Virus record (IMG/VR): IMGVR_UViG_3300010429_000098
Coordinates: 2,281 to 66,280 of that record
From: a virus
Taxonomy: Duplodnaviria > Caudoviricetes
Reading direction: 5' to 3' (one strand)
DNA length: 64,000 nt
Shown here: positions 1 through 64,000 of the stretch, in pieces
How positions within the stretch are numbered: the stretch's first letter is position 1
How the letters are laid out: every line of letters begins with the position of its first letter
Notes under the pieces: generated by a model
What the model was told of the DNA's origin: nothing
Databases searched by the model: none
The model's input: the letters and a program-made list of their open reading frames with translations, nothing else
Position numbers and translations under genes: made by a program

Positions 1-2
1 TG

Positions 3-119
3 GAACATTGGAATGGTGTAGCCTGGGCCACATTCGGTGCCAGTGATTCGAATATAGACGGTGGAAATGCATTATCTGTATATCTACCATCACAAAACTT
101 TAACGGGGGTACTGCGTAA
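3..119 (+). CDS. 3' end of an upstream virion/tail-associated gene (partial)
   Basis: Open frame EHWNGVAWATFG...IDGGNA...NFNGGTA* whose TAA overlaps the next ATG (TAATG). Confidence 0.5.
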   Translation, partial: EHWNGVAWATFGASDSNIDGGNALSVYLPSQNFNGGTA

Positions 120-325
120 TGGCTAGTATTATTCAAACACGTAGAGATACAGCAGCTAACTGGACGACTGTTAATCCTATTCTTGCTGATGGTGAGATGG
201 GGATCGAGAGGGATACTAACAAGGCAAAGGTGGGAAATGGTGTGTCTACTTGGACAGCACTTCCTTATTTCATTTCACCAGTAGGTGAATCAGGCTTAAA
301 CCCGTTTCTATTGATCGGAGCATAA
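119..325 (+). CDS. Small protein consisting almost only of an Mtd_N-like (major tropism determinant N-terminal) module
   Basis: IQTRRDTAANWTTVNPILADGEMGIERDTNKAKVGNGVSTWTALPY matches the familiar IQxRRDTAANW..NP.L..GE.G.E.DT...K.G.G...W..LPY tail-fibre anchor pattern. Confidence 0.75.
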   Translation: MASIIQTRRDTAANWTTVNPILADGEMGIERDTNKAKVGNGVSTWTALPYFISPVGESGLNPFLLIGA

Positions 326-328
326 TTC

Positions 329-655
329 ATGACGACTAGTTATAAAGTTTTAGGCCAAGCCGCGCCTGCTGCAGCAGTTCTTTCTGATCTATATGTTGCA
401 CCACCAGCAACTCAGGCTATAAGTTCTAGCATTGTCATTTCAAATCGTGCAGCAGCTTCTGCGTTTAGAGTTGCTGTTCGTCCTGCAGGTGCCCCTATTG
501 AAAATAAGCACTACATCTGTTACGATTCTGCAATCGGCGCTGCTGATACTATTATTCTAACACTTGGGATGACACTTGCGCCTACTGATGTTGTATCTGT
601 ATACGCAAGAGATGCTACTCTAGCCTTTAATTTATTCGGCTCGGAGGTTAACTAA
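329..655 (+). CDS. Conserved phage virion-module hypothetical protein
   Basis: 108 aa, YKVLGQAAP...NR...FRVAVRP.GA...HYI.YD...LTLG.TL...D...VYA...FN.FGSE pattern common in phage tail-fibre clusters; coupled to its neighbours. Confidence 0.6.
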   Translation: MTTSYKVLGQAAPAAAVLSDLYVAPPATQAISSSIVISNRAAASAFRVAVRPAGAPIENKHYICYDSAIGAADTIILTLGMTLAPTDVVSVYARDATLAFNLFGSEVN

Positions 656-656
656 A

Positions 657-2345
657 ATGTCGATACGTAATCTATCTAAATGTGTAATCAAGGGTGATTA
701 CACACCTGCTGTACCGTTTACACCATTTAGGTACTTCGACGGAACTGGTGTCAAGGGCGCGTACTACGATACTTTCAACATAACTACGCTTAAACAAACG
801 GCTGCTGGTACTGGAGATGTAACGACTGCAAATGATCCAGTTGGATATGTCCAGGACCTCTCAGGAAATAATTTACATCTTTCGCAGCTTACAGATACCA
901 GTAGGCCTAGTTGGAATGGTACATGTTTGCAGTATGATTTTGCTGATGATGAGTTGGGAATTACTGTACCTACTCCTCTTACTGGTACATTACTAATTGC
1001 TGGCGTGAATGGCATCGCTACCTATGGTGTAAATATTGATGCAATCGAGACGTATTTAGGATGGATGAGTGATCCGCAAATAGTGGGAATGGTGCTTTTA
1101 GAAGGTAATATAGATAATAGCGAGGCCTACACCTACTACAAAGATGCTGGCGCATCTTCCTTATGGGATGCAAACGCTTTTGGTGGTGTAACTGATTTTA
1201 CACAGCGGTGGTCTAACTATAATGAACGGGACGAGACCTGGCTAACAGAGATGCCGATTGTAGATACTCGCAATGGCGAAACATTTGTAGAGGCATGGTA
1301 CGGTCAATACAATATGACATCATTTCCATTGCTAGACTTCTCTAGCGCGTTATCTTTTGAGTACGCCTGGGGTGACTGCGAATCATTGACATCTTTCCCA
1401 TTAATAACCATCCCCGTCGCTACGGATACTTCATACGCTTGGATTGGCTGCAAAGGATTAACATCTTTCCCATTAATAGACATCTCGAATGTTGTAAATC
1501 TTCAAGGCGCTTGGTCTGGCTGCATGGGACTAACATCATTTCCATTACTAGATTTCTCTAGCGCGGTAAATCTTAGTTACGCCTGGACTCGCTGTTCAGG
1601 ATTGACATCTTTCCCATTAATAACAATCCCCGTTGCTACGGATACTTCGTTTACTTGGGAGGGATGCACAGGATTAACATCCTTTCCATTAATAGATTTT
1701 TCAACTATTGAGTATTTTACTGGAGCTTGGATGGATTGTACCGGGCTTGCTACGTTCCCGCATATCAATACTAGTAATGGGACTGATCTCAGTGCCGCAT
1801 GGGCCGGCTGCAGTAATCTTGCTACATTTCCTAGCATTGATACTGGTAATGTGCTCGCTCTCGCTGGTGCATGGGGTCGCTGCAGTAGTCTTACTACATT
1901 TCCCAGCATTGATACGAGTAATTGTACAGGCTTCGCGGGCACATGGTCTGATTGTAGCTCGCTATCGTCTTTCCCTGCGCTGGATTTATCAAGAGGAACA
2001 GATTTTAAAAATGCTTGGAGCAGATGCACTAGCTTAGTTGATTTTCCTGTTGTAGACATCAAAAGCGGCGCGGACTTCCAAGGTGGATGGAATGGTTGTA
2101 CAAATTTAGCCAACTTTCCGCCAAATATGTTTGACACGGCGCCGGCTACTAATTATACTTTTGCTTTCTTTGACTGTGCATTGCCACAGGCAAGCGTGGA
2201 TAACATACTCGTGTCTGTAAATACTGCTGGACAGAGCAATGGGCGTATAGATATTCACGGCGGTACTAACGCGACACCAGGTGCCGCCGGGATAGCAGCA
2301 GTTAATGCTTTACGTTCGCGTGGTTGGACGGTTACTCATAATTAA
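657..2345 (+). CDS. Leucine-rich-repeat (BspA/DUF285-like) putative receptor-binding/tail-associated protein
   Basis: About 12-13 tandem 24-aa repeats TSFPLID.S......AW..C..L with a capping C-terminus (DNIL...A...L..RGWTV); N-terminal virion-type domain. Confidence 0.75.
   Translation: MSIRNLSKCVIKGDYTPAVPFTPFRYFDGTGVKGAYYDTFNITTLKQTAAGTGDVTTANDPVGYVQDLSGNNLHLSQLTDTSRPSWNGTCLQYDFADDELGITVPTPLTGTLLIAGVNGIATYGVNIDAIETYLGWMSDPQIVGMVLLEGNIDNSEAYTYYKDAGASSLWDANAFGGVTDFTQRWSNYNERDETWLTEMPIVDTRNGETFVEAWYGQYNMTSFPLLDFSSALSFEYAWGDCESLTSFPLITIPVATDTSYAWIGCKGLTSFPLIDISNVVNLQGAWSGCMGLTSFPLLDFSSAVNLSYAWTRCSGLTSFPLITIPVATDTSFTWEGCTGLTSFPLIDFSTIEYFTGAWMDCTGLATFPHINTSNGTDLSAAWAGCSNLATFPSIDTGNVLALAGAWGRCSSLTTFPSIDTSNCTGFAGTWSDCSSLSSFPALDLSRGTDFKNAWSRCTSLVDFPVVDIKSGADFQGGWNGCTNLANFPPNMFDTAPATNYTFAFFDCALPQASVDNILVSVNTAGQSNGRIDIHGGTNATPGAAGIAAVNALRSRGWTVTHN
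1245..2108 (+). repeat. 72-nt-period coding repeat (12 units) with an internal 216-nt triple-unit duplication (from 1317 and from 1533)
   Basis: acatcatttccattgctagacttctctagcgcg at 1317 vs acatcatttccattactagatttctctagcgcg at 1533; ccattaataac.atccccgt.gctacggatacttc also duplicated. Confidence 0.9.
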
Positions 2346-2354
2346 GGAACTATC

Positions 2355-2432
2355 ATGAACACTTTTAAAAATCTAATAGTTCCTGCTTCGTCAGTAGCAT
2401 TTGCAGAACAAGTCTCTAACGCGTTAGGATAG
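2355..2432 (+). pseudogene. 25-codon truncated ORF (MNTFKNLIVPASSVAFAEQVSNALG*), probable gene remnant
   Basis: Good RBS (TAAGGA) and ATG directly after the LRR gene, early TAG, then about 200 nt without a long ORF. Confidence 0.4.
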
Positions 2433-2569
2433 CAAGTCTCGTTCTAGTGAAAGAATATCATAGCAAATAACCATCTTGCCATAGTTAATGCTATGATATA
2501 ATCTATGGCTGTGGCTGCAGCGCCTAAGAAATAAGTAAATAAATTAAGCCACGCTTAATGAATAACCCG

Positions 2570-2593
2570 ATGCCCATTATTCGTAGTGGGCAT
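2570..2593 (+). promoter_or_regulatory. Stem-loop (10-bp stem, TTCG loop) upstream of the lipoprotein gene
   Basis: ATGCCCATTA-TTCG-TAGTGGGCAT; no strong U-tract. Confidence 0.35.
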
Positions 2594-2628
2594 TAAGGTA
2601 TTTACTATTAACAAACCAAAGGAACATA

Positions 2629-3048
2629 ATGAAAAACCCGCTACCTATATTTATGGTAGCTGCTATGCTCTTATCTGCTTGCACAATACAACCATTAAAT
2701 ATGGGCGGTGGGTCAAGTTCTCAAAGTTCCGCAGAAGCCAGTGCGAAGAGTGAATCTAGCTCAAAGAGTGAATCAAAAAGTGAAGCTAGTGTGAAAAGTG
2801 ACAATAAGCAGACTTCTGAAAGTTCGCAAAGTTCTTCTAATACAGCAGGACAAAACTCACTAACAGAGTCTACGCAAGGCACTAATACACAGCCGATTAT
2901 TATAGTTTGTAACCAGCTCAATAACGGTGCTACATACGGGACCTCCTGTATGACGCCTAAGCAAATTAGTGAAATGGTTGAGGAACAAAAACAAATACGT
3001 GAAATTACTCCACGTATTAGTAATCCACAACCGCCCAAAAAGAAATAA
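2629..3048 (+). CDS. Ser-rich lipoprotein of unknown function
   Basis: Signal peptide with lipobox LSA-C (MKNPLPIFMVAAMLLSAC), long S/E/K low-complexity linker, Pro/Lys C-terminus; RBS AAGGA. Confidence 0.65.
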   Translation: MKNPLPIFMVAAMLLSACTIQPLNMGGGSSSQSSAEASAKSESSSKSESKSEASVKSDNKQTSESSQSSSNTAGQNSLTESTQGTNTQPIIIVCNQLNNGATYGTSCMTPKQISEMVEEQKQIREITPRISNPQPPKKK

Positions 3049-3056
3049 TTAATCCT

Positions 3057-3077
3057 ATACGTGGTGACAGCACGTAT
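3057..3077 (+). promoter_or_regulatory. Conserved-loop hairpin copy 1 (loop GTGACAG)
   Basis: ATACGTG-GTGACAG-CACGTAT, about 30 nt before the ATG at 3108. Confidence 0.6.
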
Positions 3078-3107
3078 TAAATTAATCATTTTTAACTGGA
3101 GAAATAA

Positions 3108-5693
3108 ATGGCAGACATTCGCATATCTGAGTTTGACTTATATAATCCTCCAGCAGGATTGACTGGACAGGAATTACTTCCGATAGTTGTGGACGAAGGT
3201 GTGCCACCGCTAGTAGATTTAAAAAATAAGAAGGTGACTGTTTCTCAGTTAGCTGGCAGTAATAACGCCGGCCTAAAGACTTTAACCACCGCTGCAGGCT
3301 CTGCTGGATTCGTAAGTGAATACAGGTCAAATGATCCTAATTATCCTTACGCGTCTGAAAATGCAGATTTTACTATTACTATAGCTAGCCCGACAATACT
3401 TCGCGTAGAGGCTACAGGCCCTGTTATATTTACAGATGCAGATAACTATTTCGATCCTGCTACGCCAATTGTTGTTGAGTTTCCTGCCTTTGATATTGAT
3501 GTATCACTCATTGCCGGTGTACCAGTAGGAAATCATACATATTACATTTATATAAAGAAAGATGCGTCAGTACAGGTTGTCAGTGCACCAATATCAGGAG
3601 ATCCTGAGATTTGTAGACTTGGGTCCGTGATTCTAACTAATGATGGTATTAACACCACTATCAATACTACCAGTACCATGGGTGTTATTGTTAGACCGAA
3701 CTTTTATAGAAACAATACACTGTATAATGTAACGCAGGCGACACTAATTCAAGGTTCAATAGTCCCTAGAGCAGACTTGTCTATGAATTTAGGCAAGGCG
3801 ATTATTCGAGGAGAGTCAGTCGACTTTCCGAATATCCCAATAAATGCAAAAGATATTGCTGCAGCTAATAATGTACCATTCATTTATGCAACGCCTACTA
3901 TTTTAGATCAACCTGTATTGCCTCCTCCTGTATTAGTCATAGATCCTAATTCTTATTGGGATGGAGCTGCAATTGCGATAGTGCCAGATAACCCACCTGT
4001 TATTCCTCCTGCAGTATATAAAGAGCCTGCAACAGTTCAACGAGTATTAATGAACATTCGTGGTGGTATTGTAATTCAATACGGATCTGTAGTCTATGCT
4101 GATCTTGATGCTGCAACTGCATCTATTAGTACTGAATCTTTCAACAATACATTTACTCCGGACTATTGGTCAGAATTAGCGCGCATTGCAGTGGCTAAGA
4201 ATGCTAATGCATTGAATAACGTAGACATGGCTAAGATTCTGAACACTTCAGAAATTGGTGGGTATACCTCGTCTACAGCAGCACCAGCTGTTAATCAGAT
4301 ATTCGGAACACCTAATCAAGTAATAGCAGATTCGCCAATTGGTTCTGTTACTCTATCCTTGCCCCAAGACATTGGTATTACAAGTAGTCCTACTTTCAAA
4401 AATCCGACTGTATCTGAATTTCCAACTGATGTTTTGCATGCTGTAAATCAACAGTATTTACTCGATGTTATGTCAGGCACAAACCAAAAGGGTGTCGCTG
4501 TCGCGGTATCTACAGCAGATGCAGTGAATGGTCTCATAATTGCAGATGATGTACAGTTGGTTGAAAATGATCTCGTATTACGAAACTCTGCAACACGCCC
4601 GGAACTCAACGGATTCTATGTTGCGCATGCAGGTGCTTGGGTTAGACATATCGCAATGGACCATTATGACGAATGTCCTAATGCACAAGTTTCAGTGTCT
4701 GGCGGTACGGTGTATACCGGAACTAGGTGGTTTTGTACTTCGCCAGTGGTGGGTGTTATTGATGTGGATCCAATTAATTGGCTGCAACTAAGTACCGGCG
4801 GGCTGCCTGAAGCTCCTATGGATGGTAGCATTTATGGACGTAGAAATGCTGTCTGGACTGATGTTAATGGTGCAACTGCATTCAAACTACCAGCTGTGTG
4901 TGCTACTATTTCAAACTTGGCGGGTTGTGTCTTTAATGCTGCTACGAATACTTTAACAGGGCCTAAAGAAATTCTTAACATGGACGGCATTTCTCCTAAT
5001 ATAGGAGATCGTGTTCTTGTTAAAAATCAAACACCACCAGCCCACAATGGTGTTTATGTAGTTACAGTTCTTGGCACTGCTGCAATAAACTGGGAGATGC
5101 GTAGGACTAGTGATTGCGATACTTCTATGAAGTTATCTAGCGCTAATATCCCTGTTCTAATGGGTAACGTGCAGGGTGGTACTTCTTGGTCTACATCTTT
5201 CAAAGGTACAGACGTTCTCAACGGAACTAGTATGTATTGGATGAGGCAAAGCGGCTCTGCGCATTTCCAGTTATGGAGAAATGCAGGAAATACAGCTACG
5301 AATGGAGTTATATTAGATGTGCCGTGGGGGAGAGCAGACATTGATCCCTACGAAACATGGAATATCGCAGCACCCACTAGAGTTATTATTCCATTTACAG
5401 GGATGTGGAGTTTTAGTGGTAACCTTACGTTAGCCAACTTAGGCGCCTGGAACGTAGGTGTAAGAGAGGTTTGGGTAAGTATTCCCGGTAGAGGTAGCTG
5501 TGCGAAACTAGTATATTATGCACCAATGGGCGAACCAATTAATGCACAGCGAGTAGAGCTTCACTTTTCAGGGCAAGCGTGGTGTAACGCCGGAGATCAG
5601 ATTAAAGTGCAATTTTGGCAAAATTCCGGTGGGGATATTAAAATTGGTCCTGAAGTCGGCTCTAATCAATATTTTATTGGTTGTTTAATGTAA
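3108..5693 (+). CDS. Tail-fibre-like virion protein
   Basis: 861 aa; two copies of the D.VL..NQ....NG.Y module (NDLVLRNSATRPELNGFY; GDRVLVKNQTPPAHNGVY), EAPMDGSIYGRRNAVW linker and a beta-rich C1q-like C-terminus. Confidence 0.65.
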   Translation: MADIRISEFDLYNPPAGLTGQELLPIVVDEGVPPLVDLKNKKVTVSQLAGSNNAGLKTLTTAAGSAGFVSEYRSNDPNYPYASENADFTITIASPTILRVEATGPVIFTDADNYFDPATPIVVEFPAFDIDVSLIAGVPVGNHTYYIYIKKDASVQVVSAPISGDPEICRLGSVILTNDGINTTINTTSTMGVIVRPNFYRNNTLYNVTQATLIQGSIVPRADLSMNLGKAIIRGESVDFPNIPINAKDIAAANNVPFIYATPTILDQPVLPPPVLVIDPNSYWDGAAIAIVPDNPPVIPPAVYKEPATVQRVLMNIRGGIVIQYGSVVYADLDAATASISTESFNNTFTPDYWSELARIAVAKNANALNNVDMAKILNTSEIGGYTSSTAAPAVNQIFGTPNQVIADSPIGSVTLSLPQDIGITSSPTFKNPTVSEFPTDVLHAVNQQYLLDVMSGTNQKGVAVAVSTADAVNGLIIADDVQLVENDLVLRNSATRPELNGFYVAHAGAWVRHIAMDHYDECPNAQVSVSGGTVYTGTRWFCTSPVVGVIDVDPINWLQLSTGGLPEAPMDGSIYGRRNAVWTDVNGATAFKLPAVCATISNLAGCVFNAATNTLTGPKEILNMDGISPNIGDRVLVKNQTPPAHNGVYVVTVLGTAAINWEMRRTSDCDTSMKLSSANIPVLMGNVQGGTSWSTSFKGTDVLNGTSMYWMRQSGSAHFQLWRNAGNTATNGVILDVPWGRADIDPYETWNIAAPTRVIIPFTGMWSFSGNLTLANLGAWNVGVREVWVSIPGRGSCAKLVYYAPMGEPINAQRVELHFSGQAWCNAGDQIKVQFWQNSGGDIKIGPEVGSNQYFIGCLM

Positions 5694-5703
5694 GGAGTAC
5701 GAA

Positions 5704-5745
5704 ATGGCACGTAAACCTAAAGGCAAGAAGCCTCCAGAGAGATAA
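5704..5745 (+). CDS. 13-codon mini-ORF MARKPKGKKPPER*
   Basis: Strong RBS TAAGGAG 7 nt upstream; stop 4 nt before the HNH ATG at 5750. Confidence 0.35.
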   Translation: MARKPKGKKPPER

Positions 5746-5749
5746 AATT

Positions 5750-6316
5750 ATGCAAAATATTAATATAGTATTTAACTTTATGAGTTGTTCAACATCTATC
5801 GATGACAGCAAAGATCGGATATGTGAACAATATAAAAAGTATTATTACTATGACAATGGTCATTTATATCGAAAAGAAGATAACAAGCGAATGGGCTCTT
5901 TAATACCTAGAGGATATTTAATATTTCATGATAAATATTGGATAGAGCCTATTCTAGGAAATAAAGACAGTTGTACTAAGATGGTTGCTAGAATCATTTA
6001 TATAATAACTGTTGGCCCGATTCCAGCCAACTACCAAGTAGATCATATAGACAGAAATCGCTTAAATAATTTATCAAGTAACTTAAGAGCGGCGTCGGCT
6101 TCTGAAAATGTTAGAAATCAAGATTGGTCAAATAAAAGATCAAGGTATGTTGGTGTTGCATGGAATCTTAACTCGGGTAAATGGGCTGCGCAAATATGGA
6201 TTAATAAAAGAACGAAGTATCTCGGGGTATTCAAGAAAGAGGAAGACGCCGCGATTGCGTATAATAACTTTGTGATAAAAAATAAGTTAGATCGCACGCT
6301 TAATACTTTTGAATAA
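5750..6316 (+). CDS. Free-standing HNH homing endonuclease with AP2-like domain
   Basis: QVDHIDRNRLNNLSSNLR and SRYVGVAW...KWAAQIW...YLGVFK.EEDAA.AYN; ATG 5750 preferred over the in-frame upstream start at 5681. Confidence 0.85.
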   Translation: MQNINIVFNFMSCSTSIDDSKDRICEQYKKYYYYDNGHLYRKEDNKRMGSLIPRGYLIFHDKYWIEPILGNKDSCTKMVARIIYIITVGPIPANYQVDHIDRNRLNNLSSNLRAASASENVRNQDWSNKRSRYVGVAWNLNSGKWAAQIWINKRTKYLGVFKKEEDAAIAYNNFVIKNKLDRTLNTFE

Positions 6317-6320
6317 CTCT

Positions 6321-6343
6321 TTAGTCATGTGACAGATGACTAA
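6321..6343 (+). promoter_or_regulatory. Conserved-loop hairpin copy 2 (loop GTGACAG)
   Basis: TTAGTCAT-GTGACAG-ATGACTAA, about 35 nt before the ATG at 6378. Confidence 0.6.
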
Positions 6344-6377
6344 GTAGATTATTTATTTTTTCAAAAAGGATAATATA

Positions 6378-6656
6378 ATGGAACTGATTCCTATAACCAC
6401 CGATGCATTTACTAGCGTCGATTTCACGCTACTAGACAGACAACAGGGCACCTTGTCAATCAAAGATAATATATCGGACACATACATGCGTAATGGAAAC
6501 AAGATCGACTTACAAATTAAATCGACAGATGGACAATACCTGAACGTAGGTACACTTGACCATATATTTCCAATCGCGCGGCTCAATTCGCCCGGTACAT
6601 ACCGTGTCGTAAAGAGTCAATCTAGCTACGCTTATGGCGCAGACTTTCTAATCTAA
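6378..6656 (+). CDS. Small beta-rich hypothetical protein (paralog family A)
   Basis: 92 aa; shares ME.IP...QYLNV...SPGTYRV.K with 6666-6944. Confidence 0.7.
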   Translation: MELIPITTDAFTSVDFTLLDRQQGTLSIKDNISDTYMRNGNKIDLQIKSTDGQYLNVGTLDHIFPIARLNSPGTYRVVKSQSSYAYGADFLI

Positions 6657-6665
6657 GGATTAAAA

Positions 6666-6944
6666 ATGGAAATCATCCCTGTCTCACGCGCAAGTGCAAC
6701 TAGCGCAGATATTGTATTGAATGCCGGCATGACAGCTACTATTCATTTGAAAGATCTCGTCACAGAAGATGGTGTAGAGCTGCCAGGTAACTCTAGAGCG
6801 CACATTCAGCTAAGGTCTGGCACGCAATATCTTAATGTTGCTGAGTTAACAGAGCGTGTGCCTGCTGCAGTCATTTACTCCCCCGGTACATATAGAGTCT
6901 TCAAACCAGCAACTAATCATCCACTCGGCGTCGACCAAAACTAA
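6666..6944 (+). CDS. Small beta-rich hypothetical protein (paralog family A)
   Basis: 92 aa; QYLNVAEL...PAAVIYSPGTYRVFKP; RBS AAGGA. Confidence 0.7.
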   Translation: MEIIPVSRASATSADIVLNAGMTATIHLKDLVTEDGVELPGNSRAHIQLRSGTQYLNVAELTERVPAAVIYSPGTYRVFKPATNHPLGVDQN

Positions 6945-6953
6945 AGGAATGCT

Positions 6954-7748
6954 ATGAGCTTTGATCTAGTTAGGCCTGTAGCAAGGCCGATATTGCAACC
7001 TGTTTTTGAATTTGCATCTGCCCTGTCTGATAAGCCGAAACTAGTTACTCCGCCAGTAGTATATGGTCAACCTTGGGTTGGTCATCAGTTGATTACTACC
7101 GCCGGTATTTGGACAGGTCAGCCAGCTCCAGCTGTGACATATGAGTGGTTGAAAGACGGTGCAGTTATTCCAAACGAAGACCAGGCAATTTACAATGTAC
7201 AGATGAACGATATTGGCTCTGAAATATCTTCTAGAATCACCTGTACTAATGTTAATGGCACAGGCACTGCATCTTCGAACAAGGTAATGATCGTAGTGCA
7301 ACGAAATACACTGAAGAACGAGGGGTTTAGTCTTAAAAAGACTTATGAAAATAATGATCGTAGCGTATCTTTAAAAGAGGGTGCATTTGCGATCTCTACT
7401 GCATCTCAAATGTCTGGTAAAGCATACTATGAGGTAGTAGTAGATAGCACGTATCATGAGGGTAACACATTTATCGGTGTTTCTTCAGTACGTGATGGAA
7501 TTATGGATCTTAAAGGATATATTGTCTATCACCAGGGAAAGCTTATTGCAAGTATTCCTGTGTCTGACAATAACTCTTGGCAGAATGTAGAGATTCATAG
7601 CGGAGACATTATCGGTGTCTCTGTCGATTTAGATAATTGTGATATCGGATTCTCGGTTAATGGTTTTCTAAAAGGAACTCAACGCGTTCCTAATATTAAG
7701 ATTGCTTACCGATATCAGCGTTTGTCGGATCACAAGAAGGAATGCTAA
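6954..7748 (+). CDS. Ig-like + SPRY-like domain protein, N-terminal part (frameshifted at about 7709)
   Basis: One GxWxGxPxPxxxYxW Ig-like unit, then SGKAYYEV...FIGVS...GDIIGVSVDLD...F.VNG (SPRY-like); the domain continues in the -1 frame. Confidence 0.7.
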   Translation: MSFDLVRPVARPILQPVFEFASALSDKPKLVTPPVVYGQPWVGHQLITTAGIWTGQPAPAVTYEWLKDGAVIPNEDQAIYNVQMNDIGSEISSRITCTNVNGTGTASSNKVMIVVQRNTLKNEGFSLKKTYENNDRSVSLKEGAFAISTASQMSGKAYYEVVVDSTYHEGNTFIGVSSVRDGIMDLKGYIVYHQGKLIASIPVSDNNSWQNVEIHSGDIIGVSVDLDNCDIGFSVNGFLKGTQRVPNIKIAYRYQRLSDHKKEC

Positions 7749-10234
7749 ACAGCATCAGATACACTTTCCATGGTGAAAAATCTGAGCAAATATACAAGCC
7801 AAAGGCCGGCTATACCGATTGGATCGGGCAGCCTATAAATGAATGTGTACCGGTATTTGCAGATAATCCCACATTGCCAAGCGAAGCATTTAATGATGAT
7901 GTCTTAACGCCTGTTAGATTCTCTGTTAGTGCTTGTCCGCCTCCTCAGTACAAGTGCGATTGGTACGTTGATGATACATTGATCCTAGATACTCACGGAA
8001 TGAGTTATCGAGTGCCTTTTGAACATATCGGTAAAAATATAACTTGCGAAGTTATAGCTATAAACGATACTGGACATGCTATAGCACTCACAAATAGATG
8101 CAAGATCAGTAGAAAGCATGTCGCTCCTGTTAGTAAAACTATAATTCGTCTTGAAACAGCTGAATCTGAGAACTACGCGGGAGAGTTGTATACTGTATCA
8201 GAATCTGAATGGGAAGGCTATCCTGAGCCTGTTTTGACATATCAATGGTCTTTAGATAATAAAGACATTGAGGGTGCTAATGGTACAAGCTATCTTACTA
8301 GTAAAGAAGACTTTGGTAAGCGTTTGATGTGTAAAGTAACCGGTAAAAATTCAAAATTCTACTATAGCATTTACACTGCAAAGATTAAGTTATTAGAGCC
8401 ATTATCTGTTCCGTATACTGTTGAAACACCAGAGCTTTCCGCTGGGGATCAAGCAGGTACTGTCATACGTGTTACCAAAGGTAAATGGAAAGGTAACCCA
8501 ATTCCGGTTATCGAATATAGCTGGTTTAGTGATGGAACTAGGATCCCCAATGAGATTACCGATACCTATACTACGACTATCCTGGATATTGGTGCTAGTA
8601 TTCATGCTGAGATTGTTGCGACAAACTCGCAAGGAATAGGTACTGCTATTTTAGACCCCGTCAAGATAAGAAAGGCCGATAAACTGCCTCATTATAGCAT
8701 GGCTCCTATTATTAGTGGAGAAGCTTTAATTGGTAGTAAACTTACGACAACACTAGGAATATGGACAGGTAACCCTGAGCCTACTCTAGAAGTGATGTGG
8801 TATAAAGACGGTGAATATATTAAGAATGAGCTTGATACGAGCTATGAGATACGTAGAACTGATCTGCATTCTACGATTGCTGTTAAAGTTAAAGCAACTA
8901 ACAGAGTCGGTTCTGTAATAGCACAATCAGTTAATAAGGTAGCTATCCAAAGTTCTCCAAGATGCCTTAAGGATCCAGTCATTCGTAGTTCACCTAAAGT
9001 AGGCAATACTATTGTCCCTGATACAGGTGTATGGGATGGTACTCCATTTCCTTATATTGAATTTCAGTGGCTAGTAGATAATGAAGTAGTCGCAACTAAC
9101 GCACCGTTTACGCCAAGAGTTGAACACATTGGCAAATCGTTGGTGTTGTCAGTATTTGGTAAGAATGCGCATGGTGGTATTACTGCAAATAGTGAGCCAG
9201 CTGTGATAACTTCACATCCTATTCCTATTGAAATACCTAAATTGTCTGGTGATAAGACACTAAGTGTTACTGACGGTGAATGGATTGGTTATCCTGAGCC
9301 TACGTTTAAGTATGAATGGTTTAGAGATAATCACGTAATTCCAAATGCTAAAGAATCTACCTATAAAACGGTAGATGCCGATATTGGTCATAAGATTGTA
9401 GCCAGAGTGCGTGCTTCTAATAGTGTACGTGCGTCTATCTCAGATAGTGAAGCCAAGATAATACACTCTAAGCCGTTGTGTATAGATTCTCCACATATTA
9501 CTGTGAAAGATAATGTTGCAACGGTCACTGATGGAATTTGGTTAGCATATCCAAAGCCTGTATATACGTATCAATGGATTGAATACGGCGATTCTAATTC
9601 TTTAGATATTTCTGCGGATATGATAGGTAAGGCAATAGCCTGTCGAGTTACAGCCACTAATTCTGAAGGTTCAACCTCGATGACAGTAGCACAAGACTTA
9701 ATTCAAGGTGCACCTGTGTGTGATATTCCGCCATTTATCGTCTGCAACGATAATATTTTGTCTGTATTGACAGGAAAATGGTATGGGTATCCTTATCCAC
9801 AGTTCAGCTATGTATGGTCTAGGAATGGCGTTCCGTTACCAAATGAATATCATCAAGATTATCTGGTATTAAAAGAGGATGCTGGACATAGCTTCTCTGT
9901 AAGAGTTGTAGCGTATAACAAGCTAGGTGAAGTGGTTGTAAATACAGACCCGTACATTGTATACAAAGAGCCTATTAAACTGTCTAAAGAATTCTACACC
10001 GTTAGTTTCCAGGACAGTATTCATGCGAATATTACGTATTCTGCAGCTACGATGAGAGTATTAGATGCGTTACAAGTTGATTACAATGCTAATGAAACTT
10101 CTGTATATTTCGAAAGTGAATCTATTGTAAATAAACCAGCTAATATTATTTACGCTGTAGCAAAGAAGAATGTCCCAGATATCAATATCGAAGATATTCT
10201 AGAATTCATCACTAACTTGAAAGTATCAAAATGA
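7742..10234 (+). CDS. Multi-Ig-like-domain virion protein, C-terminal part
   Basis: Eight repeats of W.G.P.P...Y.W..D...I......Y......D.G..I...V...N..G; the frame is open upstream to 7700 and carries the end of the SPRY fold (YPISAFVG...YKPKAGYTDW). Confidence 0.75.
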   Translation: MLNSIRYTFHGEKSEQIYKPKAGYTDWIGQPINECVPVFADNPTLPSEAFNDDVLTPVRFSVSACPPPQYKCDWYVDDTLILDTHGMSYRVPFEHIGKNITCEVIAINDTGHAIALTNRCKISRKHVAPVSKTIIRLETAESENYAGELYTVSESEWEGYPEPVLTYQWSLDNKDIEGANGTSYLTSKEDFGKRLMCKVTGKNSKFYYSIYTAKIKLLEPLSVPYTVETPELSAGDQAGTVIRVTKGKWKGNPIPVIEYSWFSDGTRIPNEITDTYTTTILDIGASIHAEIVATNSQGIGTAILDPVKIRKADKLPHYSMAPIISGEALIGSKLTTTLGIWTGNPEPTLEVMWYKDGEYIKNELDTSYEIRRTDLHSTIAVKVKATNRVGSVIAQSVNKVAIQSSPRCLKDPVIRSSPKVGNTIVPDTGVWDGTPFPYIEFQWLVDNEVVATNAPFTPRVEHIGKSLVLSVFGKNAHGGITANSEPAVITSHPIPIEIPKLSGDKTLSVTDGEWIGYPEPTFKYEWFRDNHVIPNAKESTYKTVDADIGHKIVARVRASNSVRASISDSEAKIIHSKPLCIDSPHITVKDNVATVTDGIWLAYPKPVYTYQWIEYGDSNSLDISADMIGKAIACRVTATNSEGSTSMTVAQDLIQGAPVCDIPPFIVCNDNILSVLTGKWYGYPYPQFSYVWSRNGVPLPNEYHQDYLVLKEDAGHSFSVRVVAYNKLGEVVVNTDPYIVYKEPIKLSKEFYTVSFQDSIHANITYSAATMRVLDALQVDYNANETSVYFESESIVNKPANIIYAVAKKNVPDINIEDILEFITNLKVSK

Positions 10235-10506
10235 CCGATAAAAACGCTCCTCCTGTTGTTGCTGTTCTTCCAGTGACTCCGCCTGCAGCACCTGAGACTC
10301 CGATTCCTCCTGTTGTTGCTGTTCTTCCAGTGACTCCGCCTGCAGCACCTGAGACTCCGATTCCTCCTGCTACTCGACACCCTTCTTTCTATATTCCAGC
10401 AAAATGGGAAATCACTTCTTCTCCTGACGGAATTCGTGCTTACAATCCAGATACCAATGACACTTTCGAAGGGCCGGTAGATGAATTTAACGCAATGCTG
10501 AAGTAA
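10231..10506 (+). CDS. Pro-rich small protein with a tandem 19-aa duplication
   Basis: PPVVAVLPVTPPAAPETPI twice; ATG overlaps the upstream TGA. Confidence 0.65.
   Translation: MTDKNAPPVVAVLPVTPPAAPETPIPPVVAVLPVTPPAAPETPIPPATRHPSFYIPAKWEITSSPDGIRAYNPDTNDTFEGPVDEFNAMLK
10248..10369 (+). repeat. Perfect tandem repeat, 57-nt unit, about 2.1 copies
   Basis: cctcctgttgttgctgttcttccagtgactccgcctgcagcacctgagactccgatt at 10249-10305 and 10306-10362. Confidence 0.95.
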
Positions 10507-10514
10507 GGATTAAT

Positions 10515-10886
10515 ATGATAGAACTAATGCCAATCAATGGTGTAAAAACTGTTTCTCCATATATCCGTATACGTACGGGTGAAGCTGCAACTGTCGTACT
10601 CAAAGATGGCACTAGTTCTTCATACATCAAGGATCACACTGAAGTATCTATACAGTTGCACGCATTAGACGATCGTTGGTCGCCGGTGTACACTTTAAAT
10701 AGAACACACCCAGCCGCGACCTTGCGAGAACCTGGTGCATGGCGTTGTGTACAAACCATTAACGGTGTCATGACAGGTATTGATATCTCCGATTACCTTC
10801 TAGTCTTTAAGTGGATTGTTACGGAAGACGATGTGCATATCTGTACTGAAGATCGGCGTAGCAGGTTTATAAGTGAATCACTTTAA
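10515..10886 (+). CDS. Small hypothetical protein (distant member of paralog family A)
   Basis: MIELMPI...A.V.LKD...IQL...PAATLREPGAWRCV resembles 6666-6944. Confidence 0.6.
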   Translation: MIELMPINGVKTVSPYIRIRTGEAATVVLKDGTSSSYIKDHTEVSIQLHALDDRWSPVYTLNRTHPAATLREPGAWRCVQTINGVMTGIDISDYLLVFKWIVTEDDVHICTEDRRSRFISESL

Positions 10887-10895
10887 GGAAATACT

Positions 10896-12491
10896 ATGGG
10901 CATAGTGAATGCTGCGCAAACAAATAAAGGAGTCGCTGATCCTGCTGCGATGTACGAAAGTATGCGCCCTTCATGGGAAAAGTCTCGTGCAGTGATCAAC
11001 GGTCAACAGGCTACAAAGGACTTTGACACGATATTAGATACAATCGGTTATAGAAACATGCTGATCCCTTTCTCACCATCAATGAGTCAGGAGCAGTATA
11101 ATTTCTATAAGGCTGAAGCAGAACTTCCAGGTATTGTATCACAATACTCTCGGATTATTATCGGTGGTCTTTTACGTAAACAACCTACACTTGTACTTCC
11201 CCCAGGTTGTCCAGAGGAAGCGCATGACTGGATAATGAATCAGTTTACGCAAGATAATCTACCATTGATATCTTTCCTAGACGATGTTCTATGGGAGGAA
11301 GTCCAAACTAGTAGACCATTCGTGTATATAGATTATCCTAAGATTGAGAATCCAGATGCAATGGATTCTGCAGATTTCGAAGGAATTAAACCATATCCTA
11401 TTATATGGTCAGCAGAAAAAATTATCAATTGGCGAATGGCAGATAAAGCTGATGGTACTCAAACTTTCGACCGCATCATTGTAAGAGATTACGAAGAGAA
11501 GTATGATGAGCCTGGCGGTCAATTCGAATTTCATCCTCGATTCATCGATACCGTATTTGTTCATGAGCTAGTTGACGGTAAGTATCAAATTCGAAAGTTC
11601 CAGAAACAAGACAGTGAGGCTGCGGTCATTACATCAAATGGCGAAATAAAGAACATCTATTCACAAAACACACCTAAGGGCGCGTATATCCTCGTAGACA
11701 CAGATACGAGTATTCAAATGAATGGAGAGCCATTAACGGAGATTCCTGCATGGCCTCTGAATGGCAGCGCTAGAGTTGTTGAACCAATGATGACGGCTCT
11801 TATTGATAGGGAGATTGCACTTTATAATAAAATAAGCCGTCGAAATCATCTATTATACGGTGCTGCTACCTATACACCATATCTTGCCTCAGACATGGAT
11901 GATGCAAGTTTTGAGATGATGGTGAATAGCGGGCTTGGCTCCTGGTTGAAGATTAATAAAGGCGACGAAGTAGGTATTTTGGAAACGCCTACGGCTGCAT
12001 TGCAAGACATGGAGAAAAGCATAGCCGCTACACTAGATGAAATGGCTAAGCTAGGCATTCGAATGCTTACTCCAGATACCGATCAATCTGGCGTGGCGTT
12101 GCAAATTCGTAATGCGGCTCAAACATCTCAACTAGGAACACTTAACACTAAGATTAGTAACACAATGGCAAGTGTTATTTGTTTTATGGTTAATTGGCGC
12201 TATCGTACCAATTTCCTAGTATCTGAATTTGATTTCGAATTAAGTGCTGATTTCTCGCCTGTTCCAATCGGTGCGGACTTTATCAGACTTATGACTGAGT
12301 GGTATGAGAAGGGTCTTATTCCGCGTAGTGAATGGCTAAATATGGCAAAGGCAAACGATCTAATTACTCCCGACTACGATGATGACGAGGGTAAGAAAGA
12401 GATTAATAGTGATGAGCTAATTGTTACTACTAAGGATAAGGCTGAATATCAAGCACAGGTTAATGCTGCCGGCGCAGCCCCTGTTGGCTGA
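10896..12491 (+). CDS. Portal protein (DUF4055-like)
   Basis: 531 aa, first gene of the head module; YESMRPSWEKSRAV.NG, LYNK.S...HLL...A..TPY, ILE.P..AL..MEK patterns typical of siphovirus portals. Confidence 0.85.
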   Translation: MGIVNAAQTNKGVADPAAMYESMRPSWEKSRAVINGQQATKDFDTILDTIGYRNMLIPFSPSMSQEQYNFYKAEAELPGIVSQYSRIIIGGLLRKQPTLVLPPGCPEEAHDWIMNQFTQDNLPLISFLDDVLWEEVQTSRPFVYIDYPKIENPDAMDSADFEGIKPYPIIWSAEKIINWRMADKADGTQTFDRIIVRDYEEKYDEPGGQFEFHPRFIDTVFVHELVDGKYQIRKFQKQDSEAAVITSNGEIKNIYSQNTPKGAYILVDTDTSIQMNGEPLTEIPAWPLNGSARVVEPMMTALIDREIALYNKISRRNHLLYGAATYTPYLASDMDDASFEMMVNSGLGSWLKINKGDEVGILETPTAALQDMEKSIAATLDEMAKLGIRMLTPDTDQSGVALQIRNAAQTSQLGTLNTKISNTMASVICFMVNWRYRTNFLVSEFDFELSADFSPVPIGADFIRLMTEWYEKGLIPRSEWLNMAKANDLITPDYDDDEGKKEINSDELIVTTKDKAEYQAQVNAAGAAPVG

Positions 12492-12503
12492 TAATAACTT
12501 ATT

Positions 12504-12530
12504 GGGATTCCATGTGACAGATGGAATTTC
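12504..12530 (+). promoter_or_regulatory. Conserved-loop hairpin copy 3 (loop GTGACAG)
   Basis: GGGATTCCAT-GTGACAG-ATGGAATTTC, about 27 nt before the ATG at 12557. Confidence 0.6.
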
Positions 12531-12556
12531 TATAAAGTATTAAACCAGGAGATTTA

Positions 12557-13153
12557 ATGACAAACGTTTCTAATTTCGTATTTATAATGACGCCTGAGAT
12601 TATAGAAAAATGTGCGCGCATTAAAGAAGAGAAGTTAAACAAGGCTTCTCCTGAAAACCTATGTAAAGAGTACGCCAAATACTATTATTACAATAATGGA
12701 AAATTATATAGAAAGGCGGATGATAAATTAATGGGTCGCCCTGACAAGGATGGCTATTTAATCTTTAATGACAAATATTGGTGCGGACTGGACGTCGGTA
12801 ACTCTATGAAAACACCGGTTAGGAAGGTACATAGAGTTATCTATATGCTGACCAAAGGTCCTATACATAATGATTTGCAAATTGACCATATCGATCGAAT
12901 TCCCGACAACAACTATCCAGATAATCTGCAATTAGTTGATCATTTGAGTAATCAACATAATAAAGATTTGTCAAAACAGACGTCAAAATATTACGGAGTA
13001 TATAAAAAGCCTTCTGGAAAGTTTCGAGCAGGTGTGTATGGTAATAAGGTTAAGATAAATATAGGCACGTTCGAAACTGAGATCGAAGCTGCAAAAGCAT
13101 ACAATGATTATATAGTATTGCATAACTTAGATAAACGACTGAATCTATTATGA
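12557..13153 (+). CDS. Free-standing HNH homing endonuclease with AP2-like domain
   Basis: QIDHIDRIPDNNYPDNLQ; SKYYGV...GKFRA...IGTFETEIEAAKAYN; paralog of 5750-6316. Confidence 0.85.
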   Translation: MTNVSNFVFIMTPEIIEKCARIKEEKLNKASPENLCKEYAKYYYYNNGKLYRKADDKLMGRPDKDGYLIFNDKYWCGLDVGNSMKTPVRKVHRVIYMLTKGPIHNDLQIDHIDRIPDNNYPDNLQLVDHLSNQHNKDLSKQTSKYYGVYKKPSGKFRAGVYGNKVKINIGTFETEIEAAKAYNDYIVLHNLDKRLNLL

Positions 13154-16100
13154 TATATGATGTCAATACCGATATTTCAGACAAGTCTATTGACAGAGCC
13201 ACGATGCTGCGTCTATATGAAAAGAAAAGTGTCGGCAAAGTTATATTAATAATTGACGGGCATTCTGTTCGAGTTGATAAGCTTATTAAATCATCTAATC
13301 TACAAGGTAAGTCGTTCAATGCATTTTTGAAAGAATTAGACAAAGAAATTGCTGGTACAATGGCACAAGCACACACTACAAGCAGTTCAGATCTAATTCA
13401 GCTGTATGGCAATCAGTCTGCATACACAACCAGAACACTAAATTCTGTAATCAGTGATGTGTGGAGAGTGCAACCACCTCCACGACACATAGCCGCTGAG
13501 GTGGTTCTAACTACTCCCATCTATCAGAATAAAACATTATCTGAGGGATGGGCAGGTATCGGAAGAAATGAAAAGATACGAATAGAAGCTATTATTCGCA
13601 AGGGCATTGCTGAGGGTCAAACAGAAAAAGCAATAGCTGATACTGTCTTTAAAACTGGTTATGGTGTCACAAGGAATCAAGCTAGTGGATTAGTCGTTAC
13701 GGCAACTACTCATGTGTATTCAGAGGCTGATTATCAAGTATATAAAGCGAATGAAAAGGCACTGCAAGGGTGGCAATACGTCGCTGTTTTAGACTCGCGC
13801 ACTACACCGCTATGTTCTCACTTGGATGGTAAAATATTTCCCGTAGACGATAAAAAGAATTTACCTCCGCGTCATTGGTATTGTCGATCTACTACATTAC
13901 CGATTGTCAAATCATACGATGATTTAAGTAAATTAGAAGGCGTGGCTCAAGTACGCAAAAGAAATTTAGAAAGACTTACGCCTGAACAGATTACTTGGTA
14001 TAGCGGGCAGAGTCCTATGAAAGAATCCTACAATGAATGGTTAAAACGTCAACCAACCGATGTACAACTACGTCATCTAGGTGATACAAAGAAATTAGAG
14101 CTATTCCGAAGCGGACAGGTTAGTGTGGACCAATTCACTAGAATTGACGGTGAAGCTGTCGGACCAAGAGAACTTAACAGATTAACAGACACGCACAATA
14201 CACTGCCTCAGGATAGTCGTAGATTCGCTATTGCTAAGGAAAAGCTTGACACTATCAAATTAGGTGCAGCAAGGCCTGAAGAAATATACGAGAATCCTGA
14301 AATAAAGAAGGCACTTAAGGAGTATTATCTGTTACAAGCAGGTGAACTAGACGGTACTTTGTCAATGACAAATTATCGTGGCACCTTACTACACAATAAG
14401 AAGAATACTCGCAATCGCGTATTAATTAGTCCTCCGCGCGAAGATCAGTTAAAATTCAACCCAATATCTGGTAGATACGAAGATGTGCGAATGTATCAAC
14501 CGAATCCAGAAGTGTTTGCTAACACGCAACGATTGATTAATGAAAGTACTGATCTTCTTCCCAAGGACAAGGAATTTCTAAACACATTTATTGCTGGACT
14601 CGAGGATACGATGTCTATCAATGAACGTGCAGCAGTAAGCGAGAATCTACGACTGACTATAGAACGTTTTAGAAAGAGTCCTGATCCGCAACCCTGGGCT
14701 AACCTTAAGGCTGTACTTAATGGAGAAATGAAGTTCTCTGTTATGAACGTATCTGATTACATGGAGACACAGTTGCGAAAGGATTCTGATTTGTTTGCTA
14801 GATTGGGCCAACTGAACTATCTTGACCCAGTCCTTGGACCAACTCAGTTGCATACACTTAGTCGTGACTTCACCAAGAATATCATTAAAAAGAATGCATG
14901 GGAAGACCGTACCGCGCCAAAAATTGGTAGAGAGTTGAAAGGCATAATTAATACCAAACTTCCGCTTAAACTTCGTGTGCGTATTAAAGAGAAAGAACTT
15001 TCAGCTTTTTATACTAAGTTCGCTAAACGCTTGGCAATGAATGATACTCCAGACAGAGATCAACTTGCGGTTGCGCTAGGCAGGGACTTGTATAATGCGG
15101 CTAACTATCGTGGATCTAGAAATCAATGGTGGGAACTTGGTGTAAAAATTCTAGATGATGCCAAAGGCAAGGGATTCTATGAGGTAGAAACCTATGGTGT
15201 CCAGAAAAGAAGAATGAAATCCAGAAATGGTGGAAGATACTTTTAAATTACTAGAAGCTTTATGCGGTGACGCATATCGAATAACCATGTGAATTCGGTG
15301 GAACTCCTAAACGTTATAGGACAATACCGAGCCAAGCTTCAATTCAGTAATGAATTGTTGAAGGTGTAACGACTATCGAAAGGGCGCAATCAAAGCGTAA
15401 CCGAATAGAGTAGAGATCTAGTGATCTCGAAGCGCATGGCATCTCTTGGAGAAGGAGAGATGATGATATAGTCTGGTCTGTATAGTAATATACAGAAGTG
15501 CTGGTCAGGCACAACATTGAGTATACTATGATAGACGAAATTTGGAAAGCATTTGATAATTGTTACGACGTTAGCACGCACGGGCGTGTTAAGAATACAC
15601 GAAGTGGCTATATATTAAACCCGTTCTTAGACAGCGATGGGTACCCGTGTATTACGTTGTACGGAGTGACTGCAAAAGTGCATAGGATGGTTGCAAAAAC
15701 ATTTATTCCAAATCCCGATAATTTACCAACTGTAAATCATAAGGATGGCACAAAGACAAATAACTTTGTGATTAACCTGGAATGGGCCAGTGTTGCTGAT
15801 AATAACGCACACGCGGGCTTTATGGGGCTAATGCCGAGAGGTGTCGAGTGCCACACTGCGATTCTCGATGAAGAAATGGTTATTGCTATCAAGAAGCTGT
15901 TCGTAGAGTACAAGCTAGGTGACCGCGACATCGGAAGAATTTTCGGTGTCAGCGAAGGAACAGTACATAACATACGAATAGGAATCGCATGGAAACATGT
16001 GGCGAGCGACCTAGTATTCAATGACAAAGGCCCGAATGGCAGAGGTGAATTTGCAAAGAAACTTAGCGGCGCCGATATTCCGATTATCAGAAAAATGGCG

Positions 16101-19072
16101 GCAGATGGTTTGAATAATCAAACAATTGGTAGAAAATTTAATGTAGCACCGGCTACTATAAGGGGTATTCTCTTAGGTAATACCTGGAAAAATTATTAAT
16201 TTTAACAATGCCTGACAAGCACTGGTTGCAAGTAACGATTGCAACTGAACACAACGGGACAATACTACGATACGTTCTCAACCAATGTACGAGTTGTAGA
16301 CAAGCGTTTACTAGAGCAAGCCAAAACAACGCGTGCTGTAGATGTAGCCTATCGTATCGGTGTAACTGATGAATTTCCAAAAAATCGTTTAGTGGTCAGA
16401 GAAGGCTACAAAACCTACTTCATAGATAACGGACCACTAGGATATGTTGATACTCGTTTGCCTATTACAAGTAATTCTTCTTTTGGTACTTTTCCTGTCG
16501 AAGCGGTTACCAAAGGTATGGCAGATGCGCTTAACCATGCTGCTTCTACTAAGTTCACTATCGACCCTGACTTTTATGACTTTACACAAAAACTTCTAGA
16601 GTTCCAAGATGATAAGGGTAAAGCTAAATTCTATAACGATCTAAATGTGTATAGAACACACATTATAGAACGTGGAGACGCGTATGAACGATTTAAAGCA
16701 ATGCAATATTTCCGAAATGGGAATAAAGCTTTTAGTAATACACCGTTTCTAGATCATCGCGGCCGTGTATATGATTCAGGATTAATTGGAGCACAAAGTG
16801 GTGCTACATTCAGACCCTTCTTGAATTCAGCATTGTCTAAACCGTTAACCGAAGAAGGTTATTTAAATCTACAGGATAAAATAGGTCAAGTATTAGGTGG
16901 CGGAAGCGATAAGTTTGAAGGATTGCAAAATGCGATGTCTATTAAAGGTAGACAACAAATTGCTCTTAACTATCGTGGAAAACTAATTGAGCTTGGTGAT
17001 CAGATGCGCAGGGGTAAGCCTAATGATATTCGCAAGATTCTTGAATCAGAGTTCTTTGCTGAAATAGACGCAGAGGAACAAGGCGAAGTGATGCGCTTAG
17101 CTTTGGAGATGAGCAGAATTAATGAATTTCTAAAAGGCGATTTCTCTGACTTGAAAAAATTGAATAGCTTTAAGACGTCATTAGCGTTGGAGCAAGATGC
17201 TTCGTCTTCTGCTGCTCAGATCATTGCGATGACAACTAAGAATAAACAGCTAGCGCAGATGTCTAATGTGGTGCCAACTAATACAAAACAACGTTTATAT
17301 GATGAGGTTGCTGCAGATACTTTCAATGATCCTCGCTTTATTGAGTTGAATAAGAAATTGAATCTGACTCAAAAGGATTTACAGAAAGGGGCCAAGGGAC
17401 TAGTAATGGTAAAATTTTGCCATTGTAAAACACCGTTAATTGCTGGAAACACTCTATGAGTCAATCAGCAGCCAAGCTTTAACAGAAATGTTTCAGAAGG
17501 TTCAACGACTAGAGCAGACGACCTTAAAAGGTTATGTAGCTCGTACAATCCAAGTGGATTGGAAACGCGGTGGTATAGTAGAAAATACTATATAAGATAT
17601 AGTCTAATCTATATGGTGACATATAGTAAGACAGCTACTGTTTATAGTAGCTAGTCTTTCATAGAATTAACGACTCTATGTAATATTAATGAAAAGGTTA
17701 TGGGGCAGGTGATCGTACGGGCATTCTCGCTGTAGAGAAAAAGGTTGGTAAAATATTAGCAGCTGGTGAGGACACTCTTGTTGTAAAGGCTGTAGATCGC
17801 GATCTTGTCTTAAATGAGATCTCAGCACGTATGGCTAGATACGAGAAATTTGATCCAGATATGTACAATGAGCTAAAAGCTCTACGTAAAGATGTGAAGG
17901 ATGTCTTTAACAAGGGCATTCCGCCTGGTGATGAAATAATGGATCAGCTGTACTTCCTAGATCCAAAGACACGCGAATTCATCGAAAAACTTGGCCAAAC
18001 GTATGATAGAATCGTTACTCCTGATGATATAGCTGCGATGGCTAAGATCATGACAGAGTATATGCGTGCAAGAGCTCCGATTATGGATGACTTTACACGT
18101 GTATTAGGACGTTTAGCACAAGACTTTATGTTGAAAGCCAAGCCTAAAGAAAGTAGTATCGATTACGGTGATTTGCTTGCGACTCTAATTGCTGGAGAAA
18201 AGAAACGTGGTACTAAGTTACCTGGATGGCTTAACCGTATTCTCGGTATTAAAGATGAGGCAATACGTGACAAGCTACTTAGAAGGATTCCTGGATATAT
18301 TCCTGGAAGCCCTCTAGATATTGCTATTAGAGGTAAAGAGGCGCCTACAAAGCGTAGAATGGGCTTTAAGCTTGGTAAGTTTGATTTATATTCAGAAGAT
18401 ATAACAAAAGGAGTTGAAATCGGTATTGCGAATAAGTTGCCTAAGACATGGACAACTGTTCCTTGGGTGAACTTTAATGGTACAGTATTGGAACAAGAAT
18501 TTTTACAAGTATTTGAAGAGAAATTGTGGTATAAAGACAAAGACGGTAAATGGGTTGTTAATATCTTACAGATAGATCAGAAAACTGATCCTACCACTTG
18601 GGAACAGTTACGTAACAAAGAGGGTAAGATTAATGCAATCGCTGATACTAATAAAGTAAGAACCAGTTATGGCGTTAATGCTAACCATAGCAATGATGCC
18701 GTAATTGTTAATCAATACCACTTATTTGGTAAGAAAAATAAAATACCTACTGCTTCAATTCACGATGCGTTCTTTAATCATGCTGCAGATATAATTCCTG
18801 TGCGAGATGCATTAAGAACTGTATTTGCAGATACGTTAGAGACAAACGTGTTGAAAAAGACTTTGGATGAGATGTTAGCTAGAGGTCTACCAAAAGAGTT
18901 ATACGATCAATATCTAAATGAGATGATTGATAAAGGTATGATTCCTGTTCCTGGTCGCTCTGTTGTAGGCGGCAAAGTAATGACGAAAGATGATATCCTC
19001 ACAAGGGAGGATATTCTAGCGCCTATTGATAGATCTTTCAGAACTAACAGATATTTTTACGGAGTGAATTAA
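13150..19072 (+). CDS. MuF/SPP1-gp7 minor head protein fused to a T7-family single-subunit RNA polymerase; spliced join(13150..15243,16257..17410,17692..19072), 1542 aa
   Basis: MuF motifs WQYVAVLDSRTTPLC..LDG and PPRHWYCRSTTLP; RNAP motifs DHRGRVY, motif A LEQDASSSAAQ, spliced motif B AKGLVMVKGYGAG, ANHSND, motif C IHDAF. Exon lengths 2094+1154+1381=4629 nt form one open frame. Confidence 0.85.
15244..16256 (+). mobile_element. Group I intron with HNH ORF (intron 1 of the MuF-RNAP gene)
   Basis: P GAATTCGGTGGAA, Q AATACCGAGCCAAG, R GTGTAACGACTA, S GATATAGTCT; P3 CCATGTG/CGCATGG; P9 hairpin; terminal G16256; the junction gives GGRYF|GQYY. Boundary is slightly less certain than for introns 2 and 3. 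Confidence 0.85.
15528..16199 (+). CDS. Intron-encoded HNH homing endonuclease (NUMOD4-HNH-HTH type)
   Basis: EIWK...Y.VS..[41 protein letters not shown]; two C-terminal HTH-like repeats; sits in the P9.1 loop (GTGCT-GGTCAGGCA pairs with TGCCTGAC-AAGCAC). Confidence 0.88.
   Translation: [223 protein letters not shown]
17411..17691 (+). ncRNA. ORF-less group I intron (281 nt; intron 2 of the MuF-RNAP gene, in RNAP motif B)
   Basis: P1: exon AATGGT pairs with GCCATT (U.G at the splice site); P AATTGCTGGAAA, Q AATCAGCAGCCAAG, R GTTCAACGACTAG, S AAGATATAGTCTAA; P10 AAAA/TTTT; terminal G17691. Confidence 0.9.
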
Positions 19073-19078
19073 TAATAA

Positions 19079-19160
19079 TCCAGCTAACTACTGGAACTCT
19101 CACAAGGCATTACTGCCTTAAAACGAGATTGTATCTCAAACTAACGCGAATTGTATTCGC
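19079..19160 (+). promoter_or_regulatory. Cluster of four small hairpins in the scaffold-gene leader
   Basis: TCCAG/CTGGA, AAGGCA/TGCCTT, GAGAT-TGT-ATCTC, GCGAAT-TGT-ATTCGC; the last abuts the GAGG RBS. Confidence 0.45.
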
Positions 19161-19174
19161 AGAGGACATTTAAA

Positions 19175-19891
19175 ATGGCTGGAACCGAAGAAACTATTGT
19201 TGAAACGAAAATTGATCCTGTTGTCGAGACTGTTGTTGATGACAAAGAGGAAGAAAAAACTATTGTCGTTAAGCATGTCACCAAAGACGACGACATGGTG
19301 GACAAACTCGTTAAAGATCGTCTTGGAGAAGAGTTAAAGCCGATTAAGGGTAAATTGGATAATGCATATAAGGCACGAGATGAAGCTCTTGCCAAAGTTG
19401 CAGAATTCGAGCGTCGCGAGAAAGAAGCTAAGATCAAGCAATTGAACGAAGAAGGCAAACATCGGGAAGCCTACGAATTACAATTGCAAGAACTCAGAGC
19501 ACAAAATGATGCGTTGAATAAGCGCAACATGGAACTCTCTCGTGATGTAGCAGTCAAAGACGCTTTGAAGTCGTATTCTTTTAAGAATGACAAAGCCTCT
19601 GAACTGGCCTTTAAAGAAATTGTTGCAGAGCTCGTACAGAATGAGTCCGGTACGTGGGTACACAGAACTGGTATTTCTGTTCGTGATTATTGCGAAGCTT
19701 TCTCAAAAGACGAGGATCAATCGTTTCTGTTTAAGCCAAAGGCGAATAGTGGCGGTGGAACGACTACTACTACAAATAGTAGCGGAAAGCCCGCTGCATC
19801 TGGTAAGAAATCATTGTTCGATATGCCGCAGAGTGAAGTTCTTGCACTTGCAGCTGCAGGCAAAATTGGACCTAACCAACCTCCTATTTAA
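19175..19891 (+). CDS. Capsid scaffolding protein
   Basis: Acidic N-terminus, coiled coil, FLFK...SGG linker; directly before the major capsid gene; ATG 19175 has the RBS. Confidence 0.75.
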   Translation: MAGTEETIVETKIDPVVETVVDDKEEEKTIVVKHVTKDDDMVDKLVKDRLGEELKPIKGKLDNAYKARDEALAKVAEFERREKEAKIKQLNEEGKHREAYELQLQELRAQNDALNKRNMELSRDVAVKDALKSYSFKNDKASELAFKEIVAELVQNESGTWVHRTGISVRDYCEAFSKDEDQSFLFKPKANSGGGTTTTTNSSGKPAASGKKSLFDMPQSEVLALAAAGKIGPNQPPI

Positions 19892-19906
19892 AACTGGAAA
19901 ATTGAA

Positions 19907-21148
19907 ATGACTCAAATTGTCAACAACATTAACGGTGCAAATACCTATGCACTGCAAAACGCTCTCGGCGCATACTCCGATGAAGCGTACACGAATGCCA
20001 AGAAGTTGTCTGGCACCGGTATTGTGAGTTCGAACCCGAACATCGATACCTCTACCGAGACCTTTATTGGTCAAGTTCGTTGGTTCAAGCCCCTGAATCC
20101 CACCATCAACGTTGCATCTTTGACGAATGCTGCTAACGGTACTGGTACTAGCTACCAATCCGACTTCAGCTCGTACGTCAAGACTGTGCGTACGCATGGT
20201 GCAACTCAAGTTAATCTGCAACAAGTTATCTCTCAAGTGGATGGCCTGGCAAAGATTAGCCGTGACTTCGGTGAGACGCGTGGTCAAGATGAGCATAACT
20301 CTATCCTGACTGTGCTCAAGGGTGTCGCAATCACTGAAGCTCTCATGGGTGCAGCTAGCGGCTCTGGCGCTGTTGGTCTTGGTGGACAAACCTTCACAAA
20401 CGATCCGACTGATAAACGCTTTGGTTTCTACGTTGATCTTGGCGCTTCTAAACTGGTTGTGCCGCCGTCGTCTACTCAACAAGGCGCCCAGCGTGCTGAA
20501 GGCTTCTTGAATGCGATCGGTATGGCCTGGAAAGATTATGAGCCGGAGTACTGCTATCTTGTGGTCTCGCCTGAAGTTCTGGCTTCGCTGCGTTCCGCCA
20601 ATCTGGTTGATGAAACCAAGGTCGTTGAGGCCAACGTGGTGTTCGACACGATCTTCTCTGGCAAGTTCCGTTTGATCCAGACGCGTGCTAACCAAAGTAT
20701 GTCTACTGCCGAATTGACGATGATCAATACTGGTGGTGGTGTGGATATTACCGGTGTGAAGACCTCGTTCCTGGTTCTGCCTGGTGCTATTGCTATGGCA
20801 CCTCTGTCCGTGCCTACTCCGGTGGAAATCTACCGCGATGCGCGTTCGTATAACGGTGGCGGTTCTACCGATATCTGGTATCGCTGGGGTAACGTGTATC
20901 ATCCTGGTGGCTACGATTGGGCTGGTCTGACCACGGTGTTTCCGAGTGATGCTGAGTACAAGTACGTTGTGGATACCGCAGTGTCTGGTACTGGTGGTTC
21001 GGCAGTGCCTGCCGGTGTCCCGCAGCCCCTGGAGACTTACACTAACGCAGGTGGTGCTGCAACTCTGCAAGCTACGGTTCGTGGTACCTGGATTCGTAAG
21101 GCATCTTCGGCTCTCAGCCTGGGTATCCTCCCGATCTTTCACGCTTAA
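19907..21148 (+). CDS. Major capsid protein
   Basis: 413 aa, position after scaffold, markedly higher GC and host-optimised codon bias, GG.TDIWYRWG...HP.G C-terminal motif. Confidence 0.85.
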   Translation: MTQIVNNINGANTYALQNALGAYSDEAYTNAKKLSGTGIVSSNPNIDTSTETFIGQVRWFKPLNPTINVASLTNAANGTGTSYQSDFSSYVKTVRTHGATQVNLQQVISQVDGLAKISRDFGETRGQDEHNSILTVLKGVAITEALMGAASGSGAVGLGGQTFTNDPTDKRFGFYVDLGASKLVVPPSSTQQGAQRAEGFLNAIGMAWKDYEPEYCYLVVSPEVLASLRSANLVDETKVVEANVVFDTIFSGKFRLIQTRANQSMSTAELTMINTGGGVDITGVKTSFLVLPGAIAMAPLSVPTPVEIYRDARSYNGGGSTDIWYRWGNVYHPGGYDWAGLTTVFPSDAEYKYVVDTAVSGTGGSAVPAGVPQPLETYTNAGGAATLQATVRGTWIRKASSALSLGILPIFHA

Positions 21149-21184
21149 TCAGCGAAGGCCTAATTCTTATAGGGAGAAACACTT

Positions 21185-21658
21185 ATGGCACTAGTCAAAG
21201 GTACAAATTCTTACGTTGATGTAGCTGAGGCTGATGCCTACTTCGCGAATCGTATCGATGCTGATCTTTGGGTTGATACAGACCCTCTCAGAAAAGAGCA
21301 ATCGTTGATTTCAGCAACTGCTGTACTGGATCAAAACTCCTGGACAGGAAGTGTTGTAAGTGTTACTCAACCTCTAGCGTTTCCACGTATTGGTAGTTAT
21401 TTTGATCCGAAAATAGGCGGACAGGTAATCCTTGAAGGTGTTCCGGAGCGTGTGAAGCAAGCCTGTTATGAGCAGGCCTTTCATATGCTTACAAATGAAG
21501 GTGTCTTAGATAGCACTGGTACAGTTCAGAATCTTCGAGTAGGTTCAATTGTATTAGATACTATCATAAACCCTGGCAAGCAATCACCAGTGGTGAATAC
21601 CCTTATTCGCCCACTACTGGTTAATGGTGGTGCACGTCTGTGGTGGAGGGCAAACTAA
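21185..21658 (+). CDS. Head-tail adaptor (DnaT-like family)
   Basis: NSYVDVAEADAYF..R ... LAFPR ... P..VK.A..E.A pattern. Confidence 0.7.
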   Translation: MALVKGTNSYVDVAEADAYFANRIDADLWVDTDPLRKEQSLISATAVLDQNSWTGSVVSVTQPLAFPRIGSYFDPKIGGQVILEGVPERVKQACYEQAFHMLTNEGVLDSTGTVQNLRVGSIVLDTIINPGKQSPVVNTLIRPLLVNGGARLWWRAN

Positions 21659-22026
21659 TGGGATATAGAGAACTTGCACAGTCGAAGGCCAGAATGGCTT
21701 TTAAACTTATTGGTAATCTCGCATTAGAATGCAAACTCCTACAAAAGGACTCTTCTACATTTAATTTTCAGACCCGTACAGCGGAAGAAAACCCTACTCG
21801 CAAGAGTACAGTGAAGGTAGTTTTCACGTCTAAGGGTCGTGATAAAAATGCAGAGAACACTATAAGAGGCGAAATACTTATGTTGGCAGAAGATGTAGAT
21901 GATTTTACTATCTACGATAAAATCGTCATTAATAATGAAACCTGGAACATTGTTCCTCCTTATACGAATGATGATTATACAATAACTTCTGGCGTATCGC
22001 GTCTACAAGGAGCTTCAAATGGGTAA
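21658..22026 (+). CDS. Head completion/closure protein
   Basis: Synteny; TAATG coupling with the adaptor. Confidence 0.55.
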   Translation: MGYRELAQSKARMAFKLIGNLALECKLLQKDSSTFNFQTRTAEENPTRKSTVKVVFTSKGRDKNAENTIRGEILMLAEDVDDFTIYDKIVINNETWNIVPPYTNDDYTITSGVSRLQGASNG

Positions 22027-22429
22027 ATACGAAGCTCTTGAATCGTTATCATTATCTATCTTTGGAACACAAGAATGGCAAAGTGAAGATATTGTTACAA
22101 TGCCTAGTAATTTCATAGGCGATGCCCCTAATAACGAGTATATTAGGGTGCATATCATTATGGATACTCCGAAGTCTGGTTACGCTAAGCTAGAACATAT
22201 GCAGGGACAGATGATGATAGACATCTTCATTCCGTCTGGCGAAGGACCTTCTAGAGCATCAGCTATTGCAGATGCGCTTGACAAGTATTTAGTGGGTAAG
22301 TCTTTAAGTAATGGCACTGGGCGAGTGCAATTCAGCTCTAGCCTGTTGTCACATGTTGGACTTGATAAGGCGAATCAAAAGCTTCATCGTAGTCTTTATT
22401 CAATTCCTCTCTCTTATTTTGGAAATTAA
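22019..22429 (+). CDS. Tail terminator-like protein
   Basis: 136 aa; G...IDIF.P.G.G..RA..IAD.L motif; precedes the tube gene. Confidence 0.6.
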   Translation: MGKYEALESLSLSIFGTQEWQSEDIVTMPSNFIGDAPNNEYIRVHIIMDTPKSGYAKLEHMQGQMMIDIFIPSGEGPSRASAIADALDKYLVGKSLSNGTGRVQFSSSLLSHVGLDKANQKLHRSLYSIPLSYFGN

Positions 22430-22431
22430 TC

Positions 22432-23019
22432 ATGGCACACATTAAATCTATCGGCGCAGCAATGTATTCTGACCTCTCGGTCAATGCGTTTGATCCTGTT
22501 GCTGGATATGCGGGTTTGGATACTGCGGCTGAATTCAACGCGTTGTTTGCACAGGAAATTCCGCCTGCAACTGCAACTCCTGTTGCTGGCGATTTCATTC
22601 GCATTACCAACGTTCGTGAATTTCCGGCAATGGGTACCCCGCCAAACGTTGTGAAAGTTCCTGTGTATGGTTACAAGACTTCGCAACAAATCCAAGGTCA
22701 AGCTGATGCACCGGACATGACCATTAAGATCAACATGGTCCCGGAAGTGTGGGCGAAAGACAGCACTCCTGCAAGTCTGTTAGCCGGAATGGTTGGTGAT
22801 GGTCAGCAATATGCTTTCCGCTTTGCGCTGCTTAACACCCAGCCTGGCGTTGGCAAATTTGCCTCTACGCCTACCGGTCTCGGTCTCGTGGAGAACAGCC
22901 TGTATTACTGGGTTGGCAAAATGGAATCGCTGCTTGTGACTCCCTCTCTTACTGACTCCACCATGGCAGATCTTTCGATCACTATCCAATCCGATTTCTT
23001 CGGTGCATGGACTGTGTAA
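22432..23019 (+). CDS. Major tail (tube) protein
   Basis: 195 aa; VREFP.MGTP.N...VP.YG.....I.GQ.DAP; capsid-like codon bias; followed by a terminator. Confidence 0.8.
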   Translation: MAHIKSIGAAMYSDLSVNAFDPVAGYAGLDTAAEFNALFAQEIPPATATPVAGDFIRITNVREFPAMGTPPNVVKVPVYGYKTSQQIQGQADAPDMTIKINMVPEVWAKDSTPASLLAGMVGDGQQYAFRFALLNTQPGVGKFASTPTGLGLVENSLYYWVGKMESLLVTPSLTDSTMADLSITIQSDFFGAWTV

Positions 23020-23030
23020 TTAATTAATAT

Positions 23031-23059
23031 ATGGCCCCTGAAAATGGGGTCATCTTTTT
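23031..23059 (+). terminator. Intrinsic terminator after the tail tube gene
   Basis: ATGGCCCC-tgaaaat-GGGGTCAT-cttttta. Confidence 0.7.
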
Positions 23060-23072
23060 ACCTACTTTAAAA

Positions 23073-23297
23073 ATGTCAACATTTGTTAAACCGTTTCAAC
23101 GTAAATATGCTATTAATGCTACCTTTATGCAAATGCGTAAGGCTGTAGATACCAGCATTCGTATTACGAGTTCACGTATCAGTGAATATGACTCAAACCA
23201 AGAAGTCTCTAAGGAAATCTTTGTAACATTATCTGAATTGAATAAATTGCGCAATGATCTAGACGAGATGCAAAAACGTTTGTTGCAAAATGTCTAA
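23073..23297 (+). CDS. Small hypothetical protein
   Basis: ATG 23073 follows the terminator; overlaps the next start. Confidence 0.55.
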   Translation: MSTFVKPFQRKYAINATFMQMRKAVDTSIRITSSRISEYDSNQEVSKEIFVTLSELNKLRNDLDEMQKRLLQNV

Positions 23298-23649
23298 GTT
23301 TGAATTTAAAAAACCAATCACCGAAACCCCTGTTAATAGAAAGAGTATCATGAGCTTTAAAGATCTAGTTGGTAAAAAGATGACCAAGTCCGTTAAATTT
23401 ATGGGCGAGGATATCAAAATCTCGAAGTTGAGTGTAGCTGAAGTAAAGGATATTCAAGCCAAGGCTAAAGCAGCTGAAGGCGGTGAAGACGAAGGTTTTG
23501 AGACCTTGAAGACTGTTATTCGCTCCGCTGTAGCAGATGCTAGCGAAATCTCGGATGACGATTTCAATAACTTTCCTATTGATGAGCTGTCGAAGCTGTC
23601 CACTGAAATCATGAAGTTCTCCGGGATTGGTGGAGAAACGGGAAAGTAA
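23290..23649 (+). CDS. Tail assembly chaperone (gpG-like)
   Basis: Position before the tape measure gene; ends ...GETGK* over a slippery site. Confidence 0.8.
   Translation: MSKFEFKKPITETPVNRKSIMSFKDLVGKKMTKSVKFMGEDIKISKLSVAEVKDIQAKAKAAEGGEDEGFETLKTVIRSAVADASEISDDDFNNFPIDELSKLSTEIMKFSGIGGETGK
23640..23646 (+). promoter_or_regulatory. Programmed -1 frameshift slippery site G GGA AAG
   Basis: Identical to the lambda G/T heptamer GGGAAAG; the -1 frame reads GGG AAA GTA ATA CTT ACA GAT GAA ATG into 23664, giving a ~231-aa fusion. Confidence 0.88.
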
Positions 23650-23663
23650 TACTTACAGATGAA

Positions 23664-23984
23664 ATGCTAGAAATATATGAAATAGCGTTTCATCTGAAGA
23701 TGCCTGTTTATAAACTTATGCAAGAAATGCCTTATGAAGAATTACTTATGTGGGGTGACTATTTGAGTAGACGCCCGATTGATTGGAGAGCCGATGACCG
23801 TGCATATAAAATTCTTCAAACACAAGGTGTTAAGCATAAGCCAGGCGAGATATTTAGTTCGTTAAACGCGATATACAATACGCGTACTGTTGAGAAAGAG
23901 GGCGGTCTTGGAGGAAACTTCAAACAATCTTTCATGTTCCAAAAGATAGCTTTAGCACGAGGAGGTGATAAAATACCACTATGA
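23664..23984 (+). CDS. Tail assembly chaperone gpT-like moiety (C-terminal part of the frameshift product)
   Basis: EIAFHL.MPV..L..EMPYEEL..W..Y pattern; open in the -1 frame from the slippery site. Confidence 0.75.
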   Translation: MLEIYEIAFHLKMPVYKLMQEMPYEELLMWGDYLSRRPIDWRADDRAYKILQTQGVKHKPGEIFSSLNAIYNTRTVEKEGGLGGNFKQSFMFQKIALARGGDKIPL

Positions 23985-24256
23985 ATCTTACTAAATTAAT
24001 TGAAGCAGAGGCAGCGAAACAAACTAAAGTTGTTATGCAAAAATTAGTTAAAGATTTGGTCGCTGCTACTCCTATCGATACTGGAAATGCTCGTGCTGGT
24101 TGGCGTATAGATGGAAACTCTATTGTCAATGATGTGGAGTATATTGAGGAGTTGAATAGGGGACATTCAAAACAAGCCCCTTCTTTTTTCATAGAGAAGA
24201 CTGTATTGTCGCAATCAGGAGTAAAACCTAATGGCGCAATTGTGAGATCTAAGTGA
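23981..24256 (+). CDS. HK97 gp10-like tail completion protein
   Basis: TPIDTGNARAGW...N.VEY...LN.GHS.QAP. Confidence 0.75.
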   Translation: MNLTKLIEAEAAKQTKVVMQKLVKDLVAATPIDTGNARAGWRIDGNSIVNDVEYIEELNRGHSKQAPSFFIEKTVLSQSGVKPNGAIVRSK

Positions 24257-24263
24257 TTTCTAC

Positions 24264-24291
24264 GCCCACCCTTAAAAAAGGTGGGCTTTTT
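24264..24291 (+). terminator. Intrinsic terminator-like hairpin before the tape measure gene
   Basis: GCCCACC-cttaaaaaa-GGTGGGC-TTTTT. Confidence 0.65.
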
Positions 24292-24309
24292 AATGAAAGG
24301 TAGACTATT

Positions 24310-27300
24310 ATGGCCGGCGTTATAGTCGATGTCAACACACGTGCAGATTCAGCTAAGAAAGATCTAAGCGATATAAATAAAAGCTTGTCTGATATTATTA
24401 ACAAAGCTGCGAGATCAAAAGAAGGATTAGGAAAGATAGATAGTTCACGTTTTAAACTGTTTAACAAGGCAGTTAGCGACACAAACAATAACTTTAAAGA
24501 ATTAAAGAAAACTGGTGAATCTTCCTTAAATGGGGTAACTAAATCTGCGGACAAAGCCACTGGTGCGATGAGTGGTCTGAAGTCTGCGGTAATGAGTCTG
24601 GGTGCAGCATTTGCTGCGATAACTACAATCACTGTATTCCACAAAGCTGCAGATGATTTAACGAATATTCAGAACAGACTTAAATTAGTAATTACTGATA
24701 CGGATAATCTTATCAGAACACAGCAGAAATTATTTGCAATTTCAAAAGAAACTCGCGGTAATTTTGCAGATACTGCGTCTTCATTTGTGGACATGTCTTC
24801 TGCTCTAGAAAAGGCCGGGGTAGGTCAGCAAAAAGTATTTAAGGCGATAACAACAATTCAACAAGCTTCGGCTCTGTCCGGAAGCTCGATGGAGTCTATT
24901 CGTGCTGCAATGATGCAGCTAGGTCAAGGTATGGCGTCAGGCACCATTCGTGGTGAAGAATTGAATTCGGTGATGGAACAGATGAAGTATCTGGGCCAGG
25001 GTGTTGCGAGGGAGTTAGGTCTTAATGCAGGTTCTTTGCGTAAATTTGCAGAGGAAGGCAAACTAACTACAGAAGTTTTTCTAGGCGCTATTGAGAAAAT
25101 GTCGGCTAGAACCAGTAAAGACTTTGCCAATACTCGAGTTACTGTAGGTGTTGCGCTATCTCAATTGAAGAGTACACTGATGTATTCTTTAGGCGATTTC
25201 AATCAATTCTACGGATTTGCTGACAGATTCGCTAAAAGCATTTTAAAAGTCTCAGACAGTCTGAATAGTTTATCCAATGCTGCAGTAGGGGCTATTTTCG
25301 TACTTAAGAATAATATTAGAAACTATATACAACAGTTTGATATATTTAGCGCAGCAGAGTTGACTCTTAAATCAGCGATAAAATTAGAGATAACACCGTT
25401 AGATGCATATGATACTTACACATATTACAAGGATGTCAAATCTTATATTGACAAATTTAGAGAATTCGTAGGTAGTCAAAAAGAGACAAGGATAAAAGTT
25501 AAAGCTCCGGAAGTAGAGTTACCTAAACTTAAGAAATTTGATCTTCAAGGAAAAGAGATACCTGATGAGATCATACCCACAGAACGGATTAATACATTAA
25601 CCGCTAAGCTTGACCAATTAAAAGCAACATTTAGCGAGTTGGGTCAGATTGCAATGTTGTCCGGGTCAGCCGTATTGATAACATTCCAGAATATTGCAAG
25701 ATTTCTTCCTCATGTCGTAGGCCCTGTTATCACAATCGGATCTCGTATAGAATCTGCATTTAAGTCCTGGAGAGCTGCTATGACCGCAGCTACATATGAC
25801 GCATTAATGCCATTCGTTCGCAATCTACAAGGTATTGAAGAATTCTTAACATTCTTCCAGACAAACGACACCAGATTAGAGCGCGCTTGGGTAAATATGT
25901 TCAAGTCAGACTCTTTAGTAACCTTCAAAGAAAATCTGAAGGCATTAAATGAGCAACGTAGAAACATCAAGATGAATGATCAGGTGTTCTTATTCACAGA
26001 AGCGATCCGTAGTCTGCGTGAATTCTTACATCCGGTAGAGAAGACGCTTATAATGCTTAACCTCATGGATAACAGGTTATATAGCATTCGTTCGGCGCGG
26101 TTTGATCGTCTATTGAAATACTTCGAGAACATTGGTCTTGTCGTAAAGCGCATATATCAAGACGTGTTCGCTACAACGCTAGAGCCTATAATCGCTAAAG
26201 TAGTGGCGAAAGTAGTGGCATACTTCCAAGCCATTCAAGATGCTCTTGCCGATGCTTTTAATGCAGCAACAGGATACAAAATAGGCAATGCATTTGTCAA
26301 CGGATTAACTAAAGGTTTCAATGCGTTCTTTAATGGTTTGCGCAAACTAGAAGATCGCGAAACGTTATGGACTATCCTATTCCCAGAGAACACTAAAGAT
26401 AAAGTATTAGCTGCTGCAGCCGGTGTCTTTAAAGCACTGTGGGAATTTATTAAGGGAATATTTAGTGGAATAGGCGGCGGTATTCTTAAGAATACTACGA
26501 GTCCTATGGAAGGATTCGCTAAAGGAATGTATCGAGCGTTTGTAGATGCATTCAAGCCCATAGATTCCTTTGTCGAGAAATGGTTTAAGGTCTTATCCAG
26601 AAAATTAGCCAACACAAGAATTAGTCTAATATTTAATTTTAATAGAAATGGCTTCGAAGAGTTTCAGTTATTCATGGTTAACATGTTTCAAAAGATACTT
26701 GATACAACCATGGGACCTTTGGCTGCAGTAGAAAAGAGAATAGCCTCGTTTGCAGAGTTTGTTAAACGTGCATTCTTTGATATTTATGATGCAGTTGTCG
26801 GACATTCTTTCTGGCCTGATACCATTAATGGCGTTATTAACTATACCACCAAATTGTTTGAAACTGAGAGTTTATTGACTCAATTCAAAAACATGGTGTT
26901 AAAGGTATTTAAAGAGATACAAACGAGTCTAGCTTCTGGCAGTACTAAGTTTGGCAGCGCTATCATTGAATTTAAGGCTAGGATTAGCACCGTTGATTGG
27001 GGACAGGCAGCAAAAACGTTTAGTACGACTATAGGTTCTTCGATTATTGCAGGATTTGCATTAGCCTTTGGAAATGGCTATCTAAAAGTAAGCGCAGTAG
27101 GCTATTTCATTAATCTATTTAACGCATCCTTGAGCGGTGCATTGGGCGCTTTTAGTCCAGTTCTCGCAAGTGCATTAGGTTCTATAATGGGAGATTTAGC
27201 GAGTAATGCAGTAAGATCTATTAATAATATATTAAATGATATCTTTAATTTAATAGGGCCATTCACTGAATCATTCTTCAAATCGTTCTTTGGTTCTTTT

Positions 27301-30300
27301 GGCGAATACCTAGTTAAGGCTCTTAGCCTTGGTCCATTACTGCATACTCTAATTCCTACGATAAGCGGTGCATTTAGCCCAATAATGCGAAGCGTTTCAG
27401 CTGTTATTTCTGTAGTCACTAATAGCGTAACTGCATTAACCCTTGCTATTGCTGGTCTGTGGATCATGCTTAGGAAAAAGGGTGGAAAAGAGATATGGAA
27501 TGTTCTTAAAGGAAAAGAAGATGAATTCGGTAAAGATGGCAAGATAAAGAAGAAGGGCTACGAAGGCATTTTTGGCTTTTTCACGGATAAGATAAATAAG
27601 GGTAAACCAGCTGGAAAAGGGTTATTCGCGAAATTTATAGATTCAATGGAAATTCCTGCTTATGGAGTCGCAGCGGGTTTATTATTTGCTTCGTCTTTTT
27701 TAGAAGGAATTGATTTCCTTGAAGCGGCTGTGTTCGGGATACCTCTGTTAACCGGTGCATTCTTAGGAAAGGGCGCAGGGCAACGTATCATTGGAAATGT
27801 AGTAGGTCTTGCACAGAAAGCCGCTATTGCTGCATACGCTAGCTTTTCAAAGAAACTTCAAGAGCTAACTGGTACCGAAACCATTCTTGCCCCATTATTA
27901 GAGGGAATGAAGCCTAAGCCAAAGAAAATGAAAATGGAGTATTCTCCATTGAGTAATGCAATTGGCAATGTATTCTCTGAAGTAGGTAATTATATCGCTG
28001 CAATAAAAAGCAGAGGTGCCGCATATTCTGATAGAAAAATAGGAATAAAAGATTTATTCTCATTAGATACGGCCCCGTTAATGTCTGAATGGAAGCGGCC
28101 GATTGCAGATCAATTGGATATGTTTGCCGCTGATGGTGCAGCTATTATTGGTAGTAGACAAGGATCTCTTGATTTTGGTCCTATGTCAAATACGAGTAAG
28201 GTTGAAAAGTCTCCTTTAAAGAAAGCTGTTAAGGATCTTGGCGTGACTATCGGAGCTATTAAATTTGGCGAAAGTACGCTAAGTCAAAGAGCTTCTGGGG
28301 TCAGCGGTATTATTGGAGCAATGTTTAATTCGTTTACTGAAAGGTTAAACAGACTAGACCTGTTTAAACGTATCCCACAAAAAGCACAAGAGATGTTTGC
28401 CATGATTGGTAAATACACAAAAGAAGCCTTAGCTACGATGGGTGCAGGTCTAGAATTGCTTGGAAACTTATTTAAAAATAAATGGGTATTTGGTATTGCT
28501 GCTACTGCACTATTCGTCGGTACCGCTAACGCTGCTTCAGATGCAACTAGCGCCATCTCAGCTCTTGTAGAAGTAGTAGGATCACTTGCAATAGTTCTCG
28601 GCACTGCTGCAGCCGCTCTGTATGCACTCGGCTCTGCTAAGAAAATCTTTGGTGCCTACAAAATAGGAGAAGAAGCTTTCAGACGTAAGGAGGCTATGAA
28701 GAATCTTGCAGCACGTGGTGTGAATATAGAAGCTATGCAAGCTGCTGCTAAAGGCGCTGAATATACAGGAGAAACGGATGCTCGAAAGAAATTTAAAGAG
28801 AATAAAAAGGCACGATTTGTAGAGTTTGACAATGAACGCATCGCCGCAGTAGAAAAGTTACGTAATGCAAATAATGAGAAGCTCGCTAAAGCAATGGCTG
28901 GCGGAAATTTAAGTCAGTCTGCCGAAGCTATGATGCGTAAAGCTGCGATATTAGAGGCTACTACGTTAAACACTAATCTGAAGACAGCGTTTAAGAAGAA
29001 AGAAGCCTTATTGTTAGAAGCAGCTATCGCAGCAGCAAGAGCAGCTCCGCAAAAGCGTATTGATGATATAATTGCTGATGCTATGTCACAAATTGGATCT
29101 AAAGACGCTAAAGCAGCCGGTCGTGCCGCCGTATTCGATGCCGTAAAGGAAAGAATACGTGGAATTACATCAGCTATAGCAGGTCTGATTGGTGCAGCGG
29201 GTAGTATTGTAGCGGCGCCTGGATTAGCGCTAGCATGGTGGGTAGAAAGAGTTGCGGCTGTAAAGAATTTTGCTAATGCAAATGATATAGCAAATAAGGC
29301 TGCATCTGCTATGCGATTGGCTGTTGCTGGGATGGCTAATGCTGTTGCTATGATGAAGGCCGGTGAAGCTACTGCTGGAATGATCGCATTTGCGAAAGCG
29401 ACATGGTCAGCTGTTGCCGCTACTGCAGCACTATCAAAGATTAGTGCCGTTGCCGCCGCTAAAAGTAGTGGAACTCTTCTAAAGGATATTGCAAGTTCGA
29501 TAGGGTCTGGCACATGGAAAGGGCTAAAAGCAGGTTGGGAAAAGCTATCCCCACAGTTGATGAAAGGCCTTAGATTGCTAAAAGGACCTACTGCCCTAGC
29601 TGGAGGCGCTGTCTTAGCCACCGGTGTTCTAGGTGTTGCTATATTTGGCAAAGGCGAGGGTTTCTTTAATAGGTTAGAGTGGACATATGATAAAATTAAA
29701 TCAATCCTCGGACTTGAAGCAACTACTAAAACTGGTAAGAAGTTTGAGATAGCTGACCAGTTAAAAACGCAGACCATTGGTGGTAAGACTTTAGACTTCA
29801 CTGGTGAAATAAATAAGATTGATTTCAGCAAGGTAACTGACGTACAGCAAACAACATTAAAAGAGGTTGCAGCTACTTACGCGGAGACAATGAAGAATCT
29901 ACAGTCTATGGAAGTAAAGCAGGGCTTTCTTACTACAGAACAGAAAACACAAAGAGACACTGTAGCGACAGAGACTCGTGGAATCTTGATGCGGATGCCT
30001 GAAAGAGCTTCTGCTACAATGATTGCGAGTATGGAGGCGTTAAATAAATCTATGCTTGACGTAGACAATTCAACCTGGGTATTGACGAAAAGATTCTTTG
30101 GATGGACTCCAATACTCAACTCTACAGTCGCAGCTATTAGCTCAGTGCAAGTAGGGTGGATGGCCTTTACAGAGGGTATCAAAAAGGGGCTTGGCTATAT
30201 ACTTAGTACGGTGACGTCATGGCCTGCTATGATAGGTGCTACCTTAGGCCTCGTAGGTGGTCCGATGGGAGCGCTATTCGGCTTCACTGTGGGAGCCATG

Positions 30301-33300
30301 ATATCCATTACACTGGATCTAATAGCGGCGTTCTCTAAGTTTGTTTATGTCGCAACAGGTCTTTCCGATTTAATGACTAAACTGAAGTTCGATGTACCGT
30401 TCAAAGTATTAGAAGAACAGTTAGGAAGCATGTGGTATGCTTTAGTTCCCATAATATTAGCGGGCATAGGCGGAGTTATTGGGGCGTTAGCTGGTGGTGT
30501 TGGAGCACCCCTTGGTGCAGCTCTTGGTGCGTCTTTAGGTACTATTCTTGTAACTGGCGTTACCGGCGCAATAATGGGCTTTAAAGCTCTTAAAAAAGAC
30601 TTTGTAGAGGGACTCAGTATACAACCCACAGAAGAGCGAAAGAAGCAAGCCAAGGCGTTACAGGATGCTGGTAAAAATGCTGCTAACTATAGTCAATTCT
30701 TGCCGCCTGAAGTTCAAAAGCTGATACAGGACACCGAGAACCAATATGGCGACGCACAGGCGAGAGCGGATGAGTTGCGCGCTAAAGGTGTAACTGGCTA
30801 TGATCCAGAAGAAATCAAGATCTATAATGAGATGCTGGACAAGGCTAAGAAAGACCTTAAAGAGCTTAACGACCTGAGAGAGACAGGTAAGAAATTTGGT
30901 TTTGACAGTATTCAAAGATCTCCCGAAGGTGTTGATAAAGATATCGCAGCTGCAGAGGCTAGGCTAAATAAATTAAAAGCAGAACCATTTACTGCAGGCT
31001 TCGAAGAACAATTGCGTAGAGCAGATGAGGATGCCAAGAAACTTTATGACTTCCTGTTAAATATTAAGCAGACTTATAGCGATCTTGCGTGGGAAAACAA
31101 GGGTATCGAAGAGTTTAAGAAGTATACAAAAGAGATTTCCTCCTCTGCGAAAACTCTACTTGACGTAGATATGGGCGAGTTCGGTGAGAAGTTTAAAGGT
31201 ACTTCAGAAGATTTTGCCAAGTTCCAAGAGATGGCAGCTAAAGTCGAACCATTAAAGTTCCAGCTATCCCGCACAAGTAACGTTAGCATTCGCAGTGATA
31301 TCCAAAAAGAAATTGATAAAATTCAAGAAGACGCTAAACTACTGATGGATAAGGCTAATGCCTCTAGGAATGCAGGAACACGTATAGACTTCATAATTAA
31401 AGCAGGCGGGCTTGATACCACAAAAGAGTCTTTACTTACACTGTTCACAACAATGAACTACGGCGAGGAGGCTCTTCAACGTCTTGAGGAGGCTACACGC
31501 GACCTAGTGAAAGCAGAACAAGAACTTGCAGATCTGCCTTTAAATGCGTCAATGGAGGAACGCGCCAAGGCTGCTAAGAAAGTCGCAGATAACCGCAAAT
31601 TAATCACTGATTTGACGCCTACTAGCACTATGTTTGGCGATATAAATGCTAAACTACAAGGTCTAGGAATAGAACAGATCAAGCTGGATAACTTCGTTGG
31701 TTTTACAAAAGGCGACGTTACGCAGGTCGCGGGGCTGCTAGATATGCTTCGTAAGAAAAATCAAGAAATAAAAGATATCCAACCAGGTGATGAAAATGCG
31801 TTCGATGAAATAATTAAGAAGATGCGTGAAGCCCTTGGTCTTACTAAGCAGATTAAAGATCAAATAGCACAGGTGATGGCTTCAGATGTTAAGAGAGTAA
31901 CTGAATCTAACAAACCATTAGGTGAGAAGGTTCAGGAGGTTTCTAGAATTACTGGAGAAGCCTTGCCAACAGGCGCTATGAGTTCAGAACGCAACATGAA
32001 GTCATATCTGAACTCAATGAGTAAAAAGACTCAAGCCGCCGTTGATATGGCATCCACAGACGTCCCTACAATAATAAAGGGCGCTAAAGATAAATACTCT
32101 GCAGAAGAAGCTTTATCTAAGCTCGAAGACCGCACCAAGATTACGCTTGATAATATCCTGACTAATATATCTGAGGCTGGTATACAGATATCTCAAACGG
32201 TGATGGGTTCATTCACGTCAGCGACACAGGTAGGCCTAGCAAAGATCGGCATTGCAATTGAATCAATGAATAAACAAATTAGCGAAGCCTCTGCATCCGG
32301 TATAGTTGGTGAAAAGCTTACTGCTATGGTGAATAAGCGTTTAGACTTACTTGCAGCTGCGAGAAAATTAATGCTGGCAGGTATGTCGAAGTCCGGCGAA
32401 GCAATGAAAGGTATGTTTGATAAATTAGGATTATCAGACGCTCGTAGTATTGCTAAAATTAAACCAGCTGATATGGCAGGTATACAAGGCCTTTATGGAC
32501 GCCAATTAGAAGCTGAGGAAAATCTCAAACGTCCTGTAAAAAGTATGGACGAGCTTCTCGGTCGTTATAAGACACTAGCCGCTATTACAGATGAAGTAGA
32601 GGCACTTACAGAAGAGCTTGCTCAAACGTTTGAAGGTACAATGAGTACTGTAAATGAAGTACTTGGCACTTCTTTTGATTTACTTGACTTTGAACGTTTT
32701 GGAAAGGGCTTTGTCGGCGTTGCTGAAGAGATGTCTAAGACGCTAAAGAAGATTAAGCGTGACGGCGTAACAGGTACTGATGAATCTGTCCAAGATTTCC
32801 TCATGCGTATGAAGAAGATGACAGAAAAGGGTGCATTCCTTACCTTCATCAAGAGTGTTGCAGATGGATTTACTCAAGCCTTGACCGATGGCGCTAAAAC
32901 CGCATTTGAGAGAATTGCGGCAATGACCCCTGATTTCAAACTGGAGTTCTCTGACTTTGCTAAGTTAGCTCCAAATAAGAGGAGAGAATTTGGTGTTGAA
33001 GCGGCTGGAATGGAGAGCTTGAAGAAAGCATTTGATTTGCCTAACTTGAGCGAGAAATCTGCTGCCATTCTGAACTCCTTCTCAGGCGACGGCGATGTTA
33101 CTAGGGTTTTAGCAGATCTGGAAGCCTCTTTGAATCAGGAGGGTCTCTCGCTAAAGAACCCCAATGTGCTGGCATTAGACAATAATACGTCTGCTACTGA
33201 GAAGAATACTAGTGCGATATTACAAAGTCTAGGCATAAAGAGTGCTGGTGAGACTCCGAAACAAAGTGTGGAGAATAGAACCGGAGAGATTGCTTCTGAC

Positions 33301-34665
33301 ACTTTTAGAAAATTCTATGAAGCAGAAACGAACTACAGAACTAAATTCCTAGAAGGTATGGATCTGAATGCCATATTAAGAGGAGTTGGTATTGATAAAC
33401 GCATTGCTAACAAGATTGGTAATACGCCGGTTGCAGAACAGATAAAACAGTTAGGTATAGAACGCTTCAAACTGAGTAGAGATGAGTTTGCAACACCTGA
33501 GCAGAAGCAGCTTAATCAAGCTAAGGTAGATGCGATTGATGAGCATATAACATCTCTTGTAGATTCTGTAACGCGCTTTGAGGTAGGACTGAGAGAAGCA
33601 GCTAATTCTTTCAGGGCATCTGTAGCTAATGGATTTGGTACATCCTTAAGAGGATTGTTAGATGGTAAGAAGAATGAAAATCAAAGCGTCATCAAGACAT
33701 TCTTTAATGGAATTACTAACTCTATTGCAGATGCTACAAAAGATACGCTGATCAAAGGCCTGACAGAGCGTATCATGGGGCCTAATGGCTTCCTAGGAAG
33801 CTTCTTCACTAATATGGGCGCGAATATATTCGGGCTTGGTGATCTATTAGGAACTAAGGTACCTGGTTCAGAGCCTCAGATGGTGTTCCAATCATCTGTA
33901 GATGTATTCTCTCAAGCGGTGGATAGACTTATTGGTGGCACTGGTGTTGATAGACTTGGTATATCTAAGCCTAATGCTAAGACGACTGATATCAACGCAG
34001 AGCAATTCGCTGAAGATTTCAATGTACCTACAGAAGAGGCCTTTAAGAATTCTGGCGAAGAATTTGCTAGATATATGGAGAAAGGTTTCACTGAAGGCAG
34101 CAAGTTGTTATCTTCTGGTTTATCTGGAATACTCGGTATGCTGGGCGGCGGGGGTAGTGGAAAAGGTGGTACAGGACTGCTAGGCGGAATATTAGGCGCA
34201 GGTACACAGCTTGTAGGAGCTGTAGACAAGGCTTGGCCTGCAATCTTTGAAGGCCTTTCCGCGATATTCCTGGCTGAAGGTGGTCCAGTAGCAGGTGTCG
34301 TAAATGGCCCTGGTACTAGTACTTCTGACTCAGTACCGGCAATGTTGTCTAAAGGTGAATTTGTGGTCAATACTGCAGCTACAAAAGAGCATGCATCATT
34401 ATTGACTAGAATTAATTCAGGACAACCATTACGATTTGCTTCAGGTGGAATTGTAGGATTACCCACCCCATCGAGTAATGAGGCCGTCTACAATGATGCT
34501 AAGACCGCTAGTACAGTGAACAATAAGTCTACTGTTGTCAATCTCAACATCACAGGCGATATCTCTCGTCAGACTAAACAAGAAATAATGAAGATGTTAC
34601 CGGAGATTTCAAACGGTGTTAATAGCTATAATAGAGAGTCGAACTATAAAGTTGCTACTCGTTAG
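24310..34665 (+). CDS. Tape measure protein (3451 aa)
   Basis: N-terminal tape-measure domain (QL.QG.ASG..RGEELNSV.EQ...LRKFA.EGKLT), Ala-rich helical body with hydrophobic segments, C-terminal GPGTSTSDSVPAMLSKGEFVV...FASGG. Confidence 0.93.
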   Translation: MAGVIVDVNTRADSAKKDLSDINKSLSDIINKAARSKEGLGKIDSSRFKLFNKAVSDTNNNFKELKKTGESSLNGVTKSADKATGAMSGLKSAVMSLGAAFAAITTITVFHKAADDLTNIQNRLKLVITDTDNLIRTQQKLFAISKETRGNFADTASSFVDMSSALEKAGVGQQKVFKAITTIQQASALSGSSMESIRAAMMQLGQGMASGTIRGEELNSVMEQMKYLGQGVARELGLNAGSLRKFAEEGKLTTEVFLGAIEKMSARTSKDFANTRVTVGVALSQLKSTLMYSLGDFNQFYGFADRFAKSILKVSDSLNSLSNAAVGAIFVLKNNIRNYIQQFDIFSAAELTLKSAIKLEITPLDAYDTYTYYKDVKSYIDKFREFVGSQKETRIKVKAPEVELPKLKKFDLQGKEIPDEIIPTERINTLTAKLDQLKATFSELGQIAMLSGSAVLITFQNIARFLPHVVGPVITIGSRIESAFKSWRAAMTAATYDALMPFVRNLQGIEEFLTFFQTNDTRLERAWVNMFKSDSLVTFKENLKALNEQRRNIKMNDQVFLFTEAIRSLREFLHPVEKTLIMLNLMDNRLYSIRSARFDRLLKYFENIGLVVKRIYQDVFATTLEPIIAKVVAKVVAYFQAIQDALADAFNAATGYKIGNAFVNGLTKGFNAFFNGLRKLEDRETLWTILFPENTKDKVLAAAAGVFKALWEFIKGIFSGIGGGILKNTTSPMEGFAKGMYRAFVDAFKPIDSFVEKWFKVLSRKLANTRISLIFNFNRNGFEEFQLFMVNMFQKILDTTMGPLAAVEKRIASFAEFVKRAFFDIYDAVVGHSFWPDTINGVINYTTKLFETESLLTQFKNMVLKVFKEIQTSLASGSTKFGSAIIEFKARISTVDWGQAAKTFSTTIGSSIIAGFALAFGNGYLKVSAVGYFINLFNASLSGALGAFSPVLASALGSIMGDLASNAVRSINNILNDIFNLIGPFTESFFKSFFGSFGEYLVKALSLGPLLHTLIPTISGAFSPIMRSVSAVISVVTNSVTALTLAIAGLWIMLRKKGGKEIWNVLKGKEDEFGKDGKIKKKGYEGIFGFFTDKINKGKPAGKGLFAKFIDSMEIPAYGVAAGLLFASSFLEGIDFLEAAVFGIPLLTGAFLGKGAGQRIIGNVVGLAQKAAIAAYASFSKKLQELTGTETILAPLLEGMKPKPKKMKMEYSPLSNAIGNVFSEVGNYIAAIKSRGAAYSDRKIGIKDLFSLDTAPLMSEWKRPIADQLDMFAADGAAIIGSRQGSLDFGPMSNTSKVEKSPLKKAVKDLGVTIGAIKFGESTLSQRASGVSGIIGAMFNSFTERLNRLDLFKRIPQKAQEMFAMIGKYTKEALATMGAGLELLGNLFKNKWVFGIAATALFVGTANAASDATSAISALVEVVGSLAIVLGTAAAALYALGSAKKIFGAYKIGEEAFRRKEAMKNLAARGVNIEAMQAAAKGAEYTGETDARKKFKENKKARFVEFDNERIAAVEKLRNANNEKLAKAMAGGNLSQSAEAMMRKAAILEATTLNTNLKTAFKKKEALLLEAAIAAARAAPQKRIDDIIADAMSQIGSKDAKAAGRAAVFDAVKERIRGITSAIAGLIGAAGSIVAAPGLALAWWVERVAAVKNFANANDIANKAASAMRLAVAGMANAVAMMKAGEATAGMIAFAKATWSAVAATAALSKISAVAAAKSSGTLLKDIASSIGSGTWKGLKAGWEKLSPQLMKGLRLLKGPTALAGGAVLATGVLGVAIFGKGEGFFNRLEWTYDKIKSILGLEATTKTGKKFEIADQLKTQTIGGKTLDFTGEINKIDFSKVTDVQQTTLKEVAATYAETMKNLQSMEVKQGFLTTEQKTQRDTVATETRGILMRMPERASATMIASMEALNKSMLDVDNSTWVLTKRFFGWTPILNSTVAAISSVQVGWMAFTEGIKKGLGYILSTVTSWPAMIGATLGLVGGPMGALFGFTVGAMISITLDLIAAFSKFVYVATGLSDLMTKLKFDVPFKVLEEQLGSMWYALVPIILAGIGGVIGALAGGVGAPLGAALGASLGTILVTGVTGAIMGFKALKKDFVEGLSIQPTEERKKQAKALQDAGKNAANYSQFLPPEVQKLIQDTENQYGDAQARADELRAKGVTGYDPEEIKIYNEMLDKAKKDLKELNDLRETGKKFGFDSIQRSPEGVDKDIAAAEARLNKLKAEPFTAGFEEQLRRADEDAKKLYDFLLNIKQTYSDLAWENKGIEEFKKYTKEISSSAKTLLDVDMGEFGEKFKGTSEDFAKFQEMAAKVEPLKFQLSRTSNVSIRSDIQKEIDKIQEDAKLLMDKANASRNAGTRIDFIIKAGGLDTTKESLLTLFTTMNYGEEALQRLEEATRDLVKAEQELADLPLNASMEERAKAAKKVADNRKLITDLTPTSTMFGDINAKLQGLGIEQIKLDNFVGFTKGDVTQVAGLLDMLRKKNQEIKDIQPGDENAFDEIIKKMREALGLTKQIKDQIAQVMASDVKRVTESNKPLGEKVQEVSRITGEALPTGAMSSERNMKSYLNSMSKKTQAAVDMASTDVPTIIKGAKDKYSAEEALSKLEDRTKITLDNILTNISEAGIQISQTVMGSFTSATQVGLAKIGIAIESMNKQISEASASGIVGEKLTAMVNKRLDLLAAARKLMLAGMSKSGEAMKGMFDKLGLSDARSIAKIKPADMAGIQGLYGRQLEAEENLKRPVKSMDELLGRYKTLAAITDEVEALTEELAQTFEGTMSTVNEVLGTSFDLLDFERFGKGFVGVAEEMSKTLKKIKRDGVTGTDESVQDFLMRMKKMTEKGAFLTFIKSVADGFTQALTDGAKTAFERIAAMTPDFKLEFSDFAKLAPNKRREFGVEAAGMESLKKAFDLPNLSEKSAAILNSFSGDGDVTRVLADLEASLNQEGLSLKNPNVLALDNNTSATEKNTSAILQSLGIKSAGETPKQSVENRTGEIASDTFRKFYEAETNYRTKFLEGMDLNAILRGVGIDKRIANKIGNTPVAEQIKQLGIERFKLSRDEFATPEQKQLNQAKVDAIDEHITSLVDSVTRFEVGLREAANSFRASVANGFGTSLRGLLDGKKNENQSVIKTFFNGITNSIADATKDTLIKGLTERIMGPNGFLGSFFTNMGANIFGLGDLLGTKVPGSEPQMVFQSSVDVFSQAVDRLIGGTGVDRLGISKPNAKTTDINAEQFAEDFNVPTEEAFKNSGEEFARYMEKGFTEGSKLLSSGLSGILGMLGGGGSGKGGTGLLGGILGAGTQLVGAVDKAWPAIFEGLSAIFLAEGGPVAGVVNGPGTSTSDSVPAMLSKGEFVVNTAATKEHASLLTRINSGQPLRFASGGIVGLPTPSSNEAVYNDAKTASTVNNKSTVVNLNITGDISRQTKQEIMKMLPEISNGVNSYNRESNYKVATR

Positions 34666-34937
34666 TAATTTTTAGCAATTAAAAACCCCCATTAAGTCCA
34701 ATTAAGGAATAATAGGGGTGCATTTTCGCGAGCAGTTTTCTTGCAACGCTGTGAACAGGTTTGTTGGAAGCCTACTCATGGGAAGATTATAACTCTTAGG
34801 GGGGAATTAGGGGGAATACATAATGATTATACCTACCTAATAATAGGGAGGGGCGGGACTGGAGGCTTTTAGTTATCAGATTGGCCAGCGGGGAAATGTG
34901 TAGTTAAGCACAGAATTTTCATCTCAAGGAGAACTAA

Positions 34938-35522
34938 ATGGCAGGAATTATTATAAACGGTGTGGTGGCAATTGAATTTGCCGCGCCTATGAGTGTTATC
35001 AGTAATAAGCCAGTGTACAGCGGCGATACGATGAGTTTACAAAGACTGACCTATGGTCAATCTGCGCAGAGGTGGGAAATAAAAACCAACCTAATGCCTA
35101 CGAATAGTAATGCAGATTTCTTCGCGCATAGCGTAATGAATAATTTCGATGGCGTGTTCGATATAAGAATGCCGCAGCCATATCGCGGCAATATCGCAAG
35201 GAATACCTCCGTGATAAATGCGACTGGAACTGCTGGAGCAGGTTCTGTAAATATCACTGGAAACACAGGTACGCTTCGTAAAGGAGATTTCGTAAGATTT
35301 ACCAGTGATAATAAAACATACATGATAACAGCAGATATCACAGGCAATGGAACAATGGGTATATTTCCAAAACTTAAACGTTCAATAGTCGGAGTACTGA
35401 TGGAACATGATGACACTGTAAATTTTAAGGCAACCTATGACTCAACCAACGTTCTTGGAATGATATACACGGACGGCATATTATCTGATCCGGGTTCCAT
35501 AACTTTTATTGAGGTAGTATGA
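34938..35522 (+). CDS. Distal tail / minor tail protein
   Basis: Directly after the tape measure gene; RBS AAGGAG. Confidence 0.6.
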   Translation: MAGIIINGVVAIEFAAPMSVISNKPVYSGDTMSLQRLTYGQSAQRWEIKTNLMPTNSNADFFAHSVMNNFDGVFDIRMPQPYRGNIARNTSVINATGTAGAGSVNITGNTGTLRKGDFVRFTSDNKTYMITADITGNGTMGIFPKLKRSIVGVLMEHDDTVNFKATYDSTNVLGMIYTDGILSDPGSITFIEVV

Positions 35523-36121
35523 AAACACTCAGTACTCCGATTAAACAAATCATACAGGCAAGGTCTGTTGAGATGTTTTTGTTGATAGAGACTAAAGCAG
35601 CGAACGTTACTTCTCTACCATATGATATACTAATGTCTAACGGTATTGATTACGTATCAGGCGGTGCCATTAAGTCCGCAGAACCTCCTAGGCAAACGGC
35701 TGTGGTAGATAGAGAGGCTTATAAGATAAGTTTTATAGACGTCAGTGGTGTATACCGAAGCTTATTTGATAGTGGCATTGTTGGTTCCGATGCCACCGTC
35801 ACAATGGGTTTTATAAATAAAGGAGTCCCGATAGCAGGTAGCGACGGTATCATAGTCCCCCATGATGAACCATTCAGAGATATTAGGGACACTCTAAGAG
35901 TGTACAAAGGCAAAGTGGACACTACTAGTATCGATATAGATGCTGTAGAAGGAACACAGGTCGCTGTAATAGAATGTTCTAGTCCTATGGCTGCGCTTGA
36001 CAGAAGAAACACTTTCGTAACTTCGAAGGAAGCTATGAGAGCTAGATATCCTAATGACTCTGCTTTTGACCGTATTCATGTGGGATCGTCGGAGTCTTCA
36101 TTAAAGTGGGGTAAAATATAA
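35519..36121 (+). CDS. Minor tail (hub/gpL-like) protein
   Basis: Synteny; Y.G.VD......IECSSPMA.LD...SQ-like tail ending WGK. Confidence 0.6.
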   Translation: MKTLSTPIKQIIQARSVEMFLLIETKAANVTSLPYDILMSNGIDYVSGGAIKSAEPPRQTAVVDREAYKISFIDVSGVYRSLFDSGIVGSDATVTMGFINKGVPIAGSDGIIVPHDEPFRDIRDTLRVYKGKVDTTSIDIDAVEGTQVAVIECSSPMAALDRRNTFVTSKEAMRARYPNDSAFDRIHVGSSESSLKWGKI

Positions 36122-39100
36122 TGTTTGCAATATTCCTATATGTAGTACAGGCAGTCATCGCGGTATACTCTATTATAAAACAACAACAATTAGCAAAACA
36201 AGCTAGACAAGCTCAAGACGCCGCTAAGGGTATAGAAGTCCCTTATGAAGCAGAAGTTCGTTCTCTGGTTGTCGCATATGGCAGAGCCATGGTCGGTGGT
36301 GCTAGAGTGTTTCACGGCACAAAAAGTAACTTCGATCACCCGGATACACCTACAGGAGGTACAGGCGCCGGTGGTTATGAGATTGCCTCGGGAACTAGAA
36401 CTGTAGAAGTAGTGGATGAAGTCATCTCTACAGGTGACCCTGTTAATGGACCTACTGTGGAGACGATAACTCGCACCAAGAATGGCACCGGTCTCTTTTG
36501 GACAGTAAACGGTGCAAAGAACGAATTCTTATTTATCCAGCAAGCGATCTGCCATGCAGGCATTGAAGGCGTTGTAGATGTGAAAATGCCTGGAGATAGG
36601 TTTTATGACCATCCGGATTTTGCAATAGGACTCCGTATTAATATATACAATGACGGCGGCGTGGTTGATCCGATGATGGCCTACAACTATCCTGGTAATG
36701 CCAAATTGCTTGACGAGCCGGGTAGCCCGGCTAATCCTAATGGTAGAGCAGATGCTGCATTTAACGGTGTGGCTTATGCCTCAATGGTGTTCAAATACAA
36801 TAGAGACAATCCTCAGTATAATGGAATCCCAGATATCCAATTCCTGCTCAAAGGTCAAAAAGTATATTCGATAGTGGAAACAGCAGGTGTGTATTCTCTT
36901 AGCGCTACTAAGGCATACTCGAATAATCCTGCACTGGTTCTCCTCGACTACTTAATGAGCACCACTTACGGTGTCGGAATGCCTACTAGTGAATTAGACT
37001 TAGGATCATTCTACGATGCAGCGAGGGTATGTGCAACGGTGGTAATGAATGATGCCATTGCCCAGGGCCACATTTGGACACCATCTTCAATGGGTGGGAA
37101 TGTTGTCAAAGTTAGGTTACCACCTAATCAGCCATTCCTGAATGATAACGGTGTTTGGTCGTACGATCAAAAGACGATTGAATTTAATAGATCATACACA
37201 GTAGAATTCACTGAAGGAGGGGTTTACACGTTTACCTCCGCAGCAGATGATTATCACGAGATTTATCTGGATAATGTATTAATCAATACGTCAAACAGTT
37301 GGCAGGTTACCGTAGTAAATACTGTTACGATTACGGCCGGACATAGCGGGGTTGTACGCGTATATGCTAAAGAGATAAAAGGCGGTGCAGCAGTAGCTCT
37401 TACTATTGACAGCGTCACTAAACAGATCTTTAATTTAACGAACCCTATCCCTTCTGTTAAAAGAGCGTTACCACTGTATGAGTGCAATATTGCGTTAAAT
37501 ACCGAAGACTCGCTGCGAGATAATGTAGAAAAGATACTGGAGTCTATGAATGGTGCACAGCTTACGTGGTCAGGTGGTAAGTATAAACTATTACTTCAAT
37601 ATCCTGTAAACACCGCTGCTATTAAAGTATCTGCTTATCTTACGGATGATGATTTAATAAGAGATAAATGCACTATTAAATGGCCGAATGCAAGTGAGCG
37701 TCTAAACTTTTGTACTATTAAATTTGCCAACGAAGGCTTAGAGTTTAAAGATGATAGCATATCGTGGCCTAAGAAATACTTACCAGGACAGCCCGAGTAT
37801 CCGACTAGTGTATATGGTATCTTCATGGCAGAAGATAATGGAGTTCAGCTAGAGGCAGAGTTTTATGACCCTGCGATCAAGGACCCTTACCATGCCAAGG
37901 CTAAGGCAGAAGAGCGTGTAAGACGGAGTCGCGTATCTGCGGTGTACACATTGTCAGTAAGATTCTCTGGACTAGTATTTGAGCCTGGCGATATAATTAA
38001 CATACGTAGTAATGATTTCTATATAGACCCCCCTGGGGCTGTGCCACCTATCAACCCTACTCCTAATAATGGTGAGAATCTTCTTGTACAAGAAGCCTCA
38101 ATGGATGAAGAAGGGCGTATACAAATAACTGCTGTCAGATTTACACCAGAAGTATTCGCATGGAATGTGGCAGACGATGTATATGTGAGACCCCCGAGTA
38201 TTTATTATAGGACACTTAATCCTCCATATAATATTACATACTCTAATTTCAATATTGCGTGGGAGGATGTAGCGACCACTAAAGCTTCTACTTATGAAGT
38301 GATGTATTGGTATGGTGGGACTAACTTGTACCCTGACGGTTCTCCGATTCTAGACGAGGCCGCCTTAGACAGTCCATATCAATTTACCGCTATAATGCAC
38401 AGGTTCTACAGAACGTTGTTCAAGCTAACGCCAGACGTTGTAGTTGTTGGTGCATGGTACAGCAATCCTGCAGTTGATAAAACAAGCCTAGAGACTATTA
38501 TCGCATCATCTATGCTGCTACCACCTGTTGCAGCAAATTATCCGCCTGGAGATTCTAATACTGTATTCATCGAAAAAGTCTATACATCAATGTTTAAGAC
38601 TTTGCCGGATGGCTACGCTACCGATACATGGAATGCTAAACTTGCAGGTGGCTATGCTAGATCGCAGATGATCATTGACCTGCATGGAACTTATACAGAT
38701 ACTAATTTTGTAAAGATCGGTGAAACAAAAAATAAACAATTTGAATATGTAAAGTTCGACAGAGAAGGTATCTATGGCTTTGCTATTGTGGGTAAGTCGG
38801 ATGACGGCGGTAGATCAACTGTAGGATACGGTAGTAGACTCTACACAGCTGATGCTAATGGTAACCTAAATGGATCTAGTATTGCTACGTTATTCATATA
38901 CCAAAGATCAGCTACGTTACCTGTTGTCCCTACTGGTACTTCTTACGACTTCTCTACTCTTACTATTAATGGACTTAATAACGGGTGGCTTGCTACAATA
39001 CCCAATGGTAATGATCCATTATATGTATCTACTTCTACTGCCAGCGTAACTCCGCCAGCTACAATAGACAATACGCTGGCATGGGCTCCCCCTACAATAA

Positions 39101-42100
39101 TGGCCAAGAATGGAGTAGATGCTATCGGTATGAAGGTGATTGACACCAGCTCACCAGTCATTGTTAAGGATGCACCTGACGCTGCTACAGATGGTAATTA
39201 TAGTTTAGTATACGTAGCAGGATATGACATATCCACTGTCCCTCCTACTCTGTATGGGTGGCTTACACTTACCCCAGATAATGGTGTTGAGAGTGTTAGA
39301 TACTTAAATAATGCTACAATCCAACCCTTGCCAGATTCGGATGTTGACAGCTACACGATTAAACTATACGAGACAGATACTAGCACTGTAGTTCTAGACA
39401 CTGAGATTATACAGGTAGTATACCAAGGGTACAGTGGGGACTCTAGTCTATCAGTCTCGTTATCTAACGAAGCTCATTCAATACCAGATAATGGAACTTC
39501 AATAGATTATTCACGTTCAGGTACATGGATGTGGGTGTATGAGGGTACTGTAGCCTTACAGTATGACGCCACGGGCATGGCTGATGGGTCTTGGAGAATA
39601 GAGCCAAATGGCACATACGCAGGAACAGGTAGTGATATCACGCCTTCATTGTATAGTGCCATCTTCGATGGTGGATCATATGCCACGATTGGTGAGCATA
39701 GTGCTATAACAAATAACACCGCACAAGTGGTGTATCACGTCAGGGGTAAAAATAGCGTCGGTATAGCCTTTGATCTTTACAAGAATCAAACATTCAGTAA
39801 GGTAAATAACGGTGCTGACAGTGTAATTAGATTTATCAACTCAGCAACTCCGGTGATTACTAAACTAGCTCCTGACAGTGCTACTGATGGGGATTATAGT
39901 ACCGTAAATGCATCTGGTGTAGAAGCAAGAGGTGCTGTGGAGACTGTGTATGGTTTCTTAACCACACAAGATGATAATGGCATTGAGAGTACCCCGAGAG
40001 TAGCTTCTCCCATATCTTATACGCCTGCATCTACTTCTAAGGCAAAAAGTGTAACGTTAAGGTTATATGATGCGTTGACCGGTGGTAATTTAATAGATAC
40101 ATTCGTACTTAATGTAACCTATAATGGGGCTGCAGGGGAGCCTGCTATTAGCGGGTTGTTGACAAACGATACACATACCTTCCCGGCCAATTCCTCAGGC
40201 GCTATTACATCTTATGACAATTCTGGTACAGATATTTATGTCTATGAAGGGGCTGTCAGGCTTACATATGATGGTCTTGGTAATTCACCAGGTAAATGGA
40301 AGTTAGTGCCGGTTGGTACTTATGTAGGTAACTATGTGGACATCCTACCCTCATTGTTCGCTGACGTAATTGACAATACTTCATATATAACGATTGCCAA
40401 GCATCAAGATATGAATGCGGCAGACACTGGTAAAATATCCTATGAATTAATAGGCCAGTCGTCTACTGGTAAACCGTTTAGTATAGTAAAAGAACAAACA
40501 TTTAGTAAAGCTAAAGATGGCTCAGCTTTGGCTACAGTGTACTACATTGATGTTACCACTCCAGTAATTTCAAAGCTTTCTCCAGATGCAGCCACGGATG
40601 GCGTATACTCGCAAGTTACGGCATATGGTAGATCTAATGGCGCTGGTGTTATAGCTCCATATGGTTATTTAACTGTTACGCCTAATAACGGAGTTGAAAG
40701 CGCTAGAGTTCTGAACACTATTACGCTTGCTCCGGCTACGAGTGATGATGCTAGCTCTTATACTATTAAGCTATATGCCGATGCTGATATGTCTAATACC
40801 ACGGTATTAGATACATTTGTTATACAAGTTGTATTCAGAGGAACTGCCGGTCTTGATGGCTTGACTATGGCGCTTAGTAATGATTCACACTCTATTACTA
40901 CTGACGCCGCTGGTGTTGGTATATATGGTGGATCTGGTACTACTATTTATGTATACGACGGTGTTACACAATTAGCGTATAGCGAAACATTAGCTGCTAA
41001 TGGTACATGGAGACTTGATGGTACAGGTGCTGCTCCAATTAAAGCCGGTGTAGGCTTAGGCATTACATCAGCTAATAAACCTGTAGGTTCTGGCAATACT
41101 ACTGTAGTTGGAGATCATTCAGCTATGACTGCTGATACGGCTAGTGTGACTTATACCGTAAGTGGTAAGTCTGCTAATGGTACAGCTTTCACAATGACTA
41201 AAGCACAGACTTTTAGTAGGGCTAAGCAGGGTGACAAAGGAGATAAAGGCGATACCGGTAATGCTGGTAGTAACGGTAGTGCTGGTGCTACTGGCCCACG
41301 CAGTATTTCTTTATATATCTACTACAAAAATACTAGAAGTACTGCGCCTACGAGGCTTGATGCCGCTGAGTATAGCTATGACTTCTCTACTAATGTACTT
41401 ACACTTACTGCAGCAGGCCAAGCAAACTGGTCTACTACGTTTATTCCTGCTGCGCTTGGTGCAACAACAGCTTCAAATAAATACTGGGCATTTTCTGTTA
41501 TATTTACAGAGGACACGTATGGTGGGACCATTACTGAAGTTCCCTCTGTTGTATTTGAGTGGCAGAACTTCAATGGGCTTGCGACATTTACAAACCTTTC
41601 GACTCCTTTAGCTTCTGATGGTACTAATACGACATTTATAAATGGTGGCGCAATTGTTGCTGATAGCGTAAAAGTAAATACAATAACAAGTGGTGAGCAA
41701 ACCTCAAATTATAATGGCGGCAAATTCTCGATAGGTCTATCAAAGACATACGGGAATAGCGCATTAACAGCTGTTGGTAGATTTATAAGGACAACTAACG
41801 AAGGTATTTCGTTACTTGGTATTCAGAATAATACTACTTCAGCTGCTGGAGCTATCACTGGCCTGACAAGAGGCGCTAATGGGTGGGGCGTAAGTGGTTA
41901 CTATTCAGATAATGCTACTGCCGCAACACCTGATGATCAAATATATAATTCCTTTACTGGCGGCGGGTTCCTTGGCGGTAAGCTCAGTATGGTATACGCT
42001 GTCGTACCTTGGTCAAATGCTGATATCACCGGAAATTCAAAATATCAAGCAGCTCTTGGCTCAATAGATGCTGCATGTGCTGCGTATGCTAACTATCGTG

Positions 42101-42852
42101 TAGTTTCTGGCACATATAATCTTGCTAGATATCAGGCTATTTTTGGAACCAGTGGATATGGCGGCTCTTGTGGATATTTGACTACACCATCCGATGGTAG
42201 TGCCCAGACATTTTTGAAAAGAATAACACTGGCTAATGTATCCTATGCTGCTCAGGCTATAGCTGGACAAGGCAAAATATATGCTGCAGATGGAAATGGT
42301 CCATTTACGGGCTTTCACCAAGGTGTGATATTTAATACAGACCTTGTCGGGCTTGTTTTGGGTGATGTACTGGTTGATGTACAAATCGTCAAGAAGCTAG
42401 ATATCTCCAACACACTCTCGCGTGTTAATGCAAGCGCTACGTCCAGAGACCCAACAGTTATAGGTGTACTAAGCGAAATACATGCGATACCTCCTGCTGA
42501 GTTTTTTGATGAGGGGGATACATTAATTGCGGGGAGATATGCAGACGGCCTGAATAGTACAGATAGTGCACCTGCTACTTTAATTAAAGGCAAGAAAGCG
42601 CAATTTAGCCTTCCTAGTGGAATGTCTGTAGTAAGCATCAATTCATTGGGAGAAGGTATGATAAATGTATGTGGTAAGAACGGTGACATTTCTATAGGTG
42701 ATTTGCTTACAGCTAGTCCTATAAGAGGAAAGGCGATGCGACAGACTGGTAGTGGCATTCGTAATTTTACAATAGGTAAGGCAAGGGAGTCGGTTATGTT
42801 TACCTCGCCAAATGAAGTTAAACAAATAGCCTGCATATACATGTGCGGATAA
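36121..42852 (+). CDS. Tail tip / central fibre (gpJ-like host specificity protein), 2243 aa
   Basis: V.YGRAMVGG, GVAY, YS.NPAL.LLDYL...YG.G; PA14-like insert (YTFTSAADD..EIYLD); three ~235-aa repeats; collagen-like GxY stretch; chaperone-like C-terminus (NSLGEG.INVCG..GDI.IGDLL). Confidence 0.88.
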   Translation: MFAIFLYVVQAVIAVYSIIKQQQLAKQARQAQDAAKGIEVPYEAEVRSLVVAYGRAMVGGARVFHGTKSNFDHPDTPTGGTGAGGYEIASGTRTVEVVDEVISTGDPVNGPTVETITRTKNGTGLFWTVNGAKNEFLFIQQAICHAGIEGVVDVKMPGDRFYDHPDFAIGLRINIYNDGGVVDPMMAYNYPGNAKLLDEPGSPANPNGRADAAFNGVAYASMVFKYNRDNPQYNGIPDIQFLLKGQKVYSIVETAGVYSLSATKAYSNNPALVLLDYLMSTTYGVGMPTSELDLGSFYDAARVCATVVMNDAIAQGHIWTPSSMGGNVVKVRLPPNQPFLNDNGVWSYDQKTIEFNRSYTVEFTEGGVYTFTSAADDYHEIYLDNVLINTSNSWQVTVVNTVTITAGHSGVVRVYAKEIKGGAAVALTIDSVTKQIFNLTNPIPSVKRALPLYECNIALNTEDSLRDNVEKILESMNGAQLTWSGGKYKLLLQYPVNTAAIKVSAYLTDDDLIRDKCTIKWPNASERLNFCTIKFANEGLEFKDDSISWPKKYLPGQPEYPTSVYGIFMAEDNGVQLEAEFYDPAIKDPYHAKAKAEERVRRSRVSAVYTLSVRFSGLVFEPGDIINIRSNDFYIDPPGAVPPINPTPNNGENLLVQEASMDEEGRIQITAVRFTPEVFAWNVADDVYVRPPSIYYRTLNPPYNITYSNFNIAWEDVATTKASTYEVMYWYGGTNLYPDGSPILDEAALDSPYQFTAIMHRFYRTLFKLTPDVVVVGAWYSNPAVDKTSLETIIASSMLLPPVAANYPPGDSNTVFIEKVYTSMFKTLPDGYATDTWNAKLAGGYARSQMIIDLHGTYTDTNFVKIGETKNKQFEYVKFDREGIYGFAIVGKSDDGGRSTVGYGSRLYTADANGNLNGSSIATLFIYQRSATLPVVPTGTSYDFSTLTINGLNNGWLATIPNGNDPLYVSTSTASVTPPATIDNTLAWAPPTIMAKNGVDAIGMKVIDTSSPVIVKDAPDAATDGNYSLVYVAGYDISTVPPTLYGWLTLTPDNGVESVRYLNNATIQPLPDSDVDSYTIKLYETDTSTVVLDTEIIQVVYQGYSGDSSLSVSLSNEAHSIPDNGTSIDYSRSGTWMWVYEGTVALQYDATGMADGSWRIEPNGTYAGTGSDITPSLYSAIFDGGSYATIGEHSAITNNTAQVVYHVRGKNSVGIAFDLYKNQTFSKVNNGADSVIRFINSATPVITKLAPDSATDGDYSTVNASGVEARGAVETVYGFLTTQDDNGIESTPRVASPISYTPASTSKAKSVTLRLYDALTGGNLIDTFVLNVTYNGAAGEPAISGLLTNDTHTFPANSSGAITSYDNSGTDIYVYEGAVRLTYDGLGNSPGKWKLVPVGTYVGNYVDILPSLFADVIDNTSYITIAKHQDMNAADTGKISYELIGQSSTGKPFSIVKEQTFSKAKDGSALATVYYIDVTTPVISKLSPDAATDGVYSQVTAYGRSNGAGVIAPYGYLTVTPNNGVESARVLNTITLAPATSDDASSYTIKLYADADMSNTTVLDTFVIQVVFRGTAGLDGLTMALSNDSHSITTDAAGVGIYGGSGTTIYVYDGVTQLAYSETLAANGTWRLDGTGAAPIKAGVGLGITSANKPVGSGNTTVVGDHSAMTADTASVTYTVSGKSANGTAFTMTKAQTFSRAKQGDKGDKGDTGNAGSNGSAGATGPRSISLYIYYKNTRSTAPTRLDAAEYSYDFSTNVLTLTAAGQANWSTTFIPAALGATTASNKYWAFSVIFTEDTYGGTITEVPSVVFEWQNFNGLATFTNLSTPLASDGTNTTFINGGAIVADSVKVNTITSGEQTSNYNGGKFSIGLSKTYGNSALTAVGRFIRTTNEGISLLGIQNNTTSAAGAITGLTRGANGWGVSGYYSDNATAATPDDQIYNSFTGGGFLGGKLSMVYAVVPWSNADITGNSKYQAALGSIDAACAAYANYRVVSGTYNLARYQAIFGTSGYGGSCGYLTTPSDGSAQTFLKRITLANVSYAAQAIAGQGKIYAADGNGPFTGFHQGVIFNTDLVGLVLGDVLVDVQIVKKLDISNTLSRVNASATSRDPTVIGVLSEIHAIPPAEFFDEGDTLIAGRYADGLNSTDSAPATLIKGKKAQFSLPSGMSVVSINSLGEGMINVCGKNGDISIGDLLTASPIRGKAMRQTGSGIRNFTIGKARESVMFTSPNEVKQIACIYMCG
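39130..41226 (+). repeat. Three tandem ~232-237-aa repeats in the tail tip protein
   Basis: PVI.K.APD.ATDG.YS at about 39150, 39850 and 40560; each followed by YG.LT....NG.ES.R, LSN..H, SGT.I.VY.G and Q.FSK. Confidence 0.85.
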
Positions 42853-42877
42853 TTCAGCTTATAAGCTGCAAGAAAGG

Positions 42878-42909
42878 AAACCCCTCATAGTAACATATGG
42901 GGGGTTTTT
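42878..42909 (+). terminator. Intrinsic terminator ending the structural operon
   Basis: AAACCCCTCATA-gtaaca-TATGGGGGGTTT-TT. Confidence 0.8.
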
Positions 42910-42912
42910 ATC

Positions 42913-42941
42913 GCGGGAAAATTGCCATCTTATATGAAGAA
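42913..42941 (+). promoter_or_regulatory. Candidate phage-RNAP promoter copy 1 (GCGG-N8-CCATCTTATA-TGAAGAA)
   Basis: Immediately after the terminator and at the head of the accessory operon; repeated at 48636 and 50692. Confidence 0.6.
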
Positions 42942-42987
42942 AGAAACAAAGCAATAATGCGATGTACTCTTCATAAAGGAAAGTGTT

Positions 42988-43398
42988 ATGAACACGGATA
43001 AAGATCGTATCAACTTGAATATGTCTATCATGGACATCGTACTGGCTCTGAGTGAAGGCAATCCCGGCGCACTCACTGTCTGTTTGGAAGGCACACAGAA
43101 ATATCCTTCTTATGATCCTGATTCAGCGCTTGCAGGACTTACACCCCTTCTTAGCCTGGACACGAATCGCGTGTACGGGCCGAACATTTGGGTCCTATAT
43201 AAAGACATTTGCGGAGAATCGTATCTGCGAATGTTCGCACTCTTTCGGGCAACTCAGCTTGGACTGATCAATTGCAATGTGATCAAGAATGCAATTGCAG
43301 CTACCAATCGTTACGAGCGGCACGGTCTTGATCTGGACAAAATCGTAGCTGACGTTAAGAACAGACTCCCGCGTTTTGGAGTAGACCTCGATGAATGA
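42988..43398 (+). CDS. Hypothetical protein
   Basis: 136 aa with RBS AAGGA; LSEGNPGA..V...YG..IW.LYKD.C motif. Confidence 0.7.
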   Translation: MNTDKDRINLNMSIMDIVLALSEGNPGALTVCLEGTQKYPSYDPDSALAGLTPLLSLDTNRVYGPNIWVLYKDICGESYLRMFALFRATQLGLINCNVIKNAIAATNRYERHGLDLDKIVADVKNRLPRFGVDLDE

Positions 43399-43594
43399 AC
43401 GCCTTGACAAAGGTGACTATTTAAACTCGTTGATGAAAGGCAGGATTTACGACCCTCGCCTTTTAGACGCCTGCTTTACGTATTGGCATAGTGGAATTCC
43501 CTTGGAAAAGGCACGAGAGTACCTGAATACCTTGGAGAATAAGCTAGCCGATAAAGCCGCTCGAAAAACAAAGTTAACATTTAGGATTCGATGA
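43391..43594 (+). CDS. Hypothetical protein
   Basis: 67 aa, overlapping start/stop coupling. Confidence 0.6.
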   Translation: MNERLDKGDYLNSLMKGRIYDPRLLDACFTYWHSGIPLEKAREYLNTLENKLADKAARKTKLTFRIR

Positions 43595-43803
43595 TGTTTG
43601 GATTAGTAATTACATTTGTAACAGTCTTGTCGCTTTCACTATCTAGTTTAACAGTTAGTGGCGATAATGCTCAAAAGGCTATAATCGCTTGCACAGATAA
43701 AGGCGGTCTCAAAGAGCTTTCTAGTTTCAGTTTTGCTGGAAGTGCTGCGGATGTCAGTGCTGTTTGCAAAAATGGTGTAACGCTTAAATGGATAGCCAGA
43801 TAA
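43591..43803 (+). CDS. Small membrane-anchored/secreted protein
   Basis: Hydrophobic N-terminus, AIIAC..KGG...AVCKNG two-Cys motif. Confidence 0.6.
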   Translation: MMFGLVITFVTVLSLSLSSLTVSGDNAQKAIIACTDKGGLKELSSFSFAGSAADVSAVCKNGVTLKWIAR

Positions 43804-44798
43804 TGCTCACAGCAAAAACACCTGAAGAACTTTATGAATATGGTGATGAGAAAGCATTGACCAAACAATTCAGAGTTCTAGCATCTATTCACCATCCAGA
43901 TAAGGGTGGGGATGCAATAGATTTCGCCTTAGTGAAGCAGCTGTATAACGAAGCTCTGGTAAAAATACAGAGTGGATATCCATGGGAAAGTCCTACAAGT
44001 GTCACATGGCAAGGGAGTATTGCGAAAATGCGCCTTAGCTATCGTCTCAAACGAAAGTTTGAACTTGGCACAGAGTTCGTCGGTGAATCTCGCATTCTGT
44101 ATTCCATGGATGACGGCAACGCAGATATGATCGAGAACGCAGTGCGTATGCTTAAATTGTCTCATCAAAACCTGGGACCAAATGACAAGCTGAAAAGGAT
44201 CAATGATAAATTGATTCCAGGCATTGCAGATTGTACTGCTTCAGCTAAACATCCTACTTTACTTATAGGTAAGAAAGTAGAAGAAATACCGTTGAAAGCG
44301 GTATTTGATACTCGCGGAGCCATTCCGGAAGTTCATATCATGTGGATGATTGGACGGATGATGCACCTCCTCTGCTACCTAGAATGGGCCGGTATCGTAC
44401 ATGGAAACATTACTCCAGCGTCATTCTACGTTAACCTTGAATACCATTCACTTCACCTTTATGGTGGGTGGTGGTATAGCGCTCTGAAAGGAGAAAAGTT
44501 CAAGGCACTGCCAGCACGTACACTTCGCTATGTGTCTGCTCCATACAAGGCTGAAACACGCCTGGACTGGGAACTTGCACGACAAACTGTCGTAGAGCTT
44601 CTTGGTCATCGGTCACCAGTAGAGTTGAAAATGCGGAAGGATCTGAATCCAGGCATAGTCAATTTTCTAGTGAGCCCTTGGTCTGCAAAATCTGCTACAG
44701 ATTTGTATGGTCAATGGGAGCATGTGAGAGATTCCTTCGGTCCACGAAAGTTTGTTAAATTCGCCATAGACGGAAAGTTGGTTTTAAATGACGAATAA
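43803..44798 (+). CDS. J-domain (DnaJ-like) fused to a protein-kinase-like fold
   Basis: FR.LA..HHPDKGG J motif; C-lobe-like LCYLEWAGIVHGNITP.S..V...L.L.GGW; the expected catalytic Asp is Asn. Confidence 0.7.
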   Translation: MLTAKTPEELYEYGDEKALTKQFRVLASIHHPDKGGDAIDFALVKQLYNEALVKIQSGYPWESPTSVTWQGSIAKMRLSYRLKRKFELGTEFVGESRILYSMDDGNADMIENAVRMLKLSHQNLGPNDKLKRINDKLIPGIADCTASAKHPTLLIGKKVEEIPLKAVFDTRGAIPEVHIMWMIGRMMHLLCYLEWAGIVHGNITPASFYVNLEYHSLHLYGGWWYSALKGEKFKALPARTLRYVSAPYKAETRLDWELARQTVVELLGHRSPVELKMRKDLNPGIVNFLVSPWSAKSATDLYGQWEHVRDSFGPRKFVKFAIDGKLVLNDE

Positions 44799-45339
44799 TA
44801 GCATGCAATCATATTTTAATAAATGGTTTCATTACAGTAGTGGCTGGCTAATTTGGAAAAAATCACCCGGAGGTACAACAAAGAAAGGAAATCGCGCTGG
44901 ATCAGACACATCAGCGGGGTATCGTAAAATTAGATTGCACGATACTCAGTATATGGAACATCGTATAATTTGGATTATGCACTACGGTGATATTCCTGAA
45001 GGGCTTGTAATCGATCATATTAATCGGATAAGAAATGATAATGTGATTGAAAATCTAAGAATTGTTACGCAGATGGTTAATATGAATAATTCAGTAATAA
45101 CTGAAGAGTCTACTAGTCGATACTCGTGTGTTTCATTCGTAGAAAAAGGAACTAGTTGGCACGCTTGCATACGTCGTAATAAAATAACTGTCGAATTAGG
45201 ATATTACGAAGATGAAAAGGATGCTGCTAGAGCTGTTAATATATTCTGCAGAGATAACGACATTGAAAAATTCAATGATGTTCCAGAACCGTTTAAGGAG
45301 CCTATAAGAAAGGAGCGCAAATACCCATTAATTAAATAA
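44788..45339 (+). CDS. Free-standing HNH homing endonuclease
   Basis: EHRIIWIMHYGDIPEGLVIDHINRIRNDNVIENLR plus AP2-like half; close paralog of 62488-63192. Confidence 0.85.
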   Translation: MTNNSMQSYFNKWFHYSSGWLIWKKSPGGTTKKGNRAGSDTSAGYRKIRLHDTQYMEHRIIWIMHYGDIPEGLVIDHINRIRNDNVIENLRIVTQMVNMNNSVITEESTSRYSCVSFVEKGTSWHACIRRNKITVELGYYEDEKDAARAVNIFCRDNDIEKFNDVPEPFKEPIRKERKYPLIK

Positions 45340-45419
45340 GTAAATATATCAAGTTTATGAATTTAAGGCAATTTCGCCATTAGTATTGAATGACGACATG
45401 GTCGTCTAAGGAGATTGAA

Positions 45420-46358
45420 ATGGGTGGTACAAGTTACAGTGCATACAGTCCAACACGTTCGGACTGGAATACACGGTCTATTCGAGATGCAAACAAGACT
45501 GTTGATGCTCTTTATACGGCGAAGACAGTTGACAAAGGTAATGATGCAAAGAACATTGTTGTCCGTGAAGCACGCGACAGCGATGTCAACCCGATCACTG
45601 TGCCAATCTTCATTGGTGTTGATGGCACAGGGTCCATGGGTTCTCTGTCAGGCGTTGTTGCCAAGAAAGTTGGGTTGGTATTCCAAGAGTTGATCGACAA
45701 AGCTGTTGTGCCTGGCCCTCAGGTGTCTGTGGCGTTGTATCGTGATGTACTCATGGATTACTACGCACAATATCAATGGACTCAATTCGAGAGTGATCCT
45801 GTTACTCTCATGGGTCAAGTTGAAAAGTTCTATGCCGTTGGAACGGGTGGTGGTGGAAATAGCTCAGAGTCGAATGGCCTCGTGTGGTATTCTGCATTGA
45901 CGAAAGTCGTCGCAGATCATATGGTCAAACGTGGTAAGAAAGGCTACTTGTTCACAATTGGCGATGAGGAAGTTCCACCGAATCTCAATGAAATGGACCT
46001 TCGGGTCGTATTCAGTGACGGTCCACAAGTGGTTCCAACAAATGAAGAAATGATCAAGGCCTTGCAAAAGGATTGGCATGTCTTTCATATCATGGTTGCG
46101 CAAGGAAGCCATATGCGTAGCTATCGAGATCGGGTAATTCGTTCGTGGACGAAGCTTCTTGGTCAGAACGCATTGTTGTTGGAGCACACGGACTCGATGT
46201 TGGAAGTCATCGTGTCTACCATCCGAATTCTTGAAGGAGAATCGGTGGACGCTGTAGTGGCAAGCTGGAGTGGTGATACTGCATTGGCTGTGCAAACGGC
46301 TACGAAGAATCTTGTGCCAGGCAAGTCCTCTTCATCGAGCGCAGTCGTAAGGCTGTAA
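45420..46358 (+). CDS. von Willebrand factor A (vWA) domain protein
   Basis: MIDAS-like IFIGVDGTGSM, QFESD, GGGGNSSES, YLFTIGDE; ATG 45420 has RBS AAGGAG. Confidence 0.8.
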   Translation: MGGTSYSAYSPTRSDWNTRSIRDANKTVDALYTAKTVDKGNDAKNIVVREARDSDVNPITVPIFIGVDGTGSMGSLSGVVAKKVGLVFQELIDKAVVPGPQVSVALYRDVLMDYYAQYQWTQFESDPVTLMGQVEKFYAVGTGGGGNSSESNGLVWYSALTKVVADHMVKRGKKGYLFTIGDEEVPPNLNEMDLRVVFSDGPQVVPTNEEMIKALQKDWHVFHIMVAQGSHMRSYRDRVIRSWTKLLGQNALLLEHTDSMLEVIVSTIRILEGESVDAVVASWSGDTALAVQTATKNLVPGKSSSSSAVVRL

Positions 46359-46411
46359 TATAAACGGGCCATCCTGAATAAATATATGGATGGCCCATTT
46401 TTAAGGAGTGT

Positions 46412-47197
46412 ATGAGAGTGCGTAGTAATTGTGAGGAGATGATTGGAAAAACATATCATAAATTAACTGTTCTAAAAGTTAGCGATGAAACGCTCAAAGG
46501 CGGCCAAACACTACTAGAATGTATCTGTGAATGTGGCAATACTAAATTAGGAATGCCGTCCCAATTGCGAAACAGCAAATTAAAATCTTGTGGCTGTCTA
46601 TATCAAGAAAGACTTGTGGACTGGACAGCATTAATTGGAGAGAGGTTTAATAATCTCATACTTTTGCGTCTTGCAGAAAAGGTAAATGGCATGCAACAGG
46701 GAGTGTTTTTGTGTGAATGCGGGAATGAACACACGTGTAATATAACTTCCGTGAGAAGAGGCACGACTAAGTCTTGTGGCTGCGGAAATTCAGGCGGTCG
46801 TCCCTTGGAAAAGCATGGAGCAGAAGGATCACCCGCATACGTATCCTGGGTCGCAATGAAGCAGCGCTGCAATAATGTAAATAATGACCATTATCACAAT
46901 TATGGTGGTCGTGGTATTACATATGATAGCAACTGGGAGTCTTTCATACGATTTTTTGAAGATATGGGCGAACGCCCACCAGGAACTTCGTTGAATAGAA
47001 GAGACAATGATGGAAATTACTGTAAAGAAAACTGCATGTGGTCAACCACAAGTGAGCAGATGAGAAACACAAGCAGAAATGTCTTTATTACGCTAGGTGG
47101 TGTTACTAAATGCAAAATTGATTGGGAACGCGAGCTGGACTGTAAGAGTGACACCTCTGTTAGCAGAATAACTGAAATCTATAACCAAAGAAAGTAA
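46412..47197 (+). CDS. HNH-type endonuclease with duplicated CxC/SCGC N-terminal modules
   Basis: Two C.CECG...L..G..KSCGC units; W.AMK.RC.N...Y..YGGRGI...DMGERP.G.SL.R.DNDG.Y...NC.W. Confidence 0.8.
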   Translation: MRVRSNCEEMIGKTYHKLTVLKVSDETLKGGQTLLECICECGNTKLGMPSQLRNSKLKSCGCLYQERLVDWTALIGERFNNLILLRLAEKVNGMQQGVFLCECGNEHTCNITSVRRGTTKSCGCGNSGGRPLEKHGAEGSPAYVSWVAMKQRCNNVNNDHYHNYGGRGITYDSNWESFIRFFEDMGERPPGTSLNRRDNDGNYCKENCMWSTTSEQMRNTSRNVFITLGGVTKCKIDWERELDCKSDTSVSRITEIYNQRK

Positions 47198-47201
47198 TAA
47201 A

Positions 47202-48335
47202 ATGGAACATATATGCGTCATGGGCGCTAATGCGGGTGACGAGGGTAAAGGGCATCTTGTGGACTATTTCGCTTCATCGGGCGAATACTCTACTGTTGTG
47301 CGATTTAATGGTGGCCCACAAGCTGGGCATACTGTTGAATTGGAGGGTAACAAGAGATTCATATTCTCTCAGCTTGGATCAGGCAGTTTGCGTGGTCTCA
47401 ATACACATCTTTCACGATTTATGTTAGTAAACCCAATTTATTTCATGCGTGAATACAACAAGTTCCAAAGTGAATTTGGAATTAAATTGAAAGTCACCAT
47501 GGATCATCAATGCGAGATTATTACACCCTGGGATGTGGCTCGTAATCAGAACATTGAAAAGCGTCGTCGTGAGAATGCTCATGGCAGTGTGGGGCACGGT
47601 ATCTTTGAAGCTACTAAAAGAGCTTATGAGATATCTCTTACAGCTGAACGACTTGCACATATCTCCAGTGCAGAATTGTCAATAGTGCTGCGTGATGTTG
47701 CAAGATTTCACAATCTTCCATTTGTTCCAAGTGATTTCAATCAGTTTACTGATGCACTTGTGCAGATGTTCGAAGTTGTGAATAGCAAAAGGGATGCTAC
47801 TGTTATCGAGCAGCCATGCATATTTGAAGGTGCACAAGGTCTTCTCCTAGACAAGGACTCAGGAATGTTTCCATATGTTACGCCTTCTCACACAGGTTTA
47901 ACGAATGTGGTTGCATTGCTGAGCGAATGCGATATACAACAAGCCGTGAGGCCCGTGTACGTCACGAGGTCTTACTTAACAAGGCACGGGCCTGGGCCTA
48001 TGTATTATCCTTGGGTGCAAGATGCACATCCATTCTACGAGGAAATGCGGCCAGGGTGGTTGGATGATGATCATACCAATCATTACAACGAGTGGCAAGG
48101 TTATCTTCGTTATGGAGAACTCTCTGTAACTCAGCTGCACTATTCTATTATGAAGGACATGTATCCGGCGCAGCGAAACACGAAGGTAAATGTCCGAAAC
48201 GCTCATGTTGCAATGACTTGGGCTAATTTTGAAACCAACTTGAATCCGTGTAAATTTGTGGGAATGCCTTGGAAGCTTAAATACGAGTCACACGGGAAAA
48301 CGAGTAATCACGTAAAGGAAATCAATGAGACCTGA
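47202..48335 (+). CDS. Divergent adenylosuccinate-synthetase (PurA)-like ligase
   Basis: GANAGDEGKG, RFNGGPQAGHT, FEGAQGLLLD...FPYVTPS, YLTRHGPGP; the aspartate-binding loop and GTP-specificity region are altered. Confidence 0.85.
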   Translation: MEHICVMGANAGDEGKGHLVDYFASSGEYSTVVRFNGGPQAGHTVELEGNKRFIFSQLGSGSLRGLNTHLSRFMLVNPIYFMREYNKFQSEFGIKLKVTMDHQCEIITPWDVARNQNIEKRRRENAHGSVGHGIFEATKRAYEISLTAERLAHISSAELSIVLRDVARFHNLPFVPSDFNQFTDALVQMFEVVNSKRDATVIEQPCIFEGAQGLLLDKDSGMFPYVTPSHTGLTNVVALLSECDIQQAVRPVYVTRSYLTRHGPGPMYYPWVQDAHPFYEEMRPGWLDDDHTNHYNEWQGYLRYGELSVTQLHYSIMKDMYPAQRNTKVNVRNAHVAMTWANFETNLNPCKFVGMPWKLKYESHGKTSNHVKEINET

Positions 48336-48672
48336 TATTCAACTTTGGAATCCGGCACAACAGCGTTGGTGCTGGTATCGTGACATGCCTGGTATCGGTT
48401 ATCACATCATCGACGACGCCCAAGCCGGTTGTCTTAAAGAAGCCAAGATTCAAGTGCCAGTTAAGCATGTTGAAAAGCTCTTTTTTGAGAATAGACCTGA
48501 TTTGACAAGCGGAGAAATCTGGTGTACTAAAACCGGTGCCAAAATTCGCTATCTCGGTGGCGGATGGTGGCATATGTACGGCTATCGTTCAAAAGGAGAG
48601 GATGTGAAAGAGTGTCTTGACATCCTTGAAAATTTGCGGAAAAACAACCATCTTATAATGAAAGAAAAATAA
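48325..48672 (+). CDS. Hypothetical protein
   Basis: 115 aa, Trp-rich, overlaps the PurA-like stop. Confidence 0.6.
   Translation: MRPDIQLWNPAQQRWCWYRDMPGIGYHIIDDAQAGCLKEAKIQVPVKHVEKLFFENRPDLTSGEIWCTKTGAKIRYLGGGWWHMYGYRSKGEDVKECLDILENLRKNNHLIMKEK
48636..48657 (+). promoter_or_regulatory. Candidate phage-RNAP promoter copy 2
   Basis: GCGG-aaaaacaa-CCATCTTATA, in the last codons of 48325-48672, ahead of a structured ~130-nt leader. Confidence 0.5.
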
Positions 48673-48850
48673 ATTAACAATAGTGTTAGAGTTTCTTTTA
48701 GTGTGGCGACTAAGTAAAGCCAAACTAGATACATTTCGAAAGAGGTGTATCAATGATTGGTTTTAGTTTATTAACAATAGGAGGAGAGCGTATGGACACT
48801 GATTCTGCGAAAATCGTGGCATTCGAAAACCAGTATTTCGAGGAGAATTC

Positions 48851-49360
48851 ATGACTCATTCAGAGCTAATCGCGATATTAAATCGCAACCGAATCGACTA
48901 TCACGGTTGGTTCAAAACCGTCGAAGAACTCCTGCAAGAGATCAATGATGGCGAATCTTCGATTGACAACAACGGGGTAAATCAACTCGCTATTGTCAAT
49001 TGTGAGATTGTTGATTCGCGTGGGTATCGTTTGTTGGAGGCTGAGCAGGTCTACCACGACGGTCGCGTGAATAGCAGGATGATCAAAGTGTCTGGTAAAA
49101 TCCAGCGCAATGAGGCTCCTGTACAGGCAATGCATCGTGAACTAGCCGAAGAGCTGGGGATCGTGTTGTTGCCGAATGAATTGACTTATACTGGATCTTC
49201 TGTAAGGGAGAATCAGTTTAGGCCATTCTACGCTACACTTCCGTCCCGCTGTATACGTCACCATTTCTTCTTTCACATGCCTACTAGTATGTGGAAACAG
49301 GAATATGTAGAAGTGGACAGCAAGAAGACTGCGAAGTTTCGATGGTTTCCATCGGAGTAG
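48851..49360 (+). CDS. Nudix hydrolase
   Basis: Canonical Nudix box GKIQRNEAPVQAMHRELAEELGI (GX5EX7REUXEEXGU). Confidence 0.85.
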   Translation: MTHSELIAILNRNRIDYHGWFKTVEELLQEINDGESSIDNNGVNQLAIVNCEIVDSRGYRLLEAEQVYHDGRVNSRMIKVSGKIQRNEAPVQAMHRELAEELGIVLLPNELTYTGSSVRENQFRPFYATLPSRCIRHHFFFHMPTSMWKQEYVEVDSKKTAKFRWFPSE

Positions 49361-49433
49361 AACTAAACTAGGAGCCTTTGCAGAGGTTCTTATGGTTAGT
49401 TTTGTGTAAGTAGTTTTAACAACAGGAGTAAAG

Positions 49434-49547
49434 ATGAAACAAGAGATTCACAAGTGGACAGACGGATATATTACGTTCGTTGGGACAGAGAAACAATGGA
49501 TGGCTTCTAGCTATCCTGCATGTGGTGGCTTTTGGCAGATTTATTAA
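49434..49547 (+). CDS. 37-aa small ORF
   Basis: RBS CAGGAG; MKQEIHKWTDG...WQIY*; below the ORF-track cut-off. Confidence 0.45.
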   Translation: MKQEIHKWTDGYITFVGTEKQWMASSYPACGGFWQIY

Positions 49548-49566
49548 TTTACAACAGGAGTTAGAA

Positions 49567-49872
49567 ATGAAAAAGTTTTTCTTGGTTTTGATGGCGACGC
49601 TAGCCCTGGTTGGTTGCGGAGCTGAAAGTGAATTAAAGTCGCTTACTAAAGAGCGATTGAAGGATCCGGAATCTGCAAGATTTGGTAAAATCACGGTATT
49701 GGAAAATGTGGCTTGCGTGACAATATCCGCTAAAAACGGATTTGGTGGATACGGCAATACCACGCAATTCGCATTCGAGAAAGAGAAAGGAAACTGGAAA
49801 TTCTTTTACGATATGGAACTACACCATGACGATTGTGTTCGAATAATGTCCAGGAGAGCGAAAAACAAATGA
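49567..49872 (+). CDS. Lipoprotein
   Basis: MKKFFLVLMATLALVG-C lipobox; LKDPESARF...C..I.AKNGFGGY.G-like motif; RBS CAGGAG. Confidence 0.75.
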   Translation: MKKFFLVLMATLALVGCGAESELKSLTKERLKDPESARFGKITVLENVACVTISAKNGFGGYGNTTQFAFEKEKGNWKFFYDMELHHDDCVRIMSRRAKNK

Positions 49873-50066
49873 ACTGGTACATAGTTCGTAATCACCAAGG
49901 GAAATGTGTGTATGCACATTTCAGTCTTGACAAAGCCCGAGATGCCCTAAGAAAGCATGACAGGGCAGTGGTATTGGAGTCATACAATGTCAACTACATC
50001 ATTGGATGGGCTGCATGTGTGATAGTGTTTGGAGGGATTGGTGTCATGCTTGCATGGCGTGGGTAA
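49869..50066 (+). CDS. Small protein with C-terminal TM helix
   Basis: Overlap coupling; IIGWAACVIVFGGIGVMLAW. Confidence 0.55.
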   Translation: MNWYIVRNHQGKCVYAHFSLDKARDALRKHDRAVVLESYNVNYIIGWAACVIVFGGIGVMLAWRG

Positions 50067-50088
50067 TTTTTTAAAGGAACAGTTCAAA

Positions 50089-50304
50089 ATGAATAAGTTT
50101 TATTGTAAGTTCATGTGTATCGCGGAAAAAATCGTAACTGTCGCATTACTACTGATTGCAACAATGGTGGTGGTAAAAGCTGGCACTGTCTCAGCATTGT
50201 TGCTACCTGCGTTTGTGATTTATATGGTTCTTGAGATGAACCAATCCTATTCGTCCAAACGGAGAAATGCGAAAAACCCTGGGACTCATGTAAATGAAAA
50301 ATAA
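50089..50304 (+). CDS. Small two-TM membrane protein
   Basis: RBS AAGGA; two hydrophobic segments. Confidence 0.55.
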   Translation: MNKFYCKFMCIAEKIVTVALLLIATMVVVKAGTVSALLLPAFVIYMVLEMNQSYSSKRRNAKNPGTHVNEK

Positions 50305-50689
50305 ACTCAAACTAGTCGTTTGTGCGGTAATGGACGGTTGGAATATGTCTGTAGGCAAGAAGACGAAACATTTCGATCGTGAATTTCGTAAACAAAGTTG
50401 CAAAATCGAAGAAGTCGAATTGCATGAACAGGCAAAATACACGGCTAATATTCTGTACTTAGCGGCAAACGCGTTTGGAGAGACTGTACACGACTTGTTG
50501 TTGTGGGCGAAACAGGTGATTCAAAATATGGACAGAAAAGACATTATTATTCTATTTACTATTTATACATTTTTGTTTCACCCTGTTCTGTCGCTCGTAC
50601 TATTATCTTTGATAGTTTTGACGGATATGATCAGCGCGTTTAAAGGAGGAGAACGTGCTGCTGTGAGTATCGTAAGGGAAGCGGTGTAA
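50294..50689 (+). CDS. Hypothetical protein with C-terminal hydrophobic segment
   Basis: 131 aa. Confidence 0.55.
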   Translation: MKNKLKLVVCAVMDGWNMSVGKKTKHFDREFRKQSCKIEEVELHEQAKYTANILYLAANAFGETVHDLLLWAKQVIQNMDRKDIIILFTIYTFLFHPVLSLVLLSLIVLTDMISAFKGGERAAVSIVREAV

Positions 50690-50691
50690 CT

Positions 50692-50720
50692 GCGGCCTTT
50701 TAGCCATCTTATATGAAGAA
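50692..50720 (+). promoter_or_regulatory. Candidate phage-RNAP promoter copy 3
   Basis: GCGG-ccttttag-CCATCTTATA-TGAAGAA; 18 nt (GCCATCTTATATGAAGAA) identical to copy 1; 12-bp inverted repeat with 50743-50754. Confidence 0.6.
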
Positions 50721-50811
50721 CAAAGATATAGCAATCTTGCTAGTTCTTCATATACCTAAACTTATTATGAGTTTGCTTAGGTATATTTATCAATTAATAA
50801 TAGGAATATAA

Positions 50812-51057
50812 ATGAATCAACATGCGAATAAGACGATCCCGCAACTAGAGGCACAATTAAAAGCGCTTAAACTAATCGCAAAGGGCGGCTTTCAAATGGA
50901 TCTTCGCCACAATCAACTTAAACAAATGGAAATTCTTTTCTATCTGGCTGAGTTGTATGGAGAGGATGATGCCAGGAATAAGCGGAAAATCTACGCTACA
51001 ACTGCACGTGTACCCATCACAACCTATCTGGAGAGTAAGAAATTACTCCCTGCTTAA
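50812..51057 (+). CDS. Hypothetical protein
   Basis: 81 aa, RBS TAGGA. Confidence 0.6.
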   Translation: MNQHANKTIPQLEAQLKALKLIAKGGFQMDLRHNQLKQMEILFYLAELYGEDDARNKRKIYATTARVPITTYLESKKLLPA

Positions 51058-51085
51058 ACATTTAATAACTTCATAAGGAATAATC

Positions 51086-51313
51086 ATGTTCAAATTTTTC
51101 AAAGAACGCATCGCTCAACAAAATCGCGTTGCACGGTATCAGCAATTCAGGACCGAGATTGATATCATTATTAGCAAAGAAAGTGCCGCAAGGGACGATC
51201 TGCGCTTGATGGTGAACAACAGGCATTGGAACGCTGCCAGGAGCGTTATCGCAGAACTGGAGAGCTATGACGAGACAAAAAAGAGCCTCCAGGCTGAAAT
51301 CCTCGCGCTGTAA
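51086..51313 (+). CDS. Hypothetical protein
   Basis: 75 aa, RBS AAGGA. Confidence 0.65.
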   Translation: MFKFFKERIAQQNRVARYQQFRTEIDIIISKESAARDDLRLMVNNRHWNAARSVIAELESYDETKKSLQAEILAL

Positions 51314-51324
51314 AGGAGCCAATC

Positions 51325-51462
51325 ATGTGGATAATTGTCTTAGTGCTTGTCGGTCTTCATATTCTCTCTTATTTCACCAATAAGGAGAAACCGTACGAGA
51401 ATAACAGGAAGTACACATACGAGGAGGTTTATCGTACACGCGACGGGGAGAACACACTGTGA
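51325..51462 (+). CDS. 45-aa single-TM protein
   Basis: RBS AAGGAG; MWIIVLVLVGLHILSYF; its TGA overlaps the next GTG. Confidence 0.55.
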   Translation: MWIIVLVLVGLHILSYFTNKEKPYENNRKYTYEEVYRTRDGENTL

Positions 51463-51641
51463 ACAAGTTCGTAAAGAATCTTGTCAAATGGATTTTGATC
51501 GGTATGACGGTAACGATCATTCTTAAAATGGCAATTGCGATGGCAAAGGGATTAATCTTTGTTGTCATCACATGCGTCATCATTTCCGCTATCTTTGGTA
51601 AAATCGTCTCAACAACAACTTTGTTTAAGGAATCAAAATGA
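51459..51641 (+). CDS. 60-aa two-TM protein
   Basis: Hydrophobic; coupled at both ends. Confidence 0.6.
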   Translation: MNKFVKNLVKWILIGMTVTIILKMAIAMAKGLIFVVITCVIISAIFGKIVSTTTLFKESK

Positions 51642-51832
51642 GCTCCGTTATCTACATCGTCCTCGTTCTCCTGGCCATCTTCTTGGGCATGAAAATTGCT
51701 CGTGGATTGATTACCGGTTTGGTCCTCTTGTTTGGCGTCGGTCTGTTCGCGCGACGTGCGAAGAAAGTTGCACCGATGAAGGCCACGGTTCATGAAAACT
51801 TTCGGTCTAACGCAAATGCTACGAATGCTTAA
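51638..51832 (+). CDS. 64-aa two-TM protein
   Basis: RBS AAGGA; hydrophobic N-terminal half. Confidence 0.6.
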   Translation: MSSVIYIVLVLLAIFLGMKIARGLITGLVLLFGVGLFARRAKKVAPMKATVHENFRSNANATNA

Positions 51833-52013
51833 AGCCGTTTGGCTTGCGGCAAAATTTACATTGTTCCTCCTGGTGTTAGTGGCTTTCGCAGGCATCGCCA
51901 CCGGAGGGCATGTGTATTCAGTGAATGGCACACTGGCTGTATTTAAAATAGTATGGCCAGTTGTGACAATCCTGTTCGTAGCCGCTACATTTGCTAATAA
52001 GGCCGTGAAATGA
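51792..52013 (+). CDS. 73-aa two-TM protein
   Basis: Two hydrophobic helices. Confidence 0.55.
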   Translation: MKTFGLTQMLRMLKAVWLAAKFTLFLLVLVAFAGIATGGHVYSVNGTLAVFKIVWPVVTILFVAATFANKAVK

Positions 52014-52180
52014 GCAAGAAAGTCTATCATATCCATAGCAAAGAAAGTGAAGATATTGAGCTAGGTAAGGTAGTGGTGATTATATTAGCACTAATAGTAG
52101 TATATAGGTTGCATCTTTGGATATTAATCTTTCTATACGCTTTGTACCTTCTAAGCAGGCCCTTTGTGGACGATATCTGA
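52010..52180 (+). CDS. 56-aa membrane protein
   Basis: ATGA overlap; VVVIILALIVVYRLHLWILIFLYALYLL; not in the ORF track. Confidence 0.55.
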   Translation: MSKKVYHIHSKESEDIELGKVVVIILALIVVYRLHLWILIFLYALYLLSRPFVDDI

Positions 52181-52358
52181 AACTAAGAATATATTAATTG
52201 CCGGCCTTGTGCCGGCATTATTTCCATTATTTTTTTTTTTCGAATATCAATAATAATAACAAAACAATCTTGCCGGCATTTGCTGGCATTTTCTACATTA
52301 TTTTTTTCAGAAAGGCTATCTATACTAAGAATAGTAAGATAACAAAAGATAAAGTTAG

Positions 52359-52493
52359 ATGAGAAAACCCCCGAAATCATTGATCTCTATTGTGACCTTT
52401 ATTGTAATGTTCGCACTTTTATACAAATTAATGGCTATCGCGCTTATTATATTTGTTATTTGTGCTGCATACAGTATAGCATCTAAAGATTGA
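52359..52493 (+). CDS. 44-aa two-TM protein
   Basis: MRKPPKSLISIVTFIVMFALLYKLMAIALIIFVICAAYSIASKD*. Confidence 0.45.
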   Translation: MRKPPKSLISIVTFIVMFALLYKLMAIALIIFVICAAYSIASKD

Positions 52494-52643
52494 TCACTAG
52501 TTTCGTAGAGTTTTATCAAGGCAGATTCTAACGAAGGTAAAGAAATACCACGTCCATTGTCATGATGGCGAGTACACATTGTGTATTTATGAATAAAACC
52601 AGAATAAACAAATTCTACGTTTTATTAACCAAAAAGTCGAACT

Positions 52644-55600
52644 ATGCATAATCTTATTCAGCAGTTAGTAGCGATAACCAAGGAGAGATTGGAAGACGAA
52701 GTAAGTGATCGACAATCTCTCAAGTTTATCAAGAACTCGGATATCCTGGATTGTATCGCAACGTCTATTGAAGTAATCTATTTATACACTCGCCAAGAGC
52801 GTGGCGATGCTAAGGCTGCCCTGTTCACTGAAATTACGTTGAACATAGGAAAAAAGATTCGCAAGGGAATGAAGAAGGACAGTGCACTAAATGTAAGAAC
52901 CGGTGCGTTCTTTCTGTATACATTCGAGATGACAGAGATAATTCGTGTAGCACTAGGTCAAGGCACTAGTAAGCATGCAACGTATATCGTCGAAGTATTA
53001 GATGAAGAAATACTATCGAAGCTATGGGATAAACTAGATTTCCAACGGACTGTTAAGCTCCCATCCGTGACTCCAATAGCACCTTGGAAGACCTCTAAAC
53101 ACGAGATAGGTCTTAATCTAGTGAAGACACAAGATCAAGATGTACTGTATCAGCTTACCCCTAAAACACATCCTATTGTATTCGATTGTGTAAACAAGGC
53201 TCAAGAGGTTGGCTGGGTAATCAATGAACCGGTATATCAGCTGTTTGCATGGTCAATAAGAAATAGAACAGAATCATTCAATGATATTTGGGAAATGCAA
53301 AGCGATCAGGCGAAGGCGAGTAAACTACGTGAGGCTTATGCGATTGGCAATATCGCAAGTAAACTGATTGATAAAGTATTCTACCACTATCATACACTTG
53401 ATTTCAGAGGCAGATTGTACACATCTACTGCATATTTGAACCATCAAGGAAATGATCTTGCGAAGTCACTCTTGCTACGAGCCGAGGCTAAACCATTAGG
53501 TGAAAAGGGATTCTTCTGGTTGTTAGTAAGCATAGCTACGCATTGGGGCGGGGCATCGCATATACCCGGTAGAAAGACAGATAAGATTCCATTGCAAGAA
53601 CGTGCCATATGGGTGAAGGATAATGAAGAGATTATTCTGTCCTATGCCACTTCGCCTAAGGTAAATATAGGATGGCATAAAGCTGATAAGCCTTGGCAAT
53701 TTATTGCAGCATGTATCGAATTAAGAAGAGTGCGCGAATGGCAAGCATACATGCGAATCTCAGGGAGTCATTTCGACGAGTATGGATTCTCGTCAAGCTT
53801 CACTGGATGGCTGGATGGCAGTACAAATGGCGTACAGCATCTTAGCGCATTAACAAGAGATGAGATAGTTGCACCATATGCGAACCTTGTTCCTCTTGAA
53901 TACCCTGGCGACTTGTACGCATACGTGGCTGAGCATGTGTGGAAAACGGTACAAGACGCTGTGGATAAGATTCCACCAGAAGACAGGGAATCACTTGAGA
54001 GTGTTATTGATAACATGATTGAGCTGCGTAAGGAGATTGGCGCATCTGAAAAGAAATCTGATAAGAGAAAAGAAGCTGTTGATGCATTGTATGAATTTAG
54101 GACTTCCTATGCCAATGCACTTAAATCAGCGGCACCAATATATTGGAATAGAATTAAAGATACAAAAGAAAGAAGAAAGATCGCTAAGAGAGGCGTTATG
54201 ACTATTTCGTGAACTTTGCGAAATTAAAACCTGGTGAATTCGGTGGATCTCTGTTCGCCGCAGACAATACCGAGCGAAGCTTCGAATAGTAATATTCGTT
54301 GAACGTGTAACGACTATCGAAAGGCAGGCAATCCCTGAACCGAGTAGAGTACTGGACAAGTGTCTAGGAAGCGCCAGGGCGTTGTGTACTAAGATACAAC
54401 GTGTGATATAGTCTCATCTGCATAGTGATGTGCAGTAGCTAATTTGTATATAAAATAGGTATTCTTATGCATAATTGGAAAGAATTATTTGATTATAGTG
54501 ATGGATTTTTATTCAGAACTGAGAAGTATTTTGAATTGTATCCTGCTACACGCAGACACGCAGATGTTGGCTGGTGCAATAATCAAGGGTATGTACAGAC
54601 GGAGATAGACGGTGTTGCCTTTATGCTTCATAGGATTATATGGGAATGGCATCATGGCCCAATACCTGCCGGAATGCATATCGATCATATAGATAAAAAT
54701 GGGTTAAACAACAAAATAGAAAATTTAAGGCTGGCCACTCAATCGCAAAATAGAGCTAATAGCAAAATGAATAAAAACAACACAAGTGGTCACAAAGATA
54801 CAGTCAGAACGCCAAATGGTAAATTCCAAGCAAGAGGAACGGAAAATGGTAAGAAATTATATTTAGGCTTATTTGACACGGTAGAAGAGGCGAGTGAATG
54901 CTATAAGGCATGGGCTCGAAAGAAACACGGCGATTTTGTTTCTTTCGATTAATTAATTGACTACAAATTAGCTACGATACAGATACAACTGTATCGCAAG
55001 ATAATGATGGTTCTACAGCATATGGTATGGCAGATCAAGTCCTGGATGATGCCAGGAAACACGGCATTGATTTATTGCTATACATGGAAAAGACGTTTGG
55101 CGTATATATGGGTAGACTCATTTACGATGATTGTAGGATCTCCTTGAATCGTCCTATGAGGCTGCTAGAGCTATTTGAAAAAGCTGGAGAACGCGCTGAA
55201 GAGAAGGATGAGTTTCTATCTTGGAAATTACCGATAACTGGCTTCCCTGTAGTACAACACTATGTGGAAGGCACTGTAAGGAAGATTTGGATTAATTATT
55301 GGCCACCAGAGGGGCCTCCTCTAAGTAACGGCTATTACGCAAACACGTTGCAGATATCGATACCGTTTAATGAGATTCCGAAGCGTAGCAGTCGTAAGCA
55401 GAAGTTAGGTGCTGCTCCTAATATCGTTCATAGTCTAGATGCAGCACACTTGATGCTAGTAATACATGAGGCAGGTAAAGCTGGATATCGTGTAACAACA
55501 GTACACGATTCATTCGGGACATTGCTCGCTGATATGGACAATCTGTTTAAACTGACACGAGAGACATTCGTAAGCTTGTATAATAAGGATCCTCTCGTAA

Positions 55601-55695
55601 GCATTATGAAGGATATTGGTGGAGATATAAAAGACGTGGATCGTGGAAACCTGGACATTAACCTAATACTCGATTCCGAGTATGCATTCAGTTAA
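52644..55695 (+). CDS. T7-like single-subunit RNA polymerase (second RNAP); spliced join(52644..54210,55007..55695), 751 aa
   Basis: LDFRGRLY, HQGNDLAKSLL, KPWQF, motif A LDGSTNGVQH, spliced motif B AKRGVMTISYGSTAYG, APNIVHSLDA, motif C VHDSF. Confidence 0.92.
54211..55006 (+). mobile_element. Group I intron with HNH ORF in motif B of the second RNAP (796 nt)
   Basis: P1 ATTTCGT/GCGAAAT with U.G; P GAATTCGGTGGA, Q AATACCGAGCGAAG, R GTGTAACGACTA, S GATATAGTCT; terminal G55006; T|AT rebuilds the motif-B Tyr codon. Confidence 0.92.
54467..54952 (+). CDS. Intron-encoded HNH homing endonuclease
   Basis: LHRIIWEWHHGPIPAGMHIDHIDKNGLNNKIENLR...N..N.SG.K...YLG.F.T.EEA. Confidence 0.87.
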   Translation: MHNWKELFDYSDGFLFRTEKYFELYPATRRHADVGWCNNQGYVQTEIDGVAFMLHRIIWEWHHGPIPAGMHIDHIDKNGLNNKIENLRLATQSQNRANSKMNKNNTSGHKDTVRTPNGKFQARGTENGKKLYLGLFDTVEEASECYKAWARKKHGDFVSFD

Positions 55696-55700
55696 TTAAT

Positions 55701-56069
55701 ATGCGACATCTTGGAAAAGACTTACAAGAACTAAGGCAGAAAACAACACCGAGTATTTGGGATATACACGAGTATTTGTTTAGCATCATGGAGGGTATTG
55801 ATGTAACCGGTACGTTTAGTTTCGTACTGGGCGGAGACCCATACTTGGTTGAGACAGAGGCTGATCTTGCTGAACTGAAAGACATGCACAATAGTCTTTT
55901 AGAAGGTCCGGTTGCATTTGATATTTGCGAGACGATTCCAGGAAGTAATCAAATAGTCGCATGTTGTTACATTAATAATAACGCTGGTGGAAATACTTAT
56001 TTTATTCCATACCATATTTGGCATGACAATGCAAATATTAATGAATCGCTAATTGGAGAAGACAAGTGA
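55701..56069 (+). CDS. Hypothetical protein
   Basis: 122 aa. Confidence 0.6.
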   Translation: MRHLGKDLQELRQKTTPSIWDIHEYLFSIMEGIDVTGTFSFVLGGDPYLVETEADLAELKDMHNSLLEGPVAFDICETIPGSNQIVACCYINNNAGGNTYFIPYHIWHDNANINESLIGEDK

Positions 56070-56272
56070 TTATTACACGTAAATCACCGCTTTCAGGCGA
56101 GATGAATTCGATAGAAATAAGCGTTACTCAAGAGCAATTAGATGCATATGCAACCGGTACGCTTATACAAGATGCAATGCCTAACTTGACACCAGATGAA
56201 AGAGAATTCATAATGACTGGCCTTACGGCTGAGGAATGGGATACTTTGATGAAGGATGACGAGGAAAATTAA
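56066..56272 (+). CDS. Small conserved phage hypothetical protein
   Basis: LIQDAMPNLTPDEREFIMTG motif; GTGA overlap; RBS GGAG. Confidence 0.65.
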   Translation: MIITRKSPLSGEMNSIEISVTQEQLDAYATGTLIQDAMPNLTPDEREFIMTGLTAEEWDTLMKDDEEN

Positions 56273-56310
56273 TAATTAAATAAATCCACAATAGCGAATC
56301 TGATAACTAT

Positions 56311-56330
56311 ATACCCGTAGGGTATTTTTT
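56311..56330 (+). terminator. Intrinsic terminator
   Basis: ATACCC-GTA-GGGTAT-TTTTT. Confidence 0.7.
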
Positions 56331-56337
56331 CTGGCAC

Positions 56338-56460
56338 CGCTTGTGTGCTCAAATGTTACAAAAAGACTAATGCCTAGTTGGCGCCAATGAGAGTCTTTCT
56401 CTTATAAAAGCACTTGAAATCGGTAGCAACCGAGCTTGAAGCGTGAGTTCTCATCATAGG
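56338..56460 (+). ncRNA. Candidate structured RNA (unassigned)
   Basis: Nested stems CGCTT/AAGCG, GTGCT/AGCAC, AAAGACT/AGTCTTT, TCGGT/ACCGA in a 150-nt ORF-free gap. Confidence 0.3.
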
Positions 56461-56481
56461 TAATTTCTTAAATTAACCTAA

Positions 56482-57030
56482 ATGGGACTGCTAATGTGTT
56501 CTAAAGAAAAGTGGAATGAGTTATTTAGCTATGACGACGGTTTTCTTTATTGGAAAATCAATGCAAATAACAATGGTGCAAGGATTGGCGACCTTGCCGG
56601 ATTTATATCAAACCCTGGAGAAGTAGACAGTTATGCTCAAGTACGTTACGAAGGCGTAGCGTATCAGATGAGTGTGATCATATGGGAGATGCACAATGGC
56701 GAAGTACCCGCGGGTATGGATGTGGACCACATCGACGGCAATCGCTTGAATAATGTATTGCAGAATCTAAGGCTAGCAACTCGTTCACAGAATCTGCAAA
56801 ATCGTGGTAAACATAACGTTGGATTTGTACCACAAAGTAAATATAAGGGTGTCAGCAGGGCTACAGGCGGAATTGGATGGCGAGCAGCAATATATCCAGA
56901 AGGTAAAACAGTATGGCTTGGTAGATTCAAAACAGCAAAAGAAGCTGCTATTGCCTATAATAAAGCAGCAGTGGAATATTACGGTGAATTTGCTAAATTG
57001 AATGTTATCACAGAAACTGGAGTAATCTAA
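56482..57030 (+). CDS. Free-standing HNH homing endonuclease with AP2-like domain
   Basis: DVDHIDGNRLNNVLQNLR; SKYKGV...WRA.I...WLGRF.TAKEAA.AYN. Confidence 0.85.
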   Translation: MGLLMCSKEKWNELFSYDDGFLYWKINANNNGARIGDLAGFISNPGEVDSYAQVRYEGVAYQMSVIIWEMHNGEVPAGMDVDHIDGNRLNNVLQNLRLATRSQNLQNRGKHNVGFVPQSKYKGVSRATGGIGWRAAIYPEGKTVWLGRFKTAKEAAIAYNKAAVEYYGEFAKLNVITETGVI

Positions 57031-57031
57031 A

Positions 57032-57598
57032 ATGGCTATCTTGAAGAACTGCGAAATTTGGTGGGTTCGCTTAGATCCTAAGAAACCGGACATCAAGACG
57101 GACTCTAAGAAGCCCGCTTGGGGTTTCCAAATGCGCACCAAAGACAGGGCTCAGCGCAAAGAGTGGATTGATCACCACATCCATGTCAAAGCTGTACGAG
57201 CAGATAAAGATGATGAAGAGAGTCCAATCCTCTATTGGCGCGCTAACCTTCGCAAGCGTATCGTAAACGCTAAAGGTGAACCTTCAAAACCAGTTGAAGT
57301 TCGCTCTGGTTATGGTGATCTTGACCCTAACACCATTGGCAATGGAAGTATCGTAAACGTTCGCATCTTCGAGTATGAATACGTATTCGAGGGTAAAACG
57401 GGAATGGCTGCTATGCCAATGGCAATCCAGATGGTAAAGCATGTGGTATATATTCCTGAGCCTGGTGAAGACTTTGAAGATGATATCCAAGAAGAGCGTG
57501 AAGATGCACCAAAGCGGGAGTATAAGATTGCAGATAAAGAGGATACTTCCGCAGCGGGTACTCCAGATGACGACGATGATCTTGACGGGAAATACTGA
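57032..57598 (+). CDS. ssDNA-binding protein (T7 gp2.5-like)
   Basis: IGNGS..NV...Y.....G..A....IQ; acidic tail ending in an aromatic residue (DDDDDLDGKY). Confidence 0.75.
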   Translation: MAILKNCEIWWVRLDPKKPDIKTDSKKPAWGFQMRTKDRAQRKEWIDHHIHVKAVRADKDDEESPILYWRANLRKRIVNAKGEPSKPVEVRSGYGDLDPNTIGNGSIVNVRIFEYEYVFEGKTGMAAMPMAIQMVKHVVYIPEPGEDFEDDIQEEREDAPKREYKIADKEDTSAAGTPDDDDDLDGKY

Positions 57599-57600
57599 TC

Positions 57601-58143
57601 ATGGAATACACATACACCACAGACGTATTCGAGGATAATGTAAAGACTCGAAGAAATGTCACGATGAATTTTACTAAGGTGATCTCTGACCTTGATGGAT
57701 TTACCACATTTAATGTAGAGGTGTTTGATAACCTAAAGAGTAAGGTAGTATGCCATCTGACGAATGTGAAGGATATCAGAGAGTGGCAAGACTTTATAAA
57801 AGGTGTTGGCATACCTTCGCCTAAGTGGAATATTCTGGAAATTCTACACGAACTTGAAGAACCGCCTGTGCTGAAAGATCCAAGCAATCCTCCGCATTAC
57901 AAGCACTACATGCGTGATATGCAATGGCTTGAAGTGATTATGGAGGTCTATAAGGATGAGACGGAAAAAGTGGTAGGGTTTCTTGAAATCCAAATCAGCA
58001 AATATTTGTCTCGAATCGGCAAGAAAGACCCGTATCTACAAGACTGCCGTAAATTGCGTTGGTATGCAATCTTTCTTGAGGCGTATGTTGCAGCAGGGCA
58101 TAAACCAATCAAAATTGATGACTACCCTGCATTAAAGGGTTGA
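57601..58143 (+). CDS. Protein with C-terminal DUF3310 (T7 gp1.7-like) domain
   Basis: NPPHYK...EVI...GFL....KYL.R.GKKD..LQD..K..WY. Confidence 0.7.
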   Translation: MEYTYTTDVFEDNVKTRRNVTMNFTKVISDLDGFTTFNVEVFDNLKSKVVCHLTNVKDIREWQDFIKGVGIPSPKWNILEILHELEEPPVLKDPSNPPHYKHYMRDMQWLEVIMEVYKDETEKVVGFLEIQISKYLSRIGKKDPYLQDCRKLRWYAIFLEAYVAAGHKPIKIDDYPALKG

Positions 58144-58144
58144 T

Positions 58145-58876
58145 ATGGACGAGATTTGGAAACAAATTAGAGATACAAAGTACTCCGTTTCCAATCTCGG
58201 TCGAGTTAGAAATGACAAAACAGCCCGACTGCTTCGCACCCCGAATAACAGTCGCGGCTATCCCCAAGTCATATTATATACCGAGATACGCGAAGTTTGG
58301 AGAGTACACCGCTTGGTGGCATTGGCTTTTATTCCACCGCCAGATGGCGTAGACGCTTGTGATTTGACTGTAGATCACATTGTAGAAAACGATAAAGAAA
58401 ATAATAGAGTCGACAATTTACAATGGTTGACAGCTGTAGCAAATGCTCAAAAGTCAAAGGACGCAGGTAATACACCTGTATATTATTCGGGCATCGAACA
58501 CCACGCAGCAAAGTTAGATGAAAATACTGTGCACGAAGTTCGCGAATTGGCGATCGAAGGTATGTCGTACACACAAATCGGTAACTATTTCGGTGTTTGC
58601 TCTGGAACAGTGTCTAGTATAATTCGTAGGATAAATTGGACACATGTACCAGAAGAAGATCCTTGCGGTATAGCCAATTTAATCAATAAAACAGTGTCAC
58701 CGATTGGCAATGGCGTAGATAACAAATTTGCGAAATTACAAGAAAAAGATGTTATAGAAATTCGTAAGGCATTAGCTAATGGAGAATCGCAGTCTAGGAT
58801 CGCCAAGAGATTCAAGGTAAAGCCGCCTACAATTAGTGATATCTCATGCGGTAGAACATGGAGGCATCTGCTATGA
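58145..58876 (+). CDS. Free-standing NUMOD4-HNH-HTH homing endonuclease
   Basis: DEIWK...Y.VSNLGRVRN; VHRLVA.AFIP; TVDH...N....NLQW; two HTH repeats; paralog of the intron ORF 15528-16199. Confidence 0.85.
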   Translation: MDEIWKQIRDTKYSVSNLGRVRNDKTARLLRTPNNSRGYPQVILYTEIREVWRVHRLVALAFIPPPDGVDACDLTVDHIVENDKENNRVDNLQWLTAVANAQKSKDAGNTPVYYSGIEHHAAKLDENTVHEVRELAIEGMSYTQIGNYFGVCSGTVSSIIRRINWTHVPEEDPCGIANLINKTVSPIGNGVDNKFAKLQEKDVIEIRKALANGESQSRIAKRFKVKPPTISDISCGRTWRHLL

Positions 58877-60795
58877 GAGAGTTTGTTCTCGATATCGAAG
58901 CCGACCACTTATTGCAGAAAGCTACCAAAGCCTGGATTATCGGTTGGCTGGATAGAGAGACCAACGAGGTTAAATATTGGCTAGACGGTGATTTAGGTTG
59001 GAAGGAAGAGTTAGATAAAGCGCAGCATATAATAATGCATAATGGCGCGAGTTACGATCTTCCTTTATTAGAAAAACTATTCGGATGGCGACCCGGGTCA
59101 CATGTAAGAATAACAGATACCTTTATCAATTCGTTGGTATTGGATTACAATAAATTCCTGGGTGGTAAACATGGCCTAGCATCTTGGGGCCAGCTTCTGA
59201 ACTGTCCTAAAGGGGAGTTCTCCGATTTCAGTAAGTATAGCGAGGAAATGCTTTCTTATTGGAAACAAGACTTGAAGCTAACCAACCTTGTGTATGAGTA
59301 TCAGCTGCCTACATATATCCGGGCATTAGATAGAAACGAGAGAATCGCGACATATCTTCGCGCTGAAAATGCTATTGCCAGATGGTGCTCTAATGCAGAG
59401 CTTTACGGCTGGGATTTCGATCTATATGGTGCTCTTGAACTTTTAGTTCGCCTTGAGCGAGAAATGCAAGTTATACGTGATAAGCTGCTACCTAGACTTG
59501 GTACAAAGACAGTTGCGCCAGATAAAAAGTTAGGTGTAGTGCCGGAGCGTAGACCACGCTTTCTTAAGAACGGTGCATATGACGTACACACCGCAAAGTG
59601 GTTTAATATAAACGTGTGGTCTGGCTATGAAGAAGAGGATAGGCTCGTCGACGGGCCTTACTGTAGAGTAGAGTTTGTTGATCTTGATATCAACAGTGTT
59701 GCCGATGTGAAGATATTCCTATTCCGAAATGGTTGGGAGCCAGATGAATGGAATTATAAGGAGGATCCTGATAATCCTCGTAAGAAAATACAAGCCAGCC
59801 CAAAGATAACAGAGTCGAGTTTAGAATTTTTAGGCGGTGATGGTAAACTATATTGTGACTTCCTGACTATGGGGAGTAGGCTAGGTGTATTAAAAGGTCT
59901 AATCAAATCGTGTGATTACGATCGTAGAGTGCACGGGACTTGTTTTACAATAGGTACTCCAAGCATGCGAGCGACTCATCGAATCATTGTCAATATGCCA
60001 ACAGTAGGCGCAGTATATGGCGCAGAGATGCGTGCATTATTCCGTGTACCAAAAGGCTGGAAGATGATTGGTGCAGATAGCTCAGGTAATCAAGCACGAG
60101 GTTTGGCGCATTACTTGAAGTCTCCAGAATATATACATACACTACTTCATGGCGATGTGCATACCATGAATGCCGAATTGCTTGATGCAGTGTTGAAGGA
60201 GATGAAGATCAGTTGGGATAAGCACCTGATTAGTACAGGTGTAAAAGATGATCCAAAGGAACTAGCCAAGGCTAAGCGAGCAGCCGCTAAAAGAATCTTG
60301 TATGCTTTTCTATTCGGAGCATCAGGCGGAAAGATGTGGAGTTATATCTTCGGTATTCAAGATAAGGTCAAGGGTAATAAACTCAAGCTAGGCTTCACAA
60401 AGGCTGTACCTGGGTTTAAAGCTTTGATAGATAAGCTGGAGAATATTTATGGAAAGACAAAACAGTTCGGCGATGGATACATTCCTGGTCCAGCTGGAAA
60501 CCGTATTTATTGTGATTCTTTTCACAAGCTTCTTGTTTACCTGCTCCAAGCCACGGAAAAAGCAACATGTGGAGCCGCCTGTTTACTCTTGAGTAAGATG
60601 TTGGATAGGGAAAAAATTCCTTATCAACCACTTATCTTCATGCACGATGAGCTTGATTACATGGTTCCAGAACAGTATGCAGAAAGAGCTGCAGAATTAG
60701 GTAGAATAGCATTTAAAGAGGGTCCGAAATTGTTTGGAATTACTATCATGGATGGTGAGGCTAAGATCGGACATGATTGGAAAGAATGTCACTAA
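58873..60795 (+). CDS. Family A DNA polymerase (T7 gp5-like) with 3'-5' exonuclease
   Basis: Exo I LDIEAD, Exo II HNGASYD, Exo III Y..QD; motif A GADSSGNQAR, motif B AKRILYAFLFGA, motif C MHDE. Confidence 0.93.
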   Translation: MREFVLDIEADHLLQKATKAWIIGWLDRETNEVKYWLDGDLGWKEELDKAQHIIMHNGASYDLPLLEKLFGWRPGSHVRITDTFINSLVLDYNKFLGGKHGLASWGQLLNCPKGEFSDFSKYSEEMLSYWKQDLKLTNLVYEYQLPTYIRALDRNERIATYLRAENAIARWCSNAELYGWDFDLYGALELLVRLEREMQVIRDKLLPRLGTKTVAPDKKLGVVPERRPRFLKNGAYDVHTAKWFNINVWSGYEEEDRLVDGPYCRVEFVDLDINSVADVKIFLFRNGWEPDEWNYKEDPDNPRKKIQASPKITESSLEFLGGDGKLYCDFLTMGSRLGVLKGLIKSCDYDRRVHGTCFTIGTPSMRATHRIIVNMPTVGAVYGAEMRALFRVPKGWKMIGADSSGNQARGLAHYLKSPEYIHTLLHGDVHTMNAELLDAVLKEMKISWDKHLISTGVKDDPKELAKAKRAAAKRILYAFLFGASGGKMWSYIFGIQDKVKGNKLKLGFTKAVPGFKALIDKLENIYGKTKQFGDGYIPGPAGNRIYCDSFHKLLVYLLQATEKATCGAACLLLSKMLDREKIPYQPLIFMHDELDYMVPEQYAERAAELGRIAFKEGPKLFGITIMDGEAKIGHDWKECH

Positions 60796-60807
60796 AGGAA
60801 GAGGAAT

Positions 60808-61367
60808 ATGCAGAGTACATTGGAGCGTGATGCATTGCTTCTAGAAATGGTGCAGAGCGGTGCTATATCTGTGACAGAAGACGGTATTGTCACGAATCAC
60901 ATAACAGGTAAAGAGATAGGGTTTGTAACAGGAGGCTACAAACGAATCAACATGTTTGGGTTGACGTTTGCTGTTAACAGACTAGTGCATCTTGTGTATA
61001 TTGGGCCAATCCCTGAAGGATACGTTGTAGACCATATTGATGACGACAAATTAAACAATCACAAAAGCAACCTGCAAGCTATCAGCGAGGATCACAATAA
61101 AGCAAAGGCAATACTAACAGGTAGAACCGCTAATCTTGGTGCACATTTAAAAGATATAGATAACAACGGTGCAAATAATGGGATGGCGAAGCTCTCTGAG
61201 GAAGATGTTCTATTATATCGCGAGGCGTTTGATAGGGTATTATATCAAAGAAAGAAATAGTAGAGAAGACTGGATTATCGAAGAGAGGCGTCAGCGATAT
61301 GTTAAACTCTATTACGTATAGAAACGTGGGTTACCGAATAAAGCGTTCTACACGCTCTTGGGGTTAA
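60808..61367 (+). pseudogene. HNH endonuclease with a -1 frameshift at about 61236 separating its C-terminal HTH
   Basis: VVDHIDDDKLNNHKSNLQ; the ORF stops at 61260, but the -1 frame continues GIISKKEIVEKTGLSKRGVSDMLNSITYRNV to TAA 61367. Confidence 0.7.
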
Positions 61368-61388
61368 CCTCTTGGCTTAAACTATTAT

Positions 61389-61475
61389 CTCGGGCTGGTG
61401 GAATTGCTAGACACCCCGCGCTTAAAACGCGGTGATCGTAAGATCGTACCGGTTGGAATCCGGTGCCCGAGACCA
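61389..61475 (+). tRNA. trnL: tRNA-Leu(UAA)
   Basis: CTCGGGC/GCCCGAG acceptor, CCGCG-ct-TAA-aa-CGCGG, long variable arm, encoded CCA; atypical T-loop TTGGAAT. Confidence 0.88.
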
Positions 61476-61524
61476 CTTACGCAAAACAACAAATCTCCGA
61501 TTTGTAAAAGATAGAAAGTACAAA

Positions 61525-61716
61525 ATGAAATTCGTAGAACTTAGCACGGCAACTATCATCAATATTAATGATATTAGTCACGTCCATGTTATCACCGACA
61601 GCAACAACAAGGAGGTTACAGCCCATGTTTTTATGGCTGGTAACTACCCACAGTCACGCGTCATCATTACACAGCAAGAATTTGATGTATTGAAGACTCA
61701 TCTTCTTCCTCAGTAA
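61525..61716 (+). CDS. 63-aa hypothetical protein between tRNAs
   Basis: MKFVELSTATIININDISHV...; the real start lies after tRNA-Leu. Confidence 0.6.
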   Translation: MKFVELSTATIININDISHVHVITDSNNKEVTAHVFMAGNYPQSRVIITQQEFDVLKTHLLPQ

Positions 61717-61723
61717 GTAAACA

Positions 61724-61800
61724 GGGACGTTAGCTTAGCGGCCAAAAGCAGTATCCTCATAAGATATTGATCGTGAGTTCGAATCTCACACGTCCCACCA
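61724..61800 (+). tRNA. tRNA with CAU anticodon (elongator Met, or Ile if lysidine-modified)
   Basis: GGGACGT/ACGTCCC acceptor, GTATC-ct-CAT-aa-GATAT, GTTCGAATC, CCA. Confidence 0.9.
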
Positions 61801-61803
61801 ATT

Positions 61804-61880
61804 CTACCGTTAACTCAGTTGGATAGAGTAATCGCCTTCTAAGCGATAAGTCACTGGTTCGAATCCAGTACGGTAGGCCA
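61804..61880 (+). tRNA. trnR: tRNA-Arg(UCU)
   Basis: CTACCGT/ACGGTAG acceptor, ATCGC-ct-TCT-aa-GCGAT, GGTTCGAATCC, CCA. Confidence 0.93.
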
Positions 61881-61906
61881 ACCTATAAACCTAGAAGGAT
61901 TTTATC

Positions 61907-62212
61907 ATGATCTTGAAGAACAAACCTCTCATCGTTAGCGCAATGCTTATCTATGGAGAAGAAGATAGTCCACTTCGCGATAGTCTAATGGCCGATGAGC
62001 CGAATGCTGATGTAGAATTTGATGATGAAGAGATTGAAGAAATGATCGATGCCGTCGTCATCTTCTACAGTGAAGAGAGTCTGACTGATAAGGCTAAAGA
62101 GGCTGTGGAAGAGACTCTAGCTCAACTAGATGAAGAGCTGGCCGCTGAAATGATGATTAATCGTATTGCATCAGCAAATGGGTATGGTTGGTTTAAAAAG
62201 ACTTCTGCTTAA
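61907..62212 (+). CDS. Acidic hypothetical protein
   Basis: 101 aa, RBS AAGGA. Confidence 0.65.
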   Translation: MILKNKPLIVSAMLIYGEEDSPLRDSLMADEPNADVEFDDEEIEEMIDAVVIFYSEESLTDKAKEAVEETLAQLDEELAAEMMINRIASANGYGWFKKTSA

Positions 62213-62255
62213 GTGATTTAATGACCTGCACACATATACGGTCTACAAAGAAAGT

Positions 62256-62495
62256 GTGCGTATGGCTAAGAAAGAAATTGAGTTGGTCGGTGGAGAACTT
62301 CCTCAAGAGCTTGTAGATAAGTTGAGAAAAGATTTTGAAGCTTATCTTAAAGAAAAGACTCCTAATGTCAAGTATGAAAATCTAATAGCTCGGCGACCGA
62401 ATAATCCTGTAATGTATAAGTCATTGTACAGTGAGTATGCATTTCAAGCGTATATTACTGCATACAAAAAGTATGGAAATAAGCACTATGAATAA
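62256..62495 (+). CDS. Hypothetical protein
   Basis: 79 aa; overlaps the next HNH start. Confidence 0.6.
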   Translation: MRMAKKEIELVGGELPQELVDKLRKDFEAYLKEKTPNVKYENLIARRPNNPVMYKSLYSEYAFQAYITAYKKYGNKHYE

Positions 62496-63192
62496 CACAA
62501 AAATAGGCTCTCAAGAGTACTTTAATGAGTGGTTCGATTATGATGATGGCGCACTATATTGGAAGAAATGGCCCGGTTCGAACCAGATAAAAATCGGTGA
62601 TCGCGCTGGCTCGAAGAATGGCACAGGATATAGAAGCATTCGCTTGCAGGGAATACATTACCAAGAGCATAGGGTTATTTGGATAATGCACAATGGTGAT
62701 ATTCCTGAAGGAATGGAAATAGATCATATCAATCGCATTTACGACTATAATTTTATAGATAATCTACGATTAGCTTCTCGCATGGATAATGTACAAAATA
62801 GCATTACCGTAATCAACTCTGTAAGTAGGTACTCGTGTGTGTATTGGCACAGCTCAGGTTGCTGGGATGCACATATCCAAAGAGATGGTAAGATTACATA
62901 TCTTGGGCATTATGACCTCGAAGAAGATGCTGCACGTGCAGTAAATATATTTTGTAGAGACAATAGTATAGCAAAATTTAATGACATTCCAGAACCGTTT
63001 AAAATTCCAAATCGACGCAATAATAGTGCCGAATTTAAAAGTTCGCAAAAAGGTGTGCAATGGAATAAAAAAGATAAAAAATGGCAAGTATATTTAAAAA
63101 TCGGCGGGACAAAAAAATATTTCGGATCTTATCGCACTGAATCAGAAGCCGTTATGCGTGCGATACAAATTACTACGGAATATAACTTATGA
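62488..63192 (+). CDS. Free-standing HNH homing endonuclease with two AP2-like domains
   Basis: EHRVIWIMHNGDIPEGMEIDHINRI..YN.IDNLR; DAARAVNIFCRDN shared with 44788-45339. Confidence 0.85.
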   Translation: MNNTKIGSQEYFNEWFDYDDGALYWKKWPGSNQIKIGDRAGSKNGTGYRSIRLQGIHYQEHRVIWIMHNGDIPEGMEIDHINRIYDYNFIDNLRLASRMDNVQNSITVINSVSRYSCVYWHSSGCWDAHIQRDGKITYLGHYDLEEDAARAVNIFCRDNSIAKFNDIPEPFKIPNRRNNSAEFKSSQKGVQWNKKDKKWQVYLKIGGTKKYFGSYRTESEAVMRAIQITTEYNL

Positions 63193-64000
63193 CTACATTG
63201 TTAGTGGACGGTGATGTGGTTGTACATTTAGCAGCAGATAAAAGAGTTAATGGCGTTACCCCGCTAGATATCATCAAGAGTAGATTTAAAGATCAATTAT
63301 GTCAACAAATGGGCGTTGAAGTGCCTGTACTCAGGCTCATCACGTTGGATGACATCGAGCTAGACGAAGAGCAGACAGCGGCGTTTACTGAAGAATGTTG
63401 GAAACGTTATAATGACATGATTGACGAGTTGGAGTTCAACTCAGGTGCTAAAGAAACTAGAATCGCCATGAAGGGCGAGACTAATTTCAGAGACGAGATA
63501 TTCCCACAGTATAAAGCTCATCGTAAGGTCGCAAAGAAGAAAAACGAATTCGTACCATTGATTCGCGATAGAGCAGTTAGAGAAAAGAAAGCCACGTATG
63601 CTATTAACATGGAAGCTGATGATCTTCTAAGCATATGGGCAGCAGAATTGAAGACAGATTACATCATCGCATCTGTAGATAAAGACTTGTTGCAGATTCC
63701 CGGTAAGCATTATAGAATTCACAAGCGGGAACTTGTAGATATGAGTGTTGAAGATGCACTCAAATTCTACTATACTCAGTTGATCACCGGTGATATGACT
63801 GATGGTATTTACGGTATTAAAGGAATTGGTCCAGTAAAAGCTGATCGTCTGTTAAGTCAGGTTAATACTGAGAGTGAATACCAGGCTATTGTTAAGTTAG
63901 CATATCAACGTTGTTATGGAAAGAATTGGGCTAAAGAGCTTACATTGAATGGAAGATTGATATATCTACTAAAACATACTAATGATATTTTCGATCACAG
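63189..64000 (+). CDS. 5'-3' exonuclease (T7 gp6/RNase H-like), truncated by the window end
   Basis: LLVDGD, NFR..IFPQYKAHR, EADD, SVDKDLLQIPG.HY, GD.TDGI.GIKGIGPVKA; ATGA overlap with the HNH stop. Confidence 0.9.
   Translation, partial: MTTLLVDGDVVVHLAADKRVNGVTPLDIIKSRFKDQLCQQMGVEVPVLRLITLDDIELDEEQTAAFTEECWKRYNDMIDELEFNSGAKETRIAMKGETNFRDEIFPQYKAHRKVAKKKNEFVPLIRDRAVREKKATYAINMEADDLLSIWAAELKTDYIIASVDKDLLQIPGKHYRIHKRELVDMSVEDALKFYYTQLITGDMTDGIYGIKGIGPVKADRLLSQVNTESEYQAIVKLAYQRCYGKNWAKELTLNGRLIYLLKHTNDIFDH

Follow-up and report, generated by a model that had tools for sequence, protein, structure and literature searches.

Two group I introns interrupt a gene predicted to encode a MuF minor head protein fused to a T7-type RNA polymerase, a probable virion RNA polymerase of a long-tailed phage

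To our knowledge, RNA polymerases (RNAPs) packaged in virions are known from only a few lineages, namely the N4-like, phiKZ/AR9-like, crAss-like and P23-45-like phages. Each of these lineages has changed ideas on how phages escape from host transcription and from the defences acting through it. N4 ejects its virion RNAP (PMC13434306), and the N4-like RNAP module is reported to be restricted to N4-like phages and almost always fused to a metallopeptidase (Iyer et al., PMC5512222). The latter survey, of 2017, also treats MuF proteins as head components and predicts that the domains fused to them are delivered effectors (PMC5512222). An RNAP as MuF cargo was found neither in the survey text that was searched nor in our full-text literature searches, which covered literature other than subscription-only sources; an earlier, sequence-only reading likewise knew of no experimental description of such a fusion.

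We analysed a window, that is, the whole stretch of 64,000 nt, from a long-tailed phage of anaerobic digesters. Because its only MuF minor head protein is joined to a predicted complete T7-type RNAP, this phage probably has a transcription enzyme of its own inside the capsid. The kinds of element involved, virion RNAPs and MuF cargo fusions, are already known, and what is new is their union in one protein. The fusion gene and its neighbours are as follows.

10896..12491, + strand: portal protein, 531 aa (Pfam DUF4055, a portal family, E 2e-8), two genes upstream of the fusion
12557..13153, + strand: free-standing HNH-AP2 homing-type endonuclease (Pfam HNH_3 E 6e-12, AP2)
13150..15243, + strand: predicted exon 1 of the fusion (aa 1-698), with MuF/gp7 head domain, flexible linker, helical bridge and start of the RNAP N-terminal domain
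15244..16256, + strand: group I intron 1, 1013 nt long and in phase 0, separating codon 698 from codon 699
15498..16199, + strand: HNH homing endonuclease of intron 1, 233 aa (phrog_59 E 1e-50; Pfam NUMOD4, HNH_3, HTH_38)
16257..17410, + strand: predicted exon 2 (aa 699-1083), its last letters being the first two bases of codon 1083; DHRGRVY at 16752-16772, motif A QDASSS with Asp1012 at 17193-17210, motif B Lys1078 at 17394-17396
17411..17691, + strand: group I intron 2 (281 nt, without an ORF), phase 2, in motif B, within the Val1083 codon
17692..19072, + strand: predicted exon 3 (aa 1083-1542 and stop), with an insertion of ~185 aa and Pfam RNA_pol; Tyr1086-Gly at 17699-17704, His1415 in ANHSND at 18686-18688, Asp1441 in IHDAF at 18764-18766
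19151..19891, + strand: head scaffolding protein (phrog_206, E 1e-8)
19907..21148, + strand: major head protein (phrog_247, E 2e-15)

The order is thus portal (10896), HNH, fusion (13150), scaffold (19151) and major head protein (19907), with the stop of the HNH-AP2 gene, which occupies the interval between portal and fusion, overlapping the fusion ATG at 13150. The cultured phage DSS3_VP1 shares this placement of the fusion, after the portal gene and ahead of those for the scaffold and the major head protein. The portal protein has 1127 homolog clusters, many of which share contigs with homologs of the fusion. The tape measure protein has 3451 aa, and a PurZ-like gene is present in the fusion-bearing genome. 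A megablast search gave no match among cultured phages.

The ORF list divides the fusion gene into three fragments (13150-15246, 16239-17459 and 17831-19072), which the sequence-only reading had proposed to join when introns 15244-16256 and 17411-17691 are removed. When 13150-15243, 16257-17410 and 17692-19072 are joined, the resulting 4629 nt form a single frame of 1542 aa with a terminal stop only, and this product is colinear over aa 4-1541 with an intron-less metagenomic homolog of exactly 1542 aa, at 66% identity with 2 gaps. Both exon junctions align without a gap in nine intron-less homologs (...YF-G(Q/P)YYD... and ...MV-..YGAG..., the hyphen marking the junction), which bears out both the proposed frame and the two splice junctions. 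Group I matches sit exactly at both breaks, each over the full length of the Rfam model RF00028 (Intron_gpI) and above its gathering score of 50 bits: 15234-15495 for intron 1 (90.3 bits, E 9e-22) and 17401-17626 for intron 2 (79.8 bits, E 1e-18). The ends are U15243, closing the 5' exon, and G16256, closing the intron, for intron 1, and correspondingly U17410 and G17691 for intron 2, for which a P1 helix is seen in the fold, with exon AAUGGU pairing with intron GCCAUU and a U.G pair at the splice site. Three homologs are interrupted at the same site as intron 2. An assembly artefact was ruled out, the intron-containing DNA being found at >=99% identity on contigs from the runs of other studies. 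Neither an intron-less allele nor the joints were found in the contigs of three anaerobic-digester DNA runs, which, being DNA, are silent on splicing. Among the runs listed as containing the locus, no entry is classed as RNA. As judged from the nucleotide sequence, a single gene with three exons and two intervening group I introns encodes the product of 1542 aa, and we infer RNA splicing of both introns from the introns themselves and the restored frame. The position of introns in or next to catalytic motifs conceals the fusion gene from standard gene callers.

The N-terminal part, aa 1-345, is a MuF/SPP1-gp7 minor head protein, as the sequence-only reading had stated. Phage_Mu_F (PF04233) matches aa 145-249 (nt 13582-13896) with E 2e-18 and 67.4 bits against a cut-off of 29.6, and phrog_241 (head morphogenesis) matches aa 5-334 with E 3e-60; this MuF domain is the sole one in a genome that is 96% complete. 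The AF2 model of exon 1 has a pLDDT of 85, with a dip at the flexible linker of aa 349-354, and its BFVD neighbours are MuF or minor capsid proteins, among them cargo fusions of the MuF-ART and MuF-zeta-toxin types. The flexible linker and a helical bridge connect the MuF part to the RNAP part. Against the PDB (Foldseek, VIA-wide) the exon 1 model retrieved generic helical bundles only, and aa 356-560 are left without a fold claim; an ESM Atlas search with aa 350-698 gave no usable match. A predicted complex of the portal with the MuF domain (aa 1-350), both supplied with alignments, scored 0.04, which weighs neither way.

From aa ~565 to 1542 the protein is, by its motifs and by the modelled fold of a homolog, a complete T7-type single-subunit RNAP. 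Pfam RNA_pol (PF00940) is found in exon 3 with 26.4 bits against a cut-off of 22, in whole intron-less homologs with 29-38 bits, and at E <= 1e-3 in 20 of 32 divergent representatives; exon 2 matches phrog_414 (RNA polymerase) with E 1e-8. The HMM search that had been suggested thus detected both Phage_Mu_F and RNA_pol above their cut-offs. All the T7-family catalytic motifs that had been named are present in the spliced protein: DHRGRVY at aa 864-870, QDASSS at 1011-1016, ANHSND at 1413-1418 and IHDAF at 1439-1443, together with motif B, K1078-GLVMVKG-Y1086-G, whose spacing of 8 from K to Y equals that of T7 K631-Y639 and was the basis for matching these two residues. By hhalign, DHRxRxY falls on T7 421-427 and D1012, the Asp of motif A, on T7 D537, and in the HMM alignment H1415 corresponds to T7 H784 and D1441 to T7 D812. 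Comparison of 51 relatives, reaching as low as 19% identity, showed no variation in the Asp of motif A, in either Lys or the Tyr-Gly of motif B, or in the Asp of motif C, and the ANHSND His is invariant or nearly so across the family.

The structure was modelled for a homolog, P0002, in place of the spliced protein; it is 61% identical and covers spliced aa 465-1541. Its AF2 model (pLDDT 86, pTM 0.83) has T7 and mitochondrial RNAPs as top Foldseek matches (E 1e-18), and its comparison with T7 RNAP by VIA gave Z 28.9 with an rmsd of 3.8 Å over 535 residues, spanning T7 35-883, while a tied top VIA row gave 9.2 Å over 638 residues. The structure prediction proposed earlier thus returned, for this homolog, the T7 RNAP fold. 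A full-length family profile searched against PDB sequences gave nothing at E <= 0.01 (best E 0.035), and at E <= 10 its only hits, in which the expected motifs were matched to each other, were the RNAPs of T7 and mitochondria and N4 RNAPII. Because sequence similarity to solved RNAPs is weak, the polymerase assignment depends mainly on the Pfam match and the fold predicted for the homolog.

The fusion is found in 307 sequence clusters, nearly all of ~1540 aa and with both Pfam domains. When 32 divergent long representatives were recruited with an RNAP-only profile, MuF was present in all 32. Hundreds of intron-free homologs are single MuF+RNAP proteins, so that the refuting case considered earlier, in which homologs always encode MuF and RNAP separately, fails. 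Three longer homologs with insertions of 130-240 aa contain no intein or Hint domain detectable by Pfam. The MuF-RNAP clusters (>300) are all now annotated 'head morphogenesis protein'.

The window also contains a second, stand-alone T7-like RNAP gene in an early-type region.

52644..54210, + strand: second RNAP, exon 1 (Pfam RNA_pol 110 bits)
54211..55006, + strand: group I intron 3 (Rfam 55.1 bits at 54187-54435), interrupting the Tyr codon of motif B in the second RNAP
54467-54952, + strand: HNH endonuclease ORF of intron 3 (HNH_3 E 1e-19)
55007..55695, + strand: second RNAP, exon 2 (Pfam RNA_pol 94.6 bits)

Its frame is restored only by joining 54210 to 55007, and the spliced product, 751 aa long, can be aligned over its full length to the intron-less enzymes of G001 (55% identity) and DSS3_VP1, and aligns with T7 RNAP at E 5e-58. 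We also considered whether the fused module is a recent duplicate of this enzyme and rejected this, because by hhalign it is no nearer to the second RNAP (E 0.0027) than to T7 RNAP (E 0.00015). A second canonical RNAP accompanies the fusion in three complete or near-complete genomes, namely the present one, a complete 92-kb relative and DSS3_VP1, a cultured roseophage with dU-DNA (Naomviridae).

We propose the following as the most likely scheme. The fusion gene would be expressed late alongside the head genes and its transcript would self-splice; a few copies of the protein would dock on the procapsid portal via the MuF domain, as SPP1 gp7 does, and in this proposal the docked polymerase would therefore be enclosed with the DNA and would leave with the genome through portal and tail at the next infection. 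In the cell, it would transcribe the first phage genes without host RNAP or new protein synthesis, and these genes probably include the stand-alone T7-like RNAP, which would take over middle and late transcription. Such a scheme would amount to a relay of two polymerases, for which N4, phiKZ and P23-45 offer parallels, assembled here from different components. We regard the presence of the fusion in the virion as likely, and to the whole chain of packaging, ejection and subsequent early transcription we assign a probability of about 0.6. One obstacle lies in ejection, in which a folded module of ~110 kDa would have to unfold for the portal and the channel of a very long tail.

The gene lies within the late structural operon, the low-confidence linker at aa 349-354 sets MuF apart from the remainder, and middle and late genes could be split between two polymerases; these points would suit an account in which the fusion is made late and its polymerase is never delivered, working in the infected cell as a late-gene RNAP, cleaved at the linker or still attached, with at most the MuF part in heads. 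We consider this unlikely. A stand-alone late RNAP needs no fusion, yet all of the 32 divergent representatives keep it; the genome is without any separate MuF gene, the interval from the portal to the capsid genes yielded no recognisable prohead protease, and the genes of virion RNAPs such as N4 gp50 are likewise late. There is also only a small chance that the fusion is packaged and ejected with a main job that is mechanical or replicative, such as transcription-driven genome entry or the priming of first replication. The MuF domain implies a tethered, portal-proximal position and the active-site residues are conserved, as this account would have it, and T7 RNAP-driven DNA entry and priming by RNAPs are established for T7 and mitochondria; however, such a job is compatible with early transcription, both roles would normally coincide, and a second RNAP in the early region best fits an expression relay.

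It is highly improbable that the polymerase-like module lacks catalytic activity and that the head protein carries it for DNA binding or as a structural element, although the sequence similarity of the module to known RNAPs is very low, ~185 aa are inserted between motif B and the His motif, and in this phage a Gln occupies the position with the spacing of T7 R627. Against inactivity, the family shows little or no variation in the two catalytic Asp, in the two Lys and the Tyr-Gly of motif B, or in the His motif, and the homolog model keeps the entire T7 fold. Inactivity was not accepted on the ground of the Gln, because that position differs among family members, whereas the Lys next to it never changes. 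Conserved sites such as catalytic motifs are typical targets of homing elements, and in relatives of the fusion group I introns lie at or beside several of these motifs; we counted this toward an active polymerase, as in essential enzymes. The T7-type module apparently is catalytically active.

If the reading as a packaged and ejected polymerase is true, it would add a fifth virion-RNAP solution, a T7-type enzyme on a MuF scaffold, mechanistically distinct and apparently widespread, and would indicate that the MuF scaffold can carry a cargo of ~1000 aa. Biochemistry and biotechnology would also gain a compact virion RNAP whose promoter specificity is new, and the start of transcription in the dU-DNA roseophages (Naomviridae) would be explained. 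We lean slightly toward the broader view that MuF-RNAP proteins form a large class of virion RNAPs in long-tailed phages, in which a T7-type enzyme would ride on the head protein that binds the portal, be ejected with the DNA and make infection independent of host RNAP from the first minute, maybe in connection with non-canonical DNA (the PurZ-like gene here, dU-DNA in Naomviridae). Through the roseophages DSS3_VP1 and DSS3_PM1, which are in culture, this class would come within direct experimental reach.

Among known systems, N4 offers a close parallel in the proposed logic, in which a head-packaged enzyme is ejected to start transcription, packaging being a prediction for the present protein. 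As with the fusion, N4 gp50 is a T7-superfamily single-subunit RNAP among late or virion genes, and N4 too has a second phage RNAP in its early or middle region. However, gp50 has ~3500 aa, belongs to a short-tailed phage, and has no MuF but domains of its own, at the N and C termini, for ejection and encapsidation, whereas the fusion has 1542 aa with an N-terminal MuF, belongs to a long-tailed phage, and has only Phage_Mu_F and RNA_pol as Pfam domains. In addition, the modelled homolog resembles T7 and mitochondrial RNAPs in structure (Z 25-29) more than it does the N4 virion RNAP (mini-vRNAP; Z 12-18), and hence the earlier description as N4-like can be kept for the strategy as proposed and not for the family of the enzyme. 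With T7 RNAP (Autographiviridae) the module has in common the fold over T7 35-883 and all catalytic motifs, at ~16-18% identity in structural alignments, and differs by the extra ~185 aa after motif B and an N-terminal extension of 560 aa; T7 RNAP itself is no component of the virion, being a free protein expressed early by host RNAP.

The MuF cargo fusions (MuF toxins, MuF-ART, MuF-RelA/SpoT) resemble the present protein in having an N-terminal MuF, a portal-adjacent gene and a C-terminal enzymatic cargo, but the cargos described are toxins, RNases, ADP-ribosyltransferases, alarmone synthetases and others, whereas here the cargo is a predicted complete transcription enzyme of ~1000 aa. The fusion does not belong with the MuF polymorphic toxins of temperate phages, its cargo being a polymerase and its next gene encoding a scaffold, not immunity. 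In P23-45, crAss-like phages (gp66) and phiKZ, an RNAP borne by a virion structural protein, or itself that protein, likewise starts the infection and is followed by a non-virion RNAP; these enzymes are of the two-barrel (multisubunit) type, in contrast to the T7 right-hand type of the fusion, and the RNAP of Thermus phage P23-45 is fused to the tape measure, whereas the enzyme found here is fused to the MuF head protein.

The IMG/VR virus record that holds the MuF-RNAP gene comes from anaerobic-digester metagenomes, and its full 66,280 bp, of which the window covers 2281-66280, have an estimated completeness of 96%. As the sequence-only reading had noticed, the gene is broken into three open reading frames; group I introns had been proposed at both breaks, and full-length Rfam matches lie exactly there.

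13150-15246, 16239-17459 and 17831-19072, + strand: ORF fragments of the MuF-RNAP gene (ORF track)
15234-15495, + strand: group I intron match at break 1 (Rfam, 90.3 bits, full-length)
15498-16199, + strand: intact HNH/NUMOD4 homing endonuclease ORF in intron 1 (phrog_59, E 1e-50)
17401-17626, + strand: group I intron match at break 2 (Rfam, 79.8 bits, full-length)
54187-54435, + strand: third group I intron match (Rfam)

When 13150-15243, 16257-17410 and 17692-19072 are joined, a single frame of 1542 aa results. For introns 1 (15244-16256) and 2 (17411-17691) alike, the last base of the 5' exon is U and the last intron base is G; for intron 2, AAUGGU at the end of the exon and GCCAUU, which follows closely within the intron, form a pairing with the canonical U.G at the splice site, and this hairpin is seen in the minimum-energy fold (z = -5.4). 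The expected exon junctions are GATACTTT joined to GGACAATAC for intron 1 and TAATGGT joined to AAAAGGTTAT for intron 2. The strongest check of this predicted gene model is comparison with intron-less homologs, with which the frame is colinear: a metagenomic homolog of exactly 1542 aa has 66% identity over spliced aa 4-1541 with two gaps, and the alignment with nine homologs is gap-free at both junctions. The breaks are not assembly errors, because the same intron-bearing sequence is present in DNA contigs from runs of other studies. Introns 1 and 2 and the third one (intron 3, 54211-55006), which lies in a second RNAP gene, all contain a conserved ~35-nt element (15464-15498, 17595-17629 and 54404-54438), and introns 1 and 3 have a 27-nt stretch in common at 96% identity (15357-15383 versus 54298-54324); judging from these shared stretches, the three are one intron lineage that has spread into both RNAP genes.

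The N-terminal MuF domain that had been claimed is evident in exon 1, where Pfam assigns Phage_Mu_F to aa 145-249 (E 2e-18) and aa 5-334 match the head-morphogenesis family phrog_241 (E 3e-60); it is the sole MuF domain of the genome. In an AlphaFold model of exon 1 (pLDDT 85), residues 1-345 form one domain, 349-354 are a linker of low confidence, and helical domains follow. The model's best neighbour among predicted viral structures is the homolog in the cultured roseophage DSS3_VP1 (E 6e-37), and further neighbours are minor capsid and head-morphogenesis proteins, among them MuF-ADP-ribosyltransferase and MuF-zeta-toxin fusions. Exons 2 and 3 give colinear matches to phage RNAP families, exon 3 matching Pfam RNA_pol above the cut-off, and every RNAP motif quoted earlier was located (aa 864-870, 1011-1016, 1078-1087, 1413-1418 and 1439-1443). 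The fold was computed for a homolog, P0002 (1077 aa, 61% identity), with a 51-sequence alignment; P0002 corresponds to spliced aa 465-1541. The top Foldseek matches of this model (pLDDT 86, pTM 0.83) are T7 and mitochondrial RNAPs (E about 1e-18), and VIA-align gave Z 28.9 against T7 RNAP, spanning T7 residues 35-883, about 25 against mitochondrial RNAPs and 12-18 against the N4 mini-vRNAP. Because of this span and score, the module is a complete T7-type polymerase with its N-terminal domain, starting near spliced aa 565, in agreement with the complete T7-family RNAP of the sequence-only reading. In this protein the MuF part and the T7-type polymerase are both intact and conserved and are connected by a flexible linker, and by family the protein is a MuF protein as well as a T7-like RNAP.

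One rival explanation is that the polymerase module is dead, and the state of its active site bears on this. Profile alignments place DHRxRxY on T7 421-427, the motif A Asp on D537, the His motif on H784 and the motif C Asp on D812; the Asp of motifs A and C, Tyr-Gly and two Lys of motif B never vary in a set of 51 relatives whose identity goes as low as 19%, and in these the His of the H784-type motif is almost always kept as well. The residue at the spacing of T7 R627 is Gln in this phage, which we have set aside as an alarm sign for activity because this position varies over the family and the neighbouring Lys never does. In relatives, group I introns or insertions interrupt the gene after aa 883, just past DHRGRVY, and elsewhere, namely at two sites in motif B (1079 and 1083), near the His motif (1415) and near motif C (1441); Rfam supports as many as four group I introns in the gene of one relative.

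L011:6007-9571, interrupted MuF-RNAP gene in a relative's DNA
L008:2174-3714, the same
L009:2173-3713, the same
L001:7147-8001, the same

In EBPR siphovirus 1, which is metagenomic, an insert with an HNH gene occupies precisely the position in motif B that is interrupted in this phage; an Rfam search gave no match for it. Because the usual targets of homing elements are the best-conserved stretches of genes that cannot be dispensed with, intron sites at or beside the catalytic motifs fit a functional active site. Homologs also have recurrent in-frame insertions of about 100-240 aa, at two sites in the neighbourhood of motifs A and B, after spliced aa ~1105 (P0003, P0100) and after aa ~991-995 (P0006, P0111, P0071, P0045, P0046 and others); possible identities are inteins, in-frame intron ORFs and extra domains, and a Pfam scan of three insertion-bearing homologs found no intein or Hint domain. 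The selfish-element load of the window is unusually heavy, with at least 10 HNH-type homing endonuclease genes in 64 kb, of which two are intron-borne.

5681-6316, 12557-13153, 15498-16199, 44788-45339 and 46412-47197: HNH-type genes
54467-54952, 56482-57030, 58145-58876, 60808-61260 and 62431-63192: HNH-type genes

The fusion gene lies in the head module, between the portal gene (DUF4055) on one side and the scaffold and major head protein genes on the other, and the large ORFs all share one strand. The genome also encodes a stand-alone RNAP.

24310-34665: tape measure protein, 3451 aa, of which only the first ~400 aa match tape-measure families
52644-54210 and 55007-55695, + strand: stand-alone T7-like RNAP, 751 aa spliced, in an early-type region
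10248-10361: perfect 57-nt tandem duplication in a small ORF that immediately precedes the portal gene
1317-1730: tandem array of 72-nt period within ORF 657-2345
47202-48335: adenylosuccinate-synthetase-like protein (phrog_1211, PurZ-type family, E 4e-51), adjoined by a Nudix hydrolase gene
42913-42941, 48636-48664 and 50692-50720: GCGG-N8-CCATCTTATA (sites 42925, 48648 and 50704), two copies continuing with TGAAGAA

The predicted length of the tape measure confirms a long tail, by implication a very long one. The second RNAP can be aligned from end to end with T7 RNAP (E 5e-58) and with two RNAPs whose genes have no intron, that of DSS3_VP1 (32.5%) and that of a relative with a complete 92-kb genome (55%). 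Its intron 3 is a group I intron that interrupts the motif B Tyr codon and carries an HNH gene (54467-54952), and both paralogs are interrupted within motif B, at different codons. The fused module is as distant from the second RNAP of its own genome as from T7 RNAP, or more so, which rules out a recent duplicate; since, in addition, both polymerases occur in all three complete or near-complete genomes examined, the pair is old and co-inherited. The GCGG-N8-CCATCTTATA copies head blocks of genes where the early-type region begins, and they lie upstream of the stand-alone RNAP gene. If one mismatch is allowed, the 10-mer occurs no more often than by chance, but three exact copies on the same strand, with the GCGG spacer, exceed chance; we regard them as candidate phage-RNAP promoters. 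The PurZ-like gene may point to a non-canonical purine in the phage DNA, which, if true, would parallel the dU-DNA of Naomviridae, which also have MuF-RNAP.

A word-indexed search with exon 3 as query among longer proteins found 307 clusters, and nearly all of the matches listed have about 1520-1570 aa with PF04233 and PF00940; the JGI label on these homologs is 'SPP1 gp7 family putative phage head morphogenesis protein'. A profile from an RNAP-only alignment, searched exhaustively, found 200 representatives at the 50% identity level. Because Phage_Mu_F is present in all 32 long divergent representatives scanned, the possibility that homologs encode MuF and RNAP separately, raised at the outset, fails. 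Matches in cultured phages are confined to the Naomviridae roseophages DSS3_VP1 and DSS3_PM1, whose host in culture is Ruegeria pomeroyi DSS-3, with EBPR siphovirus 1 as a further, metagenomic match. The DSS3_VP1 homolog (DSS3VP1_00028, 1463 aa) is annotated 'minor head protein-like protein', lies between portal and coat genes, and has MuF at aa 140-243 and an RNA_pol match of 27 bits.

In portal-terminase phages, MuF and gp7 proteins form part of the head, and a domain fused to MuF is viewed as an effector whose delivery goes with that of the DNA (PMC5512222). We propose that MuF-RNAP would be expressed late, dock at the portal, be packaged in the head and, once ejected, drive early transcription, the early transcripts probably including the second RNAP gene. 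Incorporation in the virion is likely, and we give the whole chain, from late expression to early transcription by the ejected protein, a probability of roughly 0.6. The chain competes with three rivals that we hold to be unlikely: a polymerase that is made late and not delivered, a mainly mechanical or priming role and, least likely of the three, a dead module.

Virion RNAPs and MuF fusions are already known. In its passages searched, Iyer et al. (2017) restrict N4-like virion RNAPs to N4-like phages and mention no RNAP among MuF fusions (PMC5512222), and the DSS3_VP1 papers covered make no mention of RNA polymerase. Because full-text literature searches likewise gave no description of such a fusion, MuF-RNAP is a variant not yet described in the literature searched. 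Virion RNAPs are ejected by N4, phiKZ, crAss-like and P23-45 phages, a second polymerase then taking over, according to published abstracts. MuF-RNAP falls outside the N4 vRNAP family, from which it differs in size and architecture, in lacking the metallopeptidase and in a fold closer to T7, whereas the working logic proposed here would be the same as that of the N4 relay.

Follow-up and report, generated by a model that had tools for sequence, protein, structure and literature searches.

The repeated element described here lies at three places in the genome of an uncultivated tailed phage, and it raises the question of whether it is a promoter and, if so, which RNA polymerase reads it.

Three copies of the element in the genome

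The window, that is the whole stretch of DNA analysed (64,000 nt), comprises bases 2281–66280 of a 66,280-bp genome. A pattern search of the window for GCGG-N8-CCATCTTATA (motif 1) returned three exact matches, starting at 42913, 48636 and 50692, all on the + strand; the count expected by chance is 0, and 0 matches occurred in 100 dinucleotide-preserving shuffles. These are the three copies listed in the first-pass annotation. The motif scan outside the window that it had proposed was run on the 66,280-bp genome, where no further copy was found with up to three mismatches, only chance-like matches within genes. The features around the three copies are as follows.

42876–42909, + strand: intrinsic-terminator-like hairpin and U-run at the end of the late (tail) operon (−20.1 kcal/mol, z −4.9)
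42908–42939, + strand: motif copy 1, core 42913–42934 (pattern match; family PWM score 37.8)
42935–42973, + strand: leader stem-loop of copy 1, from the first base after TATA (UGAAGA...UCUUCA; −8.2 kcal/mol, z −3.05)
48631–48662, + strand: motif copy 2, core 48636–48657 (variant TATA-A-TG; PWM score 23.1)
48659–48700, + strand: leader stem-loop of copy 2 (−7.2 kcal/mol, z −1.94)
50687–50718, + strand: motif copy 3, core 50692–50713 (pattern match; PWM score 24.6)
50714–50750, + strand: leader stem-loop of copy 3 (UGAAGAAC...GUUCUUCA; −11.8 kcal/mol, z −3.88)

As had been noted before, copy 1 follows the terminator of the late operon: the gap between the hairpin with its U-run and the motif is 4 nt, an arrangement also found in relatives, and an ATG follows at 42988, 53 nt downstream. 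Copy 2 is placed within the final codons of the ORF 48325–48672; downstream of it are a possible mini-ORF (48792–48854) and then a Nudix gene at 48851, and the next long ORF is 193 nt away. Copy 3 has the stop of the ORF 50294–50689 2 nt upstream and an ATG at 50812, 98 nt downstream. The two copies said to continue as TGAAGAA are copies 1 and 3; the bases after the core of copy 2 are ATGAAAG, with one extra A. Megablast of 42000–52000 against cultured phages gave no match, and the only known RNA family detected with Rfam is a group I intron. Separately, hairpins with a GTGACAG loop were seen, and these are confined to the window's genome.

Conservation and architecture of the element

Relatives were found in IMG/VR by a motif scan and by an alignment-based scan, and an IMG/VR scan with the second polymerase of the phage (RNAP2, see below) as a single protein returned nothing. 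The family comprises at least 114 IMG/VR contigs, and the element is conserved nearly letter for letter in more than 100 related phages. The consensus from 65 non-redundant related IMG/VR loci is AAAyT-GCGGAAAA-nnn-GGTATCTTATATGA. The element had been described as bipartite with eight variable nucleotides in between. This pattern is exact; however, because the first four of the 'variable' bases are A-rich in the family (GCGG-AAAA) and conservation extends about 5 nt 5′ and 3 nt 3′ of the core, the element is a single continuous signal of ~28 nt and not two boxes. It consists of an A/T-rich lead-in, GCGG, an A-tract, about three to four free bases, (G/C)(G/C/T)(T/C)ATCTTATA and then TGA; it is asymmetric and not palindromic, with ~20 conserved positions, and its CC and GT variants occur mixed within single genomes. 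The only hairpins near the motif are downstream of TATA and variable in size. A 5′-anchored leader stem is present at 57 of 100 family sites and at 72 of 200 controls, which is a moderate trend only, and it was dropped as a universal feature.

The element is strand-specific. In the 65 loci (1.06 Mb), every one of the 93 copies is on the gene strand, and all 22 large contigs carry one to five copies on one strand (61 matches, versus two in a backwards control). Counted from TATA, an ORF starts after a median of 45 nt, and after no more than 150 nt for 80 of the 93 copies; where relatives have tandem copies, each is ahead of an ORF. The 92 mapped copies all fall 0.8–7.5 kb ahead of the RNAP2 start, and the ~10 kb past that point is free of them, while some relatives have extra copies among replication genes, so the element is not strictly 'pre-RNAP2'. 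Relatives recovered via the motif have RNAP2 proteins ~45–57% identical, yet they carry the exact motif in three to four copies each, on the gene strand. The GC content of the loci ranges from 31.5 to 65.4% with the motif core unchanged. The downstream early genes are not homologous from one genome to the next, from which we infer that the conservation of the motif is selective and not inherited with the region.

These observations bear on readings in which motif 1 is not a phage promoter. Many phages transcribe their early genes with the host RNA polymerase, and motif 1 might be read by this enzyme with an unusual sigma factor or a phage-encoded redirecting factor. TATA-rich hexamers are present (TATAAT in copy 2), and copy 2 alone resembles the heat-shock-type promoter CTTGAAA-N14-CCATCT. 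However, the sole possible −35/−10 spacing is 13–14 nt (the earlier count of 14 nt from TTGCGG to TATAAT in copy 2 is correct), compared with 16–18 bp for a sigma-70 promoter, and a consensus scan has no site at the three positions; sigma-70 was rejected on these grounds. The region shows no excess of sigma-70-like sites, with 24 observed versus 36.9 expected. The heat-shock type was likewise rejected since it fits copy 2 only, copies 1 and 3 having no heat-shock-like −35. Moreover, ~20 conserved positions are unlike sigma-70 promoters, the core is unchanged in genomes of 31 to 65% GC, whose hosts presumably differ, and PHROG scans gave no sigma-like gene. We regard reading by the host enzyme as very improbable.

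Motif 1 may also not be a promoter but a pause or termination signal of a T7-type polymerase, an RNA processing site or the binding site of a phage regulator. The T7 class II pause/termination signal is ATCTGTT followed by a U-run, and the ATCTTAT of the core is loosely similar; the core is followed by the purine-rich TGAAGAA with no U-run, and the criterion for this signal is not met. The intergenic sites are also compatible with gene ends, and a conserved termination motif of 26 nt serves the virion RNAP of Thermus phage P23-45 (PMC10770324). Against this, copy 1 comes directly after a strong intrinsic terminator, where a second stop would be redundant, and the early block of the window's genome would be left without any promoter. 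The tight spacing to the downstream start codon, the ORF behind each tandem copy, and the lack of both a palindrome and an Rfam match also argue against such roles, which we consider improbable. Lastly, a leaderless mRNA from the motif's own ATG was rejected: such ORFs have a median of 12 codons, and the normal ORF starts ~45 nt further on.

Two T7-type RNA polymerases

To consider the possible readers of the element, the polymerase genes and their surroundings are listed here.

13150–19072, + strand: RNAP1, a T7-type RNA polymerase fused to a MuF-type minor head protein and interrupted in the window's genome (phrog_241 and weak phrog_414)
52199–52217, + strand: terminator-like hairpin with T-run between the copy-3 unit and RNAP2 (z −3.0)
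52271–52288, + strand: a second, similar hairpin with T-run (z −3.3)
52644–55695, + strand: RNAP2, a T7-type single-subunit RNA polymerase, exons 52644–54212 and 55027–55695 (phrog_414, 1.4e-66 and 4.9e-36)
54187–54435: group I intron splitting RNAP2 (Rfam RF00028, 55 bits)
54467–54952: HNH gene carried by the RNAP2 intron

The MuF and polymerase matches of RNAP1 adjoin at 5458/5459 of genome G002. In most relatives the polymerase part is one open frame of ~1530–1780 aa. The aspartates of motifs A and C can be recognised in RNAP1 (DASSS and IHDAFF), and RNAP1 is found in 17 of 17 near-complete relatives. RNAP2 contains HDSFG and a specificity-loop homolog alignable to T7/T3. Both polymerases occur together in every close relative, with no clean phyletic split. 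The 3451-aa ORF in the window is the tape measure and the motif has no hairpin, and an N4-like identity was rejected; the phage is a siphovirus with two T7-type RNA polymerases.

We propose, with a probability of roughly 0.6, that a phage single-subunit RNA polymerase, most likely RNAP1, uses the three sites as early promoters, feeding a relay to RNAP2. The sequence-based criteria for such a promoter are fulfilled: an asymmetric, repeated coding-strand element of at least ~20 bp shortly upstream of genes, T7-type polymerases encoded in the genome, and conservation independent of host and flanking genes. The first-pass annotation had put forward a phage-polymerase promoter, and strand specificity, near-ORF position and family conservation lend it support, although on sequence evidence only. 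Transcription is predicted to start at or beside the G after TATAT, at T42935/G42936 for copy 1 and G50715 for copy 3, and between A48658 and G48660 for copy 2, and the transcripts would begin with a 5′-anchored stem-loop. Together the three sites would drive a ~9-kb block of small, fast-evolving early genes from the late-operon terminator to RNAP2. RNAP1, as a fusion with the MuF head protein, would presumably enter the virion and be ejected along with the DNA; motif 1 transcripts would then supply RNAP2, which in most relatives would continue from a second class of promoters that is T3-like.

A second motif and the choice between the polymerases

This second element, motif 2 (CCCGTTAAATTAACCC), is T3-like, is present in most relatives and starts directly after RNAP2; it has ATTAACCCT in common with the T3 promoter phi1.05. 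It occurs 68 times on the gene strand and 0 times on the opposite strand, never between motif 1 and the RNAP2 end, and resumes at least 2.6 kb past the RNAP2 start, including before capsid genes. Because most relatives switch to another motif directly after RNAP2, RNAP1 rather than RNAP2 would be the most economical reader of motif 1. The virion enzyme had been suggested as reader before, and the takeover by motif 2 strengthens this suggestion, which remains an inference. Motif 2 is absent from three whole genomes, the window's genome (G000), G003 and G009; all three have aberrant RNAP2 specificity-loop homologs with motif 1 intact. k-mer and PWM scans found no second promoter class in the window's genome.

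Alternatively, motif 1 could be the promoter of just RNAP2, or of the two paralogous polymerases together. Host RNA polymerase, or RNAP1 acting elsewhere, would then provide the initial RNAP2, which would go on to amplify its own operon; in the window's genome, without motif 2, transcripts begun at the three sites would extend by read-through over most of the genome. In favour of this, no other repeated promoter-like word is present in G000, motif 1 copies are more dispersed in G003 and G009, which lack motif 2 as well, and RNAP2 is more T7-like than RNAP1. However, in relatives motif 2 begins exactly at the RNAP2 end and precedes capsid genes, motif 1 is invariant despite variation in the RNAP2 specificity-loop homolog, which is strong in G000, and there is no conserved candidate host promoter ahead of RNAP2. 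We consider this reading unlikely. Pelagibacter phage Kolga, in which an RNAP2-like enzyme is present and neither RNAP1 nor motif 1 was found, supports the link between RNAP1 and motif 1 only as a single, distant negative.

Regarding RNAP1 as the reader in the window's genome itself, some points are less secure. The motif copies had been said to drive a block that ends in the second polymerase gene. The motif is indeed always upstream of RNAP2, but the hairpins at 52199 and 52271 stand before RNAP2; therefore its expression from the copy-3 unit would need read-through in this genome, and the hairpins count against motif 1 driving RNAP2 here. The two-class promoter logic is borrowed from relatives, since motif 2 is absent, and RNAP2 of this genome could read motif 1 or something unidentified. 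The motif, its statistics, position, family-wide conservation and gene content are observed directly; promoter function, start position and the identity of the reading polymerase are inferred, without mapped transcript 5′ ends, a virion proteome or in vitro transcription data.

Comparison with known polymerase systems

We compared the element with promoters of the T7/T3/SP6 type (Autographiviridae). Both are one asymmetric element of ~20–25 bp in few repeats co-oriented with genes. Each combines A/T-rich upstream sequence with a specificity block and with TATA immediately 5′ of a purine start (predicted for motif 1), a stem-loop is placed at the 5′ end of the transcript, and both systems encode T7-type polymerases with an alignable specificity-loop homolog. 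In contrast, the motif 1 sequence is unrelated and longer upstream (GCGG at about −23), there are only two to five copies per 60–90 kb, confined to the early region, and the bearer is a siphovirus with two paralogous polymerases. At comparable polymerase divergence, T7-group promoters are also much less conserved than motif 1 is within its family.

Coliphage N4 likewise has a virion-delivered T7-type polymerase, as proposed here, and few early promoters with an operon encoding a second polymerase (RNAPII in N4). The N4 promoters are DNA hairpins centred ~11 nt upstream of +1, in which a stem of 5–7 bp closes a loop of 3 nt, whereas the conserved part of motif 1 has no inverted repeat and does not meet this criterion. 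Furthermore, RNAP1 is fused to MuF, whereas the N4 enzyme is a 3500-aa standalone protein.

In the long-tailed siphovirus P23-45, one RNAP is fused to the tape measure and carried in the virion, whereas the other is non-virion. It has two distinct promoter motifs, and its virion RNAP transcribes the pre-early genes, including the second RNAP gene (PMC10770324). The fusion of a polymerase to a structural protein and the two motifs are alike, and the same argument from relatives without the virion enzyme was used there (PMC10770324). The P23-45 enzymes are two-barrel RNAPs of cellular-type kinship, whereas both enzymes of the present phage are T7-type, and the fusion partner is the tape measure in P23-45 and MuF here. 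In the literature, no relevant paper containing ATCTTATATG was found.

A cultured relative and implications

Roseophage DSS3_VP1 belongs to the Naomviridae and has dU-DNA (PMC8323127); RNA polymerases and phage promoters are not discussed in that paper. It has the same gene order, the MuF–RNAP1 fusion (E 9e-74) and RNAP2. Three copies of a homologous element, GTGAGAAAAC-TAA-GGCATCTATAATGA, are present, two of them directly after the tape-measure terminator, and a different motif (ATAGGGTGCGTTAAAGA) is present after RNAP2. The differences are a polymerase identity of only ~30–36% and the core, ATCTATAATGA versus ATCTTATATGA.

The chance is a little better than even that motif 1 is the promoter recognised by a MuF-fused T7-type polymerase delivered in the capsid, that this pair has stayed near-constant between digester and freshwater phages on the one hand and the marine dU-DNA Naomviridae on the other, and that it forms the first step of an undescribed siphovirus two-polymerase relay. 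If so, this would be a third independent invention of a polymerase relay after N4 and P23-45, and would provide a new orthogonal polymerase/promoter pair. For a large phage family with hardly any cultivated members, and with the Naomviridae as distant kin, motif 1 would define where early transcription begins and would be linked to a polymerase carried in the capsid as a fusion with a head protein. Such a polymerase would account for transcription starting without the host enzyme, which is relevant to the relatives with dU-substituted DNA. The constancy of a promoter across polymerases 30–60% identical is unusual and bears on polymerase–promoter co-evolution and orthogonal expression tools. 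Start sites are predicted to within a few bases, and DSS3_VP1 on Ruegeria pomeroyi offers a cultured system, in which the predicted starts are 1–3 nt past ATCTATAA, at about 35821, 36268 and 67805 of its record.

Conservation of motif 1

The first-pass annotation described three copies of GCGG-N8-CCATCTTATA (motif 1; copies 1–3 in order along the window), and each is an exact + strand match, at 42913, 48636 and 50692. The pattern has 0 matches in 100 shuffles versus three in the window, and a genome-wide scan found no more copies in G000 (record length 66,280 bp) outside the window (bases 2281–66280). The TGAAGAA tail attributed to two copies is present in copies 1 and 3, and copy 2 is a variant with one additional A, TATA-A-TGAAAG. 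The proposed location of copy 1 behind a late-operon terminator also holds, as a strong hairpin with a U-run ends 4 nt ahead of it. The next long ORF lies 53, 193 and 98 nt from copies 1, 2 and 3, respectively, with a 20-codon mini-ORF (48792–48854) intervening at copy 2.

42876–42909: hairpin and U-run before copy 1 (−20.1 kcal/mol, z −4.9)

An exact-pattern scan of IMG/VR found contigs whose RNAP2, the second T7-type polymerase of these phages, is only about 45–57% identical to that of G000. Four of these contigs carry 3–4 exact copies and a partial contig carries one, always on the gene strand, and the backwards-motif control on the same contigs gave 0 matches. A search with aligned C-terminal parts of RNAP2 (A1) then gave 80 loci out of 114 relatives. 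The consensus of 93 distinct copies is AAAyT-GCGGAAAA-nnn-GGTATCTTATATGA. Half of the N8 is conserved in this consensus, so the earlier description of eight variable nucleotides does not survive, and motif 1 forms a single unbroken signal of about 28 nt.

The PWM matches 93 times forward and 0 times in reverse across 65 non-redundant loci (1.06 Mb). All 92 mapped copies precede the RNAP2 start by 0.8–7.5 kb; the flank past it, up to 10 kb, has none. Each of the 22 large contigs searched carries 1–5 copies on a single strand only. The distance from the TATA to the next ORF start has a median of 45 nt (interquartile range 38–87), and the first copy stands directly behind a terminator-like hairpin in 11 of 47 loci. 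A role as terminator, processing site or operator is a poor match to these position data.

Motif 1 is a real, strongly conserved element. No homologs of the early proteins of the window (42988–52036) were found in the relatives G001–G004. Judged from sequence comparison, the conservation is selection on the element itself, and whatever recognises it must move with the phage. Reading by the host RNAP is unlikely: the possible −35/−10 spacing is only 13–14 nt, in line with the sigma70 misfit noted at first pass, conservation extends to about 20 positions, and the same core recurs over locus GC contents from 31.5 to 65.4%.

Two T7-type polymerases

G000 encodes two T7-type polymerases, and all of its genes run on the + strand.

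13150–19072, +: contains RNAP1, behind a MuF domain
24310–34665, +: 3451-aa ORF, tape measure protein
51326–52181, +: five small hydrophobic ORFs in a chain, the stop codon of one overlapping the start codon of the next
51374–52036, −: 220-aa ORF, probably spurious
52644–54212 and 55027–55695, +: RNAP2 (phrog_414, 1.4e-66 and 4.9e-36)

The minus-strand ORF is probably not a gene because the + strand there holds the chain of small hydrophobic ORFs. The tape measure ORF is surrounded by portal, MuF-type head morphogenesis, capsid and tail genes; therefore, the phage is a long-tailed siphovirus, and an N4-like identity is ruled out.

The MuF and polymerase matches of RNAP1 abut in G002, a related genome. 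In most relatives the polymerase part is contained in a single open frame of about 1530–1780 aa; RNAP1 is matched in 17 of 17 near-complete genomes, and both catalytic aspartate motifs are visible. In G000, a group I intron (Rfam RF00028) containing an HNH gene interrupts RNAP2; the closest cultured counterpart of this RNAP2 is that of roseophage DSS3_VP1 (Naomviridae; 29.6% identity). Most relatives have both polymerases uninterrupted; where RNAP2 genes are interrupted, the places differ (G003:C1:43736–44650 and 45378–46115; G004, reverse complement, 11508–12294) and the insertions carry homing-endonuclease-like ORFs.

Virion-RNAP relays and phage RNAP promoters are already known from N4 and P23-45 (PMC10770324). 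We found no description in the literature of motif 1, of promoters in this phage family or of the proposed relay. Without 5′-end or in vitro transcription data, the best interpretation of motif 1 is a new class of early promoter, used by a T7-type polymerase carried in the capsid.

Motif 2 and the RNAP2 specificity loop

After motif 1, the word found most widely in the family is (A)ACCCGTTAAATTAACCC(T) (motif 2). It has ATTAACCCT in common with the annotated T3 promoter phi1.05, and its matches are 68 forward and 0 reverse. One placement is upstream of the motif 1 cluster, with motif 2 ahead of the first motif 1 copy in 23 of 24 loci. Its other placement is right behind RNAP2, 2.6–7.4 kb past the RNAP2 start and typically 30–40 nt ahead of an ATG. 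Whole contigs mostly contain 3–7 copies on the gene strand, one of them lying a short way past RNAP1 and ahead of the capsid gene. In the relatives' loci, motif 2 never occurs between motif 1 and the RNAP2 end.

L150 (related locus): 1057–1075 and 7625–7643, motif 2
G002:C1: 8024, 32263, 41989, 55569 and 65260, motif 2

Such an arrangement is expected of a relay, with motif 1 serving genes required before RNAP2 has been made and motif 2 serving middle and late genes; motif 2 is probably the RNAP2 (middle/late) promoter. Motif 2 was not found in G000, G003 or G009. These same three genomes, and only they, break the family pattern [RK]xS[ST]GY[YF]xNTLQL (longer form (E/P)(R/K)xS(T/S)GY(Y/F)xNTLQLxICFIE) in the part of RNAP2 aligned with the T7/T3 specificity loop (A2). 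The G000 segment reads PPLSNGYYANTLQI, with proline where a basic residue aligns with T7 R746.

55270–55360, +: G000 specificity-loop segment (RNAP2 exon 2, residues about 86–112), PPLSNGYYANTLQISIPFNE

The coincidence ties motif 2 to RNAP2, whereas motif 1 does not vary with the changes in the RNAP2 loop. The association comes from sequence without phylogenetic correction and may be taken as suggestive only. The original proposal of a phage-RNAP promoter, plausibly for the virion enzyme, remains the best reading of motif 1, but recognition by RNAP2, or by both polymerases, is still possible, especially in G000.

At 56468–56478, the expected place after RNAP2 and a terminator (about 56330–56350), the window has TTAAATTAACC, an 11-nt match to the motif 2 core. 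It directly abuts the ATG of an HNH ORF at 56482; a homing endonuclease gene may have disrupted a promoter here and left this remnant. Some relatives have a motif 2 copy 10–45 nt upstream of a motif 1 copy outside the early cluster; these pairs may act as dual promoters where a gene is needed both early and late.

G014:C1:62375–62423, G008:C1:63341–63421 and G024:C1:35631–35703: paired motif 2/motif 1 sites

G000 also has three hairpins with an invariant GTGACAG loop, 27–35 nt ahead of late-gene starts. None was found in G002 or G003, so they are lineage-specific; a late promoter and a processing site are both possibilities.

3057–3084, 6321–6344 and 12504–12528: GTGACAG-loop hairpins

Distant relatives

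An RNAP1 homolog (34% identity, E 9e-74) lies within the DSS3_VP1 'minor head protein-like protein', and neither the record nor the paper mentions a polymerase inside it.

DSS3_VP1 record 21242–25633 (L146:1–3072): 'minor head protein-like protein', 1463 aa, holding a T7-type RNA polymerase

The record contains GCATCTATAATGA three times, all forward. Two copies, upstream of the polymerase gene, share the longer repeat GTGAGAAAAC-TAA-GGCATCTATAATGA and sit right behind the tape-measure terminator, before small ORFs leading to that gene. By hand alignment, about 18 of 26 positions of the repeat are like motif 1. Past RNAP2, a different repeat, ATAGGGTGCGTTAAAGA, occurs in four copies. In Pelagibacter phage Kolga, which has a head morphogenesis protein of 633 aa and an RNAP2-like enzyme, no RNAP1 homolog was found, and its whole record has no motif-1-like site. 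The result points the way one would expect were motif 1 to belong to RNAP1, but it is one distant negative only.

Proposed mechanism

From what is known of SPP1 gp7-type MuF proteins, it is inferred that RNAP1 would be packaged by way of the MuF domain and that it would be ejected along with the DNA. Binding motif 1 in double-stranded form, the enzyme would open the TATA segment and initiate at or beside the G of TATATG, and the transcripts would open with a stem-loop. Folding places the stem at the first bases past the TATA in all three G000 leaders; across the family, the first paired base is at position 0–2 in 57 of 100 copies versus 72 of 200 control windows. T7 class III leaders likewise begin with a stem-loop.

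42988–48672, 48792–50689 and 50812–52181, +: proposed units of copies 1, 2 and 3
52199–52217 (TGCCGGC...GCCGGCA) and 52271–52288 (TGCCGGC...GCTGGCA): near-identical terminator-like hairpins with long T-runs, 72 nt apart

The two hairpins lie between the membrane-peptide genes and RNAP2, and transcription reaching RNAP2 in G000 would require read-through of both. The last motif 1 copy in relatives is about 1 kb ahead of RNAP2.
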